Shown piece after piece: positions 1 through 64,000 of a stretch of 64,000 bases of DNA (its first letter is position 1; each line of letters opens with the position of its first letter). The stretch is from a virus. The notes under the pieces are model-generated. The model was given only the letters and a program-made list of their open reading frames with translations, ran no database searches and was not told where the DNA came from. The position numbers were made by a program, and so were the translations under genes. The stretch is from the IMG/VR virus record IMGVR_UViG_3300033047_000016; one strand, given 5' to 3'.

Positions 1-1
1 T

Positions 2-406
2 GTTATCAAGCCGGGAAGCCTCGAAATTGGCACTGTCACTTATCAGGAATGTATCGACGTAACCGATGTAGATCACCCGGACAACGCTGCTTGGGACGCC
101 GGAGATATTGCCCGCAACAGCGTAGGGGATTACTCCTTGTTTTCGGTACACTTCTATGATGGCGATGAAGTATTCGTGTCGCCAGATGGTGAAGAGTCCG
201 TTCTTCGTGTCGTCATACCCATCGAGGAAGAAGAAGTAGCTGAGGAAACACTCACGTTTTTGCATGAGGCCACTCGGCAGGCGTTCACAGCCACACAGGT
301 CGTCAATATCGTTGATGATATCGGGCAGCGTGGCTTCCAGCGGGAATATGATATCCCACGCACGACTGTACAAGAATGGCTGAAAGCCATCCGAGCCGCC
401 GCGTAA
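2..406 (+). CDS. Hypothetical protein, 5'-truncated by window edge
   Basis: Frame is open from base 2 through the listed 137..406 ORF; followed by a hairpin at about 415-440. Confidence 0.7.
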   Translation, partial: VIKPGSLEIGTVTYQECIDVTDVDHPDNAAWDAGDIARNSVGDYSLFSVHFYDGDEVFVSPDGEESVLRVVIPIEEEEVAEETLTFLHEATRQAFTATQVVNIVDDIGQRGFQREYDIPRTTVQEWLKAIRAAA

Positions 407-459
407 CAAGATAGCCTCGCAGCACCATGTTGCGGGGCACCACCATCTAGGAGAAGAAA

Positions 460-876
460 ATGGGTTACTCATCCGACGGAATTTTGGTTTATGGCATCTT
501 GCTAGAGGGCGAAGACGGTGACGTTCCTGAGTTTTTCAAGCAGGTATTAACTGAAGAAGAACTGGACGACTACGGTGTCGATATGGACAAGTACATTGAC
601 ATCGTTTCAGACACCGAAGACGCGGAATACGCTGTTAGGAAAAAAGCTCACGATTCGTACCCAGTTGGTTTGTGTATGCACTGCTCTTACGACTATGCAA
701 TGTACATACTGGCGGTACCAAATACCGAAGTAACCGCCAGTAGAGGTTACCCACACGGATTCAAGGATGGGTTGCCAGAGGTTTCCCCAATGGCTGTTAG
801 CTTGTTCACTGCGTGGGCAAAAGAACACGATATTCAGGGTGAGCCTTGCTGGATTTTGTGTTCACTTGCGGGTTAA
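460..876 (+). CDS. Hypothetical protein
   Basis: 138 aa ORF, AGGAG RBS. Confidence 0.8.
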   Translation: MGYSSDGILVYGILLEGEDGDVPEFFKQVLTEEELDDYGVDMDKYIDIVSDTEDAEYAVRKKAHDSYPVGLCMHCSYDYAMYILAVPNTEVTASRGYPHGFKDGLPEVSPMAVSLFTAWAKEHDIQGEPCWILCSLAG

Positions 877-905
877 CACCACACGAATTATATCAGGAGA
901 AGAAA

Positions 906-1088
906 ATGGACCAGTTGCGCATGACCGTCATAGTTGACGGTAAAGAAGAGACACGCCCAGTGTCACACACACAGATCAACCCAATCACACGTATGTGGGA
1001 AGATCAGCCTGTTGTGAATTACGGGGAACTAATTTCACGTGACCAAAATGGTGTGGTCACCATCATAAAAGGGGTGCACAGCCAATGA
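906..1088 (+). CDS. Hypothetical protein
   Basis: AGGAG RBS before ATG 906; ATGA overlap with ligase. Confidence 0.65.
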   Translation: MDQLRMTVIVDGKEETRPVSHTQINPITRMWEDQPVVNYGELISRDQNGVVTIIKGVHSQ

Positions 1089-2089
1089 GCAAATTCCAAA
1101 AACTGACAAGCATTGAATCGTTTGCCCACGTCTACCGCCACCAGCAATATTTTGACACCCCGGCTGTTGTTCAGTACGGTGCAAAGATCAAATTGCATGG
1201 GTCAAACGCGGCTGTGCGTTTGGGCGGGGACGGTACAGTGGTAGCACAATCACGTTCGCGTGACATCTTCGTTGGTGATGATAACTACGGGTTTGCTGCT
1301 TGGGTCAAGGAGAACGAGGAAGCGTGGCGCATGCCTAGCACCGACAAGCTGCGTGCGATGGTCGGAGACGTTATTTACTACGGAGAATGGGGCGGATTGG
1401 GTATCCAAAAAGGGGATGCTGTGACCAAACTTGATGCCAAGTATTTCTTCGTCTTCGCCGTGCGTACAGGTGACAATTACATCACCACACCAGCCGACAT
1501 TGAGTTGACCATCCCAGACCTCGACAACATCATCGTAATTCCGTGGGACATCATCTTTGAAGAGTCGGTTGACTTTGGTAACGCTGATGAATGTGAATCA
1601 TTCGGAGATATGTTGAACGAACGTGTGAAAGATATCGAGGAACGCGACCCATTCATTCACGGAATCTTTGGCATCGACGCACCGGGGGAGGGCTGGGTTA
1701 TCAGCCCTGTCTGCAACCCCGGAAGTGATCCGCTGGACGGACAGCTAGACGTTGATTGGTACAATCACCTGACGTTCAAGGTCAAGGTTGAGGGTCACAA
1801 CGTTAACAAAGGGCCATCGGCTGCACGCGACATCGTTGTGCCAGAGGGTGTTTCGGAGTTCGTTGAAATGTTTGTCACCGAGGCGCGGTGCCAACAGGGC
1901 CTGTCTGAGGAGCTTGGTGGAAACGCCATTCCAGAGAAGACAGGGCATTTCCTCAAATGGGTAAACACGGATATCATCAAGGAATCTGTGGAGGAACTTT
2001 CAGATGCGGGGCTTGTTTGGAAAGATGTACAGCGTGGGGTTGCTGGCGCAGCCCGGACATGGTTCTTGGAAAAATGTAAGGAGATATGA
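1085..2089 (+). CDS. RNA ligase, Rnl2 family
   Basis: Nucleotidyltransferase motifs KLHGSN (I), YGEW (III), FFVFAV (IIIa), EGWV (IV), FKVK (V). Confidence 0.85.
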   Translation: MSKFQKLTSIESFAHVYRHQQYFDTPAVVQYGAKIKLHGSNAAVRLGGDGTVVAQSRSRDIFVGDDNYGFAAWVKENEEAWRMPSTDKLRAMVGDVIYYGEWGGLGIQKGDAVTKLDAKYFFVFAVRTGDNYITTPADIELTIPDLDNIIVIPWDIIFEESVDFGNADECESFGDMLNERVKDIEERDPFIHGIFGIDAPGEGWVISPVCNPGSDPLDGQLDVDWYNHLTFKVKVEGHNVNKGPSAARDIVVPEGVSEFVEMFVTEARCQQGLSEELGGNAIPEKTGHFLKWVNTDIIKESVEELSDAGLVWKDVQRGVAGAARTWFLEKCKEI

Positions 2090-2093
2090 AGTC

Positions 2094-2252
2094 ATGAAAA
2101 ACGAAAATAACACAAACACAGTGAATGAAGTGGTGACTAAGCCGCCGTCGCGGCAAGTTCGTCGGCAGATGCAGCGCGCCAAGGACAAGGCTGGTACACG
2201 GCACCTTAACGAGAGCGTCATGAGAAAGAATCAAAAGCGCGGAGCGCGCTGA
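2094..2252 (+). CDS. Small basic hypothetical protein
   Basis: Fills the gap between neighbours, TGATG overlap with next gene. Confidence 0.5.
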   Translation: MKNENNTNTVNEVVTKPPSRQVRRQMQRAKDKAGTRHLNESVMRKNQKRGAR

Positions 2253-2773
2253 TGTTCGAAGTGACAGTTACCCGTGACATGGTCGGGGAGTCATTCGTAA
2301 AGGCGCAAGAAATTGGTGTGTTGCACAACTCCATAGAAAAGGGGGAGGGCAATTTAATTGGCTGCATCGGCGAGTTTGTTGTTGCGCAGGCGCTTGACGC
2401 TGACGTAGATAACACGTTTGATTACGATCTTGTTAAAGACGGAAAGACCGTTGATGTAAAGACCAAGAAGTCTGGACCGAAACCAAAAGGTAATTACGAG
2501 GCGTCGGTTGCAGACTTCAACACCGCACAAAAATGTGACTATTATTTCTTTGTGAGGGTCACTCCGCGCATGCACAAAGCGTATGTACTGGGGTTTTATC
2601 CGAAGACAGCGTTCTACGCCGACAGTAAGTTTCACACGAAGGGAGAATACGACTTCTCCAACAACTTCAAATTCCACGCCGATTGCCACAACATACGACA
2701 TGATTTGTTGCTTGGCTGGGATGCAAAAACACCGGAAGAGCTAAGAAAAGCATGGCAGCATTTGACCGCATAA
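2252..2773 (+). CDS. PD-(D/E)xK family endonuclease
   Basis: GCIGE...FDYDL...VDVKTK restriction-endonuclease-like motif. Confidence 0.7.
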   Translation: MFEVTVTRDMVGESFVKAQEIGVLHNSIEKGEGNLIGCIGEFVVAQALDADVDNTFDYDLVKDGKTVDVKTKKSGPKPKGNYEASVADFNTAQKCDYYFFVRVTPRMHKAYVLGFYPKTAFYADSKFHTKGEYDFSNNFKFHADCHNIRHDLLLGWDAKTPEELRKAWQHLTA

Positions 2774-5646
2774 ACGGTGAATTCACCACACGATTTGCAG
2801 ATGGACGATCAGGGTGTAAAAAGCCGGATCGTTTCATGTTTAAAAGGAATGGATGGTCGTGGGACGTCAATACGAAGGGGTGGACCACACCAGACATTGA
2901 GAACGCACGTCCACTCATAAAGCACGCGGTCGGTGCCGCCAAAGAGCATCTGGTAGTGGCTGAGCGCGTGCGCGAGGCTATTGTAGCGGAATCTTGGGCC
3001 GAGGATACCGAAACAATCTTTCCGGCCCCTGACGGGGAGCATTACCTACCCTTTCAAAAGGCTGGGATAGAGTACGCCATAAAACGCAAACACACTCTGA
3101 TCGCTGACCCACCCGGTCTAGGTAAATCGCAACCAGTAGATGAGCCTGTGTTGACCCCGAATGGGTGGACAACCATGGGAGAGTTGCGTGTTGGGGATTT
3201 TGTGGTTGGGGTGGACGGGAGAAAAACCAAAGTAGTTGGAGTTTTTCCGCAAGGTATTTTAGATACATATCAGGTAAAGTTTTCTGACGGTGCGTCCACT
3301 TTCTGTAGCAATTCACACTTATGGGCTGTGGCAGATTCCAATAGACGTAAACGCACAAACGATTTTACTGTAAAACCTCTATCTGAAATATCTGATCGTG
3401 GATTGAAAGAAGGTACACGCAAAAAGTGGACTGTACCGGTTATGGGTCCTGTGGAATTTCCCGAGAGAAAGTTTGTGATACCCCCATATACATTGGGGGT
3501 GCTGCTGGGTGATGGGAGTTTACATCAATCCAGCCCATGTGTGTCAATCGCAAATTTTGAGTCAGAAATAAAAGATAGACTGGAAGCAGAGATTCTGCCG
3601 GGATACCGACTACACAGCGCCCGAAAAGCAGATAAAACTAATCGCTGTAAGCAGTATACAATAAGTCGCCCACGCTGTGGCTCATCTCCATCAACATATA
3701 TGACCGAATTACGGCGATTAAATCTGGCAGTTAAGGGTGATAAAAAAAGAATTCCAGCGGAATATTTAACAGCCTCAGCAGAACAACGGCTTGAGCTTTT
3801 GCGGGGTCTCATGGATTCTGATGGAAGTGCACGCCAAAACAGAATAACGTTCCATTCGTGCAATCCTTATCTGGCGGCGGACGTACAGCAGCTTGTGTGG
3901 TCTTTAGGAGGCATTGCCAGTGAGCGTACCTACGTGCGACACGATGGAAAGTCCGATGAAACGAGAATCAACGTAACGCTCGACACATGCCCGTTTCACT
4001 TGACTAGAAAAGCCACCGAATGGTCCCCAAATCGCAGGCACCACCGTGTCCGAAGGTTTATTGACTCTATTACCAAGGTAGGGAAGAGTCCTCACGTATG
4101 TATTTCTGTAGCTGCGGCTGACAACTTATACGTCACTAGAGATTATGTTGTGACACACAATACAATTCAGGCAATCGGAGTGCACAATGCAACAAAAGCC
4201 AAACGTGTTTTAGTGGTGTGCCCAGCGTCATTGAAAGTGAACTGGAAGCGGGAATGGGAAAAATGGGATGTGCATGGCCTTTCCGTAGGCATTGCACACT
4301 CAAAAACCAGAACAAAAACAGTAAAAGAAATAGTCGAAGGCGTGGAAGAAAAGTGGGTAAAGCGCTGGACTGAGCACGTGTGGCCTGACACAGATGTTGT
4401 GATGATAAATTACGACATGCTGGATGCGTTTAACGACGCCGTAAAAGATGTGTCGTGGGACTTGCTGATTTGTGATGAGGCGCATCTTTTAAAAACAAAG
4501 ACGGCACTGCGCACATTATGTGTGTTCGGCGGGGCACGAAAGGGTGCCAGAAAAAATGGAATACAAACCAGAAAGCCAAAGACCTATACTGCAATTGAAG
4601 CAACCAAGACACTGTTTCTGACCGGAACACCTATTCTATCCAAGCCGGTTGAGCTATGGAACCTTATTAGAATCTGTGATCGTCCCGGTCTCGGTAAGAA
4701 CTATGATGATTTTGTCTTCGACTTCTGCGGTGCATATTATGAAGGTGACCATTTAAATGTTATGGGAGCATCCAATTCCGACGAATTGAATCGGCTGATG
4801 CGTGAGAGATTTATGGTACGCAGAGACAAGCGCTCTGTATTAAAAGAATTGCCAGACAAGACTCGCGAATTGATAATGTTGCCGCAGGATAAATTAGAGA
4901 AGCCAGTTAAAAAAGAACTGTCTCGAATGGAATCTGCGCTGAATGTGTACGAAAGTATAATTGGAATAAGCGAAGAAGACCGGTCATTCCGATACATAAA
5001 GGCCATTGAATCTCTCACAGACAAGCTTGCAAAAGCACTCGAAGAACAAGACAGCGAAACTCCTAATTGGGATTTAGCTGTAAAGACAATGGAAGAACCT
5101 GATCAAATTTTGTTCACAGAAATAAGTCTGGCACGAGAAGAAGTTGCAATTGCAAAAGTTGGAATGGTGGTAGAACACATCAAGAAGCTGGTAGATTCCG
5201 AGGAGCCAGTGATTTGTTTTGCGTATCACAAGTCTGTGATATCGACAATAAAAGAACGCTTGGAGAAGGTAGGCATAAGCGTTGGTGTGGTCACAGGATC
5301 AGTGGCATCAAACAAGCGGCAGCAGGTCGTTGACGACTTTCAATCAGGTTCGTACGATGTGATCCTTGGAAACATAATCGCCATGGGTGTTGGCTTCACG
5401 CTAACGCGTGCCAGTTTCGTTGTGTTCGCTGAGTTGGATTGGGTGCCAGCACTCATCGAACAGGCTGAAGACAGGGCGTGGCGGTACGGCCAACTTAATG
5501 CTGTACTTGTCCAGCATCTTGTGGTAGATGGGTCCATCGAAGCACGGATGGCGATTGCGCTGTTGGACAAAATGGGAGTAATACATGACACACTGGATTA
5601 TCGCGATACCCCTTATCCTTATGACGACGATGTCAGCGATGGCTGA
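2752..5646 (+). CDS. SNF2/SF2-type DNA helicase precursor with intein
   Basis: PFQ Q-motif, ADPPGLGK[intein]T Walker A, DEAH, LTGTP, QAEDRAWRYGQ motif VI. Confidence 0.92.
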   Translation: MAAFDRINGEFTTRFADGRSGCKKPDRFMFKRNGWSWDVNTKGWTTPDIENARPLIKHAVGAAKEHLVVAERVREAIVAESWAEDTETIFPAPDGEHYLPFQKAGIEYAIKRKHTLIADPPGLGKSQPVDEPVLTPNGWTTMGELRVGDFVVGVDGRKTKVVGVFPQGILDTYQVKFSDGASTFCSNSHLWAVADSNRRKRTNDFTVKPLSEISDRGLKEGTRKKWTVPVMGPVEFPERKFVIPPYTLGVLLGDGSLHQSSPCVSIANFESEIKDRLEAEILPGYRLHSARKADKTNRCKQYTISRPRCGSSPSTYMTELRRLNLAVKGDKKRIPAEYLTASAEQRLELLRGLMDSDGSARQNRITFHSCNPYLAADVQQLVWSLGGIASERTYVRHDGKSDETRINVTLDTCPFHLTRKATEWSPNRRHHRVRRFIDSITKVGKSPHVCISVAAADNLYVTRDYVVTHNTIQAIGVHNATKAKRVLVVCPASLKVNWKREWEKWDVHGLSVGIAHSKTRTKTVKEIVEGVEEKWVKRWTEHVWPDTDVVMINYDMLDAFNDAVKDVSWDLLICDEAHLLKTKTALRTLCVFGGARKGARKNGIQTRKPKTYTAIEATKTLFLTGTPILSKPVELWNLIRICDRPGLGKNYDDFVFDFCGAYYEGDHLNVMGASNSDELNRLMRERFMVRRDKRSVLKELPDKTRELIMLPQDKLEKPVKKELSRMESALNVYESIIGISEEDRSFRYIKAIESLTDKLAKALEEQDSETPNWDLAVKTMEEPDQILFTEISLAREEVAIAKVGMVVEHIKKLVDSEEPVICFAYHKSVISTIKERLEKVGISVGVVTGSVASNKRQQVVDDFQSGSYDVILGNIIAMGVGFTLTRASFVVFAELDWVPALIEQAEDRAWRYGQLNAVLVQHLVVDGSIEARMAIALLDKMGVIHDTLDYRDTPYPYDDDVSDG
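3127..4161 (+). mobile_element. Intein (345 aa) with LAGLIDADG homing endonuclease
   Basis: Starts SQPVDEPVLTPNGW, ends YVVTHN followed by Thr+1; LGVLLGDGS and LRGLMDSDG blocks; removal restores GLGKT. Confidence 0.93.
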
Positions 5647-5941
5647 GACTCCGTGTCGAACGAATCACCGAGGTCAAGCCGTCTGTAAAGACGCCGCTGG
5701 TGACCAGTGGACCCAGCGAAAAGACCATCGAGACAGGACCATTTGGGTCAATCAAAGAACACATGAACGGGTTCGCGAGCGGGTGAACAACAACCGTGGC
5801 GTGGACTTCATCGCATCCAATGGCGCAACCGTTGGACGCACCACTAAGCGATCCGGGAATCGGACCCGCATTGAATCCAGCGGGGGTATTCTCGTGTGCC
5901 GACCTGATCCTAAAAGGCTCATACGCTGTCATAAAGAGTAA
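5585..5941 (+). CDS. Small putative exported protein
   Basis: Hydrophobic N-terminus ending AMA; cysteines; basic. Confidence 0.6.
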   Translation: MTHWIIAIPLILMTTMSAMAETPCRTNHRGQAVCKDAAGDQWTQRKDHRDRTIWVNQRTHERVRERVNNNRGVDFIASNGATVGRTTKRSGNRTRIESSGGILVCRPDPKRLIRCHKE

Positions 5942-5948
5942 TTACCTG

Positions 5949-5978
5949 TTGACACGTTGTAAAACACCTAGTACAAAG
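5949..5978 (+). promoter_or_regulatory. Putative sigma70-like promoter for HD/endonuclease/polymerase genes
   Basis: Intergenic TTGACA with TACAAA about 18 nt downstream; similar intergenic TTGACA near 9679, 12673, 16712, 19223. Confidence 0.55.
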
Positions 5979-6002
5979 CTATCACACAAATAAGGAAAAA
6001 GC

Positions 6003-6617
6003 ATGGAAAGCCCATGGATTTTAACGGCATCAGGCCGTAAGTACCACTATTTGAATAACGACCCGACTGAATTTCACGTACCAGACATGGCAGCATCGCT
6101 GTCGAGAATATGTCGGTACAACGGGCACCTGTCAGATCAATACGACGACGACATTTACAGCGTGGCACAACACAGTGTGTATGTGTACTGGCTGTTGGTG
6201 AAGGTCGGTGCCCCAAAGCGCGCACTGCCGTGGGCCATTGCTCATGATATGCCAGAAGCCTATTGGACTGATGTGCCAAGCCCTCTCAAATCCATTCTGC
6301 CGGAATACAAGCGCTTGGAGCACGGCGCTGGGGAGCTTATGCGCCACTATCTAGGCATTCCGCACGACGACGAAATTGAACGTGTTGTCAAGTGGGCTGA
6401 TATGCAGATTCTCTATGCCGAAAGTCAGGAGATAACCAGCATCCCATCGGAACTGTGGGATACTGGAATGAAAGCCGATTACACGCTACAGGAGATTGAC
6501 GAAAACTTCTGCCTGTGGCGTCCGAGATTGGCAAGGAAAATGTTCATGCAGGAGTACGACAAAGCAATGCAACACGCACACAAATCAGGAGGGCTGCAGT
6601 ATGCCAACGCATCTTAA
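6003..6617 (+). CDS. HD-domain 5'-deoxynucleotidase (YfbR/YfdR-like)
   Basis: CRYNGH, YSVAQHSV, HDMPEAY..DVPSPLK, VKWAD. Confidence 0.88.
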   Translation: MESPWILTASGRKYHYLNNDPTEFHVPDMAASLSRICRYNGHLSDQYDDDIYSVAQHSVYVYWLLVKVGAPKRALPWAIAHDMPEAYWTDVPSPLKSILPEYKRLEHGAGELMRHYLGIPHDDEIERVVKWADMQILYAESQEITSIPSELWDTGMKADYTLQEIDENFCLWRPRLARKMFMQEYDKAMQHAHKSGGLQYANAS

Positions 6618-7134
6618 TATGCGCTACGCGGAGATTGAATCTCTGTGGCCCGGAATCCAAGCATTCCAAGCCCTCGCCGACCAATACGGCGTGCCGGATA
6701 TTTTTGCTGACAACGGCGGAAAGGTTGTTCAACTTGCCGTTGCAACAGGTCTCGATATTGTGCCCGGACGAATGGGAGCAGACTACGCCGACCGCATGGG
6801 AAATGAATACGAGGTCAAGACGGTAAACACCGCCAAGAACGTTCGGGGTTTCACTACCAATCACCATCTAACCAAGAAGACGATTGGTAATTACCGCACG
6901 CGTCGGTGGGTGTTTGCAATGTACGACAACATCACGCTGGATGAAGCATACCTTGTAGAGTCAATAGAAATGGAATCAATTTTCATGAAGTGGGAGTTGG
7001 CACTTGGGGGAAAGAGGGACCACCTCAACAATCCAAAAATCCCCATTGACTTCGTCCGCCAAGTTGGTACGGTCATGTATATGAAAGACGTGGCCCCGGC
7101 ATGGATTTCTGGTAAGAAAATGGCGGTGGCGTGA
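6601..7134 (+). CDS. PvuII-like type II restriction endonuclease
   Basis: Colinear with R.PvuII as recalled: LWPGIQ, DIFADNGGK, PGRMGAD, EYEVK, GFTTNHH, NNPKIP; GGAGG RBS upstream. Confidence 0.9.
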   Translation: MPTHLNMRYAEIESLWPGIQAFQALADQYGVPDIFADNGGKVVQLAVATGLDIVPGRMGADYADRMGNEYEVKTVNTAKNVRGFTTNHHLTKKTIGNYRTRRWVFAMYDNITLDEAYLVESIEMESIFMKWELALGGKRDHLNNPKIPIDFVRQVGTVMYMKDVAPAWISGKKMAVA

Positions 7135-7433
7135 CACACACTAAATTTCTTGAAGCAATGGTCCTCGTCACGCTATTCTGCGTGGTGGGGGCGACAACGG
7201 CCTACGGAGAAGATGTAGACTTCTTCTGCAACAGTGCTACCGCCGCCGAGGCATCTGTGGACCCAGAAATACGAAAGCAACTAATTGAGACCACTACCTG
7301 TGGCTATTTTACACAGAGATATGGTTTCATGTCTAAAGGCACGCTGACACACGTAAAAGATGTTGACGGGACAGACAAGTCAGTCTATTTTGTTGACTAT
7401 GGAAATGGCACCTACACATACACGGTAAAATAA
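7131..7433 (+). CDS. Small putative exported protein
   Basis: Signal-peptide-like LVTLFCVVGATTAYG; overlaps both neighbours. Confidence 0.65.
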   Translation: MTHTKFLEAMVLVTLFCVVGATTAYGEDVDFFCNSATAAEASVDPEIRKQLIETTTCGYFTQRYGFMSKGTLTHVKDVDGTDKSVYFVDYGNGTYTYTVK

Positions 7434-9670
7434 TGCAATCAGCATTCGATCACATAATCTTCGACATTGAAACGAACGGGCTGCTCCCGGCGCACATTGA
7501 CCCGCCGTTCTGCATGGACCGTATTCATTGCCTGTCTATAAAAGACATAGAAACCGGAGAGCATCGCAGTTATGTGAACGACGATTTATTTCCTCTGAAT
7601 TCTCTGGTCCTTGATGCCCTGCGTGAGTTGGGCCACAATTACGTGCGTCCATTGTCTGAAGGTATTGAGTTATTGTCGAATGCCGTGACCTTGATCGGTC
7701 ACAACATAATTGACTTTGATCTACCAGCAATTGAAATGATCTATCCAGACTTTCAAACGGACGCGCGCATAATCGACACACTGGTTATGGTGCGCATGTG
7801 CTTTGCTGACATCAAAGAAAAAGACTTCAGGATGGCTGCACGTGGCACACTTGAGGGTAAGTTCATTGGTACGCAGGGTTTGGAAGCTTGGGGACAGCGG
7901 CTTGGTTTGGCCAAAGGCGATTACAAAAAAGATCGCGAATTAGAATTGAAGGCGCTACACAAAGAGCGCAGCCTAGAGCCGCCCACAAAAGAAGAACTGC
8001 ACCACTATGTGTGGGGCACGTGGAATGTGCCAATGCACGATTACATGGTTCTCGACGTGGACGTCAACGACAAATTGTGGATCAAGATTGACGAAACCAA
8101 TTGGTCGCGCGAGTCGATGCGTCTTGAGCACGAAATTCACGCACTTATGGTGCAGCAGGAACGCAACGGGTTCTTCTTTGATGAAGTCCGCGCACGCAAG
8201 CTTGGAGACAAGTTGCAGGCCGAATATGATATTTTTGCAGGCGAAGCAACCGACGAGATTGGACGCTGGTTCCGCCCATCACGTTGGCATTCTCAAGAAG
8301 AGGATGGCTCTGGAATTGATTTAGATCGCGGCGAGAATAAAAAACGCCGTTCGTGGGGCAACATCGACGTACCAAAGCGCACGATAAGCTACTCCAAATC
8401 GAATGCAAAACTAGATGGCGACTATCGAAAGATGCGCGCCAGTACTGTAAAAGACGTGCCATTCGTACGTGTGGAACTGCGCGACTTTAACCCCAATAGT
8501 CGCCAGCAGATTGTTGATCGGCTGTCACATCTTTATGGGTGGACACCGCAGGACTTCACCGAGAAAGGTAGCCCCAGAGTTGACGATGAGATTCTGCGTA
8601 ACTTAGTAGACGAGATACCGCTGGCAAGGGTGCTCGCTGAGTTGTTCTACTACAAAAAGCGTATAGGGATGGTTGTAGACGGAAAGAACGGCTGGTTGAA
8701 GCTCCTACGAAGCGACGGGCGTATTCATGGGCGAGTTAACGTCGGTGGCACTGTCACCGGTCGCGCTACGCACTCACGTCCAAATATCTCTCAGGTACCC
8801 GCCGTAAAAGTATTGGAGACGAAGGATTACAACAAGGGCCTAGATTGGATTGTCGAGCACAAGGATGCTGGGACATTCGTGGACGCCAGTTGGAGCGAGA
8901 AAAAGGGTGAATGGGCTATCTATGTTCGTGGGCGTAAAGGCGACCACGGGTGGGATTGCCGTGAGTTATTTACTGTTCCGGTTGGATATAAATTAGTTGG
9001 TTGTGACCTGTCCGGCATTGAATTCCGATGCCTTGCAAATCTGACATTCCAGTTCGATGATGGTGAACTTGTTGATATCGTTCTCAACGGGGATATCCAC
9101 CAGAGGAATGCAGACAGCGCCGGTATTTCGCGGTCCATCGCCAAGCGTCTTTTGTACGCAGCCATGTATGGAGGTGGGGACGGCAAGTTAGGATCAATCG
9201 TTGAGCCACTAGCTTCTGAAGGACGCCAGCGTTCACTAGGAAAGCAGTTGCGTGCCAAACTTATGGCAGCTATGCCGTCCTTGAACAAAGCGATCAAGGA
9301 GATTCATAAAGAAGCGCGTAAGAACGGCAACACTATTGCGGGCCTCGACGGACGCCGCCTTTATATTAGGGCCAAGCACGCCGCCTTGAATATGCGGTTG
9401 CAGTCAGATGGGGCTTTGATCGCCAAGAAATGGTGTCTCATGGTTGACGACGCCTTCTATGCGGAAGGCTGGGATCACGGCGTAGGTAAGGAATACGCGT
9501 TCTGTAGCTGGTCTCACGACGAGATTCAAATCTCAGTGCGTGAAGACTTGGCAGAACGCGCCGCCGAGATTATGGAACAGATGGCACCTGAAGCTGGCAA
9601 GTACTTCGGGTTCAACTGCCCTGTGGCGGCGGAGTCGAATATAGGTATGACGTGGGCTGAAACTCACTAA
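7433..9670 (+). CDS. polA: DNA polymerase family A, T7-like, with 3'-5' exonuclease
   Basis: DIETNG, HNIIDFD, TVTGR, DLSGIEFR (motif A), AKRLLYAAMYG (B), HDEIQ (C). Confidence 0.95.
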   Translation: MQSAFDHIIFDIETNGLLPAHIDPPFCMDRIHCLSIKDIETGEHRSYVNDDLFPLNSLVLDALRELGHNYVRPLSEGIELLSNAVTLIGHNIIDFDLPAIEMIYPDFQTDARIIDTLVMVRMCFADIKEKDFRMAARGTLEGKFIGTQGLEAWGQRLGLAKGDYKKDRELELKALHKERSLEPPTKEELHHYVWGTWNVPMHDYMVLDVDVNDKLWIKIDETNWSRESMRLEHEIHALMVQQERNGFFFDEVRARKLGDKLQAEYDIFAGEATDEIGRWFRPSRWHSQEEDGSGIDLDRGENKKRRSWGNIDVPKRTISYSKSNAKLDGDYRKMRASTVKDVPFVRVELRDFNPNSRQQIVDRLSHLYGWTPQDFTEKGSPRVDDEILRNLVDEIPLARVLAELFYYKKRIGMVVDGKNGWLKLLRSDGRIHGRVNVGGTVTGRATHSRPNISQVPAVKVLETKDYNKGLDWIVEHKDAGTFVDASWSEKKGEWAIYVRGRKGDHGWDCRELFTVPVGYKLVGCDLSGIEFRCLANLTFQFDDGELVDIVLNGDIHQRNADSAGISRSIAKRLLYAAMYGGGDGKLGSIVEPLASEGRQRSLGKQLRAKLMAAMPSLNKAIKEIHKEARKNGNTIAGLDGRRLYIRAKHAALNMRLQSDGALIAKKWCLMVDDAFYAEGWDHGVGKEYAFCSWSHDEIQISVREDLAERAAEIMEQMAPEAGKYFGFNCPVAAESNIGMTWAETH

Positions 9671-9728
9671 AATAACTCTTGACAAGGATTGAAGCTCTGA
9701 TATAAGGGCACTACTAAGGAAACGAATC

Positions 9729-10346
9729 ATGAACGTACTATTTTTTGACACAGAAACAACCGGGCTTACGAAGCCAAAGTTGGATCACTGCCACCCAGAC
9801 CAGCCAATGCCTGTTCAGTTAGGTATGAAGTTGGATGCTGCAAACCGTGCGGAAATGGGTGCCGTTAACTTCATGATCAAAACTCATGGACAATGGAAAG
9901 TAGACCCTAAAGCTGCGGAAATCACTGGCATCACAAATGCTCTGGCTGACGAGTTTGGGACTGAGCTTATTTCTGCATACGAGGTGTGGCTCGATTACGT
10001 CGCCACAGCCGATATCTTGGTTGCGCACAATGCCGCGTTCGATATTGTAGTAATGCGTCACGCAGGAAAAGTGTATGCGGACGAAACCGGCACCGAATAC
10101 CGCGATCCGTTTGAAGGGAAGAAAGTTATCTGCACGATGCTTGCCAGCATTGATCTGATCAAGGCCACGCCAAAGAGGCGCAGGCAGTGGAAGTGGCCAA
10201 AACTGGAAGAGTGTACACAGAAGCTGTTTGGGTACAAATCTGACGGAGCACACGATGCGCTAGTGGACGTCAGAGACACAGCCAGAGTATTTTATTACCT
10301 CATGGATACGGGAGTATTCGAACGTGAGCAATCTAAAACTAAATGA
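9729..10346 (+). CDS. DEDDh 3'-5' exonuclease (DnaQ-like)
   Basis: FDTETTG, AHNAAFD, AHDALVD. Confidence 0.9.
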   Translation: MNVLFFDTETTGLTKPKLDHCHPDQPMPVQLGMKLDAANRAEMGAVNFMIKTHGQWKVDPKAAEITGITNALADEFGTELISAYEVWLDYVATADILVAHNAAFDIVVMRHAGKVYADETGTEYRDPFEGKKVICTMLASIDLIKATPKRRRQWKWPKLEECTQKLFGYKSDGAHDALVDVRDTARVFYYLMDTGVFEREQSKTK

Positions 10347-10358
10347 AGGTATTGTCCA

Positions 10359-11498
10359 GTGACTAAGACATATTTTGATGAACTGATCGCCAATGGTGTG
10401 CCGGATTCAATCCCACAAGATGGTTTTGCGTTCGAAGACCTTTACGACGAACACATTGCCAACAACCAAAAGACGTGGAAACAAGATCGTCGGTTGACAG
10501 TCGGTGCGTCTGAGTGCTTTGGGTGTATCCGTAAGACGTGGTTCACCAAGCGCGGACACGAGTTCGGCGTCAAGACAGACCCGGATCACGAAGACAATTG
10601 GGGTGCTATGGAACGTGGCAACATGATAGAAAACCACTTCATTGTCCCGGCAATGGAGAGTGGTCTGCGCCGACGTGGTATGGACTTGATCATGGCAGGA
10701 GACGGACAAGACACCATCATTGATGGCATCCATTCCGCGACACTTGACGGACTCGTTATCGACGCCCCTTCCGATGTTTTGGCATTCTACGATGTGCCTG
10801 ACATTAAGTCCGATTGTTTCAATCTTGAAATGAAATCGTTTGACCCGCGCCTGACGCTGGAACACGAAAAGCCGGTTCACCGTGGGCAGGTGCAAATGCA
10901 GATGGGATTGGTTCGTGACACCACGGACTACAAGCCAGAGTTCTCGGCTCTGATGTACATCAACGCATCTTGGTTGACAGACATGCGCTTGTTCCCTATT
11001 CCGTACGACGACGCGGTTTACAATATTGGGCGCGCCCGCAACGAAAAGGTTTTTGCAGAAGACACAGCCAACGCGTTTGCCACAGAAGGCAAGCTGGATG
11101 GCCTATGCAAGTACTGCAATTATCAGGACGCCTGCAACGAAATAACGCGGGAGCGGGTACCTTCAGCAAGAAAAGCGTTGAACAAGCAAGAAATCAGCGA
11201 ACAGGACCAGAAATTCATTGACAGCCTTACGCCCCTTGTGTTACAACGAAATACCCTCAGTAAAGTTGGTAAAGAAACAAAGGTCGCCCTTGAGGAAATC
11301 AACGAGCAAATCAGGCAAGCGTTGATCGCCAAGGGAGAAAGTCGCGTAGTTGGCGGAGATTGGAAAGTCACATACACATCACAGGCTGGACGAAAAACCC
11401 TGTCGAAAGCATTAATGATTGCTGACGGCGTTGACCCCGATAGATATATGCAGGAAGGCGGCAGCTTTGAAAAGCTGACTGTTACGGCAGTACAATGA
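10359..11498 (+). CDS. PD-(D/E)xK exonuclease (Cas4/YqaJ-like)
   Basis: GASE..GCIRK, ATLDG, LEMKS, QVQMQM, CKYC.YQDAC. Confidence 0.75.
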   Translation: MTKTYFDELIANGVPDSIPQDGFAFEDLYDEHIANNQKTWKQDRRLTVGASECFGCIRKTWFTKRGHEFGVKTDPDHEDNWGAMERGNMIENHFIVPAMESGLRRRGMDLIMAGDGQDTIIDGIHSATLDGLVIDAPSDVLAFYDVPDIKSDCFNLEMKSFDPRLTLEHEKPVHRGQVQMQMGLVRDTTDYKPEFSALMYINASWLTDMRLFPIPYDDAVYNIGRARNEKVFAEDTANAFATEGKLDGLCKYCNYQDACNEITRERVPSARKALNKQEISEQDQKFIDSLTPLVLQRNTLSKVGKETKVALEEINEQIRQALIAKGESRVVGGDWKVTYTSQAGRKTLSKALMIADGVDPDRYMQEGGSFEKLTVTAVQ

Positions 11499-11770
11499 AC
11501 GCAAAAGAACAAACATACATCGACACTATCTTTGCCAAGGCAACAGTGTCAATGCAAAAGGCCAAGAAAAAATTCCCCCAGCCAAATTATGTCGCGCTAA
11601 AAGTGGCAGAAGAAGCTGGTGAAGTTGTCCGTGCGGCAGTACATTACGCCGAGGATCGCCTAACTTGGGAAGAGCTTGAGGGTGAGGTGGTCCAAACCAT
11701 CGCCATGCTCTTGCGCTTACTGACTGAGGGTGATCAGGTCAATGGGGTGATCCCACCACATCTTAAATAG
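11495..11770 (+). CDS. MazG-like nucleotide pyrophosphohydrolase
   Basis: KVAEEAGEV ... ELEGEVVQ. Confidence 0.65.
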   Translation: MNAKEQTYIDTIFAKATVSMQKAKKKFPQPNYVALKVAEEAGEVVRAAVHYAEDRLTWEELEGEVVQTIAMLLRLLTEGDQVNGVIPPHLK

Positions 11771-11869
11771 AATTCCGCATGAGCGGATTGTCGTCACACT
11801 TGTCGGTGGGTGTGTCGGGTTAATTTAAGCACCGTCAAACAAGAGACCAAAAAACAAGGAAACCATACG

Positions 11870-12676
11870 ATGAGTAATTCACTGGTAGATCAGTCTGCAC
11901 AGAACGCAGTAATGAACCACGAAGGCGCTGACCCGTTCAGCGCAGGCGCGGAAGCCGGAATGTCCACCTACGTTAAGTTTCGTGGGGCCAGCGGCGAGTA
12001 TCTCGCAGGTTCGGACGAAGACGAAATCGCCCACGGTACTAAGTTCATCGCGAACATCTTTGAAGCGCGTTGGATTTGGTCGTTCTGGTGGGATGGCAAG
12101 GTGATGGGAACGGTTGATGAACTCCTTCGGGAACAACCGTTGCTGAATAAGCACATGCCAGACTTCTTGCCGGATGATCCTGAAGGCGACATTGATATGA
12201 CGCTGGACGAAATCCGCAAGATGCAGAAGGAAGACCCGGCTAATTTCCGGGACGGGTGGAGCATCCAAGCTTCGTTCGAAATGCTGTCCATGGACGGCAA
12301 CGACGAGGAATACACCATGCGCTTGGGTGGAGGAGTCAGCATTCGCGGCTTTGATGCACTGCGTAAGGCGTTTGGTCGTCGTTACAAGATCGAGGCCGGT
12401 AAAGACCCGGTTATCGAACTGACGACTAACAAGTACAAGTCGAAAGTGAAGGGTGTTGGTACTCGCCACGCCCCTGTGATGAAGATTGTTGACTGGCTGT
12501 CGCCGGAAGACATGATGGCCGCGACTGGCGAAAATGATGCAGACTATGATGATGATGTGGCGGACGCTCCGGCACAAGAGTCAGAAAAGGTAGCGGATAC
12601 GCCAGCAACGGAGAAAAGTGAGGCCCCCACAGGCCGCGCCGGACGCCGGGGTGCGCGCACCAAGAATCTTGGTTGA
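11870..12676 (+). CDS. Putative ssDNA-binding protein
   Basis: Replication context, acidic low-complexity C-terminal region, AAGGA RBS. Confidence 0.55.
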   Translation: MSNSLVDQSAQNAVMNHEGADPFSAGAEAGMSTYVKFRGASGEYLAGSDEDEIAHGTKFIANIFEARWIWSFWWDGKVMGTVDELLREQPLLNKHMPDFLPDDPEGDIDMTLDEIRKMQKEDPANFRDGWSIQASFEMLSMDGNDEEYTMRLGGGVSIRGFDALRKAFGRRYKIEAGKDPVIELTTNKYKSKVKGVGTRHAPVMKIVDWLSPEDMMAATGENDADYDDDVADAPAQESEKVADTPATEKSEAPTGRAGRRGARTKNLG

Positions 12677-12695
12677 CACGTAGATTCTAATGAAA

Positions 12696-12729
12696 TAAGG
12701 TAAGCCCATCCCGACATGGGCTTACCTTA
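12696..12729. promoter_or_regulatory. Perfect 14-bp hairpin with CCCGAC loop
   Basis: TAAGGTAAGCCCAT-CCCGAC-ATGGGCTTACCTTA, intergenic. Confidence 0.6.
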
Positions 12730-12751
12730 ATCACATCACAAGGAGATAACT

Positions 12752-13066
12752 ATGTTTATTACACCAAAGACCGTGGCCCAAGCAATCGCGCCATTTGAGA
12801 AGATCAAGACCAACTTGAAGATTGTTCTGGATGCACAGCGTGCACGGAAGGCTAGTGCGGAAAGTCGTATCAAGACCGCCCGCGCAACCGTTAAGCAGGT
12901 CGAGAACACCGAGAATGCAACAATCAAGTCCGCCGTGGAAGAAGAACTCCGCGCCGCAGCCTTGATCGCAAATCTCGAAAAGTTGTTCAGTGCTGACGCT
13001 CCCGTCAATGTTGATGCCATGTCGCCATCCAAAAAGGCCGACGCCGGACACAAACTGGAAAGCTAA
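12752..13066 (+). CDS. Hypothetical coiled-coil protein
   Basis: AAGGAG RBS; Ala/Lys/Glu-rich. Confidence 0.75.
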   Translation: MFITPKTVAQAIAPFEKIKTNLKIVLDAQRARKASAESRIKTARATVKQVENTENATIKSAVEEELRAAALIANLEKLFSADAPVNVDAMSPSKKADAGHKLES

Positions 13067-13070
13067 GCAA

Positions 13071-14462
13071 ATGGGCATTACGCTTACAGATCATCAGTGG
13101 GCCGCTGTGAAGCGGGCCGCTGATTGGTATGAGAATGCCAGTCAGCACTACGAACCGAGTTATGATCGGTTCTTCGGAGACACAACAGAAGATAGTTCAG
13201 TCGTTGGCCAGTCTTTTGTGTTCGCAGGATATGCCGGATCGGGTAAATCAACCTGTGTTGGCACAATGATCGACCACCTGAAATTGACCGAAGAACAGGT
13301 CATGTACATGGCACCGACAGGCAAGGCGGCGAAAGTCTTGACCGGTAAGCTGCGTGCTGATGGGTGGAACCAACCGGCTACGACAATCCACAAAGCTATT
13401 TATATGCCGCGTGGAGCCAAGGCTGACGTTATCCAAAAGGATTTGGAAGCAGCAGAAATGGCACTCGAAACGCGCCGTGACGCCGACAGTGATGCTGACG
13501 ACAGATTCGAGGCTATGTCAGATCGAGAGCTTGAAGTGCGTGTGGCAGAACTTGAAAATGCACTGCGTGAAGCAATGGATTCTGAGGGACCATCATTCGC
13601 CCTCAAGCGCCCAGAGGATATACCTCCGGGAATCAAGCTATTCGTTGTTGATGAAGCGTCAATGGTAGGCACAGAAGTGGCCAACGATCTTCTACGATTC
13701 AACGTCCCTGTGCTGGCTATCGGCGACCCCGGACAGTTGCCGCCCGTGGCAGACGAGTGGGGTTTTGCCATGGAAGAACCAGACGTTTTCCTGACAGAAA
13801 TTCATCGGCAAGCTGCTGACAATCCGATAATTCGGCTGGCGACGCTGGCGCGAAAGGGTGAGTTGTTGCGCCCCGGTGACTACGGTGATGGTGTGAAGGT
13901 CGTGAAGAGGCAAGACGACGACGTTACCCTAAACATGGATCGTGATGCCATGATACTTGTTGGCACACACAAAAAGCGGTGGATGATCACCAAGAAAATT
14001 CGGGCGGCTTTAGGTATCACTGCCACCGGCCCGATGGCTGGTGAACCAATCTTGGTGAACAAGAACTCTCGCCAATTCCCATCACTGGTAAACGGTACCA
14101 TCCTCATGAACACGACTGATCACGGAGACTTGATCGGCGGAAACACTCGTATTAAACTGGACCTTTTGGACCCAGAGGCGGAGAACCTTCCGTACGGATT
14201 GTGGGGCGCGCAGTGCTTCTTTGAAGAGCACTTGTTCCGCAAGCGCAACAGCTATAGTGGGTCACCACAAGAAGTGTTTCGCGCTAAGGTATCGTGTGAG
14301 CAAATGGATTGGGGCCACGTGCTGACGGTCCACAAGTCGCAGGGATCGGAATGGGACGACGTTGTCGTGCACGACGAAAGTGGTGTGTTCAGGGATCAAG
14401 GGGCGCGGTGGCTGTATACTGGAATCACGCGTGCGGCAAAGCAGCTAACGGTGGTGATATGA
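13071..14462 (+). CDS. RecD/Dda-like SF1B helicase
   Basis: GYAGSGKS, APTGKAA, TIHK, VDEASMV, GDPGQLPPV, HRQ, TVHKSQGSEW, YTGITRA. Confidence 0.92.
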   Translation: MGITLTDHQWAAVKRAADWYENASQHYEPSYDRFFGDTTEDSSVVGQSFVFAGYAGSGKSTCVGTMIDHLKLTEEQVMYMAPTGKAAKVLTGKLRADGWNQPATTIHKAIYMPRGAKADVIQKDLEAAEMALETRRDADSDADDRFEAMSDRELEVRVAELENALREAMDSEGPSFALKRPEDIPPGIKLFVVDEASMVGTEVANDLLRFNVPVLAIGDPGQLPPVADEWGFAMEEPDVFLTEIHRQAADNPIIRLATLARKGELLRPGDYGDGVKVVKRQDDDVTLNMDRDAMILVGTHKKRWMITKKIRAALGITATGPMAGEPILVNKNSRQFPSLVNGTILMNTTDHGDLIGGNTRIKLDLLDPEAENLPYGLWGAQCFFEEHLFRKRNSYSGSPQEVFRAKVSCEQMDWGHVLTVHKSQGSEWDDVVVHDESGVFRDQGARWLYTGITRAAKQLTVVI

Positions 14463-14662
14463 TACAAGAAGAAGACGTTGAATATATTCGCAAGAATACA
14501 GACATGCTGGGAACGGTATTAAGTGTTGACTCCGATGATTTGGCTGTATACATTCAAGACCTAAGTGAACTGGTACTGAAAATGGCCGCACAAATTAAAG
14601 AACAGCAAGCGAAACTAACATCGCTTGAGAACCGCCTATGGATGGCAATGAACGAAGGTTAA
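14459..14662 (+). CDS. Hypothetical protein
   Basis: ATGA overlap with helicase stop. Confidence 0.65.
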   Translation: MIQEEDVEYIRKNTDMLGTVLSVDSDDLAVYIQDLSELVLKMAAQIKEQQAKLTSLENRLWMAMNEG

Positions 14663-14664
14663 CT

Positions 14665-15348
14665 ATGACGACACCTATTGTAGTGGCATTCACTGGGAAG
14701 CGCGGTTCTGGTAAATCCGAAGCGGCGCGAGTTCTGGTAGAGAAACTTGGTTTCCGTGAACTTAAATTTGCGGACCAATTGAAGAACATGCTTCGCGCCA
14801 TGTACCAGACATGTGGCGTTGATGTTAACACGGTCGAACGCAAGATCGAGGGCGACCTAAAAGAGGTTCCGTGTGAATGGCTTATGGGGAAGACTCCACG
14901 CTATGCCATGCAAACACTTGGCACTGAATGGCGCAACATGATCAACACACAGTTGTGGTCAGAAATGTTCAGGAAGGCTGTTCTGTCTGGTAATCTTGGA
15001 GACAGGATCGTTTGTTCTGATTATCGCTTCGAGCACGAAGGGGTGATTCTAGATGAGCTTGGTGCCGTCAAATATCGCATCGTTCGCCCGACCGCTGACG
15101 CGGTCTCAGATAAAGCATCACAGCACGCATCTGAAACGGAGCTTGATAATATCCCTACAGACTTCGACATCATAAATGACAGAAGTATCGGTGATCTACA
15201 AGTATCCGTGCTGGAACTAGTCATGGATGGAATGAAAATTAGTGGTATCAATGTGTTTCCAACACGTTACCCAGAGGGTGGGTGCATGTCCAAACCACTA
15301 GACGAAGACTGGTTTAAACACAATCATCAAACAGTTCGGATAGACTGA
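14665..15348 (+). CDS. Deoxynucleoside monophosphate kinase
   Basis: GKRGSGKS, FADQLK, TPRYAMQTLGTEW, SDYRFEHE, HASE. Confidence 0.9.
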   Translation: MTTPIVVAFTGKRGSGKSEAARVLVEKLGFRELKFADQLKNMLRAMYQTCGVDVNTVERKIEGDLKEVPCEWLMGKTPRYAMQTLGTEWRNMINTQLWSEMFRKAVLSGNLGDRIVCSDYRFEHEGVILDELGAVKYRIVRPTADAVSDKASQHASETELDNIPTDFDIINDRSIGDLQVSVLELVMDGMKISGINVFPTRYPEGGCMSKPLDEDWFKHNHQTVRID

Positions 15349-15824
15349 TGTACCGAAACGACTCGATAACTGCTACCCAGATCGAAGACGCTCTATTCAA
15401 GAGACACGACAAAGATATGTGTTTTCGCGAATTACGCCTGTCGTCTGGGTTTGCAAATCAGAGTCGTGTTGATTTCTTGGCGCTGAACGTCGCCCCTTCT
15501 ACAGGCAATAAGGTAGATGCGTACGAGATTAAAATCTCTCGCGCCGACTTTCGCCGGGATTCCTTCATCAAACAGCGCGGCGCTAGACTGTTTTCTGATC
15601 GGTTCTGGTACATCGCCCCGGTTGATATAATCCCTCGCGACGAGATTCCAGATTGGGCTGGATTGCTTGAGATTGACTGGCACTGTTACAAATATACCAG
15701 TTCCAAACCTTTCTTAAGAATTAAAGAGGTGATTTCTGCGCCTAAGCGTGATAAGGACATCCCAGCATGGGGCCTTGTTGTGTCAATGGTACGCAACGCA
15801 GTGAAGGAGAGTAATCGTGAATGA
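15348..15824 (+). CDS. MmcB-like PD-(D/E)xK nuclease
   Basis: RVDFLA...YEIKISRADF..D...FWYIAP...EIPDWAGL. Confidence 0.75.
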   Translation: MYRNDSITATQIEDALFKRHDKDMCFRELRLSSGFANQSRVDFLALNVAPSTGNKVDAYEIKISRADFRRDSFIKQRGARLFSDRFWYIAPVDIIPRDEIPDWAGLLEIDWHCYKYTSSKPFLRIKEVISAPKRDKDIPAWGLVVSMVRNAVKESNRE

Positions 15825-16068
15825 TGCGGAATTCAGCATAGCCGGAGAGCTTAGAGAGTGGCGTAAGCACGTATGCCGGTCTGATGGAACATACGTGCTA
15901 TGGGGCTTCATTTACGACGACGTTCGTAACAGATTTCCAGATGGTCAGTGGGTGCACACCTCCCGCATTGATAATATTGTTGGGGACTTGGCCTACACAT
16001 TTACTGGATCGGTCTACCGATTGGTCGGAGATAAGGCAGGAGAGGACGTTAACATATGGGCATCCTGA
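15817..16068 (+). CDS. Hypothetical phage protein
   Basis: GFIYDD.RNRFPDG..VHTS; RBS and overlaps. Confidence 0.7.
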   Translation: MNDAEFSIAGELREWRKHVCRSDGTYVLWGFIYDDVRNRFPDGQWVHTSRIDNIVGDLAYTFTGSVYRLVGDKAGEDVNIWAS

Positions 16069-16406
16069 AATTAGCTGCACTGTTGTTTGTTGGGGCATGC
16101 GCGTCAGCGCCTGCCTACGCCGGAAATGATCAATTGATACACTTCATCTGTGAGACACCAGACGAAGTTATTCCAGTGATCCACATGGTTGAAGGTGGTG
16201 ACCTTGTATATGGAATCACCGATCTACCCGGATCGTGTCAGTGGGCCAGAGACGTATATCCAGAAATGCACGCCCGCGTGGGTTCGATTGGAAAGTTATT
16301 TGAAAGCGTCCGTCTGGATAATGGCGACCGTGTGTGGGTCGGAGAAGTTACCATGCCTAATGGCAAGGTCCATTACTCGGCAGGATATTACAATTTAGTG
16401 TCTTAG
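16056..16406 (+). CDS. Small putative exported protein
   Basis: Signal peptide LKLAALLFVGACASAPAYA. Confidence 0.7.
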   Translation: MGILKLAALLFVGACASAPAYAGNDQLIHFICETPDEVIPVIHMVEGGDLVYGITDLPGSCQWARDVYPEMHARVGSIGKLFESVRLDNGDRVWVGEVTMPNGKVHYSAGYYNLVS

Positions 16407-16415
16407 GGGATACAC

Positions 16416-16670
16416 ATGATCGAGAGATTGCAGAGAGAGATACGCGAACGCGAAGAGCTTATTGCGAAGATTAGAAAAGAATGTGCCCACCCGGAGTCCG
16501 CCGTTGATATAGAGCCTACTTCGGTGCGCCACAGTGTATATGAAGACAGCGATGATGGATTCATTGGCGGATTTGTTGAAAAGACTCTGGAGGGCGAGCG
16601 GCACCATTGTGGCCTGTGTGGCAGCATCTGGACCATGGTGGATGGGGCGGTATGGACCAGAATGTGGTAA
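16416..16670 (+). CDS. Hypothetical Zn-ribbon protein
   Basis: CAH...CGLC. Confidence 0.65.
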   Translation: MIERLQREIREREELIAKIRKECAHPESAVDIEPTSVRHSVYEDSDDGFIGGFVEKTLEGERHHCGLCGSIWTMVDGAVWTRMW

Positions 16671-16804
16671 CCGGACAAATAACCGGCAACAAACATCGGC
16701 AAAAATAGCTATTGACATCATTAAGCCTTTGTGCGAAAACATTAATACAGAAAACAAAGTCGGCAACGAACCGGCCAAACAACCGGCAAAATAAGTGGCA
16801 AACC
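16669..16804 (+). repeat. Seven degenerate YCGGCAA-type repeats around a TTGACA element
   Basis: Copies near 16669, 16681, 16694, 16758, 16769, 16781, 16794. Confidence 0.7.
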
Positions 16805-16808
16805 AGAT

Positions 16809-17447
16809 ATGAAGACGTGCACCAAATGTCACATACCAGCGCCAGAAGTGGGTATTGGTACTAACAGATATTGGTGCAAGAAGTGTCGAGCCAAAGCCGC
16901 AAGAGACTCCCGAAAAAAGCCAGAGGTAAAGTCCAAGTCCAAGTCCAAGTCCAAGTTAAAACTTAAGCGTCTATCTGAAATAACCGATACAGAAAAGACG
17001 TGTGTAGACTGTCGTGAGTGGAAGGCACATAGTGAGTTTCACAAAAGCAAGAGAGGGCGGAGAGGGCTAAGCGCTTACTGTAAACCCTGTGTGAAGAAAA
17101 GATATTATGATGCAGATAAAAGTCGAGAAGCCTCTACCCGGTACAGAAAAAACCATCCAGAAAGACGCAGATCGCAGCAAAGGCTATATCAATTCAAGAG
17201 GCGCACTCAGATAGAAATAACGAGTGACAAGTCTGTGACCGATGCCTTCTTAAAACAATTGTATGCCCAAACGCATTGCCATTATTGCAAAAAACCTATA
17301 CAACGAAAGCATAGAACCGCAGATCACAAGACTCCGCTATCCAGAAATGGTGCGCACACGGCGACAAATTTAACGATGGCGTGTGGAACATGCAACAGTA
17401 AAAAAAGAAACCTAACAGAACAAGAGTTCAAGGACAAAACAGAATGA
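16809..17447 (+). CDS. Free-standing HNH homing endonuclease
   Basis: Repeated CxxC, CHYC...DHKTPLSRNGAH...NL..AC..CN..K. Confidence 0.9.
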   Translation: MKTCTKCHIPAPEVGIGTNRYWCKKCRAKAARDSRKKPEVKSKSKSKSKLKLKRLSEITDTEKTCVDCREWKAHSEFHKSKRGRRGLSAYCKPCVKKRYYDADKSREASTRYRKNHPERRRSQQRLYQFKRRTQIEITSDKSVTDAFLKQLYAQTHCHYCKKPIQRKHRTADHKTPLSRNGAHTATNLTMACGTCNSKKRNLTEQEFKDKTE

Positions 17448-18397
17448 CAATAACAGCAAAAGTTATCGCCGATAGTATCGGCCCAAACACCTCCCGCCTC
17501 ACCACCTTTCAATTGAAATACCCACGGTTCATTCATGCTGAATTTTTAACTCACCGCCAGTTTAGCCGGAACGCATCGTCCAGTCGAGCCATCCCTGTTG
17601 AGAAGCAAATTCAGATGATCCGCGAAGACACAGCGATGCCTATTCATTGGGGCAAGAATCAGAAGGGCATGCAGGCGGACGAGGCAACCGATGCACCAGT
17701 CAATCTGTGTAAAGCAACACAAGGATACGACCGAGTATACAGAGATTTCACGGCGCAGGAAGCGTGGCTTGAAGCCCGCGACCGGGCGATTGAGGTTGCT
17801 GAAGCTTTTGTTAAGGCGGGTTACCACAAGCAAATCGTCAACCGCATTCTCGAACCATTTTCTCACATTGTTGTAGTGGTCACAGCGAGTCAGTACGACA
17901 ATTTCTTTGCATTACGTTGCCACCCAGACGCCCAGCCGGAGATTCGGGCACTGGCTGACGCTATGTATGCTGCGAGAGATTCGTCAATACCGCGCTACCT
18001 TCCCGTTGCTCTGGATTCAAGAGAACAATTAACAACATCAAATTGGCATTTGCCATATGTAACTGAGCAGGAACAAATCCAAAATCAGCATGAACCTTCC
18101 GTGTATCCGATAGGCAATTTAATCAAGTGCAGCGCCGCACGTTGCGCGCGTGTGAGCTATCTGACACATGATGGGGCCTCTCCATCCTTAGAAGCTGACT
18201 TGGCACTGCACGACCGCCTTGTTGGGTCTCAGCCTATTCACGCGTCCCCTACAGAACACCAAGCAACGCCTGACACCAGAATATGGGTCGAAGACCTAGA
18301 TATGTGGGAGCACCCATACTTGCATGGCAACCTCAGTGGGTGGCAGCAATATCGCAAGATGATTGATGGAGAATGTGTCGCCACCTACGTCCGATGA
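17444..18397 (+). CDS. thyX: Flavin-dependent thymidylate synthase
   Basis: EFLTHRQFSRNASSSRAIP, HKQIVNR, AQPEIR, ARCARVSY, HASPTEH. Confidence 0.92.
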   Translation: MTITAKVIADSIGPNTSRLTTFQLKYPRFIHAEFLTHRQFSRNASSSRAIPVEKQIQMIREDTAMPIHWGKNQKGMQADEATDAPVNLCKATQGYDRVYRDFTAQEAWLEARDRAIEVAEAFVKAGYHKQIVNRILEPFSHIVVVVTASQYDNFFALRCHPDAQPEIRALADAMYAARDSSIPRYLPVALDSREQLTTSNWHLPYVTEQEQIQNQHEPSVYPIGNLIKCSAARCARVSYLTHDGASPSLEADLALHDRLVGSQPIHASPTEHQATPDTRIWVEDLDMWEHPYLHGNLSGWQQYRKMIDGECVATYVR

Positions 18398-18639
18398 AGG
18401 CCACGATAACCTTCACTGACCGGGGTGCTAGGACGGTAGAATTCGACCTAGATATCGACGTTCCAGATGAGGACAAAGACTTGGATCGCCCAACTCCGGC
18501 GGCGATCCTGTCCCTCGCCACCAAGGCCATGTTCGAAAACGGAATGCTCGCAAGGGCTGGGCAAATAGCATTGGAGGGCGCTTCAGATGGGATAAACCCG
18601 GCAGACGCAATCAAAGCGCACTTTAAAGAGAATAAATAA
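18394..18639 (+). CDS. Hypothetical protein
   Basis: ATGA overlap with thyX. Confidence 0.65.
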   Translation: MKATITFTDRGARTVEFDLDIDVPDEDKDLDRPTPAAILSLATKAMFENGMLARAGQIALEGASDGINPADAIKAHFKENK

Positions 18640-18640
18640 A

Positions 18641-18997
18641 ATGACAGCACCAACACGTGACGATCTTATAAATTTACGTGAGACTGAGGGCATGACGCGA
18701 GAACAAATCGCTAAGCATTACAATGTAAGTCTCACAACGGTACGCCGCTGGATCAAAGACATGAACATACCACGCCCGACCAAGCAGGCGCGGAACACAC
18801 ACGCGAGCCACCTAACAAGATTTGGAGAGATTGTCGCTGAACCCGATGATGGGATCACGGTAATGGAGCGCGCAGAAACTATTCTTGGTGCACGGCTCAC
18901 TGTACGGCGTGGGTATGGATATTACCTAGATGGTAAACCAGCCAATACGGAAAAGGTAATTCGCACGGCTGGGCTAAAATTTAAGGATGAGAAATGA
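18641..18997 (+). CDS. Helix-turn-helix DNA-binding protein
   Basis: MTREQIAKHYNVSLTTVRRWI. Confidence 0.8.
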   Translation: MTAPTRDDLINLRETEGMTREQIAKHYNVSLTTVRRWIKDMNIPRPTKQARNTHASHLTRFGEIVAEPDDGITVMERAETILGARLTVRRGYGYYLDGKPANTEKVIRTAGLKFKDEK

Positions 18998-19203
18998 CTA
19001 TGAACATCGAGAGAACATCGGACGAGTGGTTGGCACAACCAGCGTTTTCAGGGGTACTTATAATGGACCCAGACGGTTGGGACCGAAAGAATCTGGAACA
19101 AAGTTGGGGCGAGAAGATTACACAACGAGAGTTTGAATCTCGCATGATTCGGAGTACTGTGCAAATTCTACCAGACAGCCCGATGCACCCAAGAAATATG
19201 TGA
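18994..19203 (+). CDS. Hypothetical protein
   Basis: IMDPDGWDR; ATGA overlap. Confidence 0.7.
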   Translation: MTMNIERTSDEWLAQPAFSGVLIMDPDGWDRKNLEQSWGEKITQREFESRMIRSTVQILPDSPMHPRNM

Positions 19204-19368
19204 AACATAACCCTGTGGCTCTTGACAGTGGTTTAGTTTGACTCTGGCTAATTATTGGCCTACGTTACTAGAACATGCTACCAGTGTAGCAACCCCCACA
19301 ACCTATTGTGCCGTAACACGCGCCGACCGGCCTGCGTGACGGCATCTTTTGTTCAATTGGAGAACTTC

Positions 19369-21417
19369 ATGACAAACCAGAGTATCCGCGCGCAGATTGT
19401 CGAGCGCCGCACTTACTTACGTCCAACCAATTCAAGCGGTACTGAATTTGAGACGCCGAAACAAGCATGGCGCAGAGTTATCAACCACCAGCATTGGCTG
19501 TGGGAGCGAGCTAAAGGTGAACCTCTGGACATTGTGGAACTGGCTGAACTTGAAGAGCTTTATGGATTATTCATGAGCCGAAAAGTTACTGTGTCCGGGC
19601 GCACGCGCTGGCTTGGCGGTACAGATGTTGCTAAAAAGCGCGAATCTTCGCAATTTAATTGTGCGTTCGGTGAAGTCCAGACCGTACACGATGTGGTCGA
19701 TACGATCTGGTTGTTGCTGCAAGGCTGTGGCGTCGGGTTCCGGGCTAATGTTGGTGTTCTAAATGGATTCACTGTACACATTGACGAGATTGAGATTGTT
19801 CGGTCAACCAAAGTATTGCCGCGCGACAAAGACGGCAATCCTATTTCCGATACGGCGCTCAAAGGCAACCCAAAGAATGTAGAGACATTTGACAAAACCA
19901 CTGGCGTGTGGACCATCACGGTTGGGGACAGTGCCGAAGCTTGGGCAAAGTTTTTTGGAAAGATCATGGCGTTCAAAGGCCGCGCCAAGAAGCTTGTCGT
20001 AATTTGTTCTGAGATTCGTCCGGCTGGATATCGCTTGTCTGGTTACGGTTGGATTTCTTCTGGCGACTCTCAATTAATTCTCGCCGTCGAAGGAATCTTC
20101 GAAGTAATGAACCGTAGCGCTGGAAGAATCTTGTCAGCCATCGACGTGTTGGATATCGAGAATCACCTTGGAACCATCTTGTCTTCACGGCGCTCTGCGG
20201 AAATTGCATTGTACGAATACGGCGGTCCTGAGTGGGAAGCATTTGCAGTAGCAAAGAAAGATCACTTTGAGAAGGGTTTACCACATCGCGGCATGTCCAA
20301 CAACAGCCTCGTGTTTTATCACAAGCCAACCCGGCGTCAGTTGAATAAAATCTTCAAGATGATCGAGCAAGCTGGTGGGTCAGAACCCGGATTCATCAAC
20401 GGCGAAGCAGCACTAAAGCGTGCCCCTTATTTCAAGGGTGTCAATCCGTGCGCCGAGATTCTTCTCGGAGACAAATCATTCTGTAACTTGGTAGAAACGG
20501 CTGTGTCACGGTTCAACGGCGACGAGAAGGGGCTGCACCGCGCTCACTGGCTTATTGCCCGTGCAAACTACCGCCAGACATGCGTAAACTTGGACGACGG
20601 CGTCCTACAGCGCACATGGCACGAGTTGAATGAATTCCTGCGCCTGTGTGGTGTTGGTGTTACTGGCATCGTCGGCTGGGAGTTTCACAAGGACCCGGAA
20701 GCGTGGCAGGAGCTACGTGAGGTAGCCACCGACGGTGTCAACAGTATGGCAGACGAACTAGGTCTGCCACATGCTAAGCTGGTTACTACAGTCAAGCCCA
20801 GCGGCACACAGACAAAGGTGTTTGGACAGGTCGGGGACGAACTTGGTGAAGGTGCCCACAAGCCTATGGCGCGGTACATTTTCAACCGCATCAACTTCTC
20901 GAAGGACGATCCTATTGTCGCTGCATGCGCCGAAGCCGGATATGAGATAGCGGTCAACCCTTACGACGATACTGGAAGGATCATTACCATTCCAGTAGAA
21001 TTCACCGGCATGGAATTTGACACTGTTGAAATGGTGGTTGGAGGAGAGACTCGCACAGTTGAAGTGAACTTGGAAAGCGCAATCGACCAATTGGATCGCT
21101 ACAAGTTGCTCCAAGAGAATTACGTCGATCACAATTGCTCGATCACTGTGTCATATGATCTTGGCGAAGTGCCAGACATTGTTGATTGGTTGATGGACAA
21201 CTGGGACACCTACGTTGGGGTATCTTTCCTGTATCGGACAGACCCGACGAAGACTGCAAAAGACCTTGGCTTTCCATATTTGCCACAACAACCTGTGGAT
21301 GAGAAGACATACAACGATTACGTTCAAGTGCTTTCGACTGTTAATTTCGAAGGAACGGATCGTGATGAGCTATTGGATTTGGATGATTGCAGTTCCGGTA
21401 TGTGCCCAATAAGGTGA
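19369..21417 (+). CDS. nrdJ: Class II (B12-dependent) ribonucleotide reductase
   Basis: FNCAF, GCGVGF, RRSAEI, GSEPG, NPCAEI, TVKPSGT, C-terminal CSSGMCPIR; no nrdB nearby; GGAG RBS before ATG 19369. Confidence 0.92.
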   Translation: MTNQSIRAQIVERRTYLRPTNSSGTEFETPKQAWRRVINHQHWLWERAKGEPLDIVELAELEELYGLFMSRKVTVSGRTRWLGGTDVAKKRESSQFNCAFGEVQTVHDVVDTIWLLLQGCGVGFRANVGVLNGFTVHIDEIEIVRSTKVLPRDKDGNPISDTALKGNPKNVETFDKTTGVWTITVGDSAEAWAKFFGKIMAFKGRAKKLVVICSEIRPAGYRLSGYGWISSGDSQLILAVEGIFEVMNRSAGRILSAIDVLDIENHLGTILSSRRSAEIALYEYGGPEWEAFAVAKKDHFEKGLPHRGMSNNSLVFYHKPTRRQLNKIFKMIEQAGGSEPGFINGEAALKRAPYFKGVNPCAEILLGDKSFCNLVETAVSRFNGDEKGLHRAHWLIARANYRQTCVNLDDGVLQRTWHELNEFLRLCGVGVTGIVGWEFHKDPEAWQELREVATDGVNSMADELGLPHAKLVTTVKPSGTQTKVFGQVGDELGEGAHKPMARYIFNRINFSKDDPIVAACAEAGYEIAVNPYDDTGRIITIPVEFTGMEFDTVEMVVGGETRTVEVNLESAIDQLDRYKLLQENYVDHNCSITVSYDLGEVPDIVDWLMDNWDTYVGVSFLYRTDPTKTAKDLGFPYLPQQPVDEKTYNDYVQVLSTVNFEGTDRDELLDLDDCSSGMCPIR

Positions 21418-22163
21418 TGTCTGCCTATAAATGGCATAAAGCGGCAATCGCAGACGAAGCGTCCCGATACAGGAATCGGGGTGCCTTCCGCATGGGGAGT
21501 AAACAGGCGTACGAAGCAGCCCGTCGCCAAAATATATTGGAAGAAATGTGTTCACACATGGCACCACCACAATATAAACGAAATGTAGATGATGTAATTA
21601 CTGCCGCTAAACCGTATAATACAATGTCTGAATTCATTGCAGAATGCCCCAAAGATTACGACAGTGCTAGGAAAAATGGTTGGCTTGCTGTTATACGGGT
21701 GGGAATGGAACCAGCCACATTACCTTGGACCGAAAATAGAATTAGAGAATCGGCGTTTACCTGTGAATCTAGAATGGAATTTAAACATGAATATTATGGG
21801 GGATACCAAGCCGCCCAACGCTTAAATATTTTAGATAGCGTCTGCGCTCACATGATTAAAAAACCAAAGGTCCATGTGTATATGTACGCTGATACTGTCA
21901 ATGCTTATGTAGGTATATCTGGATACCCCGATTCCTATAGACATCAAGATCATAAAAGAAGAAACGATGCAGTCGGAGAATTAACGCGTTCAGTTAGCTT
22001 AGTAATATTGACTAAAGATAAAATTCCGTGGGCGGAAGCCCGTGAATTGGAAAAGAATACAATAATACAAATGGCAAAAACACATAGAATTCTTAATATC
22101 CAAGATAATCCACAGAGGAAAGGTCATGATAAGTTTTACGCTGTACAAGCAAGTAGATGTTGA
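21417..22163 (+). CDS. Putative free-standing homing endonuclease (repeat domain plus GIY-YIG-like C-terminus)
   Basis: Three Y.AA...(W/I)L..C.HM-type repeats; VYMY...AYVGIS...HQDH...ELE; AT-richer; overlaps both neighbours. Confidence 0.6.
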   Translation: MSAYKWHKAAIADEASRYRNRGAFRMGSKQAYEAARRQNILEEMCSHMAPPQYKRNVDDVITAAKPYNTMSEFIAECPKDYDSARKNGWLAVIRVGMEPATLPWTENRIRESAFTCESRMEFKHEYYGGYQAAQRLNILDSVCAHMIKKPKVHVYMYADTVNAYVGISGYPDSYRHQDHKRRNDAVGELTRSVSLVILTKDKIPWAEARELEKNTIIQMAKTHRILNIQDNPQRKGHDKFYAVQASRC

Positions 22164-22386
22164 ATGCAAATGGTGTGACAAATCTGTCACACTAATCCAC
22201 TCATATGGCTTGGAGTGCGACGTGCGCCCGCTGACGCGGGAGAAGCTGTTAGTGTGGGCAGAGAAAGCCCACATGAAGACAGTGCCAATCATTTATCACG
22301 GTATGCGCCTCGTCGGTGGGTTCGACCAGTTGGAAAGTTACATCGACAATATAAGAGGCCAAAGATGGCCGGTAAACCGCCGCTGA
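22126..22386 (+). CDS. Glutaredoxin
   Basis: CKWC, KTVPII, VGGFDQL. Confidence 0.88.
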   Translation: MISFTLYKQVDVECKWCDKSVTLIHSYGLECDVRPLTREKLLVWAEKAHMKTVPIIYHGMRLVGGFDQLESYIDNIRGQRWPVNRR

Positions 22387-22458
22387 CGCGGCTTATGGGT
22401 CATGTATGGCCCATTACACCGTCATATGGTTCACGTGTGACGCAATAAGGAGACTATC

Positions 22459-22557
22459 ATGTTGACAACCATTCTATGTGTCGTAGCATTTTTGGCGGGA
22501 CTGTACTTGGGTCCTGCGGCTGAAGATGTCCTCAACTCAATCACCAATAAGAATTAG
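22459..22557 (+). CDS. 32-aa membrane peptide (not in ORF track)
   Basis: AAGGAG RBS; MLTTILCVVAFLAGLYLGPAAEDVLNSITNKN. Confidence 0.6.
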   Translation: MLTTILCVVAFLAGLYLGPAAEDVLNSITNKN

Positions 22558-22566
22558 GATACTATC

Positions 22567-23019
22567 ATGCTAAATATTCCCGACAATGTCCCAACAAAGT
22601 TATTGACTGTGGGGGCGAAACTTCCAACTTACGGTAGCGCTGAAGCCGCAGGCATGGACTTGTACGCCGACTTTACAAACGAAAATACGGAGTCGATTGT
22701 CTTAACACCCGGCACACGAAAACTGTTCAAGGTAGGGATCGCCGTGCAAATGCCACAAGGGGTATATGGACGCATTGCTCCGCGTTCTGGCATGGCATAC
22801 AAGCACGGCATTGACGTAATGGCTGGTGTCATTGACAGCGATTACCGGGGCGAAATCGGTGTCATTCTGATCAATCACGGAGACGCAAACTACTGTGTTG
22901 GACACGGCGACAGGATCGCTCAGATGATTATTACCCCGTATATTCGCGGGGATATATTTTCGTCGGAATTGACCGAAACGGAACGTGGTGGCGGAAAATA
23001 CGGGAGTACCGGTAAATGA
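22567..23019 (+). CDS. dut: Trimeric dUTPase
   Basis: AGMDL, APRSG, GVIDSDYRGE, RIAQ, RGGGKYGSTG. Confidence 0.96.
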   Translation: MLNIPDNVPTKLLTVGAKLPTYGSAEAAGMDLYADFTNENTESIVLTPGTRKLFKVGIAVQMPQGVYGRIAPRSGMAYKHGIDVMAGVIDSDYRGEIGVILINHGDANYCVGHGDRIAQMIITPYIRGDIFSSELTETERGGGKYGSTGK

Positions 23020-23050
23020 AATAGGCCCGCGTCAGCGGGCCTTTTCTTTT
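23019..23050. terminator. Intrinsic terminator at convergence of the two arms
   Basis: AGGCCCGC-GTCA-GCGGGCCT followed by a T-run; short A-run on the other side. Confidence 0.8.
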
Positions 23051-23376
23051 GCTGTTTGATTAAAATCATCTATAATACTGATCGTCGTACGCAAGTCACG
23101 TTTACAGTGCTCAGCCATTTGCGTCAGCGACACTAAATGAATAGCCACGTCCCGTTGCGTTATCTCTGGATCGTCTGGATCAGGTGCCAACGGTAACTGC
23201 GGACAGCTTCTGTTCTGCGGTGGAATTGTTATCTCAGCGATATGCGTCTGTACCAATGGTCCATTTTGTCCAGTACAAGCGGACAAACTAGCGGTGACGC
23301 AAAGCGCGAAGAGTATTTTCGAGAACTGGGGCAATAGCACCATCGTCTTCATCCCTTGCACGTATGGCATCGTCAC
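23032..23376 (-). CDS. o-spanin lipoprotein (Rz1-like)
   Basis: Lipobox LSAC, Pro-rich, overlaps i-spanin; exact start uncertain. Confidence 0.75.
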   Translation of the reverse strand: MTMPYVQGMKTMVLLPQFSKILFALCVTASLSACTGQNGPLVQTHIAEITIPPQNRSCPQLPLAPDPDDPEITQRDVAIHLVSLTQMAEHCKRDLRTTISIIDDFNQTAKEKAR

Positions 23377-23656
23377 TTATCTGACGCAATTCTCCCTCAC
23401 GGCGTTCGGCTTCAAGCCGCGCCAACTCAGAGATTGCTGCCGTGCGGTGCATTTGCTCTGTTAGGGCTTTCTGGGTGGATATTTCACCTTCCTGAATTTG
23501 GATGGTGATCGCTTGCTCCGCAACTATGCGGGCATTATCTACGGCGGTGTTCACAAATGAAACTACCTGTATCATAAGGAATCCAGCAATCAAAGCTCCT
23601 GCCAAATACATGAGCTTCTTGGGGCTGGAAAAGAATCCTATGATCGTTAGTAACAT
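23288..23656 (-). CDS. i-spanin (Rz-like)
   Basis: N-terminal TM helix then coiled coil. Confidence 0.75.
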   Translation of the reverse strand: MLLTIIGFFSSPKKLMYLAGALIAGFLMIQVVSFVNTAVDNARIVAEQAITIQIQEGEISTQKALTEQMHRTAAISELARLEAERREGELRQISDDAIRARDEDDGAIAPVLENTLRALRHR

Positions 23657-23669
23657 AGCCGCCTCGTGA

Positions 23670-23939
23670 TTAATCTTTGGATTTAAGCATATTCCCGATG
23701 CCGCCATTGTAGTCAATGACAGAACCTGTAACATATGCTGCAACAGTTGTCAACACCAACGTTGATGCTGCGCCCATGTACAATTCCATAACAGGTCCAG
23801 TTACAATCCAACCGAAACCAGACATGGCAGCAAAAATGGCCATGGTACCAAGACAGAATAACGTCACACGAGATATGAATCGGTGGCGTCTTGCCCGGTC
23901 AACCGGTTGCTGAATTGATATTTCTGCTATTTCTGTCAC
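23670..23939 (-). CDS. Putative holin
   Basis: Two TM helices, lysis cassette position. Confidence 0.65.
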   Translation of the reverse strand: MTEIAEISIQQPVDRARRHRFISRVTLFCLGTMAIFAAMSGFGWIVTGPVMELYMGAASTLVLTTVAAYVTGSVIDYNGGIGNMLKSKD

Positions 23940-24421
23940 GCCTTTGGCCTCGGTGGTTTCTTCGTTTTTGGTGGGCGCAGTTTGCTTGGATTACATCGCT
24001 GCCCCGGAGCACCGTTTTCAGGAACACCCCTCAACGCTAATTCCATACGGATCATTGCACCCTCTAATAGCGAGGATATCACGCTTACGTCTATCGAGTC
24101 CACCTTTGCATCGGCGTTCATTTTGTCGATACTGTCGGTGCCTGTTTCTTCTGCCACTAACAGAAGTCCGGTTGCCTGTGACGTCGCTTGAAGTGTATCG
24201 GTAGCCTTCTTCACGAATTGGTTATATTCTACAATGTGCGGCCACACGGCTCCACAAGGATGCGCGGCATGCACAGATTTTAATGTTTCATCTGCCGCAC
24301 CTAACGCCGCACGGGCATAATCGTATGCTGCAACTTGAAGTGTTGCCTTGACGTTTATCAAGGTCATGCGAATTGCCGCTACGTCTTTTTCACTGCTTCC
24401 GAGTATTGTGTTGATGTCCAT
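23936..24421 (-). CDS. Hypothetical protein in lysis cassette
   Basis: Helical ORF starting MDINTIL. Confidence 0.6.
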   Translation of the reverse strand: MDINTILGSSEKDVAAIRMTLINVKATLQVAAYDYARAALGAADETLKSVHAAHPCGAVWPHIVEYNQFVKKATDTLQATSQATGLLLVAEETGTDSIDKMNADAKVDSIDVSVISSLLEGAMIRMELALRGVPENGAPGQRCNPSKLRPPKTKKPPRPKA

Positions 24422-24720
24422 GATTGCCTTTCCAGCTTTTCTACGCGGTGAAGAGATTCCGCACAATGATCGTATTCTTTGAACCAAAATATGGCGTCGG
24501 TAATTATTTCCAGTGCCTTCCAGACGAAACGGTACTTATGGCGCTCCCGTACATGGAAGCCGATGCAGGAAGATAATGTTGGCCCCCACGCTCCACCCAT
24601 AATCATGAAGTGAACCCATTGCGACACTACTGCGATTATGTCTTCCCAAGGAATTCCTTGTTGTCGGACCCGCGCTACAGTTATGCCAAAAAGAATTATA
24701 AGGAGCGCAAGCCAGATCAT
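24379..24720 (-). CDS. Hypothetical membrane protein
   Basis: N-terminal TM; GGAG RBS. Confidence 0.65.
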   Translation of the reverse strand: MIWLALLIILFGITVARVRQQGIPWEDIIAVVSQWVHFMIMGGAWGPTLSSCIGFHVRERHKYRFVWKALEIITDAIFWFKEYDHCAESLHRVEKLERQSWTSTQYSEAVKKT

Positions 24721-24731
24721 TTAAGTCTCCG

Positions 24732-25538
24732 TCAGATTTTTCTGAGGTAGGCTTCGTGCACCCACCCATCATCATTTCCATTCAAGTCTATGCGACGCCA
24801 ACTGCCCCTCGCATCCACTACTCCAACAATATCTCCACGATGCACAGAATTTATTACACTGAAATTGGTTCCCGGCCCTTGGCGAACGTTTAAGGAACCT
24901 GCGGTGACCTGATAAGCGTCTGTAGTGTCCTCACGAGGCTCAGAGAGGGTCAACAGGCGCTTGTAGCGGTCCATTGGAAACATGGGTCCCGGATCAGTCT
25001 TCCAGCCGCGTGTGTCAATCTCTTCATGCGATACTATGTCAATGATACCATACTCAGAGATAATGTCACGCGTCAAAGCTTCAACGGCTTCAAGTTGTTT
25101 GTCTGGATATTCTGGCCACCAGAATGTACCACTACCTACACGAGAATTTGTGTACGCCCCCATCCTTGGCATGTCAGATTCTTTACGGCGGATATTGTCG
25201 CGGAAATATGTTGTCCCACTTTTTCTGAACCATCCGGCGTTGACAATCTCGATCCCGATGGAATACTGATTCAGACCATTATACCCCATGTGCCGTGATG
25301 GTCCAGCATGCCACGCTGCAACGTTATACGGAACGTGTTGGTACACGGTACCATCAAGATCAACTGTCAACTGCGCGCTGACGCGTGACGACTTAGATTC
25401 AAAAGTTGACACGGCACTTGCTGCCGTGAACCCAGCGGTATAGTGCATGACAATAAACTTCGGAACAATTGGTCCACTGAAATTTGGCGATGGCTTCTGA
25501 ATCGCGTACGTTACTTTGTGATCTTTTATATATGACAT
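24732..25538 (-). CDS. Endolysin: N-acetylmuramoyl-L-alanine amidase (Amidase_2) plus SH3b
   Basis: IVMHYTAG, AWHAG, SIGIEIVN, SHEEI..KTDPG; LNVRQGPGT...GWV. Confidence 0.92.
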   Translation of the reverse strand: MSYIKDHKVTYAIQKPSPNFSGPIVPKFIVMHYTAGFTAASAVSTFESKSSRVSAQLTVDLDGTVYQHVPYNVAAWHAGPSRHMGYNGLNQYSIGIEIVNAGWFRKSGTTYFRDNIRRKESDMPRMGAYTNSRVGSGTFWWPEYPDKQLEAVEALTRDIISEYGIIDIVSHEEIDTRGWKTDPGPMFPMDRYKRLLTLSEPREDTTDAYQVTAGSLNVRQGPGTNFSVINSVHRGDIVGVVDARGSWRRIDLNGNDDGWVHEAYLRKI

Positions 25539-25556
25539 GAGTCTTCTCCTGTAGAA

Positions 25557-26507
25557 TTAAGCCGACGCAATTAAACCGACTTCTGCGGCGTTTACACCTG
25601 TCTGATCCCAAGCCAAGGAATCTGAAGGGTCCAACTCAAAGTTTTCAATGTAGTTTTCCACACTTGTACTCAGAGTTTGTGCCGCCCCATCATAATCCGT
25701 GGAGCCTATTCTTAACGTCTGTTTTAACGTTTGTGGTGCGCCAGAACCAGCCGAAGCTCGACAATTAAGAACCACTGCTGCTATACTACTACCACTACTA
25801 TAGGTGTCCATATTGGCTGATTGTCTGTCGGTTGCAGTGTCAGTGAACATGCTGGTAGCATCATCATCATCACCCAAATCAGCCACGGCCCCGGACCAAG
25901 CCGTGTAATTACCAGCGGTGGATGGATCAATGCGATCAACGCGTGCATTTCTAGTATTGTCAGCCGCCACTAAAAATTCAGACATGTTGAATAATCCATT
26001 ATCTATTTGATTAAATTCAAGACGTCTCCCTACCCCCAAACCTCCCGTATTCAACGCTGTGGCTGTTGATTGTAGTGCTTGCCCTAAATAGTATTCCAAA
26101 GTTATACCACTACCATTAACCGTAAGTTTTAGGTCAAATTCTAATATAGAGGCATTACCAATAACTCCAGCAAAAGCCCCCGTAACAGTTGTATCTCCGT
26201 ATACTTTTGCCCCAAACAGTCCATCAAGCAGGTCAACTTCAGCTATGATGGTTCCACCAGAATCTTTTATGACACACATCGAACCATCGTCCAAAACATC
26301 CAGTGAACTGTTAAACTTCGCACGCCAATGATACCAAACAACATCACCCGAAGGAGCTAAATGGTTACTCTTCATAGGTGTATTTGTATTGTTTGGCATT
26401 TCTATAGCATATGGAACCCTAGCACTGTCATAATTAACTGCGGTCGTGTTTGTGGCTGGGGAATTTCCCCAGTCGGTTTTGTTATTTGATGCAAAAAGTA
26501 CTTCCAT
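25557..26507 (-). CDS. Virion adhesin-like protein, paralogue of 36076..37080
   Basis: Beta-rich; shared C-terminal pattern P...GNY.A...TDR.S...RI.STDY...W.......E.G. Confidence 0.6.
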   Translation of the reverse strand: MEVLFASNNKTDWGNSPATNTTAVNYDSARVPYAIEMPNNTNTPMKSNHLAPSGDVVWYHWRAKFNSSLDVLDDGSMCVIKDSGGTIIAEVDLLDGLFGAKVYGDTTVTGAFAGVIGNASILEFDLKLTVNGSGITLEYYLGQALQSTATALNTGGLGVGRRLEFNQIDNGLFNMSEFLVAADNTRNARVDRIDPSTAGNYTAWSGAVADLGDDDDATSMFTDTATDRQSANMDTYSSGSSIAAVVLNCRASAGSGAPQTLKQTLRIGSTDYDGAAQTLSTSVENYIENFELDPSDSLAWDQTGVNAAEVGLIASA

Positions 26508-26514
26508 AGTGTCC

Positions 26515-27375
26515 TCAATTAGTTATAACGTATACGGTTTGTTCGTGTGCAGATTGGTGGTCCTTTACACCGAATCCAGTAATTACATATGTAGACTGTT
26601 CTCGTACGGCTTGATTATCCTTCTGTGCAATGCCTGCAACAGCATATACACTTTGGATGTGCACTCTTTGTATAATGTCTACGGGTGCGGAATTCACAGA
26701 CACTAAGACACCGGCCTGTCCATCGGTTACGCTTTGTGTAATGGTGGCAGTCCCAGTAGCAGCAGCCGTTTCAAGGGGTCTCGTTCCGAAGGTAAGACCT
26801 ATTCCGACAGTTCCCCCAATTCCTATTTCACTTTGTTTTGTATATCCGGCTGGGTACCCAAATGGGGCATAATCGTCCCCGTCAAACCCAACAAATGCCA
26901 ATATCAAGCTATCATTTTCCACTGTCGTAATTGAGGGTATAACAATGTCAGAAGCTCCATTAACAAACTCGTAAACTCCCATTATACCCATTACCACACT
27001 TATTGTCGCGTGTGACAAGTGGATCATGAATCCGGCCCTATTTACGGAGGTTCCAGTAGAAGCCTCCAAAGCCATGGTACCAGTTTCAGTGCCGTTGGCA
27101 ATCCTTGAATAGATATTAACCACATTGTCGGATACTCCATTCCCTCCAGACCCTTCTAGTACCCATCCAACAGGAGTAGAATACTGGTTTACGCCGGAAG
27201 ATGAATCGGTAGCAGCGCCAATTAGCAGTAAATCTCCAGAAGAAATACTGGGTGGATATGTTAGAACAAGATCACTCGTGGAAAAACCCAGAACATTCGA
27301 TGTGAAGGCCATGTCTGGGATGTCTGCGCCGCCGCCTAAAACGGTTTTGGAGCCAGCGATTATACCAAGAAACAT
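26515..27375 (-). CDS. Tail fibre tip/adhesin protein
   Basis: MFLGIIAG N-terminus after fibre gene; GDLLLI motif; triple C-terminal repeat. Confidence 0.6.
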   Translation of the reverse strand: MFLGIIAGSKTVLGGGADIPDMAFTSNVLGFSTSDLVLTYPPSISSGDLLLIGAATDSSSGVNQYSTPVGWVLEGSGGNGVSDNVVNIYSRIANGTETGTMALEASTGTSVNRAGFMIHLSHATISVVMGIMGVYEFVNGASDIVIPSITTVENDSLILAFVGFDGDDYAPFGYPAGYTKQSEIGIGGTVGIGLTFGTRPLETAAATGTATITQSVTDGQAGVLVSVNSAPVDIIQRVHIQSVYAVAGIAQKDNQAVREQSTYVITGFGVKDHQSAHEQTVYVITN

Positions 27376-29366
27376 TATGCCCTGTCTCCCATCAATGTCG
27401 CCTCAGTGCCTGACTTGAATTTGATTGCAACAACTGAGTATTGACCATTGGTGGCAATTAACGCTCCGTTGGATCGTAGAGTAAATCCAGCGCCTGCGGT
27501 TACGGTGATAACACCAGTACCGTTTTGCTCCAGAGTTATTTCATCATCGGCAGAAAATATTCCAGTATTCAAGGTTACCGTAATGGCACCAGCGTTTGTG
27601 AATTCGATCCAATCGCCGATATCTCCGGCAGCAAGAACGCGCGCGGTTGTGGCGTCTGTAGTTATACTGCTTGAAGCGCCGCCGCCCGGAATGGTTACGG
27701 TTGCAACTCCGGCAGTGTCTGTTGCTGTTACGCCTGCGCCAACAAAGTTTATTGCCGTTGGTGCCGCAGTGACCGTTGATCCTTCTTCTTGAACGGGTAC
27801 GTCAACGTTGCCCGGAATTGTTATATCAACACCGTTGGCACCATCAACTGTTACGACAACACCAGCACCAATGAAATCGAAGGCCAATGGGTCAGCCTCG
27901 ATCACGGTGCCTTCGTCTTTAACCGATGGCGCAATTATGTCAACTGTAGCAACCCCAGAAACATCACTGATCGACACACTGCTCCTAGTGATGAAGTTTA
28001 ATACTGTGGCCCCAGTTACCACATCTACCGCACCAGACTGAACATCAATACCAGAACCACCACCCGGAATGGTTACCGTGGCAACGCCAGCCGTGTCAGT
28101 TGCAGTAACACCAGCGCCAACGAAGTTGATCGCGGTAGGTGAGGCGGTGACAGTCGCACCTTCTTCTTGAACCGGTACAGCAGCGGCCCCAGCCGGAATG
28201 GTCACAGTAGCAACACCGGCAATGTCAGTCGCCGTGACGCCAGCGCCAACGAAGTTGATCGCGGTAGGTGCGGCGGTGACAGTCGCACCCTCTTCTTGGA
28301 CCGGTACAGCAGCGGCACCAGCCGGAATGGTCACAGTAGCAACACCGGCAATGTCAGTCGCTGTGACTCCCGCACCAACAAAGTTGATTGCCGTGGGTGC
28401 CGCAGTTACAGTAGAACCCTCTTCTTGTACCGGTACAGCGGCGGCACCCGCCGGAATGGTCACAGTAGCAACACCGGCAATGTCAGTCGCCGTGACGCCA
28501 GCGCCAACGAAGTTGATCGCGGTAGGTGCGGCGGTGACAGTAGAACCCTCTTCTTGGACAGGCACGTCCACGTTGCCAGCAATGGCAATCTGTGTGACGT
28601 CAGCAGATGGATTCGTAGTGACAACGCCCGCGCCAGTGAAGTTCATCGTATCTGTCGCCACGACAATCTGAACACCATCGTCTTGGGTCTCGATAGCGGA
28701 CCCACCACCCGGAATGGTTACAGTCGCAACTCCGGCAGTGTCTGTAGCTGTGACGCCAGCCCCAACAAAGTTAATTGCCGTGGGCGTCGCAGTGACCGTG
28801 GCACCCTCTTCTTGGACAGGAACATCAACGTTTCCGGGGATTGTGATGTCGGCACCAGTACCATCTAATGTAGCAACGACGCCAGCGCCCACGAAGTTAA
28901 TGAACGTCGGATCAGTGACTACATCAGCACCACCTTCATCCTTGACTCCCATAGAGAATCCCGACGCAGATGCTACGGCGATAATATCCAGACCGTCCGC
29001 AAACACCAGCGTGGCTTGCCCAGACGCTACCACTACTGTCGTACCTGCACCATGTGTAATGGTTATGGAATCTGTACCAGCATTATCGAAAATGATGAAC
29101 CGGTTTGTGGTGACAGTGGGTCCGCTACCAATAGTCGTTGGAATTGTCAATGTGCGTGCAACAACGCCGCCCGTCCCTCGGAATAGTTGGTAGCGAGTTA
29201 GTTGCGATTCTAGCATAGTAACGTTACCAGAAGAAAAGTCAAGCGCTACCAGACGATTCAAAGCATCGTCGAATGCTTGCATCGCTGTGTTTGAAAGAAT
29301 ATATTTATTGTTGTCATTTTCCGCCATAAGCGGAATTTGCAAGTACGATGTATTGCCTAGAGGCAT
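27375..29366 (-). CDS. Tail fibre protein with modular repeats
   Basis: Ten modules of about 43 aa (VPVQEEG.TVTA.PTAINFVGAGVTATD.AGVATVTIP); AGGAG RBS. Confidence 0.85.
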   Translation of the reverse strand: MPLGNTSYLQIPLMAENDNNKYILSNTAMQAFDDALNRLVALDFSSGNVTMLESQLTRYQLFRGTGGVVARTLTIPTTIGSGPTVTTNRFIIFDNAGTDSITITHGAGTTVVVASGQATLVFADGLDIIAVASASGFSMGVKDEGGADVVTDPTFINFVGAGVVATLDGTGADITIPGNVDVPVQEEGATVTATPTAINFVGAGVTATDTAGVATVTIPGGGSAIETQDDGVQIVVATDTMNFTGAGVVTTNPSADVTQIAIAGNVDVPVQEEGSTVTAAPTAINFVGAGVTATDIAGVATVTIPAGAAAVPVQEEGSTVTAAPTAINFVGAGVTATDIAGVATVTIPAGAAAVPVQEEGATVTAAPTAINFVGAGVTATDIAGVATVTIPAGAAAVPVQEEGATVTASPTAINFVGAGVTATDTAGVATVTIPGGGSGIDVQSGAVDVVTGATVLNFITRSSVSISDVSGVATVDIIAPSVKDEGTVIEADPLAFDFIGAGVVVTVDGANGVDITIPGNVDVPVQEEGSTVTAAPTAINFVGAGVTATDTAGVATVTIPGGGASSSITTDATTARVLAAGDIGDWIEFTNAGAITVTLNTGIFSADDEITLEQNGTGVITVTAGAGFTLRSNGALIATNGQYSVVAIKFKSGTEATLMGDRA
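27680..28950 (-). repeat. 129-bp tandem coding repeats
   Basis: Unit landmarks at 28064, 28193, 28322, 28451, plus diverged flanking units. Confidence 0.9.
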
Positions 29367-29425
29367 GAGATTCTCCTATATGTCATTTTGTACGACATGT
29401 AAACTGTGTTGTCAAGGAATGACGG

Positions 29426-32400
29426 TTATGGGGCCAACCCAACTTTGCGTGGAAATCCTCGACCTACTTGTGCACTTAGTTGGTACACTACCACATATAT
29501 AGTGTCAGCCAGCGTGATACCTTCTGCGCCTAATTCAGCCGCAGTAACCACAGCCTGTTCGCTGTTGACAACTTTCCGCTGTAAGTAAGTTGAAGCATTT
29601 AATGGATCAAATGCTGCCAAGCTGGCTGGAGTGGTGCCAATTAAATAGAATTCATATGCTTCGGTATCTTCGTTCAGTGGAACAGTTTCCACACCAGTAC
29701 CAAACATATTCCACTCGCCACCAATACGCGTGCGGCGATTCCACTCAATTGTAAGGTCAGTACCATCATCACTGCGCACCAGATTGCTAGGAGCATATGG
29801 CTGCAAGTCCCTTCCAACGAACTCCGCACTTATTGAGGTTTGCGCCCCCAGTAAAGCACCACGGGATACGGCTTTAAAATATTGTGTTGAGCCAATTATG
29901 GCAAGAGGGTTCACCTGTGGAAGAACACCAGAATCCTTAAGAAGAATGAAGAATTCACCATCTATGTGGTCTTCTACCATATAATCGGTACCACGCCGTC
30001 CACGTAATAATGTGTCTAATGTGACTGTCCCATTTCCATTGACAGTCACATTTTGGAATTGTAGAATTTCCCCTACACCACTTTCCGCGTCCCACACCAA
30101 AGCACGGTTAGTTTCGTTATTAAGCATGTCGTCGTATGTGGTTGAGGTGATATCACCGTTATCTACAGACAGTACAACAGTTATCGTGTTTTCAGTATCC
30201 AAAGTCCACAAAGATCGTGGGGCGCGTAGCGTTGTAGTAACCTGTCCCCAAGTCACGTCTGTGATTGCCGTGTCGAATGTGGCGTACGTATTAGCGTCTG
30301 GAGACTGATACAAATCGGCGCTTAAGAACTGCACAGTGTCGGAGCCTACAGATGCGTAAAAACGCGAAGACGCCCTAGACAGGTCGTGGTAGTCGTACAG
30401 CAACGGAATATCGAAAACGAACATCTTCGAAAACACTGGCGTAATTATTGAGTTGATAGGAATGTTCGACGAACTGATTGGTGCATTTATTTGCGGCACA
30501 TACACCGGATCACCTGATCGTGCAGTGTCAAGCTCTATCTCAAAATTGGCCCCCATGGTTGTACGCGCTATACGATCAGTAAGAATACGCCCGTCATTAA
30601 GCGCGTACTCTATTATATCAGTAGGGTCCAGATCGGCATGCGTCCACGCTATGCTTGCTTTAGTTGTGTCGCGAGACATCCATGTCAGATATAGAAGTCT
30701 TTGTGCAATATCTTTAGCTTCATTTTCTTGTAGCACTAAAGGCATTTCAATGTTGTGTATTTTATCAGAATACATTACCGGTGCTGGCTGAGATATACGG
30801 CGCTGGTGCGCTGATCCTTGCTGATAATCACGGTCTTGATCAACGTATATCATCGCAATTTCTGAAGGTAAGTCGTATTCAGGGTGACGTGTTTCCAACA
30901 GAAAAACATCCCCGGTTGCGGCTTTTACTGGCCCCAGTTCATCCTCATTTATTGTACGTACAGCCGTTGTTGTTTTACTTCTGAATACAATTTCCCAATC
31001 AGATTCAATGCCATCCACAAAATGGGCCACAAGCAAACTTTCCAGCGCCTTACGACCTGTTACCGGTCTACCGACTGAGTAACCTCTTACAGCGAAGTCT
31101 CCGACTATATTTGAGACGTTGAATTCATCTGCCTTCATGCCTGAACGTTCACATATGTCTGTAATAATAGTCGCCAGATCAGTACTGTAAAGGCTGGCAC
31201 TTAGCCTAGAAAATTGGACGCGATTAGGTACTCCACCAACCCATGTGAATAATGACGCACTATTGCCTGTGTATATTTGTGCCGCTTGAGACACTGCCGC
31301 AGATAGAACACCAGTGAATTCTGTAGAAGACCCATCGGACACATCTATAGATATTACTGAGGTACCATTAGCGTACGCTAATACACTGGTGTTAACAGTT
31401 GACCTTTGCATGCCAGATTTATCGTTGGGTGGGGCAAGGGATAGAGTCTCAGAGTATAGTTCGTATGGATCACTAACCGTGCCTTCCGCATCTGGATCAA
31501 AGCGTTTTATCTTGCCCGCACCGCCGGAGCTTAGCAAAACCAAAACTGACCCAGTCGAGCTATCATATATTACCGATTTTGGTCTTTCACCAGTGCCTAC
31601 TTCGTTGATTAGTGTGGTGAACGCTATGGTTGGAGTAGTTGCGTTGTTAGCACTGAAGTCTATGTCTATTAGATATAGCGTCCATGTCGCGCCATCATCT
31701 GCCGCCCAAAATACTTTAGACTTTCCGGGGGTACCTCCGCCAGAGGCCATAGGACCAGCACCAACGGCACTAAATACATCTGATCCAACCCCCCACACAA
31801 CAGTGGTGAAAACACTCCCGACGTTGTACACATAAAAGTCACCAGAAGCGTTGCAACCTGCGATTAGGGTTCTACTAGCATTGACCCCAGCCGAGCACGC
31901 ATAGGTTATAGCAGCAGCACCAGAATCCATAGTCGGAGTAGTGTAAGAGTACCACGCGCCTGTAGCAGCACCAAGTATCGCTAAGGATGTATTGGCTACA
32001 GTGCCTATAATATCAGTTGTTGCTTCTCCAGTACGTGACAAACGTACAATGAAATTACCAGCCGCGTCCGCGCCTAATATTTCTTCCACTGTAGCATTTA
32101 CCGTTTTCGGACTTTGTCCCCGGTCTTCTGGCGGTGCAGTTATTGCTTGCGTCGCAGGGCGGTCTAATGTTTCTTTTAGGCTTGTACTACTGAACCTGCG
32201 TAAGGTGGTTCCACTAATCACTAACAAACTAGAAGATATATTGTCCACACCGACGGCTGAAACTGGCACAGAAGTATCAGCAGATATTTCAGTTATAACA
32301 GTTTCGACTATGGTATCTTCTGGGTCAATTAATAGATCAGTAGTCCACACAATTTCAGCCGTTATGTTTGGCAGTCTGTTACCAAAATCTTCCAGCGGAA

Positions 32401-33151
32401 TATCGTCGAATATGACATAGCAAAATTCTTTATAAGACGGCGTGAACATGTAATCAGGAGGTGTCCCGCCAATGGTCTCAGCATCCGTCTTGAGTGTCGT
32501 AAGGTGGGCCGCGTATATTGCCGAGCGCGGATCGGCGCTGGCCTGTGTTTCCACAATAAGATCGGCGATAGTTCTGAACGAGGATTGTGGCCCCGTACCT
32601 TCGTTAACGTCTGGAAGACCGGCTAAACGCCGATTAATGGAGTCTTCCATTATGGAGTCAACACGTTGTGATGGGCCACCAGTCTTGAATCTGAAGTTAT
32701 ATTTGTCGTTCTGTATATCGCCAGCCCCGGTAGCATCATATATGATTTTACCATCCGCCCACATTCGTAATAGACTTTGTGCTGGGGCGCGCCCAAACAC
32801 TACAGAGAAAGACGCTGAGTAGGAATAGGTCGTGGACGTGCCGCCGCCGCCGCCACCTTTACCTCCACCAGTTTCCGTCACTGTCTTCGTCTCTTTAAGT
32901 CCCCCAGCCCAAAACACGTTACCAGCCGAGCGGGTTACCCCGTAGTGGTGTGGTATTGACTTACCAAGATTGGACGCCGTAATATCGGTGTCACCAATCT
33001 TTGGGCCTTCTTGACTCGGACCATCAGGCGCGAAAATGAATCCGCCAATAGCGGAACCAATAGCGAACCCAACTGACGGTCCTACTCCGATGTACGTACC
33101 AATAACGGCACCGACTACACCTAAAGCTATCCGTCCAACGCTACTAGACAT
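29426..33151 (-). CDS. Central tail tip/host-specificity protein (RcGTA g15-like)
   Basis: GNVFW, GGKGG, RMWADGK, LEDFGNRLPNIT, LLRGRRGT, WNRRTR. Confidence 0.85.
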   Translation of the reverse strand: MSSSVGRIALGVVGAVIGTYIGVGPSVGFAIGSAIGGFIFAPDGPSQEGPKIGDTDITASNLGKSIPHHYGVTRSAGNVFWAGGLKETKTVTETGGGKGGGGGGTSTTYSYSASFSVVFGRAPAQSLLRMWADGKIIYDATGAGDIQNDKYNFRFKTGGPSQRVDSIMEDSINRRLAGLPDVNEGTGPQSSFRTIADLIVETQASADPRSAIYAAHLTTLKTDAETIGGTPPDYMFTPSYKEFCYVIFDDIPLEDFGNRLPNITAEIVWTTDLLIDPEDTIVETVITEISADTSVPVSAVGVDNISSSLLVISGTTLRRFSSTSLKETLDRPATQAITAPPEDRGQSPKTVNATVEEILGADAAGNFIVRLSRTGEATTDIIGTVANTSLAILGAATGAWYSYTTPTMDSGAAAITYACSAGVNASRTLIAGCNASGDFYVYNVGSVFTTVVWGVGSDVFSAVGAGPMASGGGTPGKSKVFWAADDGATWTLYLIDIDFSANNATTPTIAFTTLINEVGTGERPKSVIYDSSTGSVLVLLSSGGAGKIKRFDPDAEGTVSDPYELYSETLSLAPPNDKSGMQRSTVNTSVLAYANGTSVISIDVSDGSSTEFTGVLSAAVSQAAQIYTGNSASLFTWVGGVPNRVQFSRLSASLYSTDLATIITDICERSGMKADEFNVSNIVGDFAVRGYSVGRPVTGRKALESLLVAHFVDGIESDWEIVFRSKTTTAVRTINEDELGPVKAATGDVFLLETRHPEYDLPSEIAMIYVDQDRDYQQGSAHQRRISQPAPVMYSDKIHNIEMPLVLQENEAKDIAQRLLYLTWMSRDTTKASIAWTHADLDPTDIIEYALNDGRILTDRIARTTMGANFEIELDTARSGDPVYVPQINAPISSSNIPINSIITPVFSKMFVFDIPLLYDYHDLSRASSRFYASVGSDTVQFLSADLYQSPDANTYATFDTAITDVTWGQVTTTLRAPRSLWTLDTENTITVVLSVDNGDITSTTYDDMLNNETNRALVWDAESGVGEILQFQNVTVNGNGTVTLDTLLRGRRGTDYMVEDHIDGEFFILLKDSGVLPQVNPLAIIGSTQYFKAVSRGALLGAQTSISAEFVGRDLQPYAPSNLVRSDDGTDLTIEWNRRTRIGGEWNMFGTGVETVPLNEDTEAYEFYLIGTTPASLAAFDPLNASTYLQRKVVNSEQAVVTAAELGAEGITLADTIYVVVYQLSAQVGRGFPRKVGLAP

Positions 33152-33575
33152 AAGCTACTCCCATGAATAGGCGGATACTTACCAACCTACTGCGCAATGA
33201 TAATGAAGATTCATCGTAGTCTTGTTCATGCACACGCCGTTTAGGATATGCTTCGGCGTGGATTACTGTGACACGTCCTTCAGAATCTACAGCAAAAATA
33301 CCTGTATGGCAAGGCATGATGGTGTCATTAAATATTCCTATAGAACCATGTATTGGGTTATTTGTTGGCAGGGAGAACTTCTTTATATGCCTGACAAAGT
33401 GTGCACCCGGTTCCCGCCTGTATCCGCTAATATCTTCTCCGGGCAGATCAAAATGTTTGGCTGTCTTGTATAGAAGTCCAACACAGTCGATTCCAGCGGA
33501 CGTGCGACCTTGATGAGTCCACCGCGTACCTATCCACGATCTTGCATAGGAAACTATTTCATCAGGCTTAATCAT
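33144..33575 (-). CDS. NlpC/P60 tail peptidase (RcGTA g14-like)
   Basis: ARSWIGT.W.HQGR...GIDCVGL...HTGI...IHA. Confidence 0.9.
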   Translation of the reverse strand: MIKPDEIVSYARSWIGTRWTHQGRTSAGIDCVGLLYKTAKHFDLPGEDISGYRREPGAHFVRHIKKFSLPTNNPIHGSIGIFNDTIMPCHTGIFAVDSEGRVTVIHAEAYPKRRVHEQDYDESSLSLRSRLVSIRLFMGVAYV

Positions 33576-35161
33576 TATCTTGCATCCGGGGAGCGGTACA
33601 GTTCGTCTTGTCCGGGGATATCCGGCGTACCAAAGAAATTTGTCATATTGCCAAAAATAGCGGCACAACTTATCCTAGTCTTATCGCATCCGGGGTACAT
33701 TGTAAAGTAGTCACCGGATTTTATATTTGCTGGCATGGATAAAAACAATTCTATTTCGTTGGTTGCTGCATCCCAACTTTTGACTTCCATAGCAGCCCCG
33801 GCGTTGGCCCCTGTTTCGAATATAACTGCCCCGCCATTGAACCACGCATCCACGGCGCGGACGTCAGAAACTTCACAAATAAATGTTCTGGCATTTGTTG
33901 CTGATAATACTCTGCCACCGCGAAGCCACGCGTTAGTTGCAACCCACGTAGTTGTTCCGTCCACACCGGCGGCTCCATTATATGACGCAGAGTTTGCGTC
34001 CGTATCCGTCGTGCCTGCTACTGTGCATGTATAATACACATCGTCCGCCGTATAGCTTAAGACGGTAGAGTCTTCAGCCGCATTGATTATAAATCCGGTT
34101 AGATTATCCAAGCGTGCATTGGCATTGGTGGGAGAATCCAGCACGACATTGAAATCGAGTCTTATGTAACGTGTGTTGGCTGGTATGCTTAGGTCAACTA
34201 TCTCTACCTCGATCCACGTTGTTCCTACGTCTGTCAGTGGTGTAGCCTGCCCCGGAGTCACTACCCCGTCGGCGTCGATGAACTGGACATCTAGTTGTCC
34301 TCTGTCAGCATTGTCCCGCCGCCATCCGCGTACTGTTAGATAGCACGTTCCAGCGTCAATCGCGGTCAATGGTACCCCCGCCGTGGTTTCTATATCTATA
34401 TCCTGAGTCAGCGTCCCATCCCCCGGACCGCCTCTGACAGAGTACGTTCCAGAATATACACTACCCGTATTCGGGGCAAAATCTTCGCCCAGACGATTCA
34501 ACCAGTATACTGAAGAATTAAAATGACCAAGTGATCCTGAAATTTCAAAGTCTGGGTCACCGATATTGAGGTTGTAATATTTACCCAACTTATGGGTGCT
34601 GTTTCCAGCGCGGACAATATCCCCGACTACATACGCGGTATTCCTTAAGACATCAGCAGGCTTTATTACGATTCCACATGCAGTCTCACCCAAGTTGTAC
34701 AAACATGTGGCAGAAAAAATGTTAGTATATACGTGTGAAAGTCGCTGCATAATACCACGTAATTCTACCTTGTAGGTATTATTTGGTAGGGTCTGAACCT
34801 CCCCAAAAAAGCCTCTGCGCATTTTCAGGCGGCCACGCGCGGAGTCTATCCAAGGGGTCATAAATACAGTTATTTCAGCGTTATCGAACAGTCCGGCTCT
34901 TAAGTCTTCTTCTGGTAGCGCCAAATCTGATGCAGTCCCAACTATATCCAAATTATCCACTGACAACGAAGAGGTAGTTTCAATCGCTGTACGCTTATAT
35001 GCACCGATTGATGCGTACGTTTTTCCGCCTTGTTGAACGTCAACATCAGCGTCTGTAAAGCGCAATACCTGCCCATCAACACGTGTAATTGTCCAACACG
35101 TGCATAGCGCCGTTACGTCTTTATCTAGGTGCTCCCGGAGGGCTGCTGTTATCGTCTTCAT
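33575..35161 (-). CDS. Baseplate hub DUF2163/BR0599 (RcGTA g13-like) with inserted domain
   Basis: CW.ITR.DG..L.FTD, GLFDNAE, C...LG...C, PGCDK...C...F.N..NFFG.P.IPG. Confidence 0.88.
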   Translation of the reverse strand: MKTITAALREHLDKDVTALCTCWTITRVDGQVLRFTDADVDVQQGGKTYASIGAYKRTAIETTSSLSVDNLDIVGTASDLALPEEDLRAGLFDNAEITVFMTPWIDSARGRLKMRRGFFGEVQTLPNNTYKVELRGIMQRLSHVYTNIFSATCLYNLGETACGIVIKPADVLRNTAYVVGDIVRAGNSTHKLGKYYNLNIGDPDFEISGSLGHFNSSVYWLNRLGEDFAPNTGSVYSGTYSVRGGPGDGTLTQDIDIETTAGVPLTAIDAGTCYLTVRGWRRDNADRGQLDVQFIDADGVVTPGQATPLTDVGTTWIEVEIVDLSIPANTRYIRLDFNVVLDSPTNANARLDNLTGFIINAAEDSTVLSYTADDVYYTCTVAGTTDTDANSASYNGAAGVDGTTTWVATNAWLRGGRVLSATNARTFICEVSDVRAVDAWFNGGAVIFETGANAGAAMEVKSWDAATNEIELFLSMPANIKSGDYFTMYPGCDKTRISCAAIFGNMTNFFGTPDIPGQDELYRSPDAR

Positions 35162-36072
35162 ACTAAAATCTCAATCAATTCTACGTCCAAGTTCAACTGG
35201 TGGAAGTCGTCGTATGCCACTTCAAGGCGATCAGTGTCGAAACGTACTGGAACATCGTATTCAATATAGTTCACCACGACGACACTACCGTTTGCAGGTG
35301 GGTTTGAAAATACTATTTGTCCGCGTGTGTGTAGGATATCGTAATCGCTTCCCTCAAGAAGCTGTGATCCGTCCATGGAAATGTTTGCCGTGAAGAATAC
35401 CGTCTTCTTTATGGTGCGGTCGAACACATGTCCCCCAGATTCATACCTTTTGAATATCTGGAATGTGGTGGTGATCCCGTCTCCGACACCCATGTTCTGA
35501 TTTGTAATCTGGTAATCTGACCAATCCTTGTAGCGGAAGCCTAATGCCCTGCCGCGCATGCCATAGAAGAATACCTCTATTTCGGTAATATCCTCTGGTG
35601 TTGCATTTTCAAATGTGGCGGTGTATCGTGCTCGTATGCGGTCCCACTGGACCTCCAAAGCTGTGAAGCCAGAATCAAATGTGAATACGCTGGTCTTGAA
35701 ACCCGGACCACCCTGTGATCCAAAAGACACACATTCTGGAAATCTTTGCTCGACGAAACTATGTTCCAATCTAAGGTCTTCGAATGGCGGGTAGATCGTC
35801 TGAAGGACAGCGTATCCGGTGGCGCGCGTAATATTGGCTGGGCTGTTACCGAACACGGAATATACCGCGTTGGCGATTATCGCTGCCGGGTTTGCAATGA
35901 CAGTATAGCCCTTAGAATCTACACTAGCGCCTCCTTCGAACGCGGCGTACCCAGCGCCCGTACTGATGTGCGCGAACCCGCTAGATGCAACAGCATACCC
36001 ACGAGAGTCTACACTTGCTCCGCCTTCGAACGCTGCGTACCCAATATGCTTTATGACATCATTAGTTGCCAT
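35158..36072 (-). CDS. Distal tail protein DUF2460 (RcGTA g12-like) with repeated N-terminal extension
   Basis: RFP..S.GSQGGP.F.T, FF..MRGR..GFRYKDW.D, DVPVRFDTD. Confidence 0.88.
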   Translation of the reverse strand: MATNDVIKHIGYAAFEGGASVDSRGYAVASSGFAHISTGAGYAAFEGGASVDSKGYTVIANPAAIIANAVYSVFGNSPANITRATGYAVLQTIYPPFEDLRLEHSFVEQRFPECVSFGSQGGPGFKTSVFTFDSGFTALEVQWDRIRARYTATFENATPEDITEIEVFFYGMRGRALGFRYKDWSDYQITNQNMGVGDGITTTFQIFKRYESGGHVFDRTIKKTVFFTANISMDGSQLLEGSDYDILHTRGQIVFSNPPANGSVVVVNYIEYDVPVRFDTDRLEVAYDDFHQLNLDVELIEILV

Positions 36073-36075
36073 GTG

Positions 36076-37080
36076 TTATTGCGCCAACACACCAGCTTCT
36101 AAGCCAATCAAATCTGCCTCAGTCCATGGGGCCGTGGTAGCAGGGTTGTCGGTCCAGATTGTAAGATAGCTGTCCGGCGTGATTGCATTGGCACTCAAGC
36201 TTGCCCCAGCATAGTCCGTCGAAGCAATGCGCACGAATGGTTGGAAGTCTGTAATCGTCGCACCTACGTCCAACTGGGCCACTGTATCCAGTACCAACGC
36301 ATAGATTACCTTGTCCCCCAAGTCAAATGTTGGGGTAGAGAATACCCAACTTTCTCGATCTGTTGGCGTGGTGGTAGATATAACATCAGAAGCATTATAA
36401 CCGATATCATCAATATTCGTGTAGTCGTTTGTGAACGCGCTGTAGTTACCTACGGCAGACGGGACGAGAATTGCCAACTCCATGCCGACTGTTGGTACCG
36501 CGTCAGAGACAATAATGTCTTGAACATATACGTCTTCCTCTGCTATGGTACGTCTAGGTGCAATGAGAATCTGGGCAGCTTGATTATATCCACCCGCGTC
36601 CGTTAAGGTTGTAGTGAAGCGAAGCTGCTGATTGAAATAGAACGACAACTTCTTGGTGTCGTCCGGGTTGCTAACAGTGGATATTTCTATCCGAATGTCC
36701 CAAACATTGAAATCATTTTCCGCTGCTGGAAATACTTCACCCACAGTAATGGTTCCACCATCATCGTAGGTTATTTGTGTTTCTAGGCCGACGCCTGCCA
36801 CATTATTAGTCACATATTTAAGAGAGCATATTACAGCACCTGTGCTGTCTCTCACTTGTAGATATTCCTGTGGTGCAGGAGACCCAATAGTAGTCGGCGC
36901 AGAGGCTGATGCCATCCTGCAATGCACCCAAATGTCGTCAGAGCCTGTGAAGGCTTTGAACATCTGATTACCTACTGGAACTAGGACTGACCCGCGCCGT
37001 TTATCATCCAGACCTAACACATCCAGAGTATTTTCAAAAATCGCCCACTCGCCCTCTGCGCCGCAAACCAAAAGTGCCAT
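36076..37080 (-). CDS. Virion adhesin-like protein, paralogue of 25557..26507
   Basis: Shared C-terminal pattern with the paralogue; GAGG RBS. Confidence 0.6.
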   Translation of the reverse strand: MALLVCGAEGEWAIFENTLDVLGLDDKRRGSVLVPVGNQMFKAFTGSDDIWVHCRMASASAPTTIGSPAPQEYLQVRDSTGAVICSLKYVTNNVAGVGLETQITYDDGGTITVGEVFPAAENDFNVWDIRIEISTVSNPDDTKKLSFYFNQQLRFTTTLTDAGGYNQAAQILIAPRRTIAEEDVYVQDIIVSDAVPTVGMELAILVPSAVGNYSAFTNDYTNIDDIGYNASDVISTTTPTDRESWVFSTPTFDLGDKVIYALVLDTVAQLDVGATITDFQPFVRIASTDYAGASLSANAITPDSYLTIWTDNPATTAPWTEADLIGLEAGVLAQ

Positions 37081-37136
37081 GTCGTAACCTCATATAAGTT
37101 GCGCTAAATTAACATCATGCGCGTATCTGTGTCAAG

Positions 37137-38483
37137 TTATACCGGGTAAGGAGCCGGTATTTCTATAGTTTCAAAGTCTTTGTGCCTGTTTCGCCCGATG
37201 GTGACCCGTACAGAGTCTATAGCTCCGGCAAATGGCCCCTGCCCACCCGCTGGGGAAGCTAGGCGACCCACTACTAGCGGGGTTACCGCATCATGCACCA
37301 AGTCGCTTGTGCGCCCTGATTGTTGTACAATACCATTAATGCGCAAAACATACCAGCCCGCAGGGGTTCGGTCTATTGTGATGTAATCGAACACGTCAGA
37401 TTGTGCCCCGGTCCATGGATAGTTGATTAAAACATTTTCGGTTAAGCCATCATCCGTTATCACAAATTGCAATTGCTTGTTGGCTAGAGAATAGCGTAAA
37501 GTCCAGCACCTAGTTGCGCCCGATTCGTCCCACTTTCCTATCAAGGTTTGCTGGGCGTCACCACCTGTAGGTCGCTGCGCAAATAACTCAATCGTAAATG
37601 GGACCCCCTGTAATGAGTAATCAGACCCAGCTAAGCTGACATACCCTGTTGTGTTGGTTTTATATGAACCTGACCCATGTACAAATTTAGATGTATCAAT
37701 GACCCCGTCACCATTTAACGTCACAGTGTTTCCTAGCGGGGATTGGTCTATTGTCGTGGTCAAGTTAGCTATATCGTCGAAGTTCAGTATTGCCCGCACA
37801 CTTTCAAAATACGGGTCGCTACCCCCTGCCACATCGTTGGGAGAAAATATTGAGCTATCAGAGAAGCCTGATTTAACCCCAATGAGAGGTAGAGACGTCA
37901 GCGACTGGCTGTTGAACTCGTCGATCACTGCTTGGATAGAATCTATATCAAAACGCACCGGTTCATCGAATTCCATGTTGGAACAATAGATTGGAGTCCC
38001 GTATCCCGGAGCGGCGTTTAACGCTATCTCGGCTGTATCATAGTCTATACTGTAATCAGTGCCTTCGATCATAGAGCCTACCGCCCCTACACCGATGCCT
38101 GTGACTGAGCCTTGAACGATCTTTCGCAAACGCTTATAGTGCCTAGACCCTTGAAATCCGTAGAACTTCCACATAGGAAGAATAGTACTTATACCGTCTC
38201 CCGTGGCTATTGGGGCGTTCACCGTGCGGTAATTGCCCCAATTTTTATAGCGAAAGCCATGTGCTTGCCCCTGTCTCGCGTTGAAGAATTCTAATACCGC
38301 CAACATCTGCACATCTGTCTTGATGCCGTATGCGACGTTGAAGTGCATTTGAGGCTGGCACCAATCTATATTGCGCTTCTCATATCCACGAAATGATTCG
38401 AATACCTGAGTCTTAAACTCAGGACCTCCGCTGGAACCCCAGCTTACATTTTCAGGAAAGCATACATTGTGAAAACCAAGCAT
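37137..38483 (-). CDS. Distal tail protein DUF2460 plus LamG/ConA-like domain
   Basis: GSSGGPEF.T, FFNARQG...GFRYK, FDEPVRFD; C-terminal FTIE...GAIDSVRVT. Confidence 0.85.
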   Translation of the reverse strand: MLGFHNVCFPENVSWGSSGGPEFKTQVFESFRGYEKRNIDWCQPQMHFNVAYGIKTDVQMLAVLEFFNARQGQAHGFRYKNWGNYRTVNAPIATGDGISTILPMWKFYGFQGSRHYKRLRKIVQGSVTGIGVGAVGSMIEGTDYSIDYDTAEIALNAAPGYGTPIYCSNMEFDEPVRFDIDSIQAVIDEFNSQSLTSLPLIGVKSGFSDSSIFSPNDVAGGSDPYFESVRAILNFDDIANLTTTIDQSPLGNTVTLNGDGVIDTSKFVHGSGSYKTNTTGYVSLAGSDYSLQGVPFTIELFAQRPTGGDAQQTLIGKWDESGATRCWTLRYSLANKQLQFVITDDGLTENVLINYPWTGAQSDVFDYITIDRTPAGWYVLRINGIVQQSGRTSDLVHDAVTPLVVGRLASPAGGQGPFAGAIDSVRVTIGRNRHKDFETIEIPAPYPV

Positions 38484-38514
38484 ATCTGTTGCGTACCATC
38501 TTTTCTTCTGCCCG

Positions 38515-41500
38515 TCAACCGTTATCGGTTAGGGCGCGTTGTCCTGTAGTTGCGGCTTCCGACGCGAGTTGCTTTTGAGACCTACGGAAACTATCAGCAT
38601 CTGGTGTACTTATGTTGAAGTTTTGTACCAATGTCTTGCTACTACCTCTACCACCATTTTCGCCCATGTCAACAGGAATTCGACGTCCTCCGGTCAGTGG
38701 TACAACTGCTTCGTTGTTGTGTAGGATGGCAGGGATGCCCCCTGATGTGTTTCCGGTGCCTGCGGCGAAGCTTGGGGCCTGACGGAATCTAGCCGCCGGA
38801 GCCATTACACTCGGGATAGATGGCCCTCCACCGCCTGTGACACCACCACCAGAACCAAACAAAGCACCAATAACAGAAACAACGATGCCAGCAATACCAC
38901 CACCACCACCACCACCACCTCCTCCTCCTCCTCCTCCTCCTCCAAGAATTGCTGCCCCAGTAGCTGCCCCAGCAACCACACCACCGCCAAGAATAGGTGC
39001 ACTTGTAGCCGCCGCAGTAGTCATTGCCGCTGTTGTTGTAACCCCGTTTACTGTGCCTCCGGTAATTACAGACGTCTGCATAGTCGCACCGGCAACCGTT
39101 CCGCCTGTGGCTACAGACGTTTGCATAGCCGTACCAGCTTGTGCTCCACCTTGGGTAACGGACGTCCGCAATTGTTGTCCGGCTTGGATGATAGCGGCGC
39201 GCATAGATTCCGCCGCCTGTGTTCCGCCAGTGGCAATTGCTTGCTGCATTTGCAACCCGTCTGGACCGGCGAATGGGTCTGCCACATCCCCCGGTGACTC
39301 CCCACCGCCAACAAGATCAGATAGTAACCCACCGAGGCCAAATCCACCTTCACCACTTCCACTTGTATTTCCACCAAGTAAAGTTGCGAGTTCTTTTACG
39401 GCCTTATCAGCGATAATGTCTGCGACAATGCCTAGAATGGATTCTCCCAAAGCTTCGAAACTGAACTCGCCAGTCTTAATGAAATTTGAAATGGTGTCAC
39501 TAAGGCTTTCGAATACACCGACTTCGATCTGCTGACCAGCTTCGCGCCAAGACGGTACACTGTTCATGAAGTCATTAACCGGGTCATTGGCCAATTCTTT
39601 TAGTTTCTTGTTAAGGAGTTCTGCCGCTTCTATTTGCTGGATGAACGCCATAGTTTGTTCGTCTGTTAGGTTGGCCCCATTCATTTGGGCTTCAGCAAGT
39701 AGCCCAGCCGCAGTAGCTGACGAAGTCATGCCTGAAGACAGCATTGCCAATGCTGCATTTTCAGTGTCCAAGGCTGTAATACTTTCTCCGAGTGCCTCCG
39801 TTAGCTTCTTTATGGCGTCAACGTTTTGCTTACCGCCACCACCGCCGCCGCCTTTATTACTCTCTTTAAGCTTATCTCTTGCTGCAATAAGCGCCGCTTG
39901 CTCAGTTTGAAATGATCCAAGCTTGCCTTTCAGAGCGTCTAACTGTGAGTTCAACTCTACTCTACCGGGTCCAGTTGTGGTAGACAGTTTAGATTCCAGA
40001 TCAGTTATCTGCGCATTAGTTTTAGCAACAAGCTTTCCGCCCTCACCATAGGTTGCAAAATACTCGGCGACGGCCCGTGTTGATCCCGACAGTCCCTCAA
40101 TACGCAAACGTTCTTTGGATTCGGCTATTGCACTCCCGAGTGTTGCACTAATACTAAACGAGGTACTTGCCAGTGTGGCAAACGCTTGGGCCATGGTGAG
40201 GACACCGTTGGCTCCCTGTGCCGCCGCATTCCCCGCATTAATAGCACTAGCCGCGAATGCTGCTTGGGCCGCTGCTGCTGCCCGTGCCGCCGTCTCATCA
40301 TTTTCAAATTCTCTTGCGGCATCAATCAGATTTTGGATCAATTCTTCGGCAACCGCATTCTTAGAAGCGTCACGCATTTTTTCCAGAGTGTTAATGTAGT
40401 CAGCCGCAGATAAGCTTGCGACCTGCCCTGTACGAATCGCTGCTCGCAACTCTGAATCGAATTGTGTTATTTCAGATGTGGGAAACTCCGTTCCAAGCTC
40501 TCCAAGGATGGCGCTTAGATTTGAATACGACTGTTGCCCTTCAGGCAAAGCCTCAAACTGTTCAATCATTGCCGCAGCAAATTCCTGTGCTTCCTCGCTT
40601 GGGAAGTCCAGACTTTTTATTGCCGATTTAAGGCGATCCACGCCTACACCAAAATCTTCAAATTTAGAGAATTCGGCATTAAGAACTTTTAGTGAAGGTA
40701 CTAGAGAATCTGAAATACTGGTGCCACTTATAGCAGACACTATGCCATTTATATCACCCAACCCACTTAACGTTTCTTTCACTTGCGTGGCAAATCCAAC
40801 CCCGGATTGTCCGGCAGCTTCGTCTGCGGCAATCGTAGCGGCTCTGAGTTCTTCCAACTTGACAATTGAATCATCAAATATATCCAGAACTCTTGCTCTG
40901 AAAGATGCAGTGCTGGTACCTGAATCGAATGCTGCTTGGACTTCTTCGAACACTTTTCTAAGCGCCGGAGCAGCGGACTCCGACTCTCTAGTCAGTCTCC
41001 CCAATTCTTTCTCTAGGTCTTCTAAACCTCTGCCGCTGCTAACCACGCCTCTAGCCATATCAGCAAAAGTTTTAACCAGACGATCATCGGAAGTACCGTA
41101 AAGTTCTACCAACTTTTCTCTGGTGGCGACAGTGGCCAGTTCTGCAAGAGCCAGTTCTTCAGTCAACCCGGCTAGATTTGCCAGAGCGCCAGCAGCCGTT
41201 GGATTAGTAGTCATGGCCTTACTGATATCATCGCGCAGTTTCAAGAATCCTCCCCCAGTCTTCAGGGCTTCTTGAGACATTTCCACCATGCGTATAATGA
41301 CAGAACGCGTATTGTTACTAAACTGGTCCATCGTAATGGTGGCGTCACCAAATACCGCTTTAAGGCCAGCAATTCTGCTCATAGCAGTCTTCATTGTTGT
41401 CCCAGAGATAACTTCAACAGCAGATTTACCACTTAGAATGGTCAACGCATCCCCAAGTGCTGCAATTTCAGTGGAACTGTCTCTGGTAAAAGTCTCTAAC

Positions 41501-44079
41501 GACTTTCCAAGAGTATCCAAATCTCCAAACATTCTGGCAAGTTCTATACTGCTGGACGCTCGCGCGGCAGCTAGACCCATATTATCGAATGATACTCCTG
41601 CACGTCGAACAGCCGCATCAATCTCGTCAGCCATTTTGCTGGATTTATCTCCGATATCACCAAATAGTGTTGGGATAAGAAGAAGGGCCGTTATTGCGAT
41701 ACCTATAGGTCCAGCAAGAAGTCCCATAGCACGGGAAACTCCGGTCATGGCTAACGACAATCTACCTGCCGCTGCCCCTGTCGCCGCCATAGCTCCAGCA
41801 TGCTTAGCCATAGCAATCGGCGCTACACCGAACACTCCATTAGAACGAAGTTGTGAAGCAATCTGTAAGTCTGTGGCAATGGTTAGTTTGGCGGTGGACT
41901 TCGTAAGAATAGTCTCTGCAACTACCACTTCACCCATCGCAATTGTCTGCGCTGTTGCTGCCGCCGTAGTTCCGGTCATGCCGCCAACAAGAACACTGAA
42001 TCCGAGCGCGGCACGCGCACCACTGGTAACTATTGCGTTACCCATCAATAGTATTTGGCGAACAACAATGCCTCCAACCACAGCTTTAACAACGTTTCCA
42101 ATTTGTTCAATATTTTTAACAAACGATACGGCAAAACTAAAGGCTATGCTGGCCAAGTCAGATAATCCTGCACCTAGCTGCTGCATTGAGCGTTTAGCGT
42201 CCGGGCTACGAAGTGCCGTCGTAAGCTCATTCAATCCCTCAGCAACCTGTTCCATAAATCCAGATTGCGACACGGCTTGCAATGACAATTCTATCTCAGA
42301 ACGGAACCGACCAAGAGCCGCTGGAGCTTTTTTAAGTGCTTGCTCTAGTCCCGGTCCAAATGCCTTACGCACTTCGACGGCAAACTTCGGAAGCACTTCA
42401 GACGAAATAAGCGTACCAGCCTTAAGCATTTTTTGAAGTTCTTGGGTCGTTACACCGACCGCACGTGCCATCAGGTTAACGGCACCCGGAAGTCTTTCAC
42501 CAAGCTGTCTACGAAGTTCTTCAGAACTGATCGTGTTCTTGCTAAGCATTTGTTCCAAAGCGAGAAAAGACAGTTTCTGGTCTTCAGCGCCACGGCCCAT
42601 AACGGTAAGTGCTTCAGACACTGACGAGAAAATATCTTGAGCCACAGAAGCTTCAACTCCTGCCAGCGATGCAGACACAGCAAACTTGCTGAAGTCGTCC
42701 CGTGCGCCACGAAGGCTGATACCCAAATTCTGAGCCATGCCGTCCACAAAGTCCATCTGCTGTACGGCACCTCTCATGGAACCGGTAGCAACACCCATTG
42801 CAACTTCAAATTGTTGCAGGCCCGCTCCGGCGGCGAATACAGATTTAATGAACGTCCCGAAAGTCATTGTCCCGAGAAGTGTTCTGAATGCTGATCCGGC
42901 TTGGAACGTCGCGCTAAACGCATTCTCAAGTCCGCGCATGGACCCGGTAGCATTTCGCATGGACTTGGACGCAGCATTTGCTGCACCGGCAATAGAACGC
43001 ATTTCACGTTCCACAAGACGCGCATTATTGGCGGCGTCCCTCTCGCCCAAGGCCAAAGTCTTAGCCGAGCGCGCCGCTTTCATCTGTGCCCCGTCGGCTT
43101 GGATTAGGCTGGTCTTCGCACGACTCGCTGCTTCAGCGAATTGCGACATGGCTTGACGTAATTGGAGTGTAGTAGCAACACCACCAGCCGCACTCGCCCG
43201 CAATTGGATTAGTGCTTGAGTAACTGCCATCACTCCGCGCGTATCACCGATGGCGCGCAGACGATTGGTCAGGCGTGCCGTTTCTTGCTCCGCCTGTCTA
43301 ATAGCTTGTGACGCAGATAGTTGGACACTTGCTTGCTTTTGTGTTGTTGCTGTTTGGGCTTTTGTAGCCGCTGCTGCTGCCTTTGCCGACGATGTTATCG
43401 CCCGGTTAGCTGCATCTTTCTGGCGCGTAGCCGCTGCCGACTCTCTCTCCGCTCTAGCGTTGTCACTAGCCTTTGCCGTTAGCGTTACCAAAGAAGTCTG
43501 AACACCTTTAATGGTGCTATTCAGTTTGGTCTTGGCATTATCGAATTGTTGTGTAGTTACTACCGCGCCGCCAATCTCTTTCTTGAACCGACCGAAAGCC
43601 ATCCCCAATTCGTTGATTGATTGGAACCCACTTACCTTCATCAGTGACGTTGTCAGACGTTCGACTGATAGACGTGTATCATCGACTGCACGCTTGATCC
43701 GGTTCTGGCTGGTGACCTGCTCGTCCCCGCCTCGTGCACGGCCTGCTACAGCCGGTGTAGCCCCTGCGGTGGGGGTCAGGGCACCACGGGCTTGCTTAGC
43801 CAACGAGACCTGCCGTGCAAGCGCCGCGTTGGCCTTTCCAATAGATGTTGCGAACTTGTTGTTGGCTGCGCGTGCTGTATTATACGCCTCTGCCAACCCC
43901 CGCACACCGATACCAAGCTTTTTGGAGTTATCGCGTATGCGTGTGAATGCCCCATCGCTGTCCCGATCAAGTGACTTTACCGCATTCTTTATTGCGTTAA
44001 GCGCACCAATGAACTCACGGCTACCTGCACGTGCAGCAGCCGCGTTGATTTTCAACCGTAGTTCATGTGTTTCAGCCAT
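38515..44079 (-). CDS. Tape measure protein
   Basis: 1854 aa, Ala-rich helical; ALEQMLSK...SEELRRQLGERLPGA; AILHNNEAVVP. Confidence 0.95.
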   Translation of the reverse strand: MAETHELRLKINAAAARAGSREFIGALNAIKNAVKSLDRDSDGAFTRIRDNSKKLGIGVRGLAEAYNTARAANNKFATSIGKANAALARQVSLAKQARGALTPTAGATPAVAGRARGGDEQVTSQNRIKRAVDDTRLSVERLTTSLMKVSGFQSINELGMAFGRFKKEIGGAVVTTQQFDNAKTKLNSTIKGVQTSLVTLTAKASDNARAERESAAATRQKDAANRAITSSAKAAAAATKAQTATTQKQASVQLSASQAIRQAEQETARLTNRLRAIGDTRGVMAVTQALIQLRASAAGGVATTLQLRQAMSQFAEAASRAKTSLIQADGAQMKAARSAKTLALGERDAANNARLVEREMRSIAGAANAASKSMRNATGSMRGLENAFSATFQAGSAFRTLLGTMTFGTFIKSVFAAGAGLQQFEVAMGVATGSMRGAVQQMDFVDGMAQNLGISLRGARDDFSKFAVSASLAGVEASVAQDIFSSVSEALTVMGRGAEDQKLSFLALEQMLSKNTISSEELRRQLGERLPGAVNLMARAVGVTTQELQKMLKAGTLISSEVLPKFAVEVRKAFGPGLEQALKKAPAALGRFRSEIELSLQAVSQSGFMEQVAEGLNELTTALRSPDAKRSMQQLGAGLSDLASIAFSFAVSFVKNIEQIGNVVKAVVGGIVVRQILLMGNAIVTSGARAALGFSVLVGGMTGTTAAATAQTIAMGEVVVAETILTKSTAKLTIATDLQIASQLRSNGVFGVAPIAMAKHAGAMAATGAAAGRLSLAMTGVSRAMGLLAGPIGIAITALLLIPTLFGDIGDKSSKMADEIDAAVRRAGVSFDNMGLAAARASSSIELARMFGDLDTLGKSLETFTRDSSTEIAALGDALTILSGKSAVEVISGTTMKTAMSRIAGLKAVFGDATITMDQFSNNTRSVIIRMVEMSQEALKTGGGFLKLRDDISKAMTTNPTAAGALANLAGLTEELALAELATVATREKLVELYGTSDDRLVKTFADMARGVVSSGRGLEDLEKELGRLTRESESAAPALRKVFEEVQAAFDSGTSTASFRARVLDIFDDSIVKLEELRAATIAADEAAGQSGVGFATQVKETLSGLGDINGIVSAISGTSISDSLVPSLKVLNAEFSKFEDFGVGVDRLKSAIKSLDFPSEEAQEFAAAMIEQFEALPEGQQSYSNLSAILGELGTEFPTSEITQFDSELRAAIRTGQVASLSAADYINTLEKMRDASKNAVAEELIQNLIDAAREFENDETAARAAAAAQAAFAASAINAGNAAAQGANGVLTMAQAFATLASTSFSISATLGSAIAESKERLRIEGLSGSTRAVAEYFATYGEGGKLVAKTNAQITDLESKLSTTTGPGRVELNSQLDALKGKLGSFQTEQAALIAARDKLKESNKGGGGGGGKQNVDAIKKLTEALGESITALDTENAALAMLSSGMTSSATAAGLLAEAQMNGANLTDEQTMAFIQQIEAAELLNKKLKELANDPVNDFMNSVPSWREAGQQIEVGVFESLSDTISNFIKTGEFSFEALGESILGIVADIIADKAVKELATLLGGNTSGSGEGGFGLGGLLSDLVGGGESPGDVADPFAGPDGLQMQQAIATGGTQAAESMRAAIIQAGQQLRTSVTQGGAQAGTAMQTSVATGGTVAGATMQTSVITGGTVNGVTTTAAMTTAAATSAPILGGGVVAGAATGAAILGGGGGGGGGGGGGGGGIAGIVVSVIGALFGSGGGVTGGGGPSIPSVMAPAARFRQAPSFAAGTGNTSGGIPAILHNNEAVVPLTGGRRIPVDMGENGGRGSSKTLVQNFNISTPDADSFRRSQKQLASEAATTGQRALTDNG
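38896..38943 (-). repeat. (GGA)8(GGT)8 microsatellite encoding 16 Gly
   Basis: Read directly in the tape measure 3' region. Confidence 0.9.
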
Positions 44080-44081
44080 AG

Positions 44082-44552
44082 TTACCGCCTATTTAGGCCA
44101 CGCTTTTTTTGGGGCCTTTCAGCTTTTCTGCGTGTCTTTTCCATTTCCTTGGCCTGCTTATCATAGAAGTCTCGCAGATATTCGCGGTCAAGGGCCGGTA
44201 TGAATCGCAGTAGTTGATCTACATACACACGCTCACGTCTATTGGTCAGCGTCGTAAAATGACTCATCGCTTCTACTGTTATTGCTGATGGTCCATTAGC
44301 TCCAACTCCCCGCCTTTCTGACAGGAAGCAAAATGCGGACCATATCCATAACATATCGGGGAAAATTGTGGGGACGGGTTCCTGCGGTCGCGGAGGGGTT
44401 TTATTTGCCTTAGCTTTCGCTTCGCGCATTTCACGCATCTTGCGAAGCTTTGGGCTATCCTCTTTGGCCAGATTGGATACGAAATCATCCATACTGGCTT
44501 TCTGCGGTGTCGCGTTACGAAGACTCCACCGCAGGAACCTTAAGAGTTTCCC
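44082..44552 (-). CDS. Tail assembly chaperone GT extension (-1 frame)
   Basis: -1 frame is open from the slippery site (KLLRFLRWSLRNATPQKASMDDF...) into the 136-aa ORF. Confidence 0.8.
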   Translation of the reverse strand, partial: GKLLRFLRWSLRNATPQKASMDDFVSNLAKEDSPKLRKMREMREAKAKANKTPPRPQEPVPTIFPDMLWIWSAFCFLSERRGVGANGPSAITVEAMSHFTTLTNRRERVYVDQLLRFIPALDREYLRDFYDKQAKEMEKTRRKAERPQKKRGLNRR

Positions 44553-44986
44553 TCTGCGTCCTTGTCTGCTTTTTCGCGGAAAGTGTCGCGCTCGTTCGCA
44601 GCTTGATATACAAATTCACGGAAGTCTTTGATATCCATCATTTGCAGGGCAGCTTGGACAGAGTAAGGAATCTCTTTACCGGTTTCGGTATCACGTACGC
44701 CGACCCAATCAATCATTACCGCTTCTGCAAGCTGACGCTTGAGGATATCCATTGACTGTTCGTCGTTCATTTCACCCGGCTTGCGGAGTAGTCCCTCGCC
44801 GTATGTCTCGCGGACAATACGCTCGAAAGCTTTGATCACTGTATCGGAACGCAGGCGACGAATTTTCACCTTCAATCCTAGCAGGTCATTTACCACAACC
44901 CACGCGCCCGCCTCTTCAAGGCTCTCGTCGGTTTGGAAAATTGCGTGAATGTTTGTTTTTAGTACTTTGTCGGTAGTTTTAGACAT
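44540..44986 (-). CDS. Tail assembly chaperone G
   Basis: Between tail tube and tape measure; starts MSKTTDK; ends EGNS. Confidence 0.82.
   Translation of the reverse strand: MSKTTDKVLKTNIHAIFQTDESLEEAGAWVVVNDLLGLKVKIRRLRSDTVIKAFERIVRETYGEGLLRKPGEMNDEQSMDILKRQLAEAVMIDWVGVRDTETGKEIPYSVQAALQMMDIKDFREFVYQAANERDTFREKADKDAEGNS
44546..44552 (-). promoter_or_regulatory. Programmed -1 frameshift site G GGA AAC
   Basis: X XXY YYZ in correct phase; downstream CTGCGGTG...CACCGCAG stem. Confidence 0.85.
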
Positions 44987-45085
44987 TTTAGCCTCATCGG
45001 GAAAATAGGTGGGAACGGATTGGCCCCGACAACCAAGCGCCGTCCCCTTGCCATGGCAATCTCGGAAATCCAAGATGTCGGGTAT

Positions 45086-45112
45086 TTATAAGGGCCGCGT
45101 TAGCGGCCCTTA
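45086..45112 (-). terminator. Hairpin/terminator after tail tube gene
   Basis: TAAGGGCCGC-TAAC-GCGGCCCTTA; weak U-tract. Confidence 0.6.
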
Positions 45113-45122
45113 CGTGTTTCTA

Positions 45123-46910
45123 TTAAACCGCAGCGTTCGGAGAGAAGCGGTCAATCTGGAACATTGTGTCCGTGGTAGGATCGCGGAACGCTGTGAATTC
45201 GATGTTCTCGAATACGTCCTGATCAATGCCACCCGGAGCAATCTCATCTTGAGAAATCTTCAGGGCAGGGATCGTGAAGAAGTACGCCTGACCTTCGGAG
45301 TCTGTGATGGAGAATTCCAGCGAAATAGTGTCGTGGTTGATAAAGTCTGTGAACAGTTCTTCATCTTCGAAATACACAGTCATGGAGCCTGTCAGGTTGA
45401 ACCGTCCAGTACCAATGCCGCGTGGGAACTTCGAGCCAACACAGTTCTGCATGCGCAGTCCAGCTTCGCCCGTAAGGGAGATAGACTGGATACATGCGAG
45501 AAGCGGGGAGCCGTCCTTGACAATATCGCCCACATCGGTTGTGGCGTTAACCACTTCACCCGGCTGCGAGTCCAATACGTCGTAAGCAACTCCACCAAGA
45601 ACAGTAGCTTGCACCAGTGATGTAGCGCGTCCTTCGAAGCCTACGGTACCAGTGACGATTGATCCGGTGGCAATCTCCAAAGAGAATGTTCCTGCAACCA
45701 TACCATCTTGTTCCATGTACTGTCCAACGTCTTGGAAGGCAGTTTCAATGGAGAAGAAGCGCTGTTGAATAGCAGTTTCATCACCTGAGTTCTTAAGATG
45801 GGAACCCTTGATATTGGTCACCGCACCTGCTGCAACAACCGGAGGTACTGGGTTGACGGTCAGAAGATCGTCTGCCAGTGCCGTGATCGTATAGATACCA
45901 GATGCACCTGCGACGCCGCCTGTAAAGGTAACCAGTGCAAGGTTGGCGTCAACGGTGTCAACAGTTATCGCACCACCAGTAGCATTCAGGTTGGTGATCG
46001 TGATAATGTCGGTTGCGGTAATGTGTGTTGCCTTGAGGTTTAGCGGGCTTAGCGTGCGCGAGCGCAGTGCATTGATCGCCGCAGTCAAAGCTGCAAGGTC
46101 CGTGTCTGCATCAACACCGATTGTATAGTCTGTGCCTGCCGTCAACTGGGCAGTATTCACGCCGTCGTCAAAGGTTAGCACGGACGTTGTCAGTGCGGCT
46201 GGATCAGTACCGGTCAAGGTTGCTGTTTCTAGCCCAAGGCCGTCTACATAAATCTTCTGGCCAAGTTGTAGTTGTCCGGCAGTAATTGCCGCAGCAAACG
46301 GGTTAGTCGCGTTGCCATCAATACCAGTTGCACCAAGAGAAATGTTGACGTCGTTGAAAACAATAACGTCGTTGGCATCAAACAGGCGAGACTGAATATT
46401 TCCAGCTTCAATGACAAGTGTGGACTCGTTCAGATTTACTTGCGTATCGGAACCATTCAACACAACCGACAAAATGGAAAAGTATCCGTTGTTTTCGGCG
46501 TTGGCAAATCCGGTAACCTTAACACGGCGACCTGCGATCAGATACTTGGTAATATCGGAGCCGGACACAGTGATTTGGCTGGTAGAAGTTACGGATACCG
46601 TAACGCCCTTCCAGTAATCCATGGTCATTGGACGTTCCCACTGCGAAAGCAGGAATGCGGCTAGGAATTCATCTTGTGGCCCCGAGGACCATTCGAAGTT
46701 AATGTCTCCACCCGAAGAGGCCGAAACCTCAACGATATCGGACACCATGCGATCAGCACGGAGTTCATCAGAAACAACGGTTTCCTTGTTCGCGGTCAGC
46801 GAAGAAGAAGTTAGGCGCACTTCGCGAGTCGTTCCAGAGGCAGGCGTAACTCCAAAGGAGCTTTCCTCAATGTAACGAATCTGTGCGCGGTTTGCGTCAG
46901 CAAAAGGCAA
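45123..46910 (-). CDS. Major tail tube protein
   Basis: YIEE..FGVTP...SDELRADR..; TGSMTVYF; TTG start with AAGGAG RBS. Confidence 0.85.
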   Translation of the reverse strand: MPFADANRAQIRYIEESSFGVTPASGTTREVRLTSSSLTANKETVVSDELRADRMVSDIVEVSASSGGDINFEWSSGPQDEFLAAFLLSQWERPMTMDYWKGVTVSVTSTSQITVSGSDITKYLIAGRRVKVTGFANAENNGYFSILSVVLNGSDTQVNLNESTLVIEAGNIQSRLFDANDVIVFNDVNISLGATGIDGNATNPFAAAITAGQLQLGQKIYVDGLGLETATLTGTDPAALTTSVLTFDDGVNTAQLTAGTDYTIGVDADTDLAALTAAINALRSRTLSPLNLKATHITATDIITITNLNATGGAITVDTVDANLALVTFTGGVAGASGIYTITALADDLLTVNPVPPVVAAGAVTNIKGSHLKNSGDETAIQQRFFSIETAFQDVGQYMEQDGMVAGTFSLEIATGSIVTGTVGFEGRATSLVQATVLGGVAYDVLDSQPGEVVNATTDVGDIVKDGSPLLACIQSISLTGEAGLRMQNCVGSKFPRGIGTGRFNLTGSMTVYFEDEELFTDFINHDTISLEFSITDSEGQAYFFTIPALKISQDEIAPGGIDQDVFENIEFTAFRDPTTDTMFQIDRFSPNAAV

Positions 46911-47017
46911 AGGACGGTCTCCTTAACTACAGAGGGTGGCACCGCCGCCCTGTTTTATCTCATGAGAGGGCGCACTAACGTGGCCCATGTACTGTGCACC
47001 CTAGCTAATTCTTGCCG

Positions 47018-47047
47018 AAATGTCAAGGTGTCGGCAAAAACGGGTCA
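47018..47047 (-). promoter_or_regulatory. Putative late promoter motif, copy 1
   Basis: TGACCCGTTTTT-N6-ACCTTGACATTT. Confidence 0.65.
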
Positions 47048-47078
47048 GGGTATTATAGAATCATTCTTGTGTCAATAC

Positions 47079-47504
47079 TCAAAGCAAAGAATCTTTAAAA
47101 TCGTATCTGTACGGACACCGCATTTGTTCTTTGTGCCTGCCTCGAACCTCACCTCGATCCTGAACAGATGGGTCTTTGAAGGTCACTGTTCCTTCGACGC
47201 CTACGGCGAGCACTTGCCGCTTGAAAATACGGCTTGCAAAATACGCGATTGCTTGCCCCTCGCCAGCGCCAGTGTCCTTTGGTGTATACACATCAACCTG
47301 AATTAAGCCCGGATTTCTTGATTTGGATTCAATTCCAAGATTAATTGGCAATACGTCTTCCGACGCCAATATACTGATCACAGCGTACTCAGCCACATCT
47401 TCGGGCACAGGCGAGTTGGAGAAATATATATTCATTGTCGGGTATTCAGCATTCATGAATGTCTGAAACCGCGATTCGACGAAACTGAAAAAATTAGGTG
47501 TCAT
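47079..47504 (-). CDS. Tail terminator protein
   Basis: Position; GLIQVDVYTPK.TG. Confidence 0.7.
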   Translation of the reverse strand: MTPNFFSFVESRFQTFMNAEYPTMNIYFSNSPVPEDVAEYAVISILASEDVLPINLGIESKSRNPGLIQVDVYTPKDTGAGEGQAIAYFASRIFKRQVLAVGVEGTVTFKDPSVQDRGEVRGRHKEQMRCPYRYDFKDSLL

Positions 47505-47980
47505 ATGGTATTGCTCTCCAAGAGCGTTATTAATTCCTGCAACGTGACGCCAAACATTCCTTGTGGCGAGCGCGGCGTGAAGGGTTCTTCTGGAAGCTCT
47601 CCGGCTTCAAGTCCCCCAATATGTGGCGCGTTATTCACAATCCAAAATGTGGTGAAAGGGTCTGCGTAGCTTACCGATCCAAGCGTAGCCATTGCTCTCG
47701 CCTCTGCGCCGCCGCGCAATCTCTCTGCCCCAAGTGCCAATTTATTTGTGGCTTCTATGGGATTCTTTCCTGTGGCGGCTCCACCTGAGAATGGTTTTCC
47801 TGCGGAAGCCACGTAACTCATTACAGCCTGTCCGGTATGCACTGGTGTGCGTCGTATCAAGCGAACCATTGCTGCGTTCATCAACATTTTCATTCTAGCG
47901 CGGAACTTCTTTTCAAACCGACGCTGGAATTGATCGAGACCGTTGTTGAATGTAACCGGATTCGACACAACTGAAAACAT
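47501..47980 (-). CDS. Neck/tail completion protein (HK97 gp10-like)
   Basis: RTPVHTG...IVNNAPHI..LE...SPQGM. Confidence 0.75.
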   Translation of the reverse strand: MFSVVSNPVTFNNGLDQFQRRFEKKFRARMKMLMNAAMVRLIRRTPVHTGQAVMSYVASAGKPFSGGAATGKNPIEATNKLALGAERLRGGAEARAMATLGSVSYADPFTTFWIVNNAPHIGGLEAGELPEEPFTPRSPQGMFGVTLQELITLLESNTI

Positions 47981-47982
47981 AA

Positions 47983-48360
47983 TTACTCCGTCTTACGCAC
48001 GTGAAGTATGTGTAGGCTACCGCCCGGTACTCCAAGCAAGCGCTTCACAATGTAATTATCGCCGCCCGCAGTTCTAATCGCGTCGTCAATTTTAGGTTCC
48101 ACTGGAAGATCAAGCGCCGCAATCAACGCTTTCATATCTGTTGTGACTACAACTGAATCATCCATTTCCTCTACTGTGAACCGTGCAAACGTCATAGGCA
48201 CGTCAGCGTGGTCAGTGCCGTTTGTGGTGTAGGTCCGCGTAGCGGTATTATACGTGCTGCTGGTATTGTCAACGAATGTTTGATTTGGTGCGAGACCGTC
48301 TACCTGTCCAAGAATTTTCATGACGTTCTGGACTTGCTCTTCAAGAAGGCTTTTAAACAT
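47983..48360 (-). CDS. Head closure protein
   Basis: Position and size; ends LHVR. Confidence 0.65.
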   Translation of the reverse strand: MFKSLLEEQVQNVMKILGQVDGLAPNQTFVDNTSSTYNTATRTYTTNGTDHADVPMTFARFTVEEMDDSVVVTTDMKALIAALDLPVEPKIDDAIRTAGGDNYIVKRLLGVPGGSLHILHVRKTE

Positions 48361-48908
48361 TACCGTATCACCCTTCCAACCCGGATGCGCCCAGTCACAA
48401 CAATCCCGAGTCCAGTGATCAGAAATCCAATATTTACTGGCATAAGGTCTGATCCAGTCTTAGAATCTGAGCTACCGTCTTCGAAGAATTCAATCTCGAC
48501 AACATCGGCCTTTACGCGCTTAATGCCTTCTGGCAAGTTGCTACTTTGTCCGCCAGACGCGGCTGCTGCACTACCAATCAAGAATATAGAAATCTCAGCT
48601 ACGGCTTGCTTCAACTGGTCTGGTATATCATTCTCGCCAATAAGAATGCTGTCCCGATCATATACGCCACAACGAGGCCAGCGGAGTCCGCTGGTCTCGA
48701 CTGTCTTATATCCGTTCCATTGAACGTAATCATCAATGTATCCAGATGCCCATACCAAGTACGTGTCTTTCTCTGTCGGCGTTAGCGCCGTCCATAGTGC
48801 ATACGAGGTGGGATTGACGCAAAGAATATCGTCCGCTTCAAGAGCGGTTAGATACGAATTGGCCGTGGTGATGCCGGTGCCGTCTTCGACAATTAATGTT
48901 ACAGCCAT
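48360..48908 (-). CDS. Head-tail adaptor
   Basis: IVEDGTG...ANSY...LRWPR...IP..LK.A. Confidence 0.75.
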   Translation of the reverse strand: MAVTLIVEDGTGITTANSYLTALEADDILCVNPTSYALWTALTPTEKDTYLVWASGYIDDYVQWNGYKTVETSGLRWPRCGVYDRDSILIGENDIPDQLKQAVAEISIFLIGSAAAASGGQSSNLPEGIKRVKADVVEIEFFEDGSSDSKTGSDLMPVNIGFLITGLGIVVTGRIRVGRVIR

Positions 48909-48917
48909 TTGGACTCC

Positions 48918-49742
48918 TTAAGTGCGCATGAAGCTTGGCAAGTTTGTTTTAAAATCGTTGCCCTCATCCATAGCACAATTATCAGCATCAGACAAGTTCA
49001 TGCGGTTGAAAGCCATGACCCACTGTCGCGCCTGTCTGGACCGTACTACGTCTTCCTCGCCGAATTCTATGAGGCCAACACTTTCCATCCATGGCATCTT
49101 TGCCATCTGGACGACCTGTGCAAGGCCGCTGTTATGGATACGGGCCTGCCGTATGTCACCACACAGCACCATGTTCAATCCTTCACCCTGACGCGTCAGT
49201 GTGATATACAGATCATCTAAGTCTAGGTTCTCTGCCTCGTCAACGATGCAGGCTGCGTCTCTGAACGTACGCCCTTGTATGAATTCGTATGGAACTTCTT
49301 CTATGCACTTGGACCGGCGCAGGCGTTCAAAGTCAGTGGGGGACATCGCGTCTTTCATGCCTTCAAAGATTGGCACGAGCCACGGGGCTGTCTTTTCTTC
49401 CAGCGTCCCCGGAAGGTAGCCATTACGGTGTTTTGATTTTGCTACATTCGGTCTGGCGACGTACAGCTTGCTTATATCGCCACGGGCAAGCATGCCACCA
49501 TATACGCACGCTGGAACGTACGTCTTACCAACACCTGCTGGACCTACCGCAAATGTTAGCTCATTGCCTGTCAAGCTTTTTACATACAGTGCTTGGTTGG
49601 CATTGCGAGGTTCGAGTGGCTTAGGATTGCGCTTTGATTGTCGGCGCGTCTTCTCTGCCTTACGTTGCTGCCGCCGTGTGGCTTTTTCACTTACTCCGTC
49701 TTCGGGATTGATCTGGCCTGCTGACATATCGTCTTCAACCAT
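48918..49742 (-). CDS. phoH: PhoH-like ATPase
   Basis: GPAGVGKT, GYLPG, QGRTF, DEAEN, TRQG, GDIRQ, DVVRS; GGAG RBS before ATG 49742. Confidence 0.93.
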   Translation of the reverse strand: MVEDDMSAGQINPEDGVSEKATRRQQRKAEKTRRQSKRNPKPLEPRNANQALYVKSLTGNELTFAVGPAGVGKTYVPACVYGGMLARGDISKLYVARPNVAKSKHRNGYLPGTLEEKTAPWLVPIFEGMKDAMSPTDFERLRRSKCIEEVPYEFIQGRTFRDAACIVDEAENLDLDDLYITLTRQGEGLNMVLCGDIRQARIHNSGLAQVVQMAKMPWMESVGLIEFGEEDVVRSRQARQWVMAFNRMNLSDADNCAMDEGNDFKTNLPSFMRT

Positions 49743-49834
49743 AAGTAGTCTCCAAAAAAGCTCACCACAAGACACACCAGTACGGATCACAGCCGCGTGT
49801 GCTGTGTTATGTGAGCATGTTAATAATCAAAAGA

Positions 49835-50254
49835 TCAGGGAATTAGTACAGGAAGTACCGCGATAAACGATGCCCCAAATACATTTAGCAGCGCAATAAT
49901 TCCAGCAACGCCAGCGCCTAATAAAGCTAGATTGCGTAGAATTTTTATAGGCCCACTCCACGCGGACTCTCTCCGCACCATTTCGGTATTACGGTCTGAC
50001 ATCACGGTATCTACGTCAGCACGGACCCCGTGCAAATCTTCTCGAATTTTTTCAACGTCACCGCGTACAGCAACGACGTCACCTTTGCTGCTTTCTACTT
50101 TTGCAGAAAGTCCTGTGACATCTTCGCGCAGCCCATCTAACGAGCCGTGTATGCGCCCGTCTCGAAACTCCATACCTTTACGAAGATCGCGCATTTCACT
50201 TAATATGAACGCGATCCCCAATCCCCCATTAGAGGACTGATCTAATTCTGACAT
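49835..50254 (-). CDS. Coiled-coil protein with C-terminal TM helix
   Basis: Heptad repeats, hydrophobic tail. Confidence 0.7.
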   Translation of the reverse strand: MSELDQSSNGGLGIAFILSEMRDLRKGMEFRDGRIHGSLDGLREDVTGLSAKVESSKGDVVAVRGDVEKIREDLHGVRADVDTVMSDRNTEMVRRESAWSGPIKILRNLALLGAGVAGIIALLNVFGASFIAVLPVLIP

Positions 50255-50274
50255 TATCGTATTCTCCGGCGCGC

Positions 50275-50508
50275 TTACGCTATATCTGAGTTTTTATCAG
50301 CCTCACCGGTAAAGACAGTCTGGAGCACGTGCGCTTGGTCTTTAGGTTTCCGGCGATACTTTCGTTTGGTTTTCTTTGAAGCATCCTCAACAGGAATTAT
50401 GGTAGGAGCCGTTTGGGTCCAACCTTCTTGTAGAATTAACTTGTCCGCAAGATCGCGGCGAGGGATATCGAACGGTTCGCCAGCGGGCGAGTATACACGC
50501 GTTGACAT
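50275..50508 (-). CDS. Hypothetical protein
   Basis: GGAG RBS; starts MSTRVYSP. Confidence 0.65.
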   Translation of the reverse strand: MSTRVYSPAGEPFDIPRRDLADKLILQEGWTQTAPTIIPVEDASKKTKRKYRRKPKDQAHVLQTVFTGEADKNSDIA

Positions 50509-50594
50509 ATGATTACTCCGTCTATATTTCAACTTGCGTTAAACATACCACAGTGTATTAGGAATGTCACGCATTTTGCCGTGCACGGTTTTGG

Positions 50595-51752
50595 TTAGCT
50601 TGCGGCCCAGACGTGCGGGATTACTTTGTTGGCAATATCTGCCTTGTCTTGTTCTGTGATACTTCCTGCCGAAACAAGACTCTGCACCAATCCATCAATC
50701 ACTACAGTACATCCGGGGCCTGAATTATCCACCAGTTGACATATACCACGCACAACGATAGTGCCAGAGGTACACGTAGAATCCAACACAACACGACCAC
50801 TCAGCATGTCAATACTGGCGTTGTTACCTGCGGAGAAGTTTTGTAGTTCTAACCCACCAGTATAATTTCGTACACTGACTGAGCAATTAGCTCCATTGAC
50901 GTCAATAACAGGCGTCCCGGTTCCCGCTACATCGGACACACATTGTATAAAACGTACTGGCACCACTGCGGTAGAATTAATGGTTATTGGTCCAGCGATT
51001 GCACACTCATACATGAACCCCTTAAAGTCACTCAAAGCATTAATTTGGCATTTATTGAATTCGCCTTGACCTGTTAGAGTGCCTGATACTGACAGGCTAC
51101 TGAATGACGTCTTATCGGTAGATGATCCAACCGTTAGAATCATGCTAGAGTCTAGGGGAGAATCCCCCACAAACACCGCGTTATCGGCTACGTCTGTTGC
51201 TGAAAACACCACGGCACCAAACACGGAAAAGCGGCGTAGTTTCTGTTTCGTTGCAATTATAAATGCGTCAGGATAGTTGTTAACTGGATCAGTTGGGGTG
51301 CCACGAGGAAACGACGTTCCAGACAGCCCATTATCAATGTCTATGTAAACGGACGCGTTGATGAATGATTGGCTATTTATCTGCTCAGAAAATGTCAAAC
51401 CGGCAGAGTTCGCAGAACGTATAGACACTTGGTTAACGTTTGTAACGTCGCCAATATTCGAGTTTGCTCCAACCAAGTTAACAGCATACTGGCCGTCTTC
51501 AAACGTGACCGTATATCCGTTGATAATTTCTACTACACGAGCCAACGTAACCCCACCAACAGTTACCGGTGGGTTGTGGTTGTGTGTGTTGCTGTATACA
51601 ATGCCCTCTGCCTCATCCTCTAAGTCTTTCAAGATGAGGCGAAAACCGTCGATATCGAGTTGGCGAATCTCTGTTGGGGCCGCTTGCACCAGTAAGGTGT
51701 CGGCTTTAGGTATATTGATAACTTTGGTGGGCCAGTTGACAGTTATCGCCAT
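50595..51752 (-). CDS. Putative virion protein with beta-helix-like region
   Basis: 385 aa, beta-rich. Confidence 0.6.
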   Translation of the reverse strand: MAITVNWPTKVINIPKADTLLVQAAPTEIRQLDIDGFRLILKDLEDEAEGIVYSNTHNHNPPVTVGGVTLARVVEIINGYTVTFEDGQYAVNLVGANSNIGDVTNVNQVSIRSANSAGLTFSEQINSQSFINASVYIDIDNGLSGTSFPRGTPTDPVNNYPDAFIIATKQKLRRFSVFGAVVFSATDVADNAVFVGDSPLDSSMILTVGSSTDKTSFSSLSVSGTLTGQGEFNKCQINALSDFKGFMYECAIAGPITINSTAVVPVRFIQCVSDVAGTGTPVIDVNGANCSVSVRNYTGGLELQNFSAGNNASIDMLSGRVVLDSTCTSGTIVVRGICQLVDNSGPGCTVVIDGLVQSLVSAGSITEQDKADIANKVIPHVWAAS

Positions 51753-51755
51753 GAC

Positions 51756-51974
51756 TTATGCTGTTGACCCCCCAGTATGGACCATTGCAGTTAGAAGATT
51801 AACACGCCCAGTAAGCGCTTGAATTTGTGCGTTTGCCATTGCTAAGGCGCGTTCATTTGCCACAAGTTTCTTGTGCATATTGTGGTATTGTTTATCAATA
51901 CGCTTTTGTGCTTCGTTCAACGCAACAATGTTGTTGCGGTTGATTATATCTTGTTCACTTAGTACAGCCATCAT
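51756..51974 (-). CDS. Small coiled-coil protein
   Basis: Tight overlap and spacing. Confidence 0.6.
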   Translation of the reverse strand: MMAVLSEQDIINRNNIVALNEAQKRIDKQYHNMHKKLVANERALAMANAQIQALTGRVNLLTAMVHTGGSTA

Positions 51975-53560
51975 TCATCCAATATCTGATTTACCGTGAC
52001 AGAGAATCCTTGGTCTGTCAACGTTCCCGTGGTCTCGTATGTGACATAGTACGGGGGTGGGGTCGTAGAGTTGCGTACACGTACCTGAAGGGCCTTATCC
52101 GCTGTGTAGTTTACCGTCTGAGAAAATGTGGTGGTGGCCTCAATCTGGTTAAACAACACAATGGAATCCGTGGTGTTCTCAATGAATACGCGACTTCCGG
52201 CGATTAGTCCAGTCAAAGTTATTGTAACGGAGTTATTTACAGTGACGGTTCCTGCGGAAGAATTTCGAATGATCGCTTCTGCAATGTTGCCACCATTGAT
52301 AACGTTGAGCACCAAGTTGCCCGTCCCACCTGCCGGATTAAAATGGATCGCGGCGTCAGTGCCTGTTCCAGAATATCCGGTAAATGTGTTGTTGTCAAAC
52401 GTGTATGTTCCGGCGGTGTCTATTTCAATAGCGTGACCGGTACCGGCAGACACAAAGGTGCTGTCGGTTATAAGATTTGGCGTATCAGACAACAGTGCCG
52501 GAGTTACTGCGCTGGCTTCTACCAATATGTCGGTAATGTCTGCGCCATTCTGAGTCACCAATTCAGTGCCACGAAAAGTGGTGCCAATAATGGTGGTGCT
52601 TGCTTGGAACGTGCTGGGGCCAATGCCTGTGAATGTCCCTGTTGTCAGATTGAATGTAGGGTCATTGGCGTCAACAATTACGCGACCTTTGTTGGTCGTC
52701 CCAAGTGCCGTCAAAGATACGTTAGTCCAGTTGCATACGGTACTTGCGTGATCAATAATAATCTGGCTGAAGTCGCTGGCTGCATGTATGGTATCAGCAA
52801 AAGAGATAGATACGTCTGAGACTTCAAATCTGGCGAGTGTCGCTGTGCCTGCGTTGTTTCTCCCAATGGCAAACGTGCCTTGAAGTTCAAAACCAGCACC
52901 ACTGGCTGTAAGGATTCCCCAGCGATTTGTTACGTTGTCGCTGTCTATAGAAAAGTCTGCAAAGTTGCATGGATCATCACTAGCGTCACCAGCCGAGATA
53001 AGTTCTCCGGCGGTGAGGAAACCACCAAGACCATAGCGCATAGCGTCGATGCCGACGTTTGCACCCTTGACCGATGCCGTGGTATTCAATCCACCACCAA
53101 AAACTTGCGGGTTGGCTGCTGGGGTTCCGGTTAGCGTTCTGTAAGGCTCTGCGGCGTTTGCCGTACGCAGCGCATAATCTATCGGGTAGCAACGTGCAAC
53201 ACGGCCACCGGCACCGTAGGTGTCATTACCTTCCACGTGGTACTGGCAATAAGCGCCAGTCGCTGACCCAATCAAGACAGAAGCACCCTTCAGAGCGCGT
53301 GTATCGGTCAGTCCGGGCGTAGCTGCAAAATGCCATATCCACACGTGATCGCCAGCACCGAGTGTTATCCCCGCACCGTTATCGAACATTAAGCCTTTAT
53401 CAGCATTTGTTATCTGTTTGTCTACGCAATTTGTTCCTTGCATGGACAAGTCTGGTGATGCCGACAATCCGGCACCACCGCCACCATAGGCAACAAAGCC
53501 CGTGGTAGCCTCAGAAAGAGTGATGTCTGTTAAGTCTTCAGTGTAGCTTGGTACCGCCAT
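51971..53560 (-). CDS. Putative virion structural protein
   Basis: 529 aa, Thr/Gly/Ala-rich; ends TITLTGL..GS.V. Confidence 0.65.
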   Translation of the reverse strand: MAVPSYTEDLTDITLSEATTGFVAYGGGGAGLSASPDLSMQGTNCVDKQITNADKGLMFDNGAGITLGAGDHVWIWHFAATPGLTDTRALKGASVLIGSATGAYCQYHVEGNDTYGAGGRVARCYPIDYALRTANAAEPYRTLTGTPAANPQVFGGGLNTTASVKGANVGIDAMRYGLGGFLTAGELISAGDASDDPCNFADFSIDSDNVTNRWGILTASGAGFELQGTFAIGRNNAGTATLARFEVSDVSISFADTIHAASDFSQIIIDHASTVCNWTNVSLTALGTTNKGRVIVDANDPTFNLTTGTFTGIGPSTFQASTTIIGTTFRGTELVTQNGADITDILVEASAVTPALLSDTPNLITDSTFVSAGTGHAIEIDTAGTYTFDNNTFTGYSGTGTDAAIHFNPAGGTGNLVLNVINGGNIAEAIIRNSSAGTVTVNNSVTITLTGLIAGSRVFIENTTDSIVLFNQIEATTTFSQTVNYTADKALQVRVRNSTTPPPYYVTYETTGTLTDQGFSVTVNQILDE

Positions 53561-53581
53561 AACAATTACCTTCCATAGCTA

Positions 53582-55345
53582 TTAAGCGTCGGAAGTACGA
53601 ATTGCTGTTGACGACCCGCCTGATCCACCTAGAACACCCGTGGTTTCGAATGTCTTGATCGGTGAGGCCCCACCATCCCGGACGCGAATGAACAAGCCCA
53701 AATCCGCCAGATACACTGAGGTAAATGATTCAGAAGTGGCCCCTGCCAACTTGTCGATATATGTGACATATACATTGACGCCTGCGGTGGCAGAGTCAAG
53801 CTCATCTGCACCGGAGAAGTCTGCCGATGTAATGGTGAAGGTTGACCCTGTGTATGACGTATATGTCAACAGCCTGTCAAAACCAGAGTCATTAACAACA
53901 CGTAGCGTTCCCGCCGCTGGTGTGTCGGTAGGAATTGCTGCCGTAGTGACGACTGCGGTTTCCGTACCAGTAATAAGTGTGGTGTTTAGCGACAGTTGTG
54001 CTTTGTCAATGGCTGAAGCATTGTCTTTTGTAACAAGAATTCTGTCTTCACCAACGACCAGACCTGAAACCGTGAACGTTACATTGTTCGGCGGGGTCCG
54101 CTGTGTATTGTCTAAGTCGAACAATGTGTCGGATGCTGTGAGGTCAGTATCAAGAATACCAAGACCATACGAACCAATGATCGCAGAACCGGTCGAGGCT
54201 CCAACAAACGGCGTTGACAAAGAACGAGAAGTGACTGTAATATTCACCAGCGCCGTAGCAGTGCTTACCCCAGTAATCAATTCGTTGTTTACCGGTGGAA
54301 TACCTGACAACAATTGAATCCACATCTTAGTACCGGCAGTGACACTGTCAATTGCCAGCAATTGTCCAGTACCATTTGGCCACGATACTGCCTCTGGCTC
54401 AACAAACGTGCCAGTAGGTGTGTCAATTTCGACCTCGTGCGTGATACCCCGGAACAGGTCACCAGTCAAGCCGTACAGCGTTTCAGCGGTACCACGACGA
54501 GAGGCCCACTTGAGGCGCTCGTAGAAGTCGTTGATGGTCTGTGTGCCGACGGTCCAGTTCGAGTAGTAGAATTCGTTTACAGTGTCGCCCGTAACGTCAA
54601 TCGCGCTGTAGCCTTCATTACTGTTTACAACAGACGTCCACGTCGCCACGGTTACAGCGGCGGTTTGGTTGTTAAGGTCAGTCGCGCTGTAGCCTTCATT
54701 ACTGTTTACAACAGACGTCCACGTCGCCACGGTTACAGCGGCGGTTTGGTTGTTAAGGTCAGTCGCTTCAGACAGGGCCAAAACGTTGTTGCCTCGGGAA
54801 GTACCGTTGATTGAGAATTCGCCGAATGTGAACAAGAATTCACGGTTGAGTCCAAGCAGACGTCGCCCATCAATATCCGTACCAGCGGTACGCGTCTTGA
54901 CCATGAATCTGTGTGAAATTCCTGCCGCAGCGTCGGCATTGAATCCGGCAGGGGTTAGGTCATTCCAAAAGTCATTTGCCAATACGGCACCGTCTTGGTG
55001 GATGATGATGAATACTGGATTACCAAAGTTTACGATACCATCCCAAATGTCGTCGCCACCCGTTTGGATGATCGAGCCATCATAAAGATGCTCAGCCGAC
55101 GTCTGGTCAATGTTATAACCATTCAGGAGCGTGATGATGTTATCAGTCGAACGGTCTGACGGCGTCAGAGACGAAATGTCAAGCAGATCATCGCCAGCCG
55201 CCAAGGCGTCGTCAGCAAAGTCTTGCAGCGCTCTGTGAAATTCGATAACTGTCGCATAGGTCGGTGAACCGCCTGTGTGTGCGTTACCGATGTAACGAAT
55301 GTCCCCATTCGTGCCAATGGTCCAGTCTAGTGCGTCAAAAGCCAT
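53582..55345 (-). CDS. Putative virion structural protein
   Basis: 587 aa, Thr/Gly-rich. Confidence 0.65.
   Translation of the reverse strand: MAFDALDWTIGTNGDIRYIGNAHTGGSPTYATVIEFHRALQDFADDALAAGDDLLDISSLTPSDRSTDNIITLLNGYNIDQTSAEHLYDGSIIQTGGDDIWDGIVNFGNPVFIIIHQDGAVLANDFWNDLTPAGFNADAAAGISHRFMVKTRTAGTDIDGRRLLGLNREFLFTFGEFSINGTSRGNNVLALSEATDLNNQTAAVTVATWTSVVNSNEGYSATDLNNQTAAVTVATWTSVVNSNEGYSAIDVTGDTVNEFYYSNWTVGTQTINDFYERLKWASRRGTAETLYGLTGDLFRGITHEVEIDTPTGTFVEPEAVSWPNGTGQLLAIDSVTAGTKMWIQLLSGIPPVNNELITGVSTATALVNITVTSRSLSTPFVGASTGSAIIGSYGLGILDTDLTASDTLFDLDNTQRTPPNNVTFTVSGLVVGEDRILVTKDNASAIDKAQLSLNTTLITGTETAVVTTAAIPTDTPAAGTLRVVNDSGFDRLLTYTSYTGSTFTITSADFSGADELDSATAGVNVYVTYIDKLAGATSESFTSVYLADLGLFIRVRDGGASPIKTFETTGVLGGSGGSSTAIRTSDA
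54601..54766. repeat. Exact 81-bp tandem duplication (27 aa)
   Basis: Units 54601-54681 and 54682-54762, TCGC microhomology at junctions. Confidence 0.92.
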
Positions 55346-55351
55346 AGTGTG

Positions 55352-55858
55352 TCAAACCTTCTCTGTTGTCACCCGTGTGAGGGTATCGTTTGTGTAAGAC
55401 AGTATTTTTCTGTGCCCAGTGTAGTCTTCGTCTACTTGGATAAGCACGTCATTGCCGTCATATGTTAATATTGTCACGTCCCCGGATTCGCGGGTGACAC
55501 TCGTCAGGTTTCCGCCGGTATATGCTAGAATCCGGTCGTCAAGCCTTTGGTATTTTATCGGAGATATTTCGTACTCGAACGCAACCACTATCGGCCCGTC
55601 AATAGCACCACCAACTATAGAAGTTCCCCACATCGAGTCGGTCGGTGTAGTGAATACGCCGTCAACACCAAACAAGGTACTTACAGGCTGGTTATCGCTA
55701 AGAACCGAAAGGTTCAGTGCGTCAGATACCCTAGCGTCAATAATAACATCAGGGGCCGCTTCGTTGTCAAAAGAAAGCGCCTCTTCAGCAACCAAATAAA
55801 AAGTCGCTTCAGACTCTGCAACAACCCCCATACGGTTTTGGGGGTCGAAACCACTCAC
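55352..55858 (-). CDS. Hypothetical virion protein with YD-like repeats
   Basis: LAYTGGNLTSV / LTYDGNDVLIQV / LSYTNDTLTRV. Confidence 0.6.
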   Translation of the reverse strand: MSGFDPQNRMGVVAESEATFYLVAEEALSFDNEAAPDVIIDARVSDALNLSVLSDNQPVSTLFGVDGVFTTPTDSMWGTSIVGGAIDGPIVVAFEYEISPIKYQRLDDRILAYTGGNLTSVTRESGDVTILTYDGNDVLIQVDEDYTGHRKILSYTNDTLTRVTTEKV

Positions 55859-56262
55859 TTAACTTTAAACTCTAAAGTTCCGATACCGAAACTAAGAGTG
55901 TCTCCGATGGGTGCCGTTCTAGGAGAAGCAAGGTCCCCTTTGAATATCATGTTGCCCAAATTATCGAACACTGCCGCCGCAACTACCGTTGGCCATATTG
56001 TAGTCGATACTGGGCCAAAAATCAAGGCTATGTCGTTCGCAATTCTTGTGCCTGCATTTTCTGTATGCACGGGTGCGCCGAATGTTATTGCCTGTCTGGA
56101 ATAGCCATGCAACACGTTTGGTTCCGCTAGGCTACTGCCATCGTCGTTTATGCTTGCTGTGCTCAGTGCAACTTCTAACGTTACCGGAGCCGTAGGCATA
56201 TCCGTTCCGCGTATCCATGCGGCGATTTGCCCCTGCACATATGTACTAAATCCTGCTGCCAT
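55855..56262 (-). CDS. Fibre/spike base-like virion protein
   Basis: GYSRQAITF...N...F......W.TV...AVFD...GN. Confidence 0.6.
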   Translation of the reverse strand: MAAGFSTYVQGQIAAWIRGTDMPTAPVTLEVALSTASINDDGSSLAEPNVLHGYSRQAITFGAPVHTENAGTRIANDIALIFGPVSTTIWPTVVAAAVFDNLGNMIFKGDLASPRTAPIGDTLSFGIGTLEFKVK

Positions 56263-56273
56263 GTCTAGTTACC

Positions 56274-56555
56274 TCACTGCTTGGTGAACCAGATGGTGCC
56301 ATCAATTTCTGCTGAGTCTCTGATGTACGATAGAGATTCCCCAGAATTAATCTTCACCAATTCCGGGTGTAGGGAATTAACGGGCATTTCCGTTGCGTCC
56401 GCCGTGGGAGTACCACGGGCGACCACAATGTGCATGAGTCTGTTTGAAAATACACGATACAATGCCGGAGCACTGACGGTCGGGGCAAAGTTGCCCGACA
56501 CGTTAGTTAGCGCGGCGCTGGTAGTGTCTGTCGCAGAAAGTTGATGATCTGACAT
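56274..56555 (-). CDS. Hypothetical virion protein
   Basis: GAGG RBS. Confidence 0.65.
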   Translation of the reverse strand: MSDHQLSATDTTSAALTNVSGNFAPTVSAPALYRVFSNRLMHIVVARGTPTADATEMPVNSLHPELVKINSGESLSYIRDSAEIDGTIWFTKQ

Positions 56556-56581
56556 CTGTATCCCTCAAATTTGCCTATGGA

Positions 56582-57187
56582 TTAGGCTTCGGAAACTACC
56601 TGCGCATCATTTTCGGCTTCGACAATCTTGACGATAGCCGTTTCTTTTGACGCGCGGTGGTGTACCTTCAGCCCGTACCGCTGCTGTGCCATGTCTCGCA
56701 GATTCTCTTCCGAGAACCCTTCAAGATACTTGACAACATCATCACTGCCTGCTACTCGCATAGCTTGTTCTGCCAAAGGCTCTTTGTTGACGTCAATATC
56801 GGCATCAACGGTTGTTGGTTCGGCTTCGGCAGTGACTGCGGCTTCGGTTGCCTCAATAACGGCGTCCAATGCTGCGGCCTCTTTCGACCCTTCTGGGTTG
56901 TTCCAGAAATACTTTTCAGAATTAACCATATCGCGGGCGTTGGCTTGCGACATTTCATATTCTTTGCCGTCTGCGTCATAAATGACTACGGTTTTTGCGG
57001 TTGGGTCAGCGGGTCCGTCGGCTTCTGGTCGATCTGCCTTTACGTCAACTGACTTCCAGTAATGTTTTCCGCCGCGCACTAAGTCAATAGCGTTAAGGCG
57101 TGTTACAACCAACTCTTTCCCGTCGTCGTCAAAAACGACAACAGTGTCGATTGCGGAATTTCTGCTGTGTGATGGTGCGTTAGCCAT
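56582..57187 (-). CDS. Hypothetical protein with internal duplication
   Basis: TVVVFDDDGKE...NAIDLV...YW occurs twice. Confidence 0.7.
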   Translation of the reverse strand: MANAPSHSRNSAIDTVVVFDDDGKELVVTRLNAIDLVRGGKHYWKSVDVKADRPEADGPADPTAKTVVIYDADGKEYEMSQANARDMVNSEKYFWNNPEGSKEAAALDAVIEATEAAVTAEAEPTTVDADIDVNKEPLAEQAMRVAGSDDVVKYLEGFSEENLRDMAQQRYGLKVHHRASKETAIVKIVEAENDAQVVSEA

Positions 57188-57216
57188 AAGGTCGGGTCTC
57201 CGGCTTGTGTGTGTTA

Positions 57217-57246
57217 ATATAAAAAGGGGCGGCGTTAGCCGCCCCT
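57217..57246 (-). terminator. Intrinsic terminator after capsid operon
   Basis: GGGGCGGC-TAAC-GCCGCCCC-TTTTTATAT. Confidence 0.88.
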
Positions 57247-57272
57247 CAAACTGTGTGTTGATCCACTACGGA

Positions 57273-57710
57273 TTAACCGTGGCGGTCGTATGCGATCCAA
57301 GAACTGAACGTTACGGACGGTGTGGTACCGCCGACGGTCAGAGTCAGGCCCATTGCTTCGCGATCAGCGGAAAGCTTTTCAGCCGTGTGCGCGTCGATCT
57401 TGATAACATATTGGCCAGTGCCGACTGCGGAAACCGCGCCTGCAACAACTGCGCCACCCAAACCGGTCGGGCCAATCTTGACCTCGAACAAGTAGGTTTC
57501 GTCGGCGTCTGCGGTGTCAAGTGCTTCGATAGCAATGACGATTGCATAGCCTTCTGCGCCAAGATGATTCTTCTGGTCGCCTTCGCGAGCATTGACCATC
57601 TTGTCCAGAGCGAATTCACCAATGTCTGCGGTTGCAGTTAGTGCTACCGATCCGGGTGCCCGGAATGCGGTGTCGGCTTCATAAATGTAGCTTACTTCAG
57701 AGCGTGCCAT
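57273..57710 (-). CDS. Capsid decoration/minor capsid protein
   Basis: Directly after MCP, strong RBS. Confidence 0.7.
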   Translation of the reverse strand: MARSEVSYIYEADTAFRAPGSVALTATADIGEFALDKMVNAREGDQKNHLGAEGYAIVIAIEALDTADADETYLFEVKIGPTGLGGAVVAGAVSAVGTGQYVIKIDAHTAEKLSADREAMGLTLTVGGTTPSVTFSSWIAYDRHG

Positions 57711-57792
57711 TTTTTGTATTCTCCTAAATTAGGTCTGTGACCTTCTGAGGGTTTGTGGTGGAGGTTAGCTCAACCGCTAACCCCCAGAGTTA

Positions 57793-58719
57793 TCACTTGA
57801 CGACTGCTGCGTTGGCGATGCCACGCAGACGTGATGCAGCGCGACCGTGCATGACAGCCATTCCGACCAGCCATTCGACACGAGTACGGAGGACAGGTGC
57901 ACTTTGCAGTTCACCAAGGTCACGTACTTCCATCATGCCGTTTTGCAGGCCAACAACACCTTCGTCGGACATGTTGACACAGTAGATGGACGTTGCAGTA
58001 GCGGTTGCGCCACCAGCACCAACTTCGTCAAAGGAGACGATCTGGTTACCCTGTGCATCGTAGTCAATGACTACAATTGGCAGGCCATCAAATTGTGTTA
58101 CACGACGACCGAATTCGTCCTGTGCGAAGGTGATATAACCACCGATGTTCGGATCAGTTGCGGCTGCGGAAAGCAGGTTACGCATCTTCTTCGACATAAT
58201 CAGGTGTGTGGGATCATCCACTTGGTCAATCAGGTCACGCAGATTGCTGATCTTCAGTGCGTCGCCGCCGTCTGTTGCACCGTTTTCCAGAAGCTGGTCG
58301 CCTTGGATACGGATACGCAGGCCGTCAAACTCACGAGGATCGGCGGTGGAGTCACCGTTGATCATCTTTGCGCCGATGGTCAGGGACAATGCCTTGACTT
58401 TCTTCAGTTCATGTGCACCACGGACATCCTCAGACGTCATTTTCAGCGTTGCCAGATCGACGTCAAGATCGCCACCTGAGATACGCAGACGCTCAGTCTC
58501 CGGGTTCATGATTCCAGCCGATGCGGTATATCCTTCACCGACACCACGGAATGCTACGCCCGGAAGGCTACCTTCCATGTTGTATACATACGCGCCACCA
58601 TCCACATTCAGGAATTGGGTGACTCGCAGCAGGTCGCTCGTGCGAGCGAAATGCTCAATAACAGTGTTCCGCAGAACTTCGCCTGAGTTGAGCTTAGAGG
58701 CTTCAAACAGAGTAATCAC
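57793..58719 (-). CDS. Major capsid protein
   Basis: LPGVAFRGVGEGY, GGDLDVD, INGD...EFDGL, RTRVEW; GTG start with AGGAG. Confidence 0.9.
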   Translation of the reverse strand: MITLFEASKLNSGEVLRNTVIEHFARTSDLLRVTQFLNVDGGAYVYNMEGSLPGVAFRGVGEGYTASAGIMNPETERLRISGGDLDVDLATLKMTSEDVRGAHELKKVKALSLTIGAKMINGDSTADPREFDGLRIRIQGDQLLENGATDGGDALKISNLRDLIDQVDDPTHLIMSKKMRNLLSAAATDPNIGGYITFAQDEFGRRVTQFDGLPIVVIDYDAQGNQIVSFDEVGAGGATATATSIYCVNMSDEGVVGLQNGMMEVRDLGELQSAPVLRTRVEWLVGMAVMHGRAASRLRGIANAAVVK

Positions 58720-58904
58720 TTTCGTGTCTCCTACTTTACGGTTTGCTTTACTTCAAATTTTGGTACGGGCAGTGAAGCTGGCTCACCGAGCCTTTATTAC
58801 CCTCCAACTCAGCCCAATTAAGTTGAAGGCATTTTAACTAAGAGGCTACTCCGTAATCTCTAGTTATTCGCGGGGCTGTAGGCGTTTCCGCCTACAACGT
58901 TAAT

Positions 58905-59708
58905 TCATGTGAGGCCGTTTGCGCGGGCGTATTTCATACGTTCCGCTGGCTTCATTTTGTCCAACTCAGCGGCGGACAAACGTCCGGTGCTGGTATCAGA
59001 ACTGCCGGATGATCCACCACCCTTGGCACCTTTAAACAGATAGGCGTGCGTCTCACGTTGCTCAAGCAGCCATTCCTTGATCGACTTAGGTGTTACACCA
59101 TCCGATCCGTAAATAACTGTGCCGTCGCTATGCTTCGGCGTAAGCTTCCCATCATCACCAACTCTAAAGGTCGTCAACGCGTTCGGCATAAGCATCGTAA
59201 CCGCGTTTTCGATCATCGCTACGTCCGGGTCAGCGGATGCGATGCGGACTGCATTCTCAACCAGCATGGAGTCTGCCCGTGCTTCGGCTTTGTTCCGTGC
59301 CGTCTTGTGGGCGTCACGATCCTTGGCCATGGTTGCCAACTGGTCTTTCATGTTGTTGGTTACCTCAGTGACGCGCGCCGCAGCCGCTTCTTCAAGGGAG
59401 GTTTCCTCAACCAGTTTGCCGTCCGATACCTTCTTACTGGTATCGCGCAATGCTTCGAGCGTCTTAGCAAAGTCAGACAGCTTGCCTTCTTCAAGGTCAG
59501 GTAGCTGAACGCCGGTGACGCCCTCGTATTGTGCAATTGCCGCTTGAAGAACGTCACGCTCTTTCGTCACAGCAATGTTGTTGTCGCGAAATTCTTTAAT
59601 CTTTCCAGAAGCAGTAACCGAAACTACATACTTACCTTCTTCTTCTTTCGCGGCATCTTGAAGGTCGTCCGGGACCTCCGAAAGACTATCATAAGTGAGT
59701 GTTGCCAT
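58905..59708 (-). CDS. Capsid scaffolding protein
   Basis: KEFRDNNI, coiled coil, YLF.GAKGGG; upstream of MCP. Confidence 0.8.
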   Translation of the reverse strand: MATLTYDSLSEVPDDLQDAAKEEEGKYVVSVTASGKIKEFRDNNIAVTKERDVLQAAIAQYEGVTGVQLPDLEEGKLSDFAKTLEALRDTSKKVSDGKLVEETSLEEAAAARVTEVTNNMKDQLATMAKDRDAHKTARNKAEARADSMLVENAVRIASADPDVAMIENAVTMLMPNALTTFRVGDDGKLTPKHSDGTVIYGSDGVTPKSIKEWLLEQRETHAYLFKGAKGGGSSGSSDTSTGRLSAAELDKMKPAERMKYARANGLT

Positions 59709-59871
59709 CTTTATCTACACACCACCCCGTGGCGCGCCCTTCTTAAGTTAACCTCGACACCGTCGGGGGTGAGAACGGGGAGTTCCCTACTGTGCCAATT
59801 CGTATACTAAATGTCACAAGACACGCATCGTTTTTGGCGTTGATAGTTGAATGTTTAACCCATTGTGCTAA

Positions 59872-59902
59872 AAATGTCAAGGTCAAGCGTAAAAACGGGT
59901 CA
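59872..59902 (-). promoter_or_regulatory. Putative late promoter motif, copy 2
   Basis: TGACCCGTTTTT-N7-ACCTTGACATTT. Confidence 0.65.
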
Positions 59903-59916
59903 CATACAATTTTTAT

Positions 59917-60132
59917 TTAAAGTGTCTCTGGATCGTCGAAAAATCGTTCTGGATCATTGTCGTCACCAAAATGGGCAGCTTTAACTACTTCCGCCGCACT
60001 GACCCCAACCAAGTTTTTCAATTCTTCGAATGTTACTTGGCCATTTGCAAACTCCGCTACGGCGTCCAGCGCATCCGCGTCTAGCTCGTCAAAGTCTGCA
60101 AAGTCTTGATTTATACCACTAATTATTTTCAT
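59917..60132 (-). CDS. Small acidic hypothetical protein
   Basis: ATGA overlap with upstream gene. Confidence 0.6.
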   Translation of the reverse strand: MKIISGINQDFADFDELDADALDAVAEFANGQVTFEELKNLVGVSAAEVVKAAHFGDDNDPERFFDDPETL

Positions 60133-60386
60133 GACGTGGTGCACATAATGGGACCTAATCCCGTTGGGCAGTCATGTCGATTACAACTGTACGACATGGA
60201 CCCTTTCAATTCTATCCCACACTTTGGGCATGTTGGTGAATTCAGCATCGGTGGTGCTGGATATGTTGGTGCCGGATAAAAATCGTCTCGTGGGTGCTCT
60301 AAATAATTATTATGCTTCCGCTGCACCGCAACCAGTTCTTCTAATAGTTCTTCTATGCGCCGTAGCCTATCTGAAAGCTTACTCAT
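60129..60386 (-). CDS. Hypothetical Cys-rich protein
   Basis: CPKC...YSC...DCP; overlaps portal stop. Confidence 0.6.
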   Translation of the reverse strand: MSKLSDRLRRIEELLEELVAVQRKHNNYLEHPRDDFYPAPTYPAPPMLNSPTCPKCGIELKGSMSYSCNRHDCPTGLGPIMCTTS

Positions 60387-62061
60387 CGTCGTCGGTCTCA
60401 TCATCATCATCAGACGATTTCATTTCCGCGTCAATTTGCTTGGTCAGCGCACGGGCATCTTTAGTCTGCTGTTGTACTCCCGGCGTGCTTGGTTCACCCG
60501 GAGACGCTTTGACGTCTTCGGAGGCCATACCAAACTCAGCCCGCATCAAGCGGAATTCGTGGAAGGCGTCTGCATCTGGGAAATTCTTCATTCTCGCCAG
60601 AACATCTACCATGTTGGGGAATTGATTCGACTGCTTCAGGAGGCTCTTATATTCTTCCTCATCCATCCATTCTGGAATTACTTCCGCGCGACTTAGATAA
60701 TCGTAGACAACGTCCACGGGAATAATGCCATCCATATACATTTGGTGGATGGCGCGGAATTCTCTCGCGCCAGCGTCTTTGATTAAGAAGTCACGGTTCA
60801 ATTCAAATGTTATTGCTTTGATGGTAGATTTAGACGCGTTGCTCCAATCCGCCCACCACTGCAATATTTCGGTCACGGCCTCATCAACAGTATCCGCAAT
60901 ATTGAGCAACAGTGTTTGCTCGTTGCGCTCTTGCATCACAAGGGAGTTATCTGATTCGGCTGCGCCACGTGATGATCCGGGCATCATGCGTCCACCGATG
61001 GATGCAATCTGACCTTCTTTTGATCGCAGGATATTTTCCAAATGTTGTAGCCCGCGCCCGTTAAATTCTAGCAGCTTGGCTTCTTCATCTTTATCCAATA
61101 TCCACACGACATCAGGGCCGACCTCATAGTTGCCTTGATCTTGTGAACTATCATTTTGCACGACAAAGATCGGACTACCTGTGTAAAACAGAGCCTGCTC
61201 TAACTGTGCATAAGACATGTAGTGGGAAAAGTTTAATGTGGCAATATCCAAGATCGGCGGCTTCTGCACGTCTGGATAATTTGTGAACGGGCCAATTATC
61301 TTGAATGGAATGTAATCGAGCGTCTTACCGCGCACGGTAGGCGTGACTATTAGGTCTGGTGCTGCATCAATATCTGGGATCGCTGCGGCGTTATCGGATT
61401 CGGAATACACGAATTGGCTATAAACCAGATCACCACTAGCGTCTTCTTCCAACGTCAGTACCCGGAACCTAGATTTGAAGTCGTACGGCGACCAGTGACC
61501 TTCTCTGGAATAGTAAATCTCACGCAGGGTAACCTTCGACAGGACCCACGATCCATTAACCTCTGACATCTGCCAGTCGAGAATATTCTCAGCCGTGTAA
61601 CACGAAATGTATGGGTCTCCGACACCATTAGGATCAGCGTCAACCAACATACCATAGCGACCTACAGCCAAGACTTCCTTTACAGCAGTCTTTGACATTA
61701 GGTGGAGGGACATACCCTCTTTCGTGATTCTCTTTGAAGACTCTTTTAGTTTTGGGGTGAACCCAGCTATTTTAGGTAGCCTACGGAATACAGTACCGTA
61801 CAAGGCATTAAGTGTCCGCGCGGTCATGTTGTAAAACACAGACCGACGTAAATAAGCTTTGTATTGAGTGGCGTTGTGCGTTGCTTGGCGCGGGAGGTAT
61901 TTCTCCCCCTTGCGCTTCACTTCGATTTCACCTATCTCTGCATCGCGAATCATTTCCCAATGTGGGGACCAGTACGCGTAGTCTGGATGCAATACTGGGG
62001 ATGCGCGATAGGGAACGGACAACGCCGCCCTAGTGTCTGGATTTGGTACTGAACTACTCAT
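60379..62061 (-). CDS. Portal protein (DUF4055-like)
   Basis: HPDY...KYLP...Y..YL.R..FYN.T..T; GRYGMLVD; AENILDW; PPILDIA.LN..HY. Confidence 0.9.
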   Translation of the reverse strand: MSSSVPNPDTRAALSVPYRASPVLHPDYAYWSPHWEMIRDAEIGEIEVKRKGEKYLPRQATHNATQYKAYLRRSVFYNMTARTLNALYGTVFRRLPKIAGFTPKLKESSKRITKEGMSLHLMSKTAVKEVLAVGRYGMLVDADPNGVGDPYISCYTAENILDWQMSEVNGSWVLSKVTLREIYYSREGHWSPYDFKSRFRVLTLEEDASGDLVYSQFVYSESDNAAAIPDIDAAPDLIVTPTVRGKTLDYIPFKIIGPFTNYPDVQKPPILDIATLNFSHYMSYAQLEQALFYTGSPIFVVQNDSSQDQGNYEVGPDVVWILDKDEEAKLLEFNGRGLQHLENILRSKEGQIASIGGRMMPGSSRGAAESDNSLVMQERNEQTLLLNIADTVDEAVTEILQWWADWSNASKSTIKAITFELNRDFLIKDAGAREFRAIHQMYMDGIIPVDVVYDYLSRAEVIPEWMDEEEYKSLLKQSNQFPNMVDVLARMKNFPDADAFHEFRLMRAEFGMASEDVKASPGEPSTPGVQQQTKDARALTKQIDAEMKSSDDDDETDDDE

Positions 62062-62134
62062 ATGAACACTCTATGGATAAAATACAACATGTCAAGTCAA
62101 TCACCTAGAACGGTCTAAATTATTGACTCAATTA

Positions 62135-62527
62135 TTATACTGTTGGTATGGCGTTCTTCGTATCGCTTGTCACGGAAGCTCCATGACGGTTCACAGCACG
62201 AATCTCCACAGCATAAGAAGTGGTATTCGTCAGCCCAGAAATTGTTATAGGTCCGGTTGCTGTCGCCCCAGACGTCCACGCCCCAGCGTCTACTCTATAT
62301 TCGATGTCAGCAATTGCTTCACCACTTGTTGGTAGCTGCGTTACGGTGATGGTAAGATCGCCGTCTGTTACTGGATCGGTCAGCGTCCAGTCACCAATGA
62401 CAAAAGCTTCTGAGGGTCCATATACTGGCCCCTTGTACACAGGCTGCGCAAAGATGCCTACAGCAGTGCGTACACTGGCTGGCGGCGCGCCTACGGCGGC
62501 GCGCGTAGCCGAGTACAAGATGCTCAT
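62135..62527 (-). CDS. Fibronectin type III domain virion protein
   Basis: ITISGLTN.TSY.V.IRAVN..G. Confidence 0.7.
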   Translation of the reverse strand: MSILYSATRAAVGAPPASVRTAVGIFAQPVYKGPVYGPSEAFVIGDWTLTDPVTDGDLTITVTQLPTSGEAIADIEYRVDAGAWTSGATATGPITISGLTNTTSYAVEIRAVNRHGASVTSDTKNAIPTV

Positions 62528-62823
62528 TAGTCGTCCAGACGTGTAGACAGGCGAGCCAGTGCGACACTTACGCTAGGCGTGGTCGATCCAGACATTGTCA
62601 CGTATACCGTACAATCTGGTAGCCAAATAACTTCGCCGGTTGATACCGTGTAGCTGGCTCCGGTGATAGGTGTATCGACTGCCGGTCCAACATTGACCTT
62701 CAGTTGTGCTGTGCCGCCGCCGAAGCTACCGCTTAGCGCGAGGAAGTACTGACCAGATTCTACTGGTACAGCTACAGTGTCGCCATCGGCTACAATGCTT
62801 TGTGCAATTACTTTAGTTGACAT
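62527..62823 (-). CDS. Hypothetical virion protein
   Basis: AGGAG RBS; SGSFGGGT motif. Confidence 0.65.
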   Translation of the reverse strand: MSTKVIAQSIVADGDTVAVPVESGQYFLALSGSFGGGTAQLKVNVGPAVDTPITGASYTVSTGEVIWLPDCTVYVTMSGSTTPSVSVALARLSTRLDD

Positions 62824-62912
62824 GGATTCACTCCTATTGAATTCTATGTGCACAATACCACACAGAATCTACCAGCACAAGGCTGTGCGGTCTTTGGGTT
62901 CTGAACGTAATT

Positions 62913-62984
62913 TGGTCAGGGTATCGGGGATCGAACCCGATCAGCAAGCTTCCAAAGCCCACGCCGTCACCAGAACATACCCTG
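62913..62984 (-). tRNA. tRNA-Pro(UGG), non-canonical short D-arm
   Basis: C1-G72, A73, CCA; loop TT-TGG-AA; TTCGATC T-loop; 72 nt. Confidence 0.8.
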
Positions 62985-62991
62985 TATAAAG

Positions 62992-63066
62992 TGGAGCCTC
63001 CAAACGGAATCGAACCGATTTCTCTGGATTACAAAACCAGCACATCACCATTTATGCTTTGGAGGC
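62992..63066 (-). tRNA. tRNA-Thr(UGU)
   Basis: Cloverleaf, loop TT-TGT-AA, encoded CCA. Confidence 0.9.
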
Positions 63067-63150
63067 ATTTGTCTGTTACAATAGACACGAAATGGCTTCG
63101 TGTCCAGTATATAATACATTTGGTGCCAAATTACTCTGACACTTGTGTTG

Positions 63151-63226
63151 TGGTGCTGGCGGTGGGAGTTGAACCCACGACTTCTGCTTTACGAGAGCAG
63201 CGCTCTGGCCACTGAGCTACACCAGC
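63151..63226 (-). tRNA. tRNA-Thr(CGU)
   Basis: Canonical cloverleaf, loop CT-CGT-AA, CCA. Confidence 0.93.
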
Positions 63227-63282
63227 GAGTGCCTGTTACAACGGTCATATAAAGCCTTGTGACCGTTGTAACGGGCATAGTT

Positions 63283-63357
63283 TGGTCTCCCCGGAAGGAA
63301 TCGAACCCTCGATTTTCGGTTTAGAAGACCAAAACCCGATAAACCATCGGCGGAGAG
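63283..63357 (-). tRNA. tRNA-Arg(UCU), non-canonical core
   Basis: 7-bp acceptor, loop CT-TCT-AA, T-arm, CCA. Confidence 0.82.
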
Positions 63358-63361
63358 ATTA

Positions 63362-63436
63362 TGGCACCCTCGGAAGGAATCGAACCTTCAATTCTCAGCT
63401 TAGGAGGCCAAAACCCGATAGACCATCGGCGAGGGT
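63362..63436 (-). tRNA. tRNA-Arg(CCU), non-canonical core
   Basis: 7-bp acceptor, loop CT-CCT-AA, T-arm, CCA. Confidence 0.82.
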
Positions 63437-63567
63437 CAGGAAGACATTACGACACGTTCAATGTCGCAACGGTTGATGCCAATATCGCTAAGTTCGCGCT
63501 CTGACATGCGGTAAAGTTGATCGCGCGCTTTGTTGCGTGCGAGGTAACGGCGGATAGCTGAAAACAT
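63436..63567 (-). CDS. DUF1127 (YjiS-like) small protein, 43 aa (not in ORF track)
   Basis: AAGGAG RBS; MFSAIRRYLARNKARDQLYRMSERELSDIGINRCDIERVVMSS matches L..(L/M)S(D/E)..L.DIG..R.DI. Confidence 0.88.
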   Translation of the reverse strand: MFSAIRRYLARNKARDQLYRMSERELSDIGINRCDIERVVMSS

Positions 63568-63668
63568 TTCGGAAACTCCTTTTGATTGATTTCAAATCGG
63601 AGTATACTCTTATGCCACACATGCACAACACACACGCAGACATTCCCGTCATGCTTCCACTGCATATG

Positions 63669-63756
63669 TGGCGGAGGGCGGAGGAATCGAACCCCACACG
63701 TTTCCGTGCGAACCGCTTTCCAAGCGGACCCCGCCGACCAGACAGGATCGCCCTCC
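63669..63756 (-). tRNA. tRNA-Ser(GGA), 8/4 fold
   Basis: Long variable arm, G73, loop TT-GGA-AA, 8-bp acceptor plus 4-bp T-stem. Confidence 0.88.
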
Positions 63757-63805
63757 ATATGGGCCGCAATACTTACGCATTGTGTAAGCGATAGCGGCCC
63801 ACTAA

Positions 63806-64000
63806 TCAGTGCATCGACGGTGTGCTCTTGAACTTTCCACGCACACCGTGGTCTGCCACGTAAGAAGCGGCAAACGCGTCAGGCTTAGTCTTTACCGTAC
63901 GCCCTGTAACGCCCCTCAGATAGCCCACTGCCGCGCCGTGTGCGCAGTTAGAGCCGTGCTTTGGGTCGGCGTTGATGTCGAGGTGTACTTCAACCTCGTG
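63806..64000 (-). CDS. YkuK/DUF458 RNase H-like protein, 5'-truncated by window edge
   Basis: EVHLDINAD...GSN...AVGYL...KPDAFAAS.VADH. Confidence 0.75.
   Translation of the reverse strand, partial: HEVEVHLDINADPKHGSNCAHGAAVGYLRGVTGRTVKTKPDAFAASYVADHGVRGKFKSTPSMH

Follow-up and report, generated by a model that had tools for sequence, protein, structure and literature searches.

A PvuII-family restriction endonuclease without a linked methylase in phage DNA that lacks SAGCTS sites

Can a phage keep a restriction endonuclease without its methylase, and is that nuclease then the reason why its recognition words are missing from the phage DNA? These questions are raised by a gene for a PvuII-like protein that lies in DNA without any of the four words summarized as SAGCTS (CAGCTG, GAGCTC, GAGCTG and CAGCTC). 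The original prediction explained both observations by a single enzyme, a methylase-free phage nuclease relaxed at the outer base from CAGCTG to SAGCTS, which cuts host or competitor DNA while the phage is protected by lacking the site. We analysed the whole stretch of DNA concerned (the window), which comprises 64,000 bp with 49.2% G+C and is part of a 144,372-bp metagenomic scaffold. The following features are considered:

1..64000, no strand: window free of SAGCTS and of many restriction-type words (exact counts, Markov and codon-shuffle expectations)
2752..5646, + strand: SNF2-family helicase interrupted by a LAGLIDADG intein (Pfam SNF2-rel_dom, LAGLIDADG_3 and Helicase_C)
6003..6617, + strand: HD-domain deoxyribonucleoside-5'-monophosphate phosphatase (phrog_318, E = 3.4e-47; weak Pfam YfbR-like match)
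6587..6592, + strand: Shine-Dalgarno sequence AGGAGG, 7 nt 5' of the ATG at 6601 (read from the sequence)
6601..7134, + strand: PvuII-family endonuclease gene, 177 aa (PF09225, PDB PvuII chains, 96 homologues, dN/dS)
7131..7433, + strand: 100-aa protein with an N-terminal hydrophobic signal-like segment and a GTG start (ORF list)
7433..9670, + strand: T7-like family A DNA polymerase (PF00476; tblastn)

Judged by homology, ORF 6601-7134 encodes a genuine PvuII-family endonuclease with predicted activity. PF09225 (Endonuc-PvuII) matched its product over profile positions 6-155 of 155 (E = 3.1e-39, 134.9 bits; the Pfam cut-off is 25 bits), and the R.PvuII structures 1pvi and 1eyu aligned with it end to end (E = 8e-37, ~1e-36), with an identity of about 50% over the full length as counted by eye. 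At this level of identity the solved PvuII structure already fixes the predicted fold. The start at 6601 agrees with the homologue consensus MPTHLN... The sole CTGCAG of the window (6594-6599) lies between the Shine-Dalgarno sequence and this ATG.

PvuII acts as a homodimer, cuts CAG^CTG and has the recognition strand STHHH. The motifs GAD...EYEVK, DIFADNGGK, TTNHH and NNPKIP were each found in the window protein, in line with the proposed PvuII-family nuclease with its catalytic residues, D34 equivalent and NNPKIP. The catalytic residues D61/E71/K73 correspond to PvuII D58/E68/K70, D37 corresponds to D34, and N143-N144-P-K146 corresponds to N140/N141/K143, while the predicted recognition strand reads GFTTNHHL. 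All 96 phage and 86 bacterial homologues have the equivalents of D58, E68 and K70. Among the DNA-contact residues of PvuII, which we take to be D34, S81-T82-H83-H84-H85 and N140-N141-K143, the equivalents of D34, T82, H84, H85, N140, N141 and K143 are invariant across the 96 phage-clade homologues, down to 52% identity. Compared with R.PvuII of Proteus (1pvi, 1eyu, 3ksk), the window enzyme belongs to the same fold family and shares D58/E68/K70, but carries the changes H83N, S81T, Q33A, N57A and E55M. All five lie at positions that are near-invariant in the 86 bacterial homologues. Across the phage enzymes such positions are changed as follows: H83 to N, N57 to A/P, E55 to T/M/Q/L, and Q33 to S/A or N35 to A. 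H83 is replaced by N in 90 of the 96 phage homologues, whereas H is found in 95% of the bacterial ones. These substitutions may have shifted the specificity or the activity of the phage enzyme. The dN/dS of the nuclease gene was 0.03-0.07 against three orthologues, with saturated synonymous sites, values that clearly point to purifying selection on the protein.

The nuclease gene is tightly embedded between its neighbours. The end of the HD phosphatase gene and the start of the nuclease gene share 17 nt, and the nuclease stop is overlapped by 4 nt by the GTG start of the gene for the 100-aa protein. A promoter scan gave no convincing forward-strand promoter directly 5' of the HD gene. The SNF2 helicase is the upstream member of a conserved SNF2-HD-(nuclease)-Pol block; in the related locus L016 it is present as an intein-less 612-aa form. 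The 100-aa protein had no match in Pfam or PHROG. A homologous ORF with a CGYF motif was found between HD and Pol in a relative without the nuclease gene (L084), and the 100-aa protein is therefore no dedicated partner of the nuclease. Genes of nucleotide salvage near the nuclease encode the dNMP phosphatase, a dNMP kinase, ThyX and a dUTPase.

No match was obtained when 7 kb were compared with the phage collection by megablast, and relatives were found via proteins only. Using the DNA polymerase (7433..9670) as a marker for relatives of the backbone, we found by tblastn polymerases with 64-67% identity in six cultured phages of ~146-150 kb, namely Roseobacter phage DSS3P8, Ruegeria phages V10 and RpAliso, Phaeobacter phage MD18, Rhodobacter phage RcXuper and DSS3_MAL1. 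The window comes from a marine-type phage of the DSS3P8-like roseophages, siphoviruses of Rhodobacteraceae with genomes of ~145-150 kb. Five of the six (all except RpAliso) carry the nuclease gene at the same site between the HD hydrolase and the polymerase, as do many metagenomic contigs, and the HD gene was also seen as a neighbour in DSS3P8, RcXuper and RpAliso. In three cultured phages the nuclease gene is annotated in GenBank as "type-2 restriction enzyme PvuII" or "restriction endonuclease". Our literature search found no paper that discusses the phage PvuII-like gene, and restriction sites and the nuclease go unmentioned in the MD18 paper.

The claim that the window encodes neither a methyltransferase nor a controller held. 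A Pfam scan of 71 window gene products revealed no methyltransferase family, the amino-methyltransferase motif IV was absent from all window products, and neither the window nor the syntenic locus of the five cultured relatives has a methylase or controller gene linked to the nuclease. The annotation around the nuclease gene in DSS3P8, DSS3_MAL1, RcXuper and MD18 also lists no methylase. The neighbours are instead the HD phosphatase, the 100-aa signal-like protein and the DNA polymerase, so that the locus is not a complete Type II R-M-C system. Unlike R.PvuII, the window enzyme has no adjacent m4C methylase or C protein, is phage-borne and lies in a replication operon. The protein is a member of the PvuII family, but its locus does not amount to a PvuII restriction-modification system.

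A split restriction-modification system, with the methylase encoded elsewhere in the phage, would be one way to explain a lone nuclease gene. A candidate is a small methyltransferase of 209-210 aa with motifs I and IV (EPCAGDG...TNPPW; phrog_799, E = 7e-35), which is conserved in DSS3P8 (gp015), RpAliso (RpAliso_15) and the complete genome G003. In relatives it lies ~60 kb from the nuclease gene, a position that would fall just outside the window. However, it is kept with or without the nuclease, RpAliso being nuclease-less, and it is far from the nuclease gene. NPPW is typical of N6-adenine enzymes, unlike the m4C chemistry of M.PvuII. Moreover, the genomes hold no CAGCTG that would need protection. 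We therefore consider a split system very improbable.

Exact counting bore out the original reading of about 170 AGCT cores without SAGCTS: the window contains 174 AGCT cores, and CAGCTG, GAGCTC, GAGCTG and CAGCTC occur 0 times each, whereas each of the remaining twelve NAGCTN words is present 4-27 times. The number of SAGCTS expected in the window was 53.9 with a first-order and about 43 with a third-order Markov model. In addition, synonymous codons were shuffled within each of 73 called genes, keeping the amino-acid sequence and the per-gene codon usage. This codon-aware expectation was 53.2 +/- 6.7, and the lowest of 300 shuffles still gave 31. A further 3.4 kb of the scaffold, 5' of the window, likewise contained no SAGCTS. 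The absence of SAGCTS is far beyond chance. For CAGCTG itself, 0 sites were found in 67.4 kb of the 144-kb scaffold, compared to about 16-21 expected. The idea that the phage is protected by lacking the site agrees with this count, since a CAGCTG cutter would be harmless to DNA without CAGCTG.

SAGCTS is not the only group of words missing from the window. Observed and expected numbers were 0/100 for CCWGG, 0/47 for RGATCY, 0/44 for GRGCYC, 0/36 for GATGAC, 0/25 for GAGATC and 1/30 for GAGATG (GAGATG/CATCTC), and 19 of the 64 six-base palindromes were at zero. The complete genome of DSS3P8 gave a similar list, with 36 near-absent hexamer classes. Over 17 genomes and contigs, CCWGG, RGATCY, CGATCG, GCCGGC, CGGCCG, CTCGAG, CAGCTG and GAGCTC form a constant avoided core. 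The lineage-specific losses in the clade include the asymmetric words CTGAAG, CTCTTC, CTCCTC, CTCCAG, GAATGC and GATGAC, the first five of which are presumably Type IIS/IIG sites. Loss of non-palindromic words is ordinary in this phage group. The loss of the non-palindromic GAGCTG/CAGCTC had been taken as an argument against generic avoidance, an argument that is not supported, as asymmetric words are lost across the clade too, and in a lineage-specific way. The lineage-specific losses of GATGAC, GAGATC and GAGATG may be pointers to uncharacterised host restriction specificities. Reading GAGCTS and GAGATS together as one motif, GAGMTS, was attractive in the window, but in relatives the losses of GAGATC and GAGATG do not follow that of GAGCTG, and the motif was rejected. 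Synonymous sites were saturated even against the closest relative of the window, and the absence of the sites must therefore be maintained by selection; passive inheritance of the absence is ruled out by this saturation.

If the nuclease were the cause of the missing words, their loss should follow its gene. We compared the window and 15 relatives, giving all figures as observed/expected and referring to GAGCTG/CAGCTC as hybrid words. The gene-carrying phages DSS3P8, DSS3_MAL1, RcXuper and MD18 have 113/102, 62/29, 75/33 and 61/26 hybrids, respectively, at or above expectation, with 0 CAGCTG and 0-2 GAGCTC. In the complete DSS3P8 genome 52 CAGCTG were expected. Across all gene-carrying genomes and contigs, in which 4-52 CAGCTG were expected, the count was 0 except in G003, a complete genome with one site. 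The recognition strand GF[ST]TNHH and the NNPK motif are present in essentially all 96 phage-clade homologues, including those of DSS3P8, DSS3_MAL1, RcXuper and MD18. The proposal that TTNHH marks a relaxed outer base is contradicted by these four hybrid-rich phages, which have the same strand.

Relatives without the gene were equally informative. RpAliso (149 kb) gave no PF09225 match in a search whose positive control worked, and its HD hydrolase directly abuts the polymerase. Its counts were 0/43 for CAGCTG, 0/75 for GAGCTC and 234/114 for the hybrids. In G006 and G008 (polymerases 67% and 63% identical, respectively) the nuclease gene is absent at the syntenic site and across the 29-32 kb contigs. 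G006 has 0/7 CAGCTG, 0/7 GAGCTC and 0/14 hybrids, and G008 has 0/7, 0/8 and 1/15. Lastly, no PvuII-family gene was found in G009, the complete 223,720-bp genome of a phiCbK-like Caulobacter phage, in which CAGCTG was 0/69, GAGCTC 0/116 and the hybrids 1/180, that is 1 SAGCTS compared to about 365 expected. A reversed control word occurred 512 times in this genome. Depletion was thus equal in relatives without the gene: RpAliso lacks CAGCTG and GAGCTC, and SAGCTS is about 0 in G006, G008 and G009. This comparison with and without the gene speaks against the nuclease as the explanation of the depletion. Conversely, five gene carriers (DSS3P8, DSS3_MAL1, RcXuper, MD18 and G003) keep 34-113 hybrid copies, and lack of SAGCTS is not confined to gene carriers. 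The best reading is that the loss of SAGCTS reflects general restriction-site avoidance and not the specificity of this enzyme.

A sample of 400 other alphaproteobacterial genomes contained no PvuII-family gene. The CAGCTG loss in gene-less phages may be due to unrelated isoschizomers or to systems that vary between strains. Unrelated large phages of alphaproteobacteria avoid SAGCTS almost completely, as seen from the 1 site in the 224-kb phiCbK-like genome. We know of no host enzyme responsible for this avoidance in alphaproteobacterial phages. Degenerate palindromic specificities, e.g. ATNNAT, do exist in Caulobacter (PMC11945714).

The phage enzymes fall into two types by the loop around D34. 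The loop is Q-D-N without exception in 89 bacterial homologues, and Q33 or N35 is altered in the phages. Type A has the loop [A/S]-D-N and is found in the window and at loci L016-L023, L025 and L031, and type B has Q-D-A and includes the cultured phages. All combinations of gene presence or absence with hybrid words avoided or not occur, except a type-A enzyme together with hybrids at the expected frequency. It is conceivable that the type-A enzymes were relaxed to SAGCTS and that the enzyme itself selects for the loss of all four words. Such an enzyme predicts what was found at all ten type-A loci, where hybrids are absent or nearly so (2 observed, about 90 expected), as well as in the type-A whole contig G002 (0/36), and the altered Q33/N35 loop is in keeping with it. 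GRGCYC, considered as the cause of the missing GAGCTC, fits the type-B phages and the window but fails in type-A relatives with GAGCCC. As several type-A loci contain GAGCCC, SAGCTS accounts for their losses more simply than any other single motif.

SAGCTS is moreover a real Type II, m4C specificity, reported for M.Ble402III of the Ble402III system of Beggiatoa leptomitiformis (PMC4675945). The words covered by SAGCTS are precisely those that the window lacks. However, only the methylase and the motif are reported for Ble402III, and its source is a gammaproteobacterium, which is no known host of these phages. Five PvuII-family genes were found in Beggiatoa's bacterial order, all with the canonical Q-D-N loop.

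Several observations speak against relaxed type-A enzymes. SAGCTS is also lost without the gene in G006, G008 and the phiCbK-like G009, and with a type-B enzyme in L002/G010 (one phage, ~25 kb), where SAGCTS is 0. G001 and G004 have type-A enzymes and yet retain 3 and 1 hybrid sites; the 3 sites in G001 are at odds with a SAGCTS-specific enzyme as originally proposed. The TTNHH residues are common to phages full of hybrid sites. In the PvuII-DNA structure the outer base pair is read by N141 and the strand of residues 81-82, and the D34 loop lies over the central base pairs. These outer-base readers are unchanged in the phage enzymes, the altered loop being the one over the centre of the site. 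In addition, types A and B separate along phage lineages, so that the correlation counts as about one evolutionary event. Given the gene-less phages and L002/G010, no relaxed specificity is needed to explain the loss. Taken together, we regard relaxation of the type-A enzymes to SAGCTS as quite unlikely. An extended version would account for the gene-less phages as well: the type-A branch (Q33 to A/S, H83 to N) would have evolved SAGCTS specificity as a methylase-free weapon against host and rival-phage DNA, and phages sharing the host, including gene-less ones, would purge the same words through mixed infections. This we find hardly probable; if it were true, a restriction enzyme encoded by one phage would be driving other phages to avoid its sites.

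A further possibility is that the protein has lost the role of a sequence-specific restriction enzyme and has been repurposed, e.g. for nicking, structure-specific cleavage or DNA binding in replication or recombination, or that it is weakly active. The changes H83N, N57A/P, E55x and Q33 or N35 at positions that are near-invariant in bacterial enzymes would fit this, as would the location of the gene inside a replication operon, where its translation is coupled to that of the HD phosphatase and the polymerase gene follows shortly after. The gene is dispensable in RpAliso, G006 and G008, and G003 tolerates one CAGCTG, a site that an efficient cutter of unmethylated CAGCTG should not tolerate. 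On the other hand, all 96 homologues retain the catalytic triad and most of the base contacts unchanged, dN/dS is 0.03-0.07, and gene-carrying genomes have at most one CAGCTG compared to 4-52 expected. Repurposing is therefore unlikely in our view.

We favour the following reading, to which we would assign a probability of about 0.6. The gene would encode an active, methylase-free PvuII homologue, most likely specific, by homology, for the canonical CAGCTG, that serves as an accessory gene of a replication and nucleotide-metabolism module together with the SNF2 helicase, the HD dNMP phosphatase and the DNA polymerase. A CAGCTG-free genome would allow the phage to tolerate the nuclease without a methyltransferase or controller protein. 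The absence of CAGCTG would be part of the clade-wide, actively maintained avoidance and would not be caused by the nuclease. Since avoidance is equal in gene-less relatives, it probably preceded the nuclease, and a bare restriction enzyme could then be kept. During infection the nuclease may cut unmethylated host DNA and so feed the adjacent nucleotide-salvage enzymes, and/or attack the DNA of co-infecting phages and plasmids. Its place among genes of nucleotide salvage and replication fits an action on host or co-infecting DNA. The loss of GAGCTG/CAGCTC in the lineage of the window would be an independent avoidance trait, not a read-out of enzyme specificity.

Among known systems, the nearest parallel is a solitary endonuclease whose protection comes from the lack of its site, here carried by phages and conserved in a clade. 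PacI is such a solitary endonuclease, protected through the absence of its sites (PMC3488263). The window nuclease resembles it in that no methylase is encoded in the window and its presumed site is absent (0 CAGCTG in 67.4 kb). However, PacI, an HNH enzyme from a bacterium, recognizes 8 bp of AT-rich sequence, a site that base composition makes rare in the host, whereas the 6-bp site in the phages is expected 16-52 times per genome and was removed by selection that also acts on gene-less relatives. T4 endonucleases II/IV, with hmC in the phage DNA, and the restriction-modification enzymes of chloroviruses break down host DNA but spare the DNA of the virus. The role proposed here, destruction of host DNA and recycling of nucleotides, would be similar. 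Protection in T4 and chloroviruses relies on base modification or methylation, whereas here it would rely on sequence avoidance alone.

These results have consequences for how word loss is read in phage genomes. In this clade, extreme word loss cannot be taken as the mark of a nuclease that the genome itself encodes, since nuclease-less relatives show the same loss. A bare Type IIP enzyme under strong purifying selection throughout a clade of large marine and freshwater phages would, if the reading above is correct, represent an unusual conversion of bacterial defence to offence or salvage. The distinction between self and non-self would then rest on sequence avoidance alone and not on modification.

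In the window, the PvuII-like nuclease gene sits between the genes for the HD hydrolase and DNA polymerase; in G006, a backbone relative lacking the nuclease gene, this slot is occupied by a gene for a 374-aa protein. On inspection by eye, this predicted protein appears to carry the calcineurin-type metallophosphoesterase motifs GDxxHxDD, GNHD and GHxHH. A variable cassette may thus far be the description that suits the slot. The replication module of the window contains two more nuclease-type genes, encoding an HNH endonuclease and an MmcB-like PD-(D/E)XK protein. In addition, the SNF2-family helicase of the window is 964 aa long with its intein, compared to 612 aa for the intein-less homologue at locus L016 and ~606 aa in DSS3P8.

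L079:8874-9998, + strand: 374-aa predicted metallophosphoesterase-like protein of G006 (motifs by eye)
15348-15824, + strand: MmcB-like PD-(D/E)XK protein (PF06319), window
16809-17447, + strand: HNH endonuclease (PF01844), window
2752-5646, + strand: SNF2-family helicase split by a LAGLIDADG intein, window

The methyltransferase motifs EPCAGDG and TNPPW were found in a conserved protein of 209-210 aa (phrog_799) of the cultured relatives DSS3P8 and RpAliso and of G003, for which a Pfam search gave no match and which is annotated as hypothetical in DSS3P8 (gp015). By synteny, the phrog_799 putative methyltransferase of the window phage should lie just past the right end of the window.

L004:13103-13732: putative methyltransferase, DSS3P8 gp015 (phrog_799)
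L007:9230-9862: putative methyltransferase, RpAliso_15 (phrog_799)
26473-27135: putative methyltransferase, G003 (phrog_799)

Several asymmetric words are missing from the window, namely GATGAC (0 observed/36 expected) and GAGATC (0/25), and GAGATG/CATCTC occurs once (1/30). We know of no enzyme for these words. GATGAC and GAGATC are both missing too from L002/G010, a phage with an enzyme of another type than that of the window, and this common loss may reflect a shared host restriction repertoire. Among palindromes, CTGCAG was found once against 16 expected, and this sole site (6594-6599) separates the ribosome-binding site of the nuclease gene from its start codon. ATGCAT (0/25) and ATCGAT (0/17) are missing as well, yet ATTAAT is normal (14/17); this pattern partially matches the ATNNAT restriction specificity lately described in Caulobacter strains (PMC11945714).

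The complete, gene-carrying 139.5-kb genome G003 (IMGVR_UViG_3300028844_004840) harbours one CAGCTG, at position 32,528, where 26 were expected; its avoidance of CCWGG and RGATCY is weaker than in the rest of the clade. The 223.7-kb genome G009 of a phiCbK-like Caulobacter phage (IMGVR_UViG_2595698871_000001; loci L110-L121) is complete. No PvuII-family gene was found in it, a single SAGCTS site was observed versus ~365 expected, and CCGCGG (0/306), CCCGGG (0/192), GAATGC (0/117) and CACACG (1/150) are depleted as well.

CTGAAG is commoner than expected in the window (47 observed versus 28 expected) and is missing from most relatives, with no occurrence in G002, G001, G004, L019, L031, G003 and the cultured RcXuper. 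Avoidance sets change fast between lineages.

Follow-up and report, generated by a model that had tools for sequence, protein, structure and literature searches.

The tRNA-Arg pair and its surroundings

The window, i.e., the whole analysed stretch of 64,000 nucleotides from the virus record IMGVR_UViG_3300033047_000016 (IMG/VR), ends in the structural-gene region of a large tailed phage, where a tRNA array lies upstream of the portal gene on the same strand. Within this array are two tandem tRNA-Arg genes with the anticodons CCU and UCU, which had been proposed, together with an unusual fold, in an earlier note made from the sequence alone; their coordinates and anatomy agree with that proposal. 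The features are as follows.

63436..63567, minus strand: DUF1127 ORF, 43 amino acids, directly upstream of tRNA-Arg(CCU) (Pfam PF06568, E 6e-11)
63362..63436, minus strand: tRNA-Arg(CCU), compact core (tRNA A); body 63436-63365 (72 nt) plus encoded CCA 63364-63362
63436-63430, minus strand: tRNA-Arg(CCU), acceptor 5' strand
63429-63415, minus strand: tRNA-Arg(CCU), D hairpin CCGAU/GGUCU/AUCGG
63414, minus strand: tRNA-Arg(CCU), linker G
63413-63393, minus strand: tRNA-Arg(CCU), anticodon arm, 7 bp, loop CUCCUAA
63392-63390, minus strand: tRNA-Arg(CCU), variable loop
63389-63373, minus strand: tRNA-Arg(CCU), T arm
63372-63366, minus strand: tRNA-Arg(CCU), acceptor 3' strand, followed by the discriminator G (63365)
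63358..63361, minus strand: spacer between the two tRNA-Arg genes, 4 nt, sequence UAAU
63283..63357, minus strand: tRNA-Arg(UCU), compact core (tRNA B); body 63357-63286 (72 nt) plus encoded CCA 63285-63283
63357-63351, minus strand: tRNA-Arg(UCU), acceptor 5' strand
63350-63336, minus strand: tRNA-Arg(UCU), D hairpin CCGAU/GGUUU/AUCGG
63335, minus strand: tRNA-Arg(UCU), linker G
63334-63314, minus strand: tRNA-Arg(UCU), anticodon arm, 7 bp, loop CUUCUAA
63313-63311, minus strand: tRNA-Arg(UCU), variable loop
63310-63294, minus strand: tRNA-Arg(UCU), T arm
63293-63287, minus strand: tRNA-Arg(UCU), acceptor 3' strand, followed by the discriminator A (63286)
63151-63226, minus strand: Thr(CGU), canonical, downstream in the same tRNA run
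62992-63066, minus strand: Thr(UGU), canonical, downstream in the same tRNA run
62913-62984, minus strand: Pro(UGG), another compact-type tRNA in the same run
60379-62061, minus strand: portal gene, after the tRNA run
57793-58719, minus strand: major capsid gene

The two tRNA-Arg genes are laid out as one polycistronic unit. Since base 1 of tRNA-Arg(CCU) is at the same time the final base of the stop codon of the DUF1127 ORF, the transcript of this ORF is probably common to both tRNA genes. An 8/4-type tRNA-Ser(GGA) is located 230 nt upstream of the pair. The major capsid gene shares 74-76% DNA identity with the Ruegeria/Roseobacter phages DSS3P8, vB_RpoS-V10, MD18 and DSS3_MAL1. A scan for intrinsic terminators flags the D hairpin of tRNA-Arg(UCU) together with the following GUUUUGG, but such flags occur at chance level in this region.

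A re-wired cloverleaf

Both genes form a 7-bp acceptor stem, from which a 5-bp D stem (CCGAU/AUCGG) continues at position 8 without the connector of positions 8 and 9, C8 being paired with G22 and C9 with G21. The D loop has five nucleotides (GGUCU in the CCU gene, GGUUU in the UCU gene) and is followed by one G and by a 7-bp anticodon stem (with three G-U pairs in the CCU tRNA), which closes a 7-nt loop containing U33 and A37. The variable loop is 3 nt long; after it come a normal 5-bp T stem with the loop UUCGAUU, the discriminator, and the encoded CCA. MFE and centroid folds of both genes reproduce the proposed structure, with one additional G-U pair inside the D loop. Several features of class I tRNAs are thus present, namely the 7-bp acceptor stem, the 5-bp T stem, G53-C61, the T54-Psi55-C56 loop, G18-G19, U33, and a purine at position 37. 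Others are absent or replaced: there is neither U8 with a two-nucleotide connector nor a D stem from 10-25 to 13-22, and the 5-bp anticodon stem and the variable loop of 4-5 nt give way to 7 bp and 3 nt, respectively.

Although 14 of 72 positions are different between the copies, every pair is kept; both sides have changed, with pairing preserved, at acceptor pairs 1, 2 and 5 and at the innermost pair (7) of the anticodon stem. The D arms are identical except for one loop base, and the D stem therefore receives no test from the window alone. Folding energies relative to shuffled sequences (z of -1.6 and -1.4) are not significant and unusable as evidence.

Standard gene finders do not report the pair. 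Default ARAGORN, whose scores the earlier note had named as a check, lists Pro(UGG), Thr(UGU), Thr(CGU) and Ser(GGA) in this array and no gene between 63283 and 63436; both genes appear only with relaxed thresholds and in a poor fold. At its own thresholds, Rfam reports only the two Thr genes of the array. The CCU gene gives a partial match of 16.8 bits to RF00005, below the gathering threshold of 29, while the UCU gene is best matched within the Rfam clan by tRNA-Sec, where its 23.6 bits fall short of the threshold of 47. A tRNA-Sec or 8/4-like fold was considered for the UCU gene and rejected, the tRNA-Sec alignment having many broken pairs. A canonical cloverleaf was rejected as well: relaxed ARAGORN has to force mismatched acceptor stems and D stems of G-U pairs only, and the canonical D register pairs at the level of chance. 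Two covariance models were built, R1 from the window pair and R2 from the 12 best AGR relatives, and the window genes are the top matches of R2 with 86.6 and 85.8 bits, the CCU gene also being the top match of R1. In phage Felix O1, R2 matches ordinary tRNAs only, the best of them a Gly-like tRNA at 40 bits.

A family of compact tRNA-Arg genes

Relatives were drawn from contigs encoding a related portal protein and from contigs sharing the T-arm motif. In total, 47 distinct tRNAs of the compact shape were collected, 45 of which are tRNA-Arg with five different anticodons (ACG, CCG, UCG, UCU, CCU) and two tRNA-Met; they stem from related and unrelated phage contigs, six cultured roseophages, and tRNA arrays of bacterial assemblies. 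The family was delimited by a 7-bp acceptor stem, a D stem beginning at position 8, a GG that follows the acceptor stem by five nucleotides, a linker of 0-3 nt, an anticodon helix of 6-7 layers, a variable loop of 2-4 nt, a 5-bp T stem, and an arginine anticodon, and both window genes show every one of these features. In many members the D stem has four pairs (e.g., CCAG-CGGAA-CUGG), with one linker nucleotide, an anticodon stem of 6-7 bp, and a variable loop of 3 nt. The architecture 7/0/4-5/5/1/7/3/5 recurs in the 45 distinct tRNA-Arg genes, with covariation in every helix. The proposal of a distinct, selected tRNA class is hence supported, and the class is broader than had been claimed.

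A scan of all fetched loci yielded 31 distinct compact tRNA-Arg genes, again with the anticodons ACG, CCG, UCG, UCU and CCU. Two of the CGN members are found in the cultured phage DSS3P8 (L001:19038-19107 and L001:20681-20750) and are absent from its GenBank annotation:

KT870145 18070-18139: DSS3P8 compact Arg(CCG)
KT870145 16427-16496: DSS3P8 compact Arg(ACG)

Homologues of the ACG gene occur in six cultured DSS3P8-like phages of roseobacter and Rhodobacter, of which only DSS3_MAL1 has it annotated, and a covariance-model scan of five of these six genomes found two 70-nt compact genes in each. Among prokaryotes, a pattern scan of one genome per species gave 45 matches, 12 of them compact tRNA-Arg genes, from assemblies labelled Mycobacterium alsense, Gloeobacterales, Polyangiaceae, Burkholderiaceae and others; nine of these 12 lie within dense arrays of 7-27 tRNA genes. 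The designation as a phage tRNA class, made in the earlier note, thus holds in so far as the shape recurs across phages, but has to be widened to the tRNA arrays of bacterial assemblies.

The exact D-arm pattern of the window pair has no match in IMG/VR and is so far unique to this phage, and when 50,697 cultured phage records were searched by blastn with the pair and with two AGR variants related to it, the search returned no compact AGR tRNA, but at most partial matches of T arm or anticodon region to ordinary tRNA-Arg genes. Full-text searches of the literature found no description of a compact-core phage tRNA-Arg, although absence there is not proof. Taken as a structure and as a family, the compact-core tRNA-Arg genes are well supported, while their function has to be inferred.

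Covariation among the relatives

The covariance-model search that had been suggested as a check bears out the fold. Alignments of 12 (A4), 29 (A5) and 47 (A6) distinct sequences have 92.2, 92.5 and 93.4% of their cells paired, with 20, 22 and 23 of 24 pairs changed on both sides, respectively. None of 500 shuffles reached the observed values for any of the three alignments, a count that overstates significance, since the alignments were fitted to the structure of the model and many of the sequences are related. When the 3' partners were moved by one to three columns, pairing fell to 34-57% across the three alignments and to 39-51% in A6.

The D helix, left without a test in the window, is kept with varied pair types among the 47 sequences: pair 8-22 is formed in 42, pair 9-21 in all 47 with three types (CG, UA, GC), and pair 10-20 likewise in all 47 with four types (GC, AU, CG, UA). 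In A5, the register 8-12/18-22 is 85.9% paired, compared to 52.6% for the canonical register, whose pair 13-22 is formed in only two of 29 sequences; a count independent of the model alignment gives 55% for the canonical D register. RNAalifold, run on the model-fitted alignment without a supplied structure, places 8-22, 9-21 and 10-20 directly next to the acceptor stem. Slid controls, the model-independent count and RNAalifold all point in the same direction.

The extended anticodon helix is more variable in quality. Its outermost pair is formed in 37 of 44 sequences of A6 with five pair types, and the second pair from outside in 34 of 46; L136, for instance, has C-G and G-C in place of the U-A and U-G/U-A of the window pair. 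The layers at 27-43 and 28-42 are often A-A or A-G mismatches in the L003 type and in a group of 68-nt tRNAs, and the closest relatives, of the L002 and L003 types, have an internal loop in mid-stem in place of a clean 7-bp helix. A clean helix is found in the window pair, in L136 and in most CGN members. The rule for the family is therefore an anticodon helix of 6-7 layers in which an internal loop is possible. Acceptor and T helices are 99.7-100% paired, with G53-C61 in all 47 sequences, and the hallmarks U33, a purine at position 37, a TTCRANY T loop and the encoded CCA are kept among the relatives.

The contact between D loop and T loop also appears to be maintained. GG is found at positions 13-14, five nucleotides past the acceptor stem, in 40 of 47 sequences, and most of the remaining rows differ by an alignment gap or a shift of one base. 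L006 and L007b combine CUGAGA in the D loop with UUUGAUU in the T loop, where the corresponding loops of their relatives read CUGGGA and UUCRAUU. This joint change from G19:C56 to A19:U56 is what continued docking between the two loops at the elbow would predict; as L006 and L007b share a T arm, it probably represents a single event.

Compact and canonical tRNAs at the portal-linked site

Upstream of the portal gene, some relatives carry a canonical tRNA-Arg(UCU/CCU) (DSS3P8, L131, L137, L138, L142) and others a compact tRNA-Arg (L002/L009, L003-type, L005, L006, L007, L010/L133, L135, L136, L141), whereas both kinds of AGR tRNA together were found in none of the portal-linked loci examined. 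L007 has the same tandem of CCU followed by UCU (5234-5301 and 5309-5376), with a 7-nt spacer. Of the 32 bases compared in the acceptor stem and T arm of the window's tRNA-Arg(UCU), 26-27 are identical in the canonical UCU tRNAs of DSS3P8 and L131, but only 15-16 in compact CGN tRNAs; for the window pair as a whole, the latter figure is 15-17. On the basis of this similarity, the compact AGR genes look like remodelled descendants, or mosaics, of a canonical AGR gene whose site they now occupy; most likely, they have taken the place of the canonical AGR tRNA at this portal-linked site.

Comparison with known irregular tRNAs

The resemblance to tRNA-Pyl and to mitochondrial tRNA-Ser(UCN), remarked on in the earlier note, is apt (PMC7609411). 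In tRNA-Pyl, at most one nucleotide separates the acceptor stem from the D stem, the D loop is small, the anticodon stem is elongated and the variable loop has 3 nt, and the compact core still folds into an L that translation accepts; in some species the anticodon stem is interrupted by an unpaired base or a small loop (PMC7609411). However, it carries a CUA anticodon on a 6-bp anticodon stem, lacks G18-G19 and T-Psi-C, and is charged by its own synthetase, PylRS, whereas the phage pair keeps GG and TTCGA, has CCU and UCU anticodons, and is accompanied by no dedicated synthetase seen in the window; there is no sequence relationship between the two. Mammalian mitochondrial tRNA-Ser(UCN) ('type I') likewise has a short connector and a small D loop; its anticodon stem is extended, its variable loop has 3 nt, and the elbow contacts between G18-G19 and the T loop are kept (PMC7609411). 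It differs in having one connector nucleotide, a 6-bp anticodon stem and serine identity, and in being an organellar tRNA served by a specialised mitochondrial translation apparatus. Despite the common core design, the window pair is unrelated to either.

Closer to the pair are two sets of phage tRNAs. The canonical tRNA-Arg(UCU) of DSS3P8 (KT870145 20440-20512) occupies the same portal-linked site with the same anticodon and shares 26 of 32 acceptor/T bases, but in this tRNA U8-A9 are present, the 4-bp D stem closes a loop of 9 nt with GGA, the anticodon stem is 5 bp and the variable loop 5 nt long, and every tool finds the gene. The compact Arg(CCG) and Arg(ACG) of DSS3P8-like phages, on the other hand, agree with the pair in their 7-bp acceptor stem, missing connector, 5-nt D loop (CGGAA), single linker nucleotide, 6-7-bp anticodon stem, 3-nt variable loop and 5-bp T stem; they differ in reading CGN codons, in keeping A20, and in a D stem of 4 bp, which is one pair shorter. 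Irregular tRNAs in a similar cluster are also known from alphaproteobacterial phages, which encode (8/4) tRNA-Ser, tRNA-His and allo-tRNAs (PMC5389517). In those 8/4 or 9/3 tRNAs, the acceptor/T branch is altered and the variable arms are long (PMC5389517), whereas the Arg pair retains the 7/5 branch and has a changed D, anticodon and variable core.

A probable decoding role for the pair

The preferred reading, to which we assign a probability of roughly 0.7, is that both genes encode real L-shaped elongator tRNAs, which are charged with arginine and decode for the phage, the CCU tRNA reading AGG and the UCU tRNA reading AGA and AGG. Expression, arginylation by the host ArgRS, decoding, and the argument from layer counts given below are steps deduced from the genes themselves. 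In the proposed structure, the D stem would follow directly on the acceptor stem and thereby draw positions 8 and 9 into pairs, while G18-G19, exactly five nucleotides past the acceptor stem, would still dock on the T loop. The anticodon helix would grow to 6-7 layers by pairing of the nucleotides before position 27 with the first nucleotides of the variable loop, leaving a loop of 3 nt. The number of stacked layers from the anticodon loop to the elbow would thus be roughly preserved (7+1+5, compared to about 5+1+4+2), and unpaired core nucleotides would be traded for base pairs. The acceptor/T branch of 12 bp is standard, and so are the elbow pair, the anticodon loop and CCA. With the layer number roughly preserved, EF-Tu and the ribosome should be able to accommodate the molecule, as they do tRNA-Pyl; in M. 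alvus, tRNA-Pyl lacks the connector and its elongated anticodon stem is broken, yet it supports cell-free translation (PMC7609411).

The benefit would presumably be the usual one for phage tRNAs, i.e., the supply of AGR decoders. In the window ORFs, AGA makes up 14.9% and AGG 7.4% of arginine codons (22% together), at a G+C content of 49%. Roseobacters, the hosts of the cultured relatives, are GC-rich, and AGR supply is therefore likely to be the simplest role, although the codon argument is indirect.

Charging is the main doubt. Bacterial ArgRS, as known from E. coli and T. thermophilus, recognises A20 within an identity set of C35, U/G36, A20 and A/G73. The window pair contains C35 with U36 in its anticodons CCU and UCU, as well as G and A as discriminators, but lacks A20, which is replaced by U in the D loops GGUCU and GGUUU. 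The earlier note's remark on A20 consequently applies to the window pair, but not to the family at large: GGA is kept in at least 28 of the 47 relatives, and GGU is present in the window pair and the L003 type.

Alternative explanations

Accidental folding of decaying pseudogenes, derived from canonical tRNA-Arg, might account for the missing scores from standard finders and for the weak folding z-scores. Yet the two copies have kept all pairs across their 14 differences in 72 positions, and in the 47 relatives the helices persist through compensatory changes, with no more than chance pairing in the canonical D register, so that decay is scarcely credible. It would be somewhat easier, if still improbable, to regard the genes as tRNA look-alikes outside of translation, such as decoys titrating a host factor, primers, regulatory RNAs, or uncharged mimics. 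The lack of A20 in the window pair and its poor scores with standard models would fit such a role, and other irregular tRNAs are charged but unused, or never charged (PMC5389517). However, a look-alike has to be reconciled with a conserved 7-nt anticodon loop with U33 and R37, the 12-bp acceptor/T branch, compensation at the elbow, CCA, and anticodons that are exclusively those of arginine and have diversified over all arginine codon boxes; moreover, the genes substitute for a canonical AGR tRNA and are not additions to it.

Harder to set apart from ordinary decoding, with which it is compatible and not mutually exclusive, is the idea that the genes encode decoding tRNAs whose compact core makes them invisible to host factors that recognise a tRNA by its body. 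These might include defence nucleases that cut or bind at the D arm, the variable loop or the elbow, as well as enzymes of modification and quality control (without U8, there would be no s4U8), and the pair would then act as spare arginine tRNAs that survive the destruction of host tRNAs. The fold is almost restricted to arginine tRNAs (45 of 47 model matches, with a model trained on Arg), and its occurrence across unrelated phages and mobile tRNA arrays looks like that of a spreading, advantageous module. Compact and canonical tRNAs have been swapped at one site at least once, and the greater similarity of compact AGR tRNAs to canonical AGR than to compact CGN tRNAs suggests repeated conversion. 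Published reports show that infection can be rescued by phage tRNAs when defences cleave tRNAs and that the Septu system cuts tRNA-Tyr in the variable loop, and they discuss an anti-defence role for tRNA arrays of mycobacteria in which the 'anticodon domains' diverge (PMC10264068, PMC11555353, PMC13096335, PMC12803027). On the other hand, the anticodon loops of the pair are ordinary (CUYCUAA), the genes have no defence context within the window, and no nuclease or other enzyme directed against the core of tRNA-Arg was identified in this analysis. Concealment of this kind is considered unlikely. Ordinary decoding fits better than either evasion or a decoy function, both of which the earlier note had raised, because compact and canonical AGR tRNAs interchange at one syntenic site and because AGA and AGG account for 22% of the arginine codons in the window.

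Extended to the whole family, the same idea would describe a tRNA-Arg lineage of distinct structure, or one repeatedly re-invented, which is carried by phages and mobile arrays of many bacterial phyla, functional on the ribosome and hidden from body-reading host factors. We entertain this only as a speculative proposal, with odds well below even. If true, these genes would be spare tRNAs whose resistance to nucleases or modification is encoded in the tRNA body, and they would provide natural compact scaffolds for engineered orthogonal tRNAs.

Implications

If the compact tRNAs are functional, the standard bacterial translation apparatus routinely accepts a tRNA that lacks the connector and combines a 7-bp anticodon stem with a variable loop of 3 nt, a core design which in the literature consulted is described only for tRNA-Pyl and animal mitochondria (PMC7609411). 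This raises the question of how ArgRS, RNase P, EF-Tu and modification enzymes handle the re-wired core, why arginine tRNAs in particular take the compact form, and whether changes in the tRNA body, beyond those in the anticodon loop, offer protection from tRNA-directed defences. For the CGN members, Ruegeria pomeroyi DSS-3 and its phage DSS3P8 provide a laboratory system that is already at hand. If these tRNAs work, current counts of phage tRNAs are also too low: of the 47 compact tRNAs collected, default ARAGORN overlooks 31 and mis-names two more, and the ACG gene is left unannotated in five of the six cultured phages that carry it.

A compact tRNA-Pro in the window

The compact form, in which the 8-9 connector is missing, the D hairpin abuts the acceptor stem, the anticodon stem is lengthened and only 3 nt remain in the variable loop, is shared by a proline tRNA of the same array:

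62913-62984, minus strand: tRNA-Pro(UGG), compact type

Its acceptor stem is followed at once by the D hairpin UGUU-CUGGU-GACG, and a 6-bp anticodon stem, which includes three G-U pairs, is combined with a 3-nt variable loop. In Rfam the gene scores 27.1 bits, below the threshold of 29. The compact shape is retained by homologues in three related phage contigs (L003, L005, L136), and the 6-bp anticodon stems covary among the homologues (GUGGGC/GCUUGC versus CUCCGC/GCGGGG).

Compact tRNAs in cultured roseophages

Roseobacter phage DSS3P8 (KT870145; fetched locus L001) carries two compact tRNA-Arg genes, both absent from its annotation, and an extra compact tRNA-Ala, called by ARAGORN with relaxed thresholds:

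L001:19038-19107 (KT870145 18070-18139), minus strand in L001: compact tRNA-Arg(CCG), 70 nt
L001:20681-20750 (KT870145 16427-16496), minus strand in L001: compact tRNA-Arg(ACG), 70 nt
L001:22705-22778: compact tRNA-Ala(UGC)

Full-genome scans of four cultured relatives (RpAliso, RcXuper, DSS3_MAL1, and MD18) found two compact tRNA-Arg genes in each, and the ACG gene copy of vB_RpoS-V10 is identical to that of DSS3P8. Among these cultured phages, the compact tRNA-Arg(ACG) is annotated in DSS3_MAL1 only.

Compact genes in bacterial assemblies

In the pattern scan of one genome per prokaryotic species, compact tRNA-Arg genes lie within dense arrays of 7-27 tRNA genes at nine bacterial loci (L163, L164, L166, L167, L168, L178, L180, L182, L200). 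The arrays come from an assembly of Mycobacterium alsense and from MAGs carrying labels such as Gloeobacterales, Polyangiaceae, and Burkholderiaceae. In several further tRNAs there, for Trp, Ala, Cys, Thr, and Met, the anticodon likewise comes three positions early; judging by this spacing, they may be compact as well. Single 69-nt tRNA-like genes, two of them on megabase contigs, occur in Solirubrobacterales MAGs (L172, L197, L198), where no further tRNAs lie within 8 kb and default ARAGORN makes no call. Their T arm is normal and their D hairpin is compact (CCGG-CGGAU-CCGG), but the anticodon region is odd (…GAUAUCGCAAUUGGGG…).

Neighbours of the Arg pair and other unusual tRNAs

Two elements flank the tRNA-Arg pair of the window:

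63436-63567, minus strand: DUF1127 protein gene, 43 aa (Pfam E 6e-11)
63230-63277: inverted repeat, 18 nt, 94% complementary, 12-nt loop

The DUF1127 stop codon ends on the first base of tRNA-Arg(CCU); given this overlap, the gene for this small RNA-associated protein is probably co-transcribed with the tRNAs. The inverted repeat occupies the gap between tRNA-Arg(UCU) and tRNA-Thr(CGU) and may form a hairpin within the array, either for processing or of a terminator-like kind.

Further unusual tRNAs are found in related phage contigs and in the window:

L003:383-471, L004:2357-2445, L011:1556-1644: tRNA-Trp(CCA), 89 nt, anticodon at position 36 (ARAGORN, relaxed thresholds)
L006:187-260: tRNA with a CUA (amber-reading) anticodon, in a tRNA island
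63669-63756 of the window, minus strand: tRNA-Ser(GGA), 88 nt

The 89-nt call would correspond to a Trp tRNA of unusual length or to a tRNA bearing an insertion. The tRNA-Ser(GGA), with its 4-bp T stem and long acceptor stem, scores 45.5 bits against the Rfam tRNA-Sec model (threshold 47) and is of the 8/4 tRNA-Ser type known from alphaproteobacterial phages (Mukai et al., PMC5389517).
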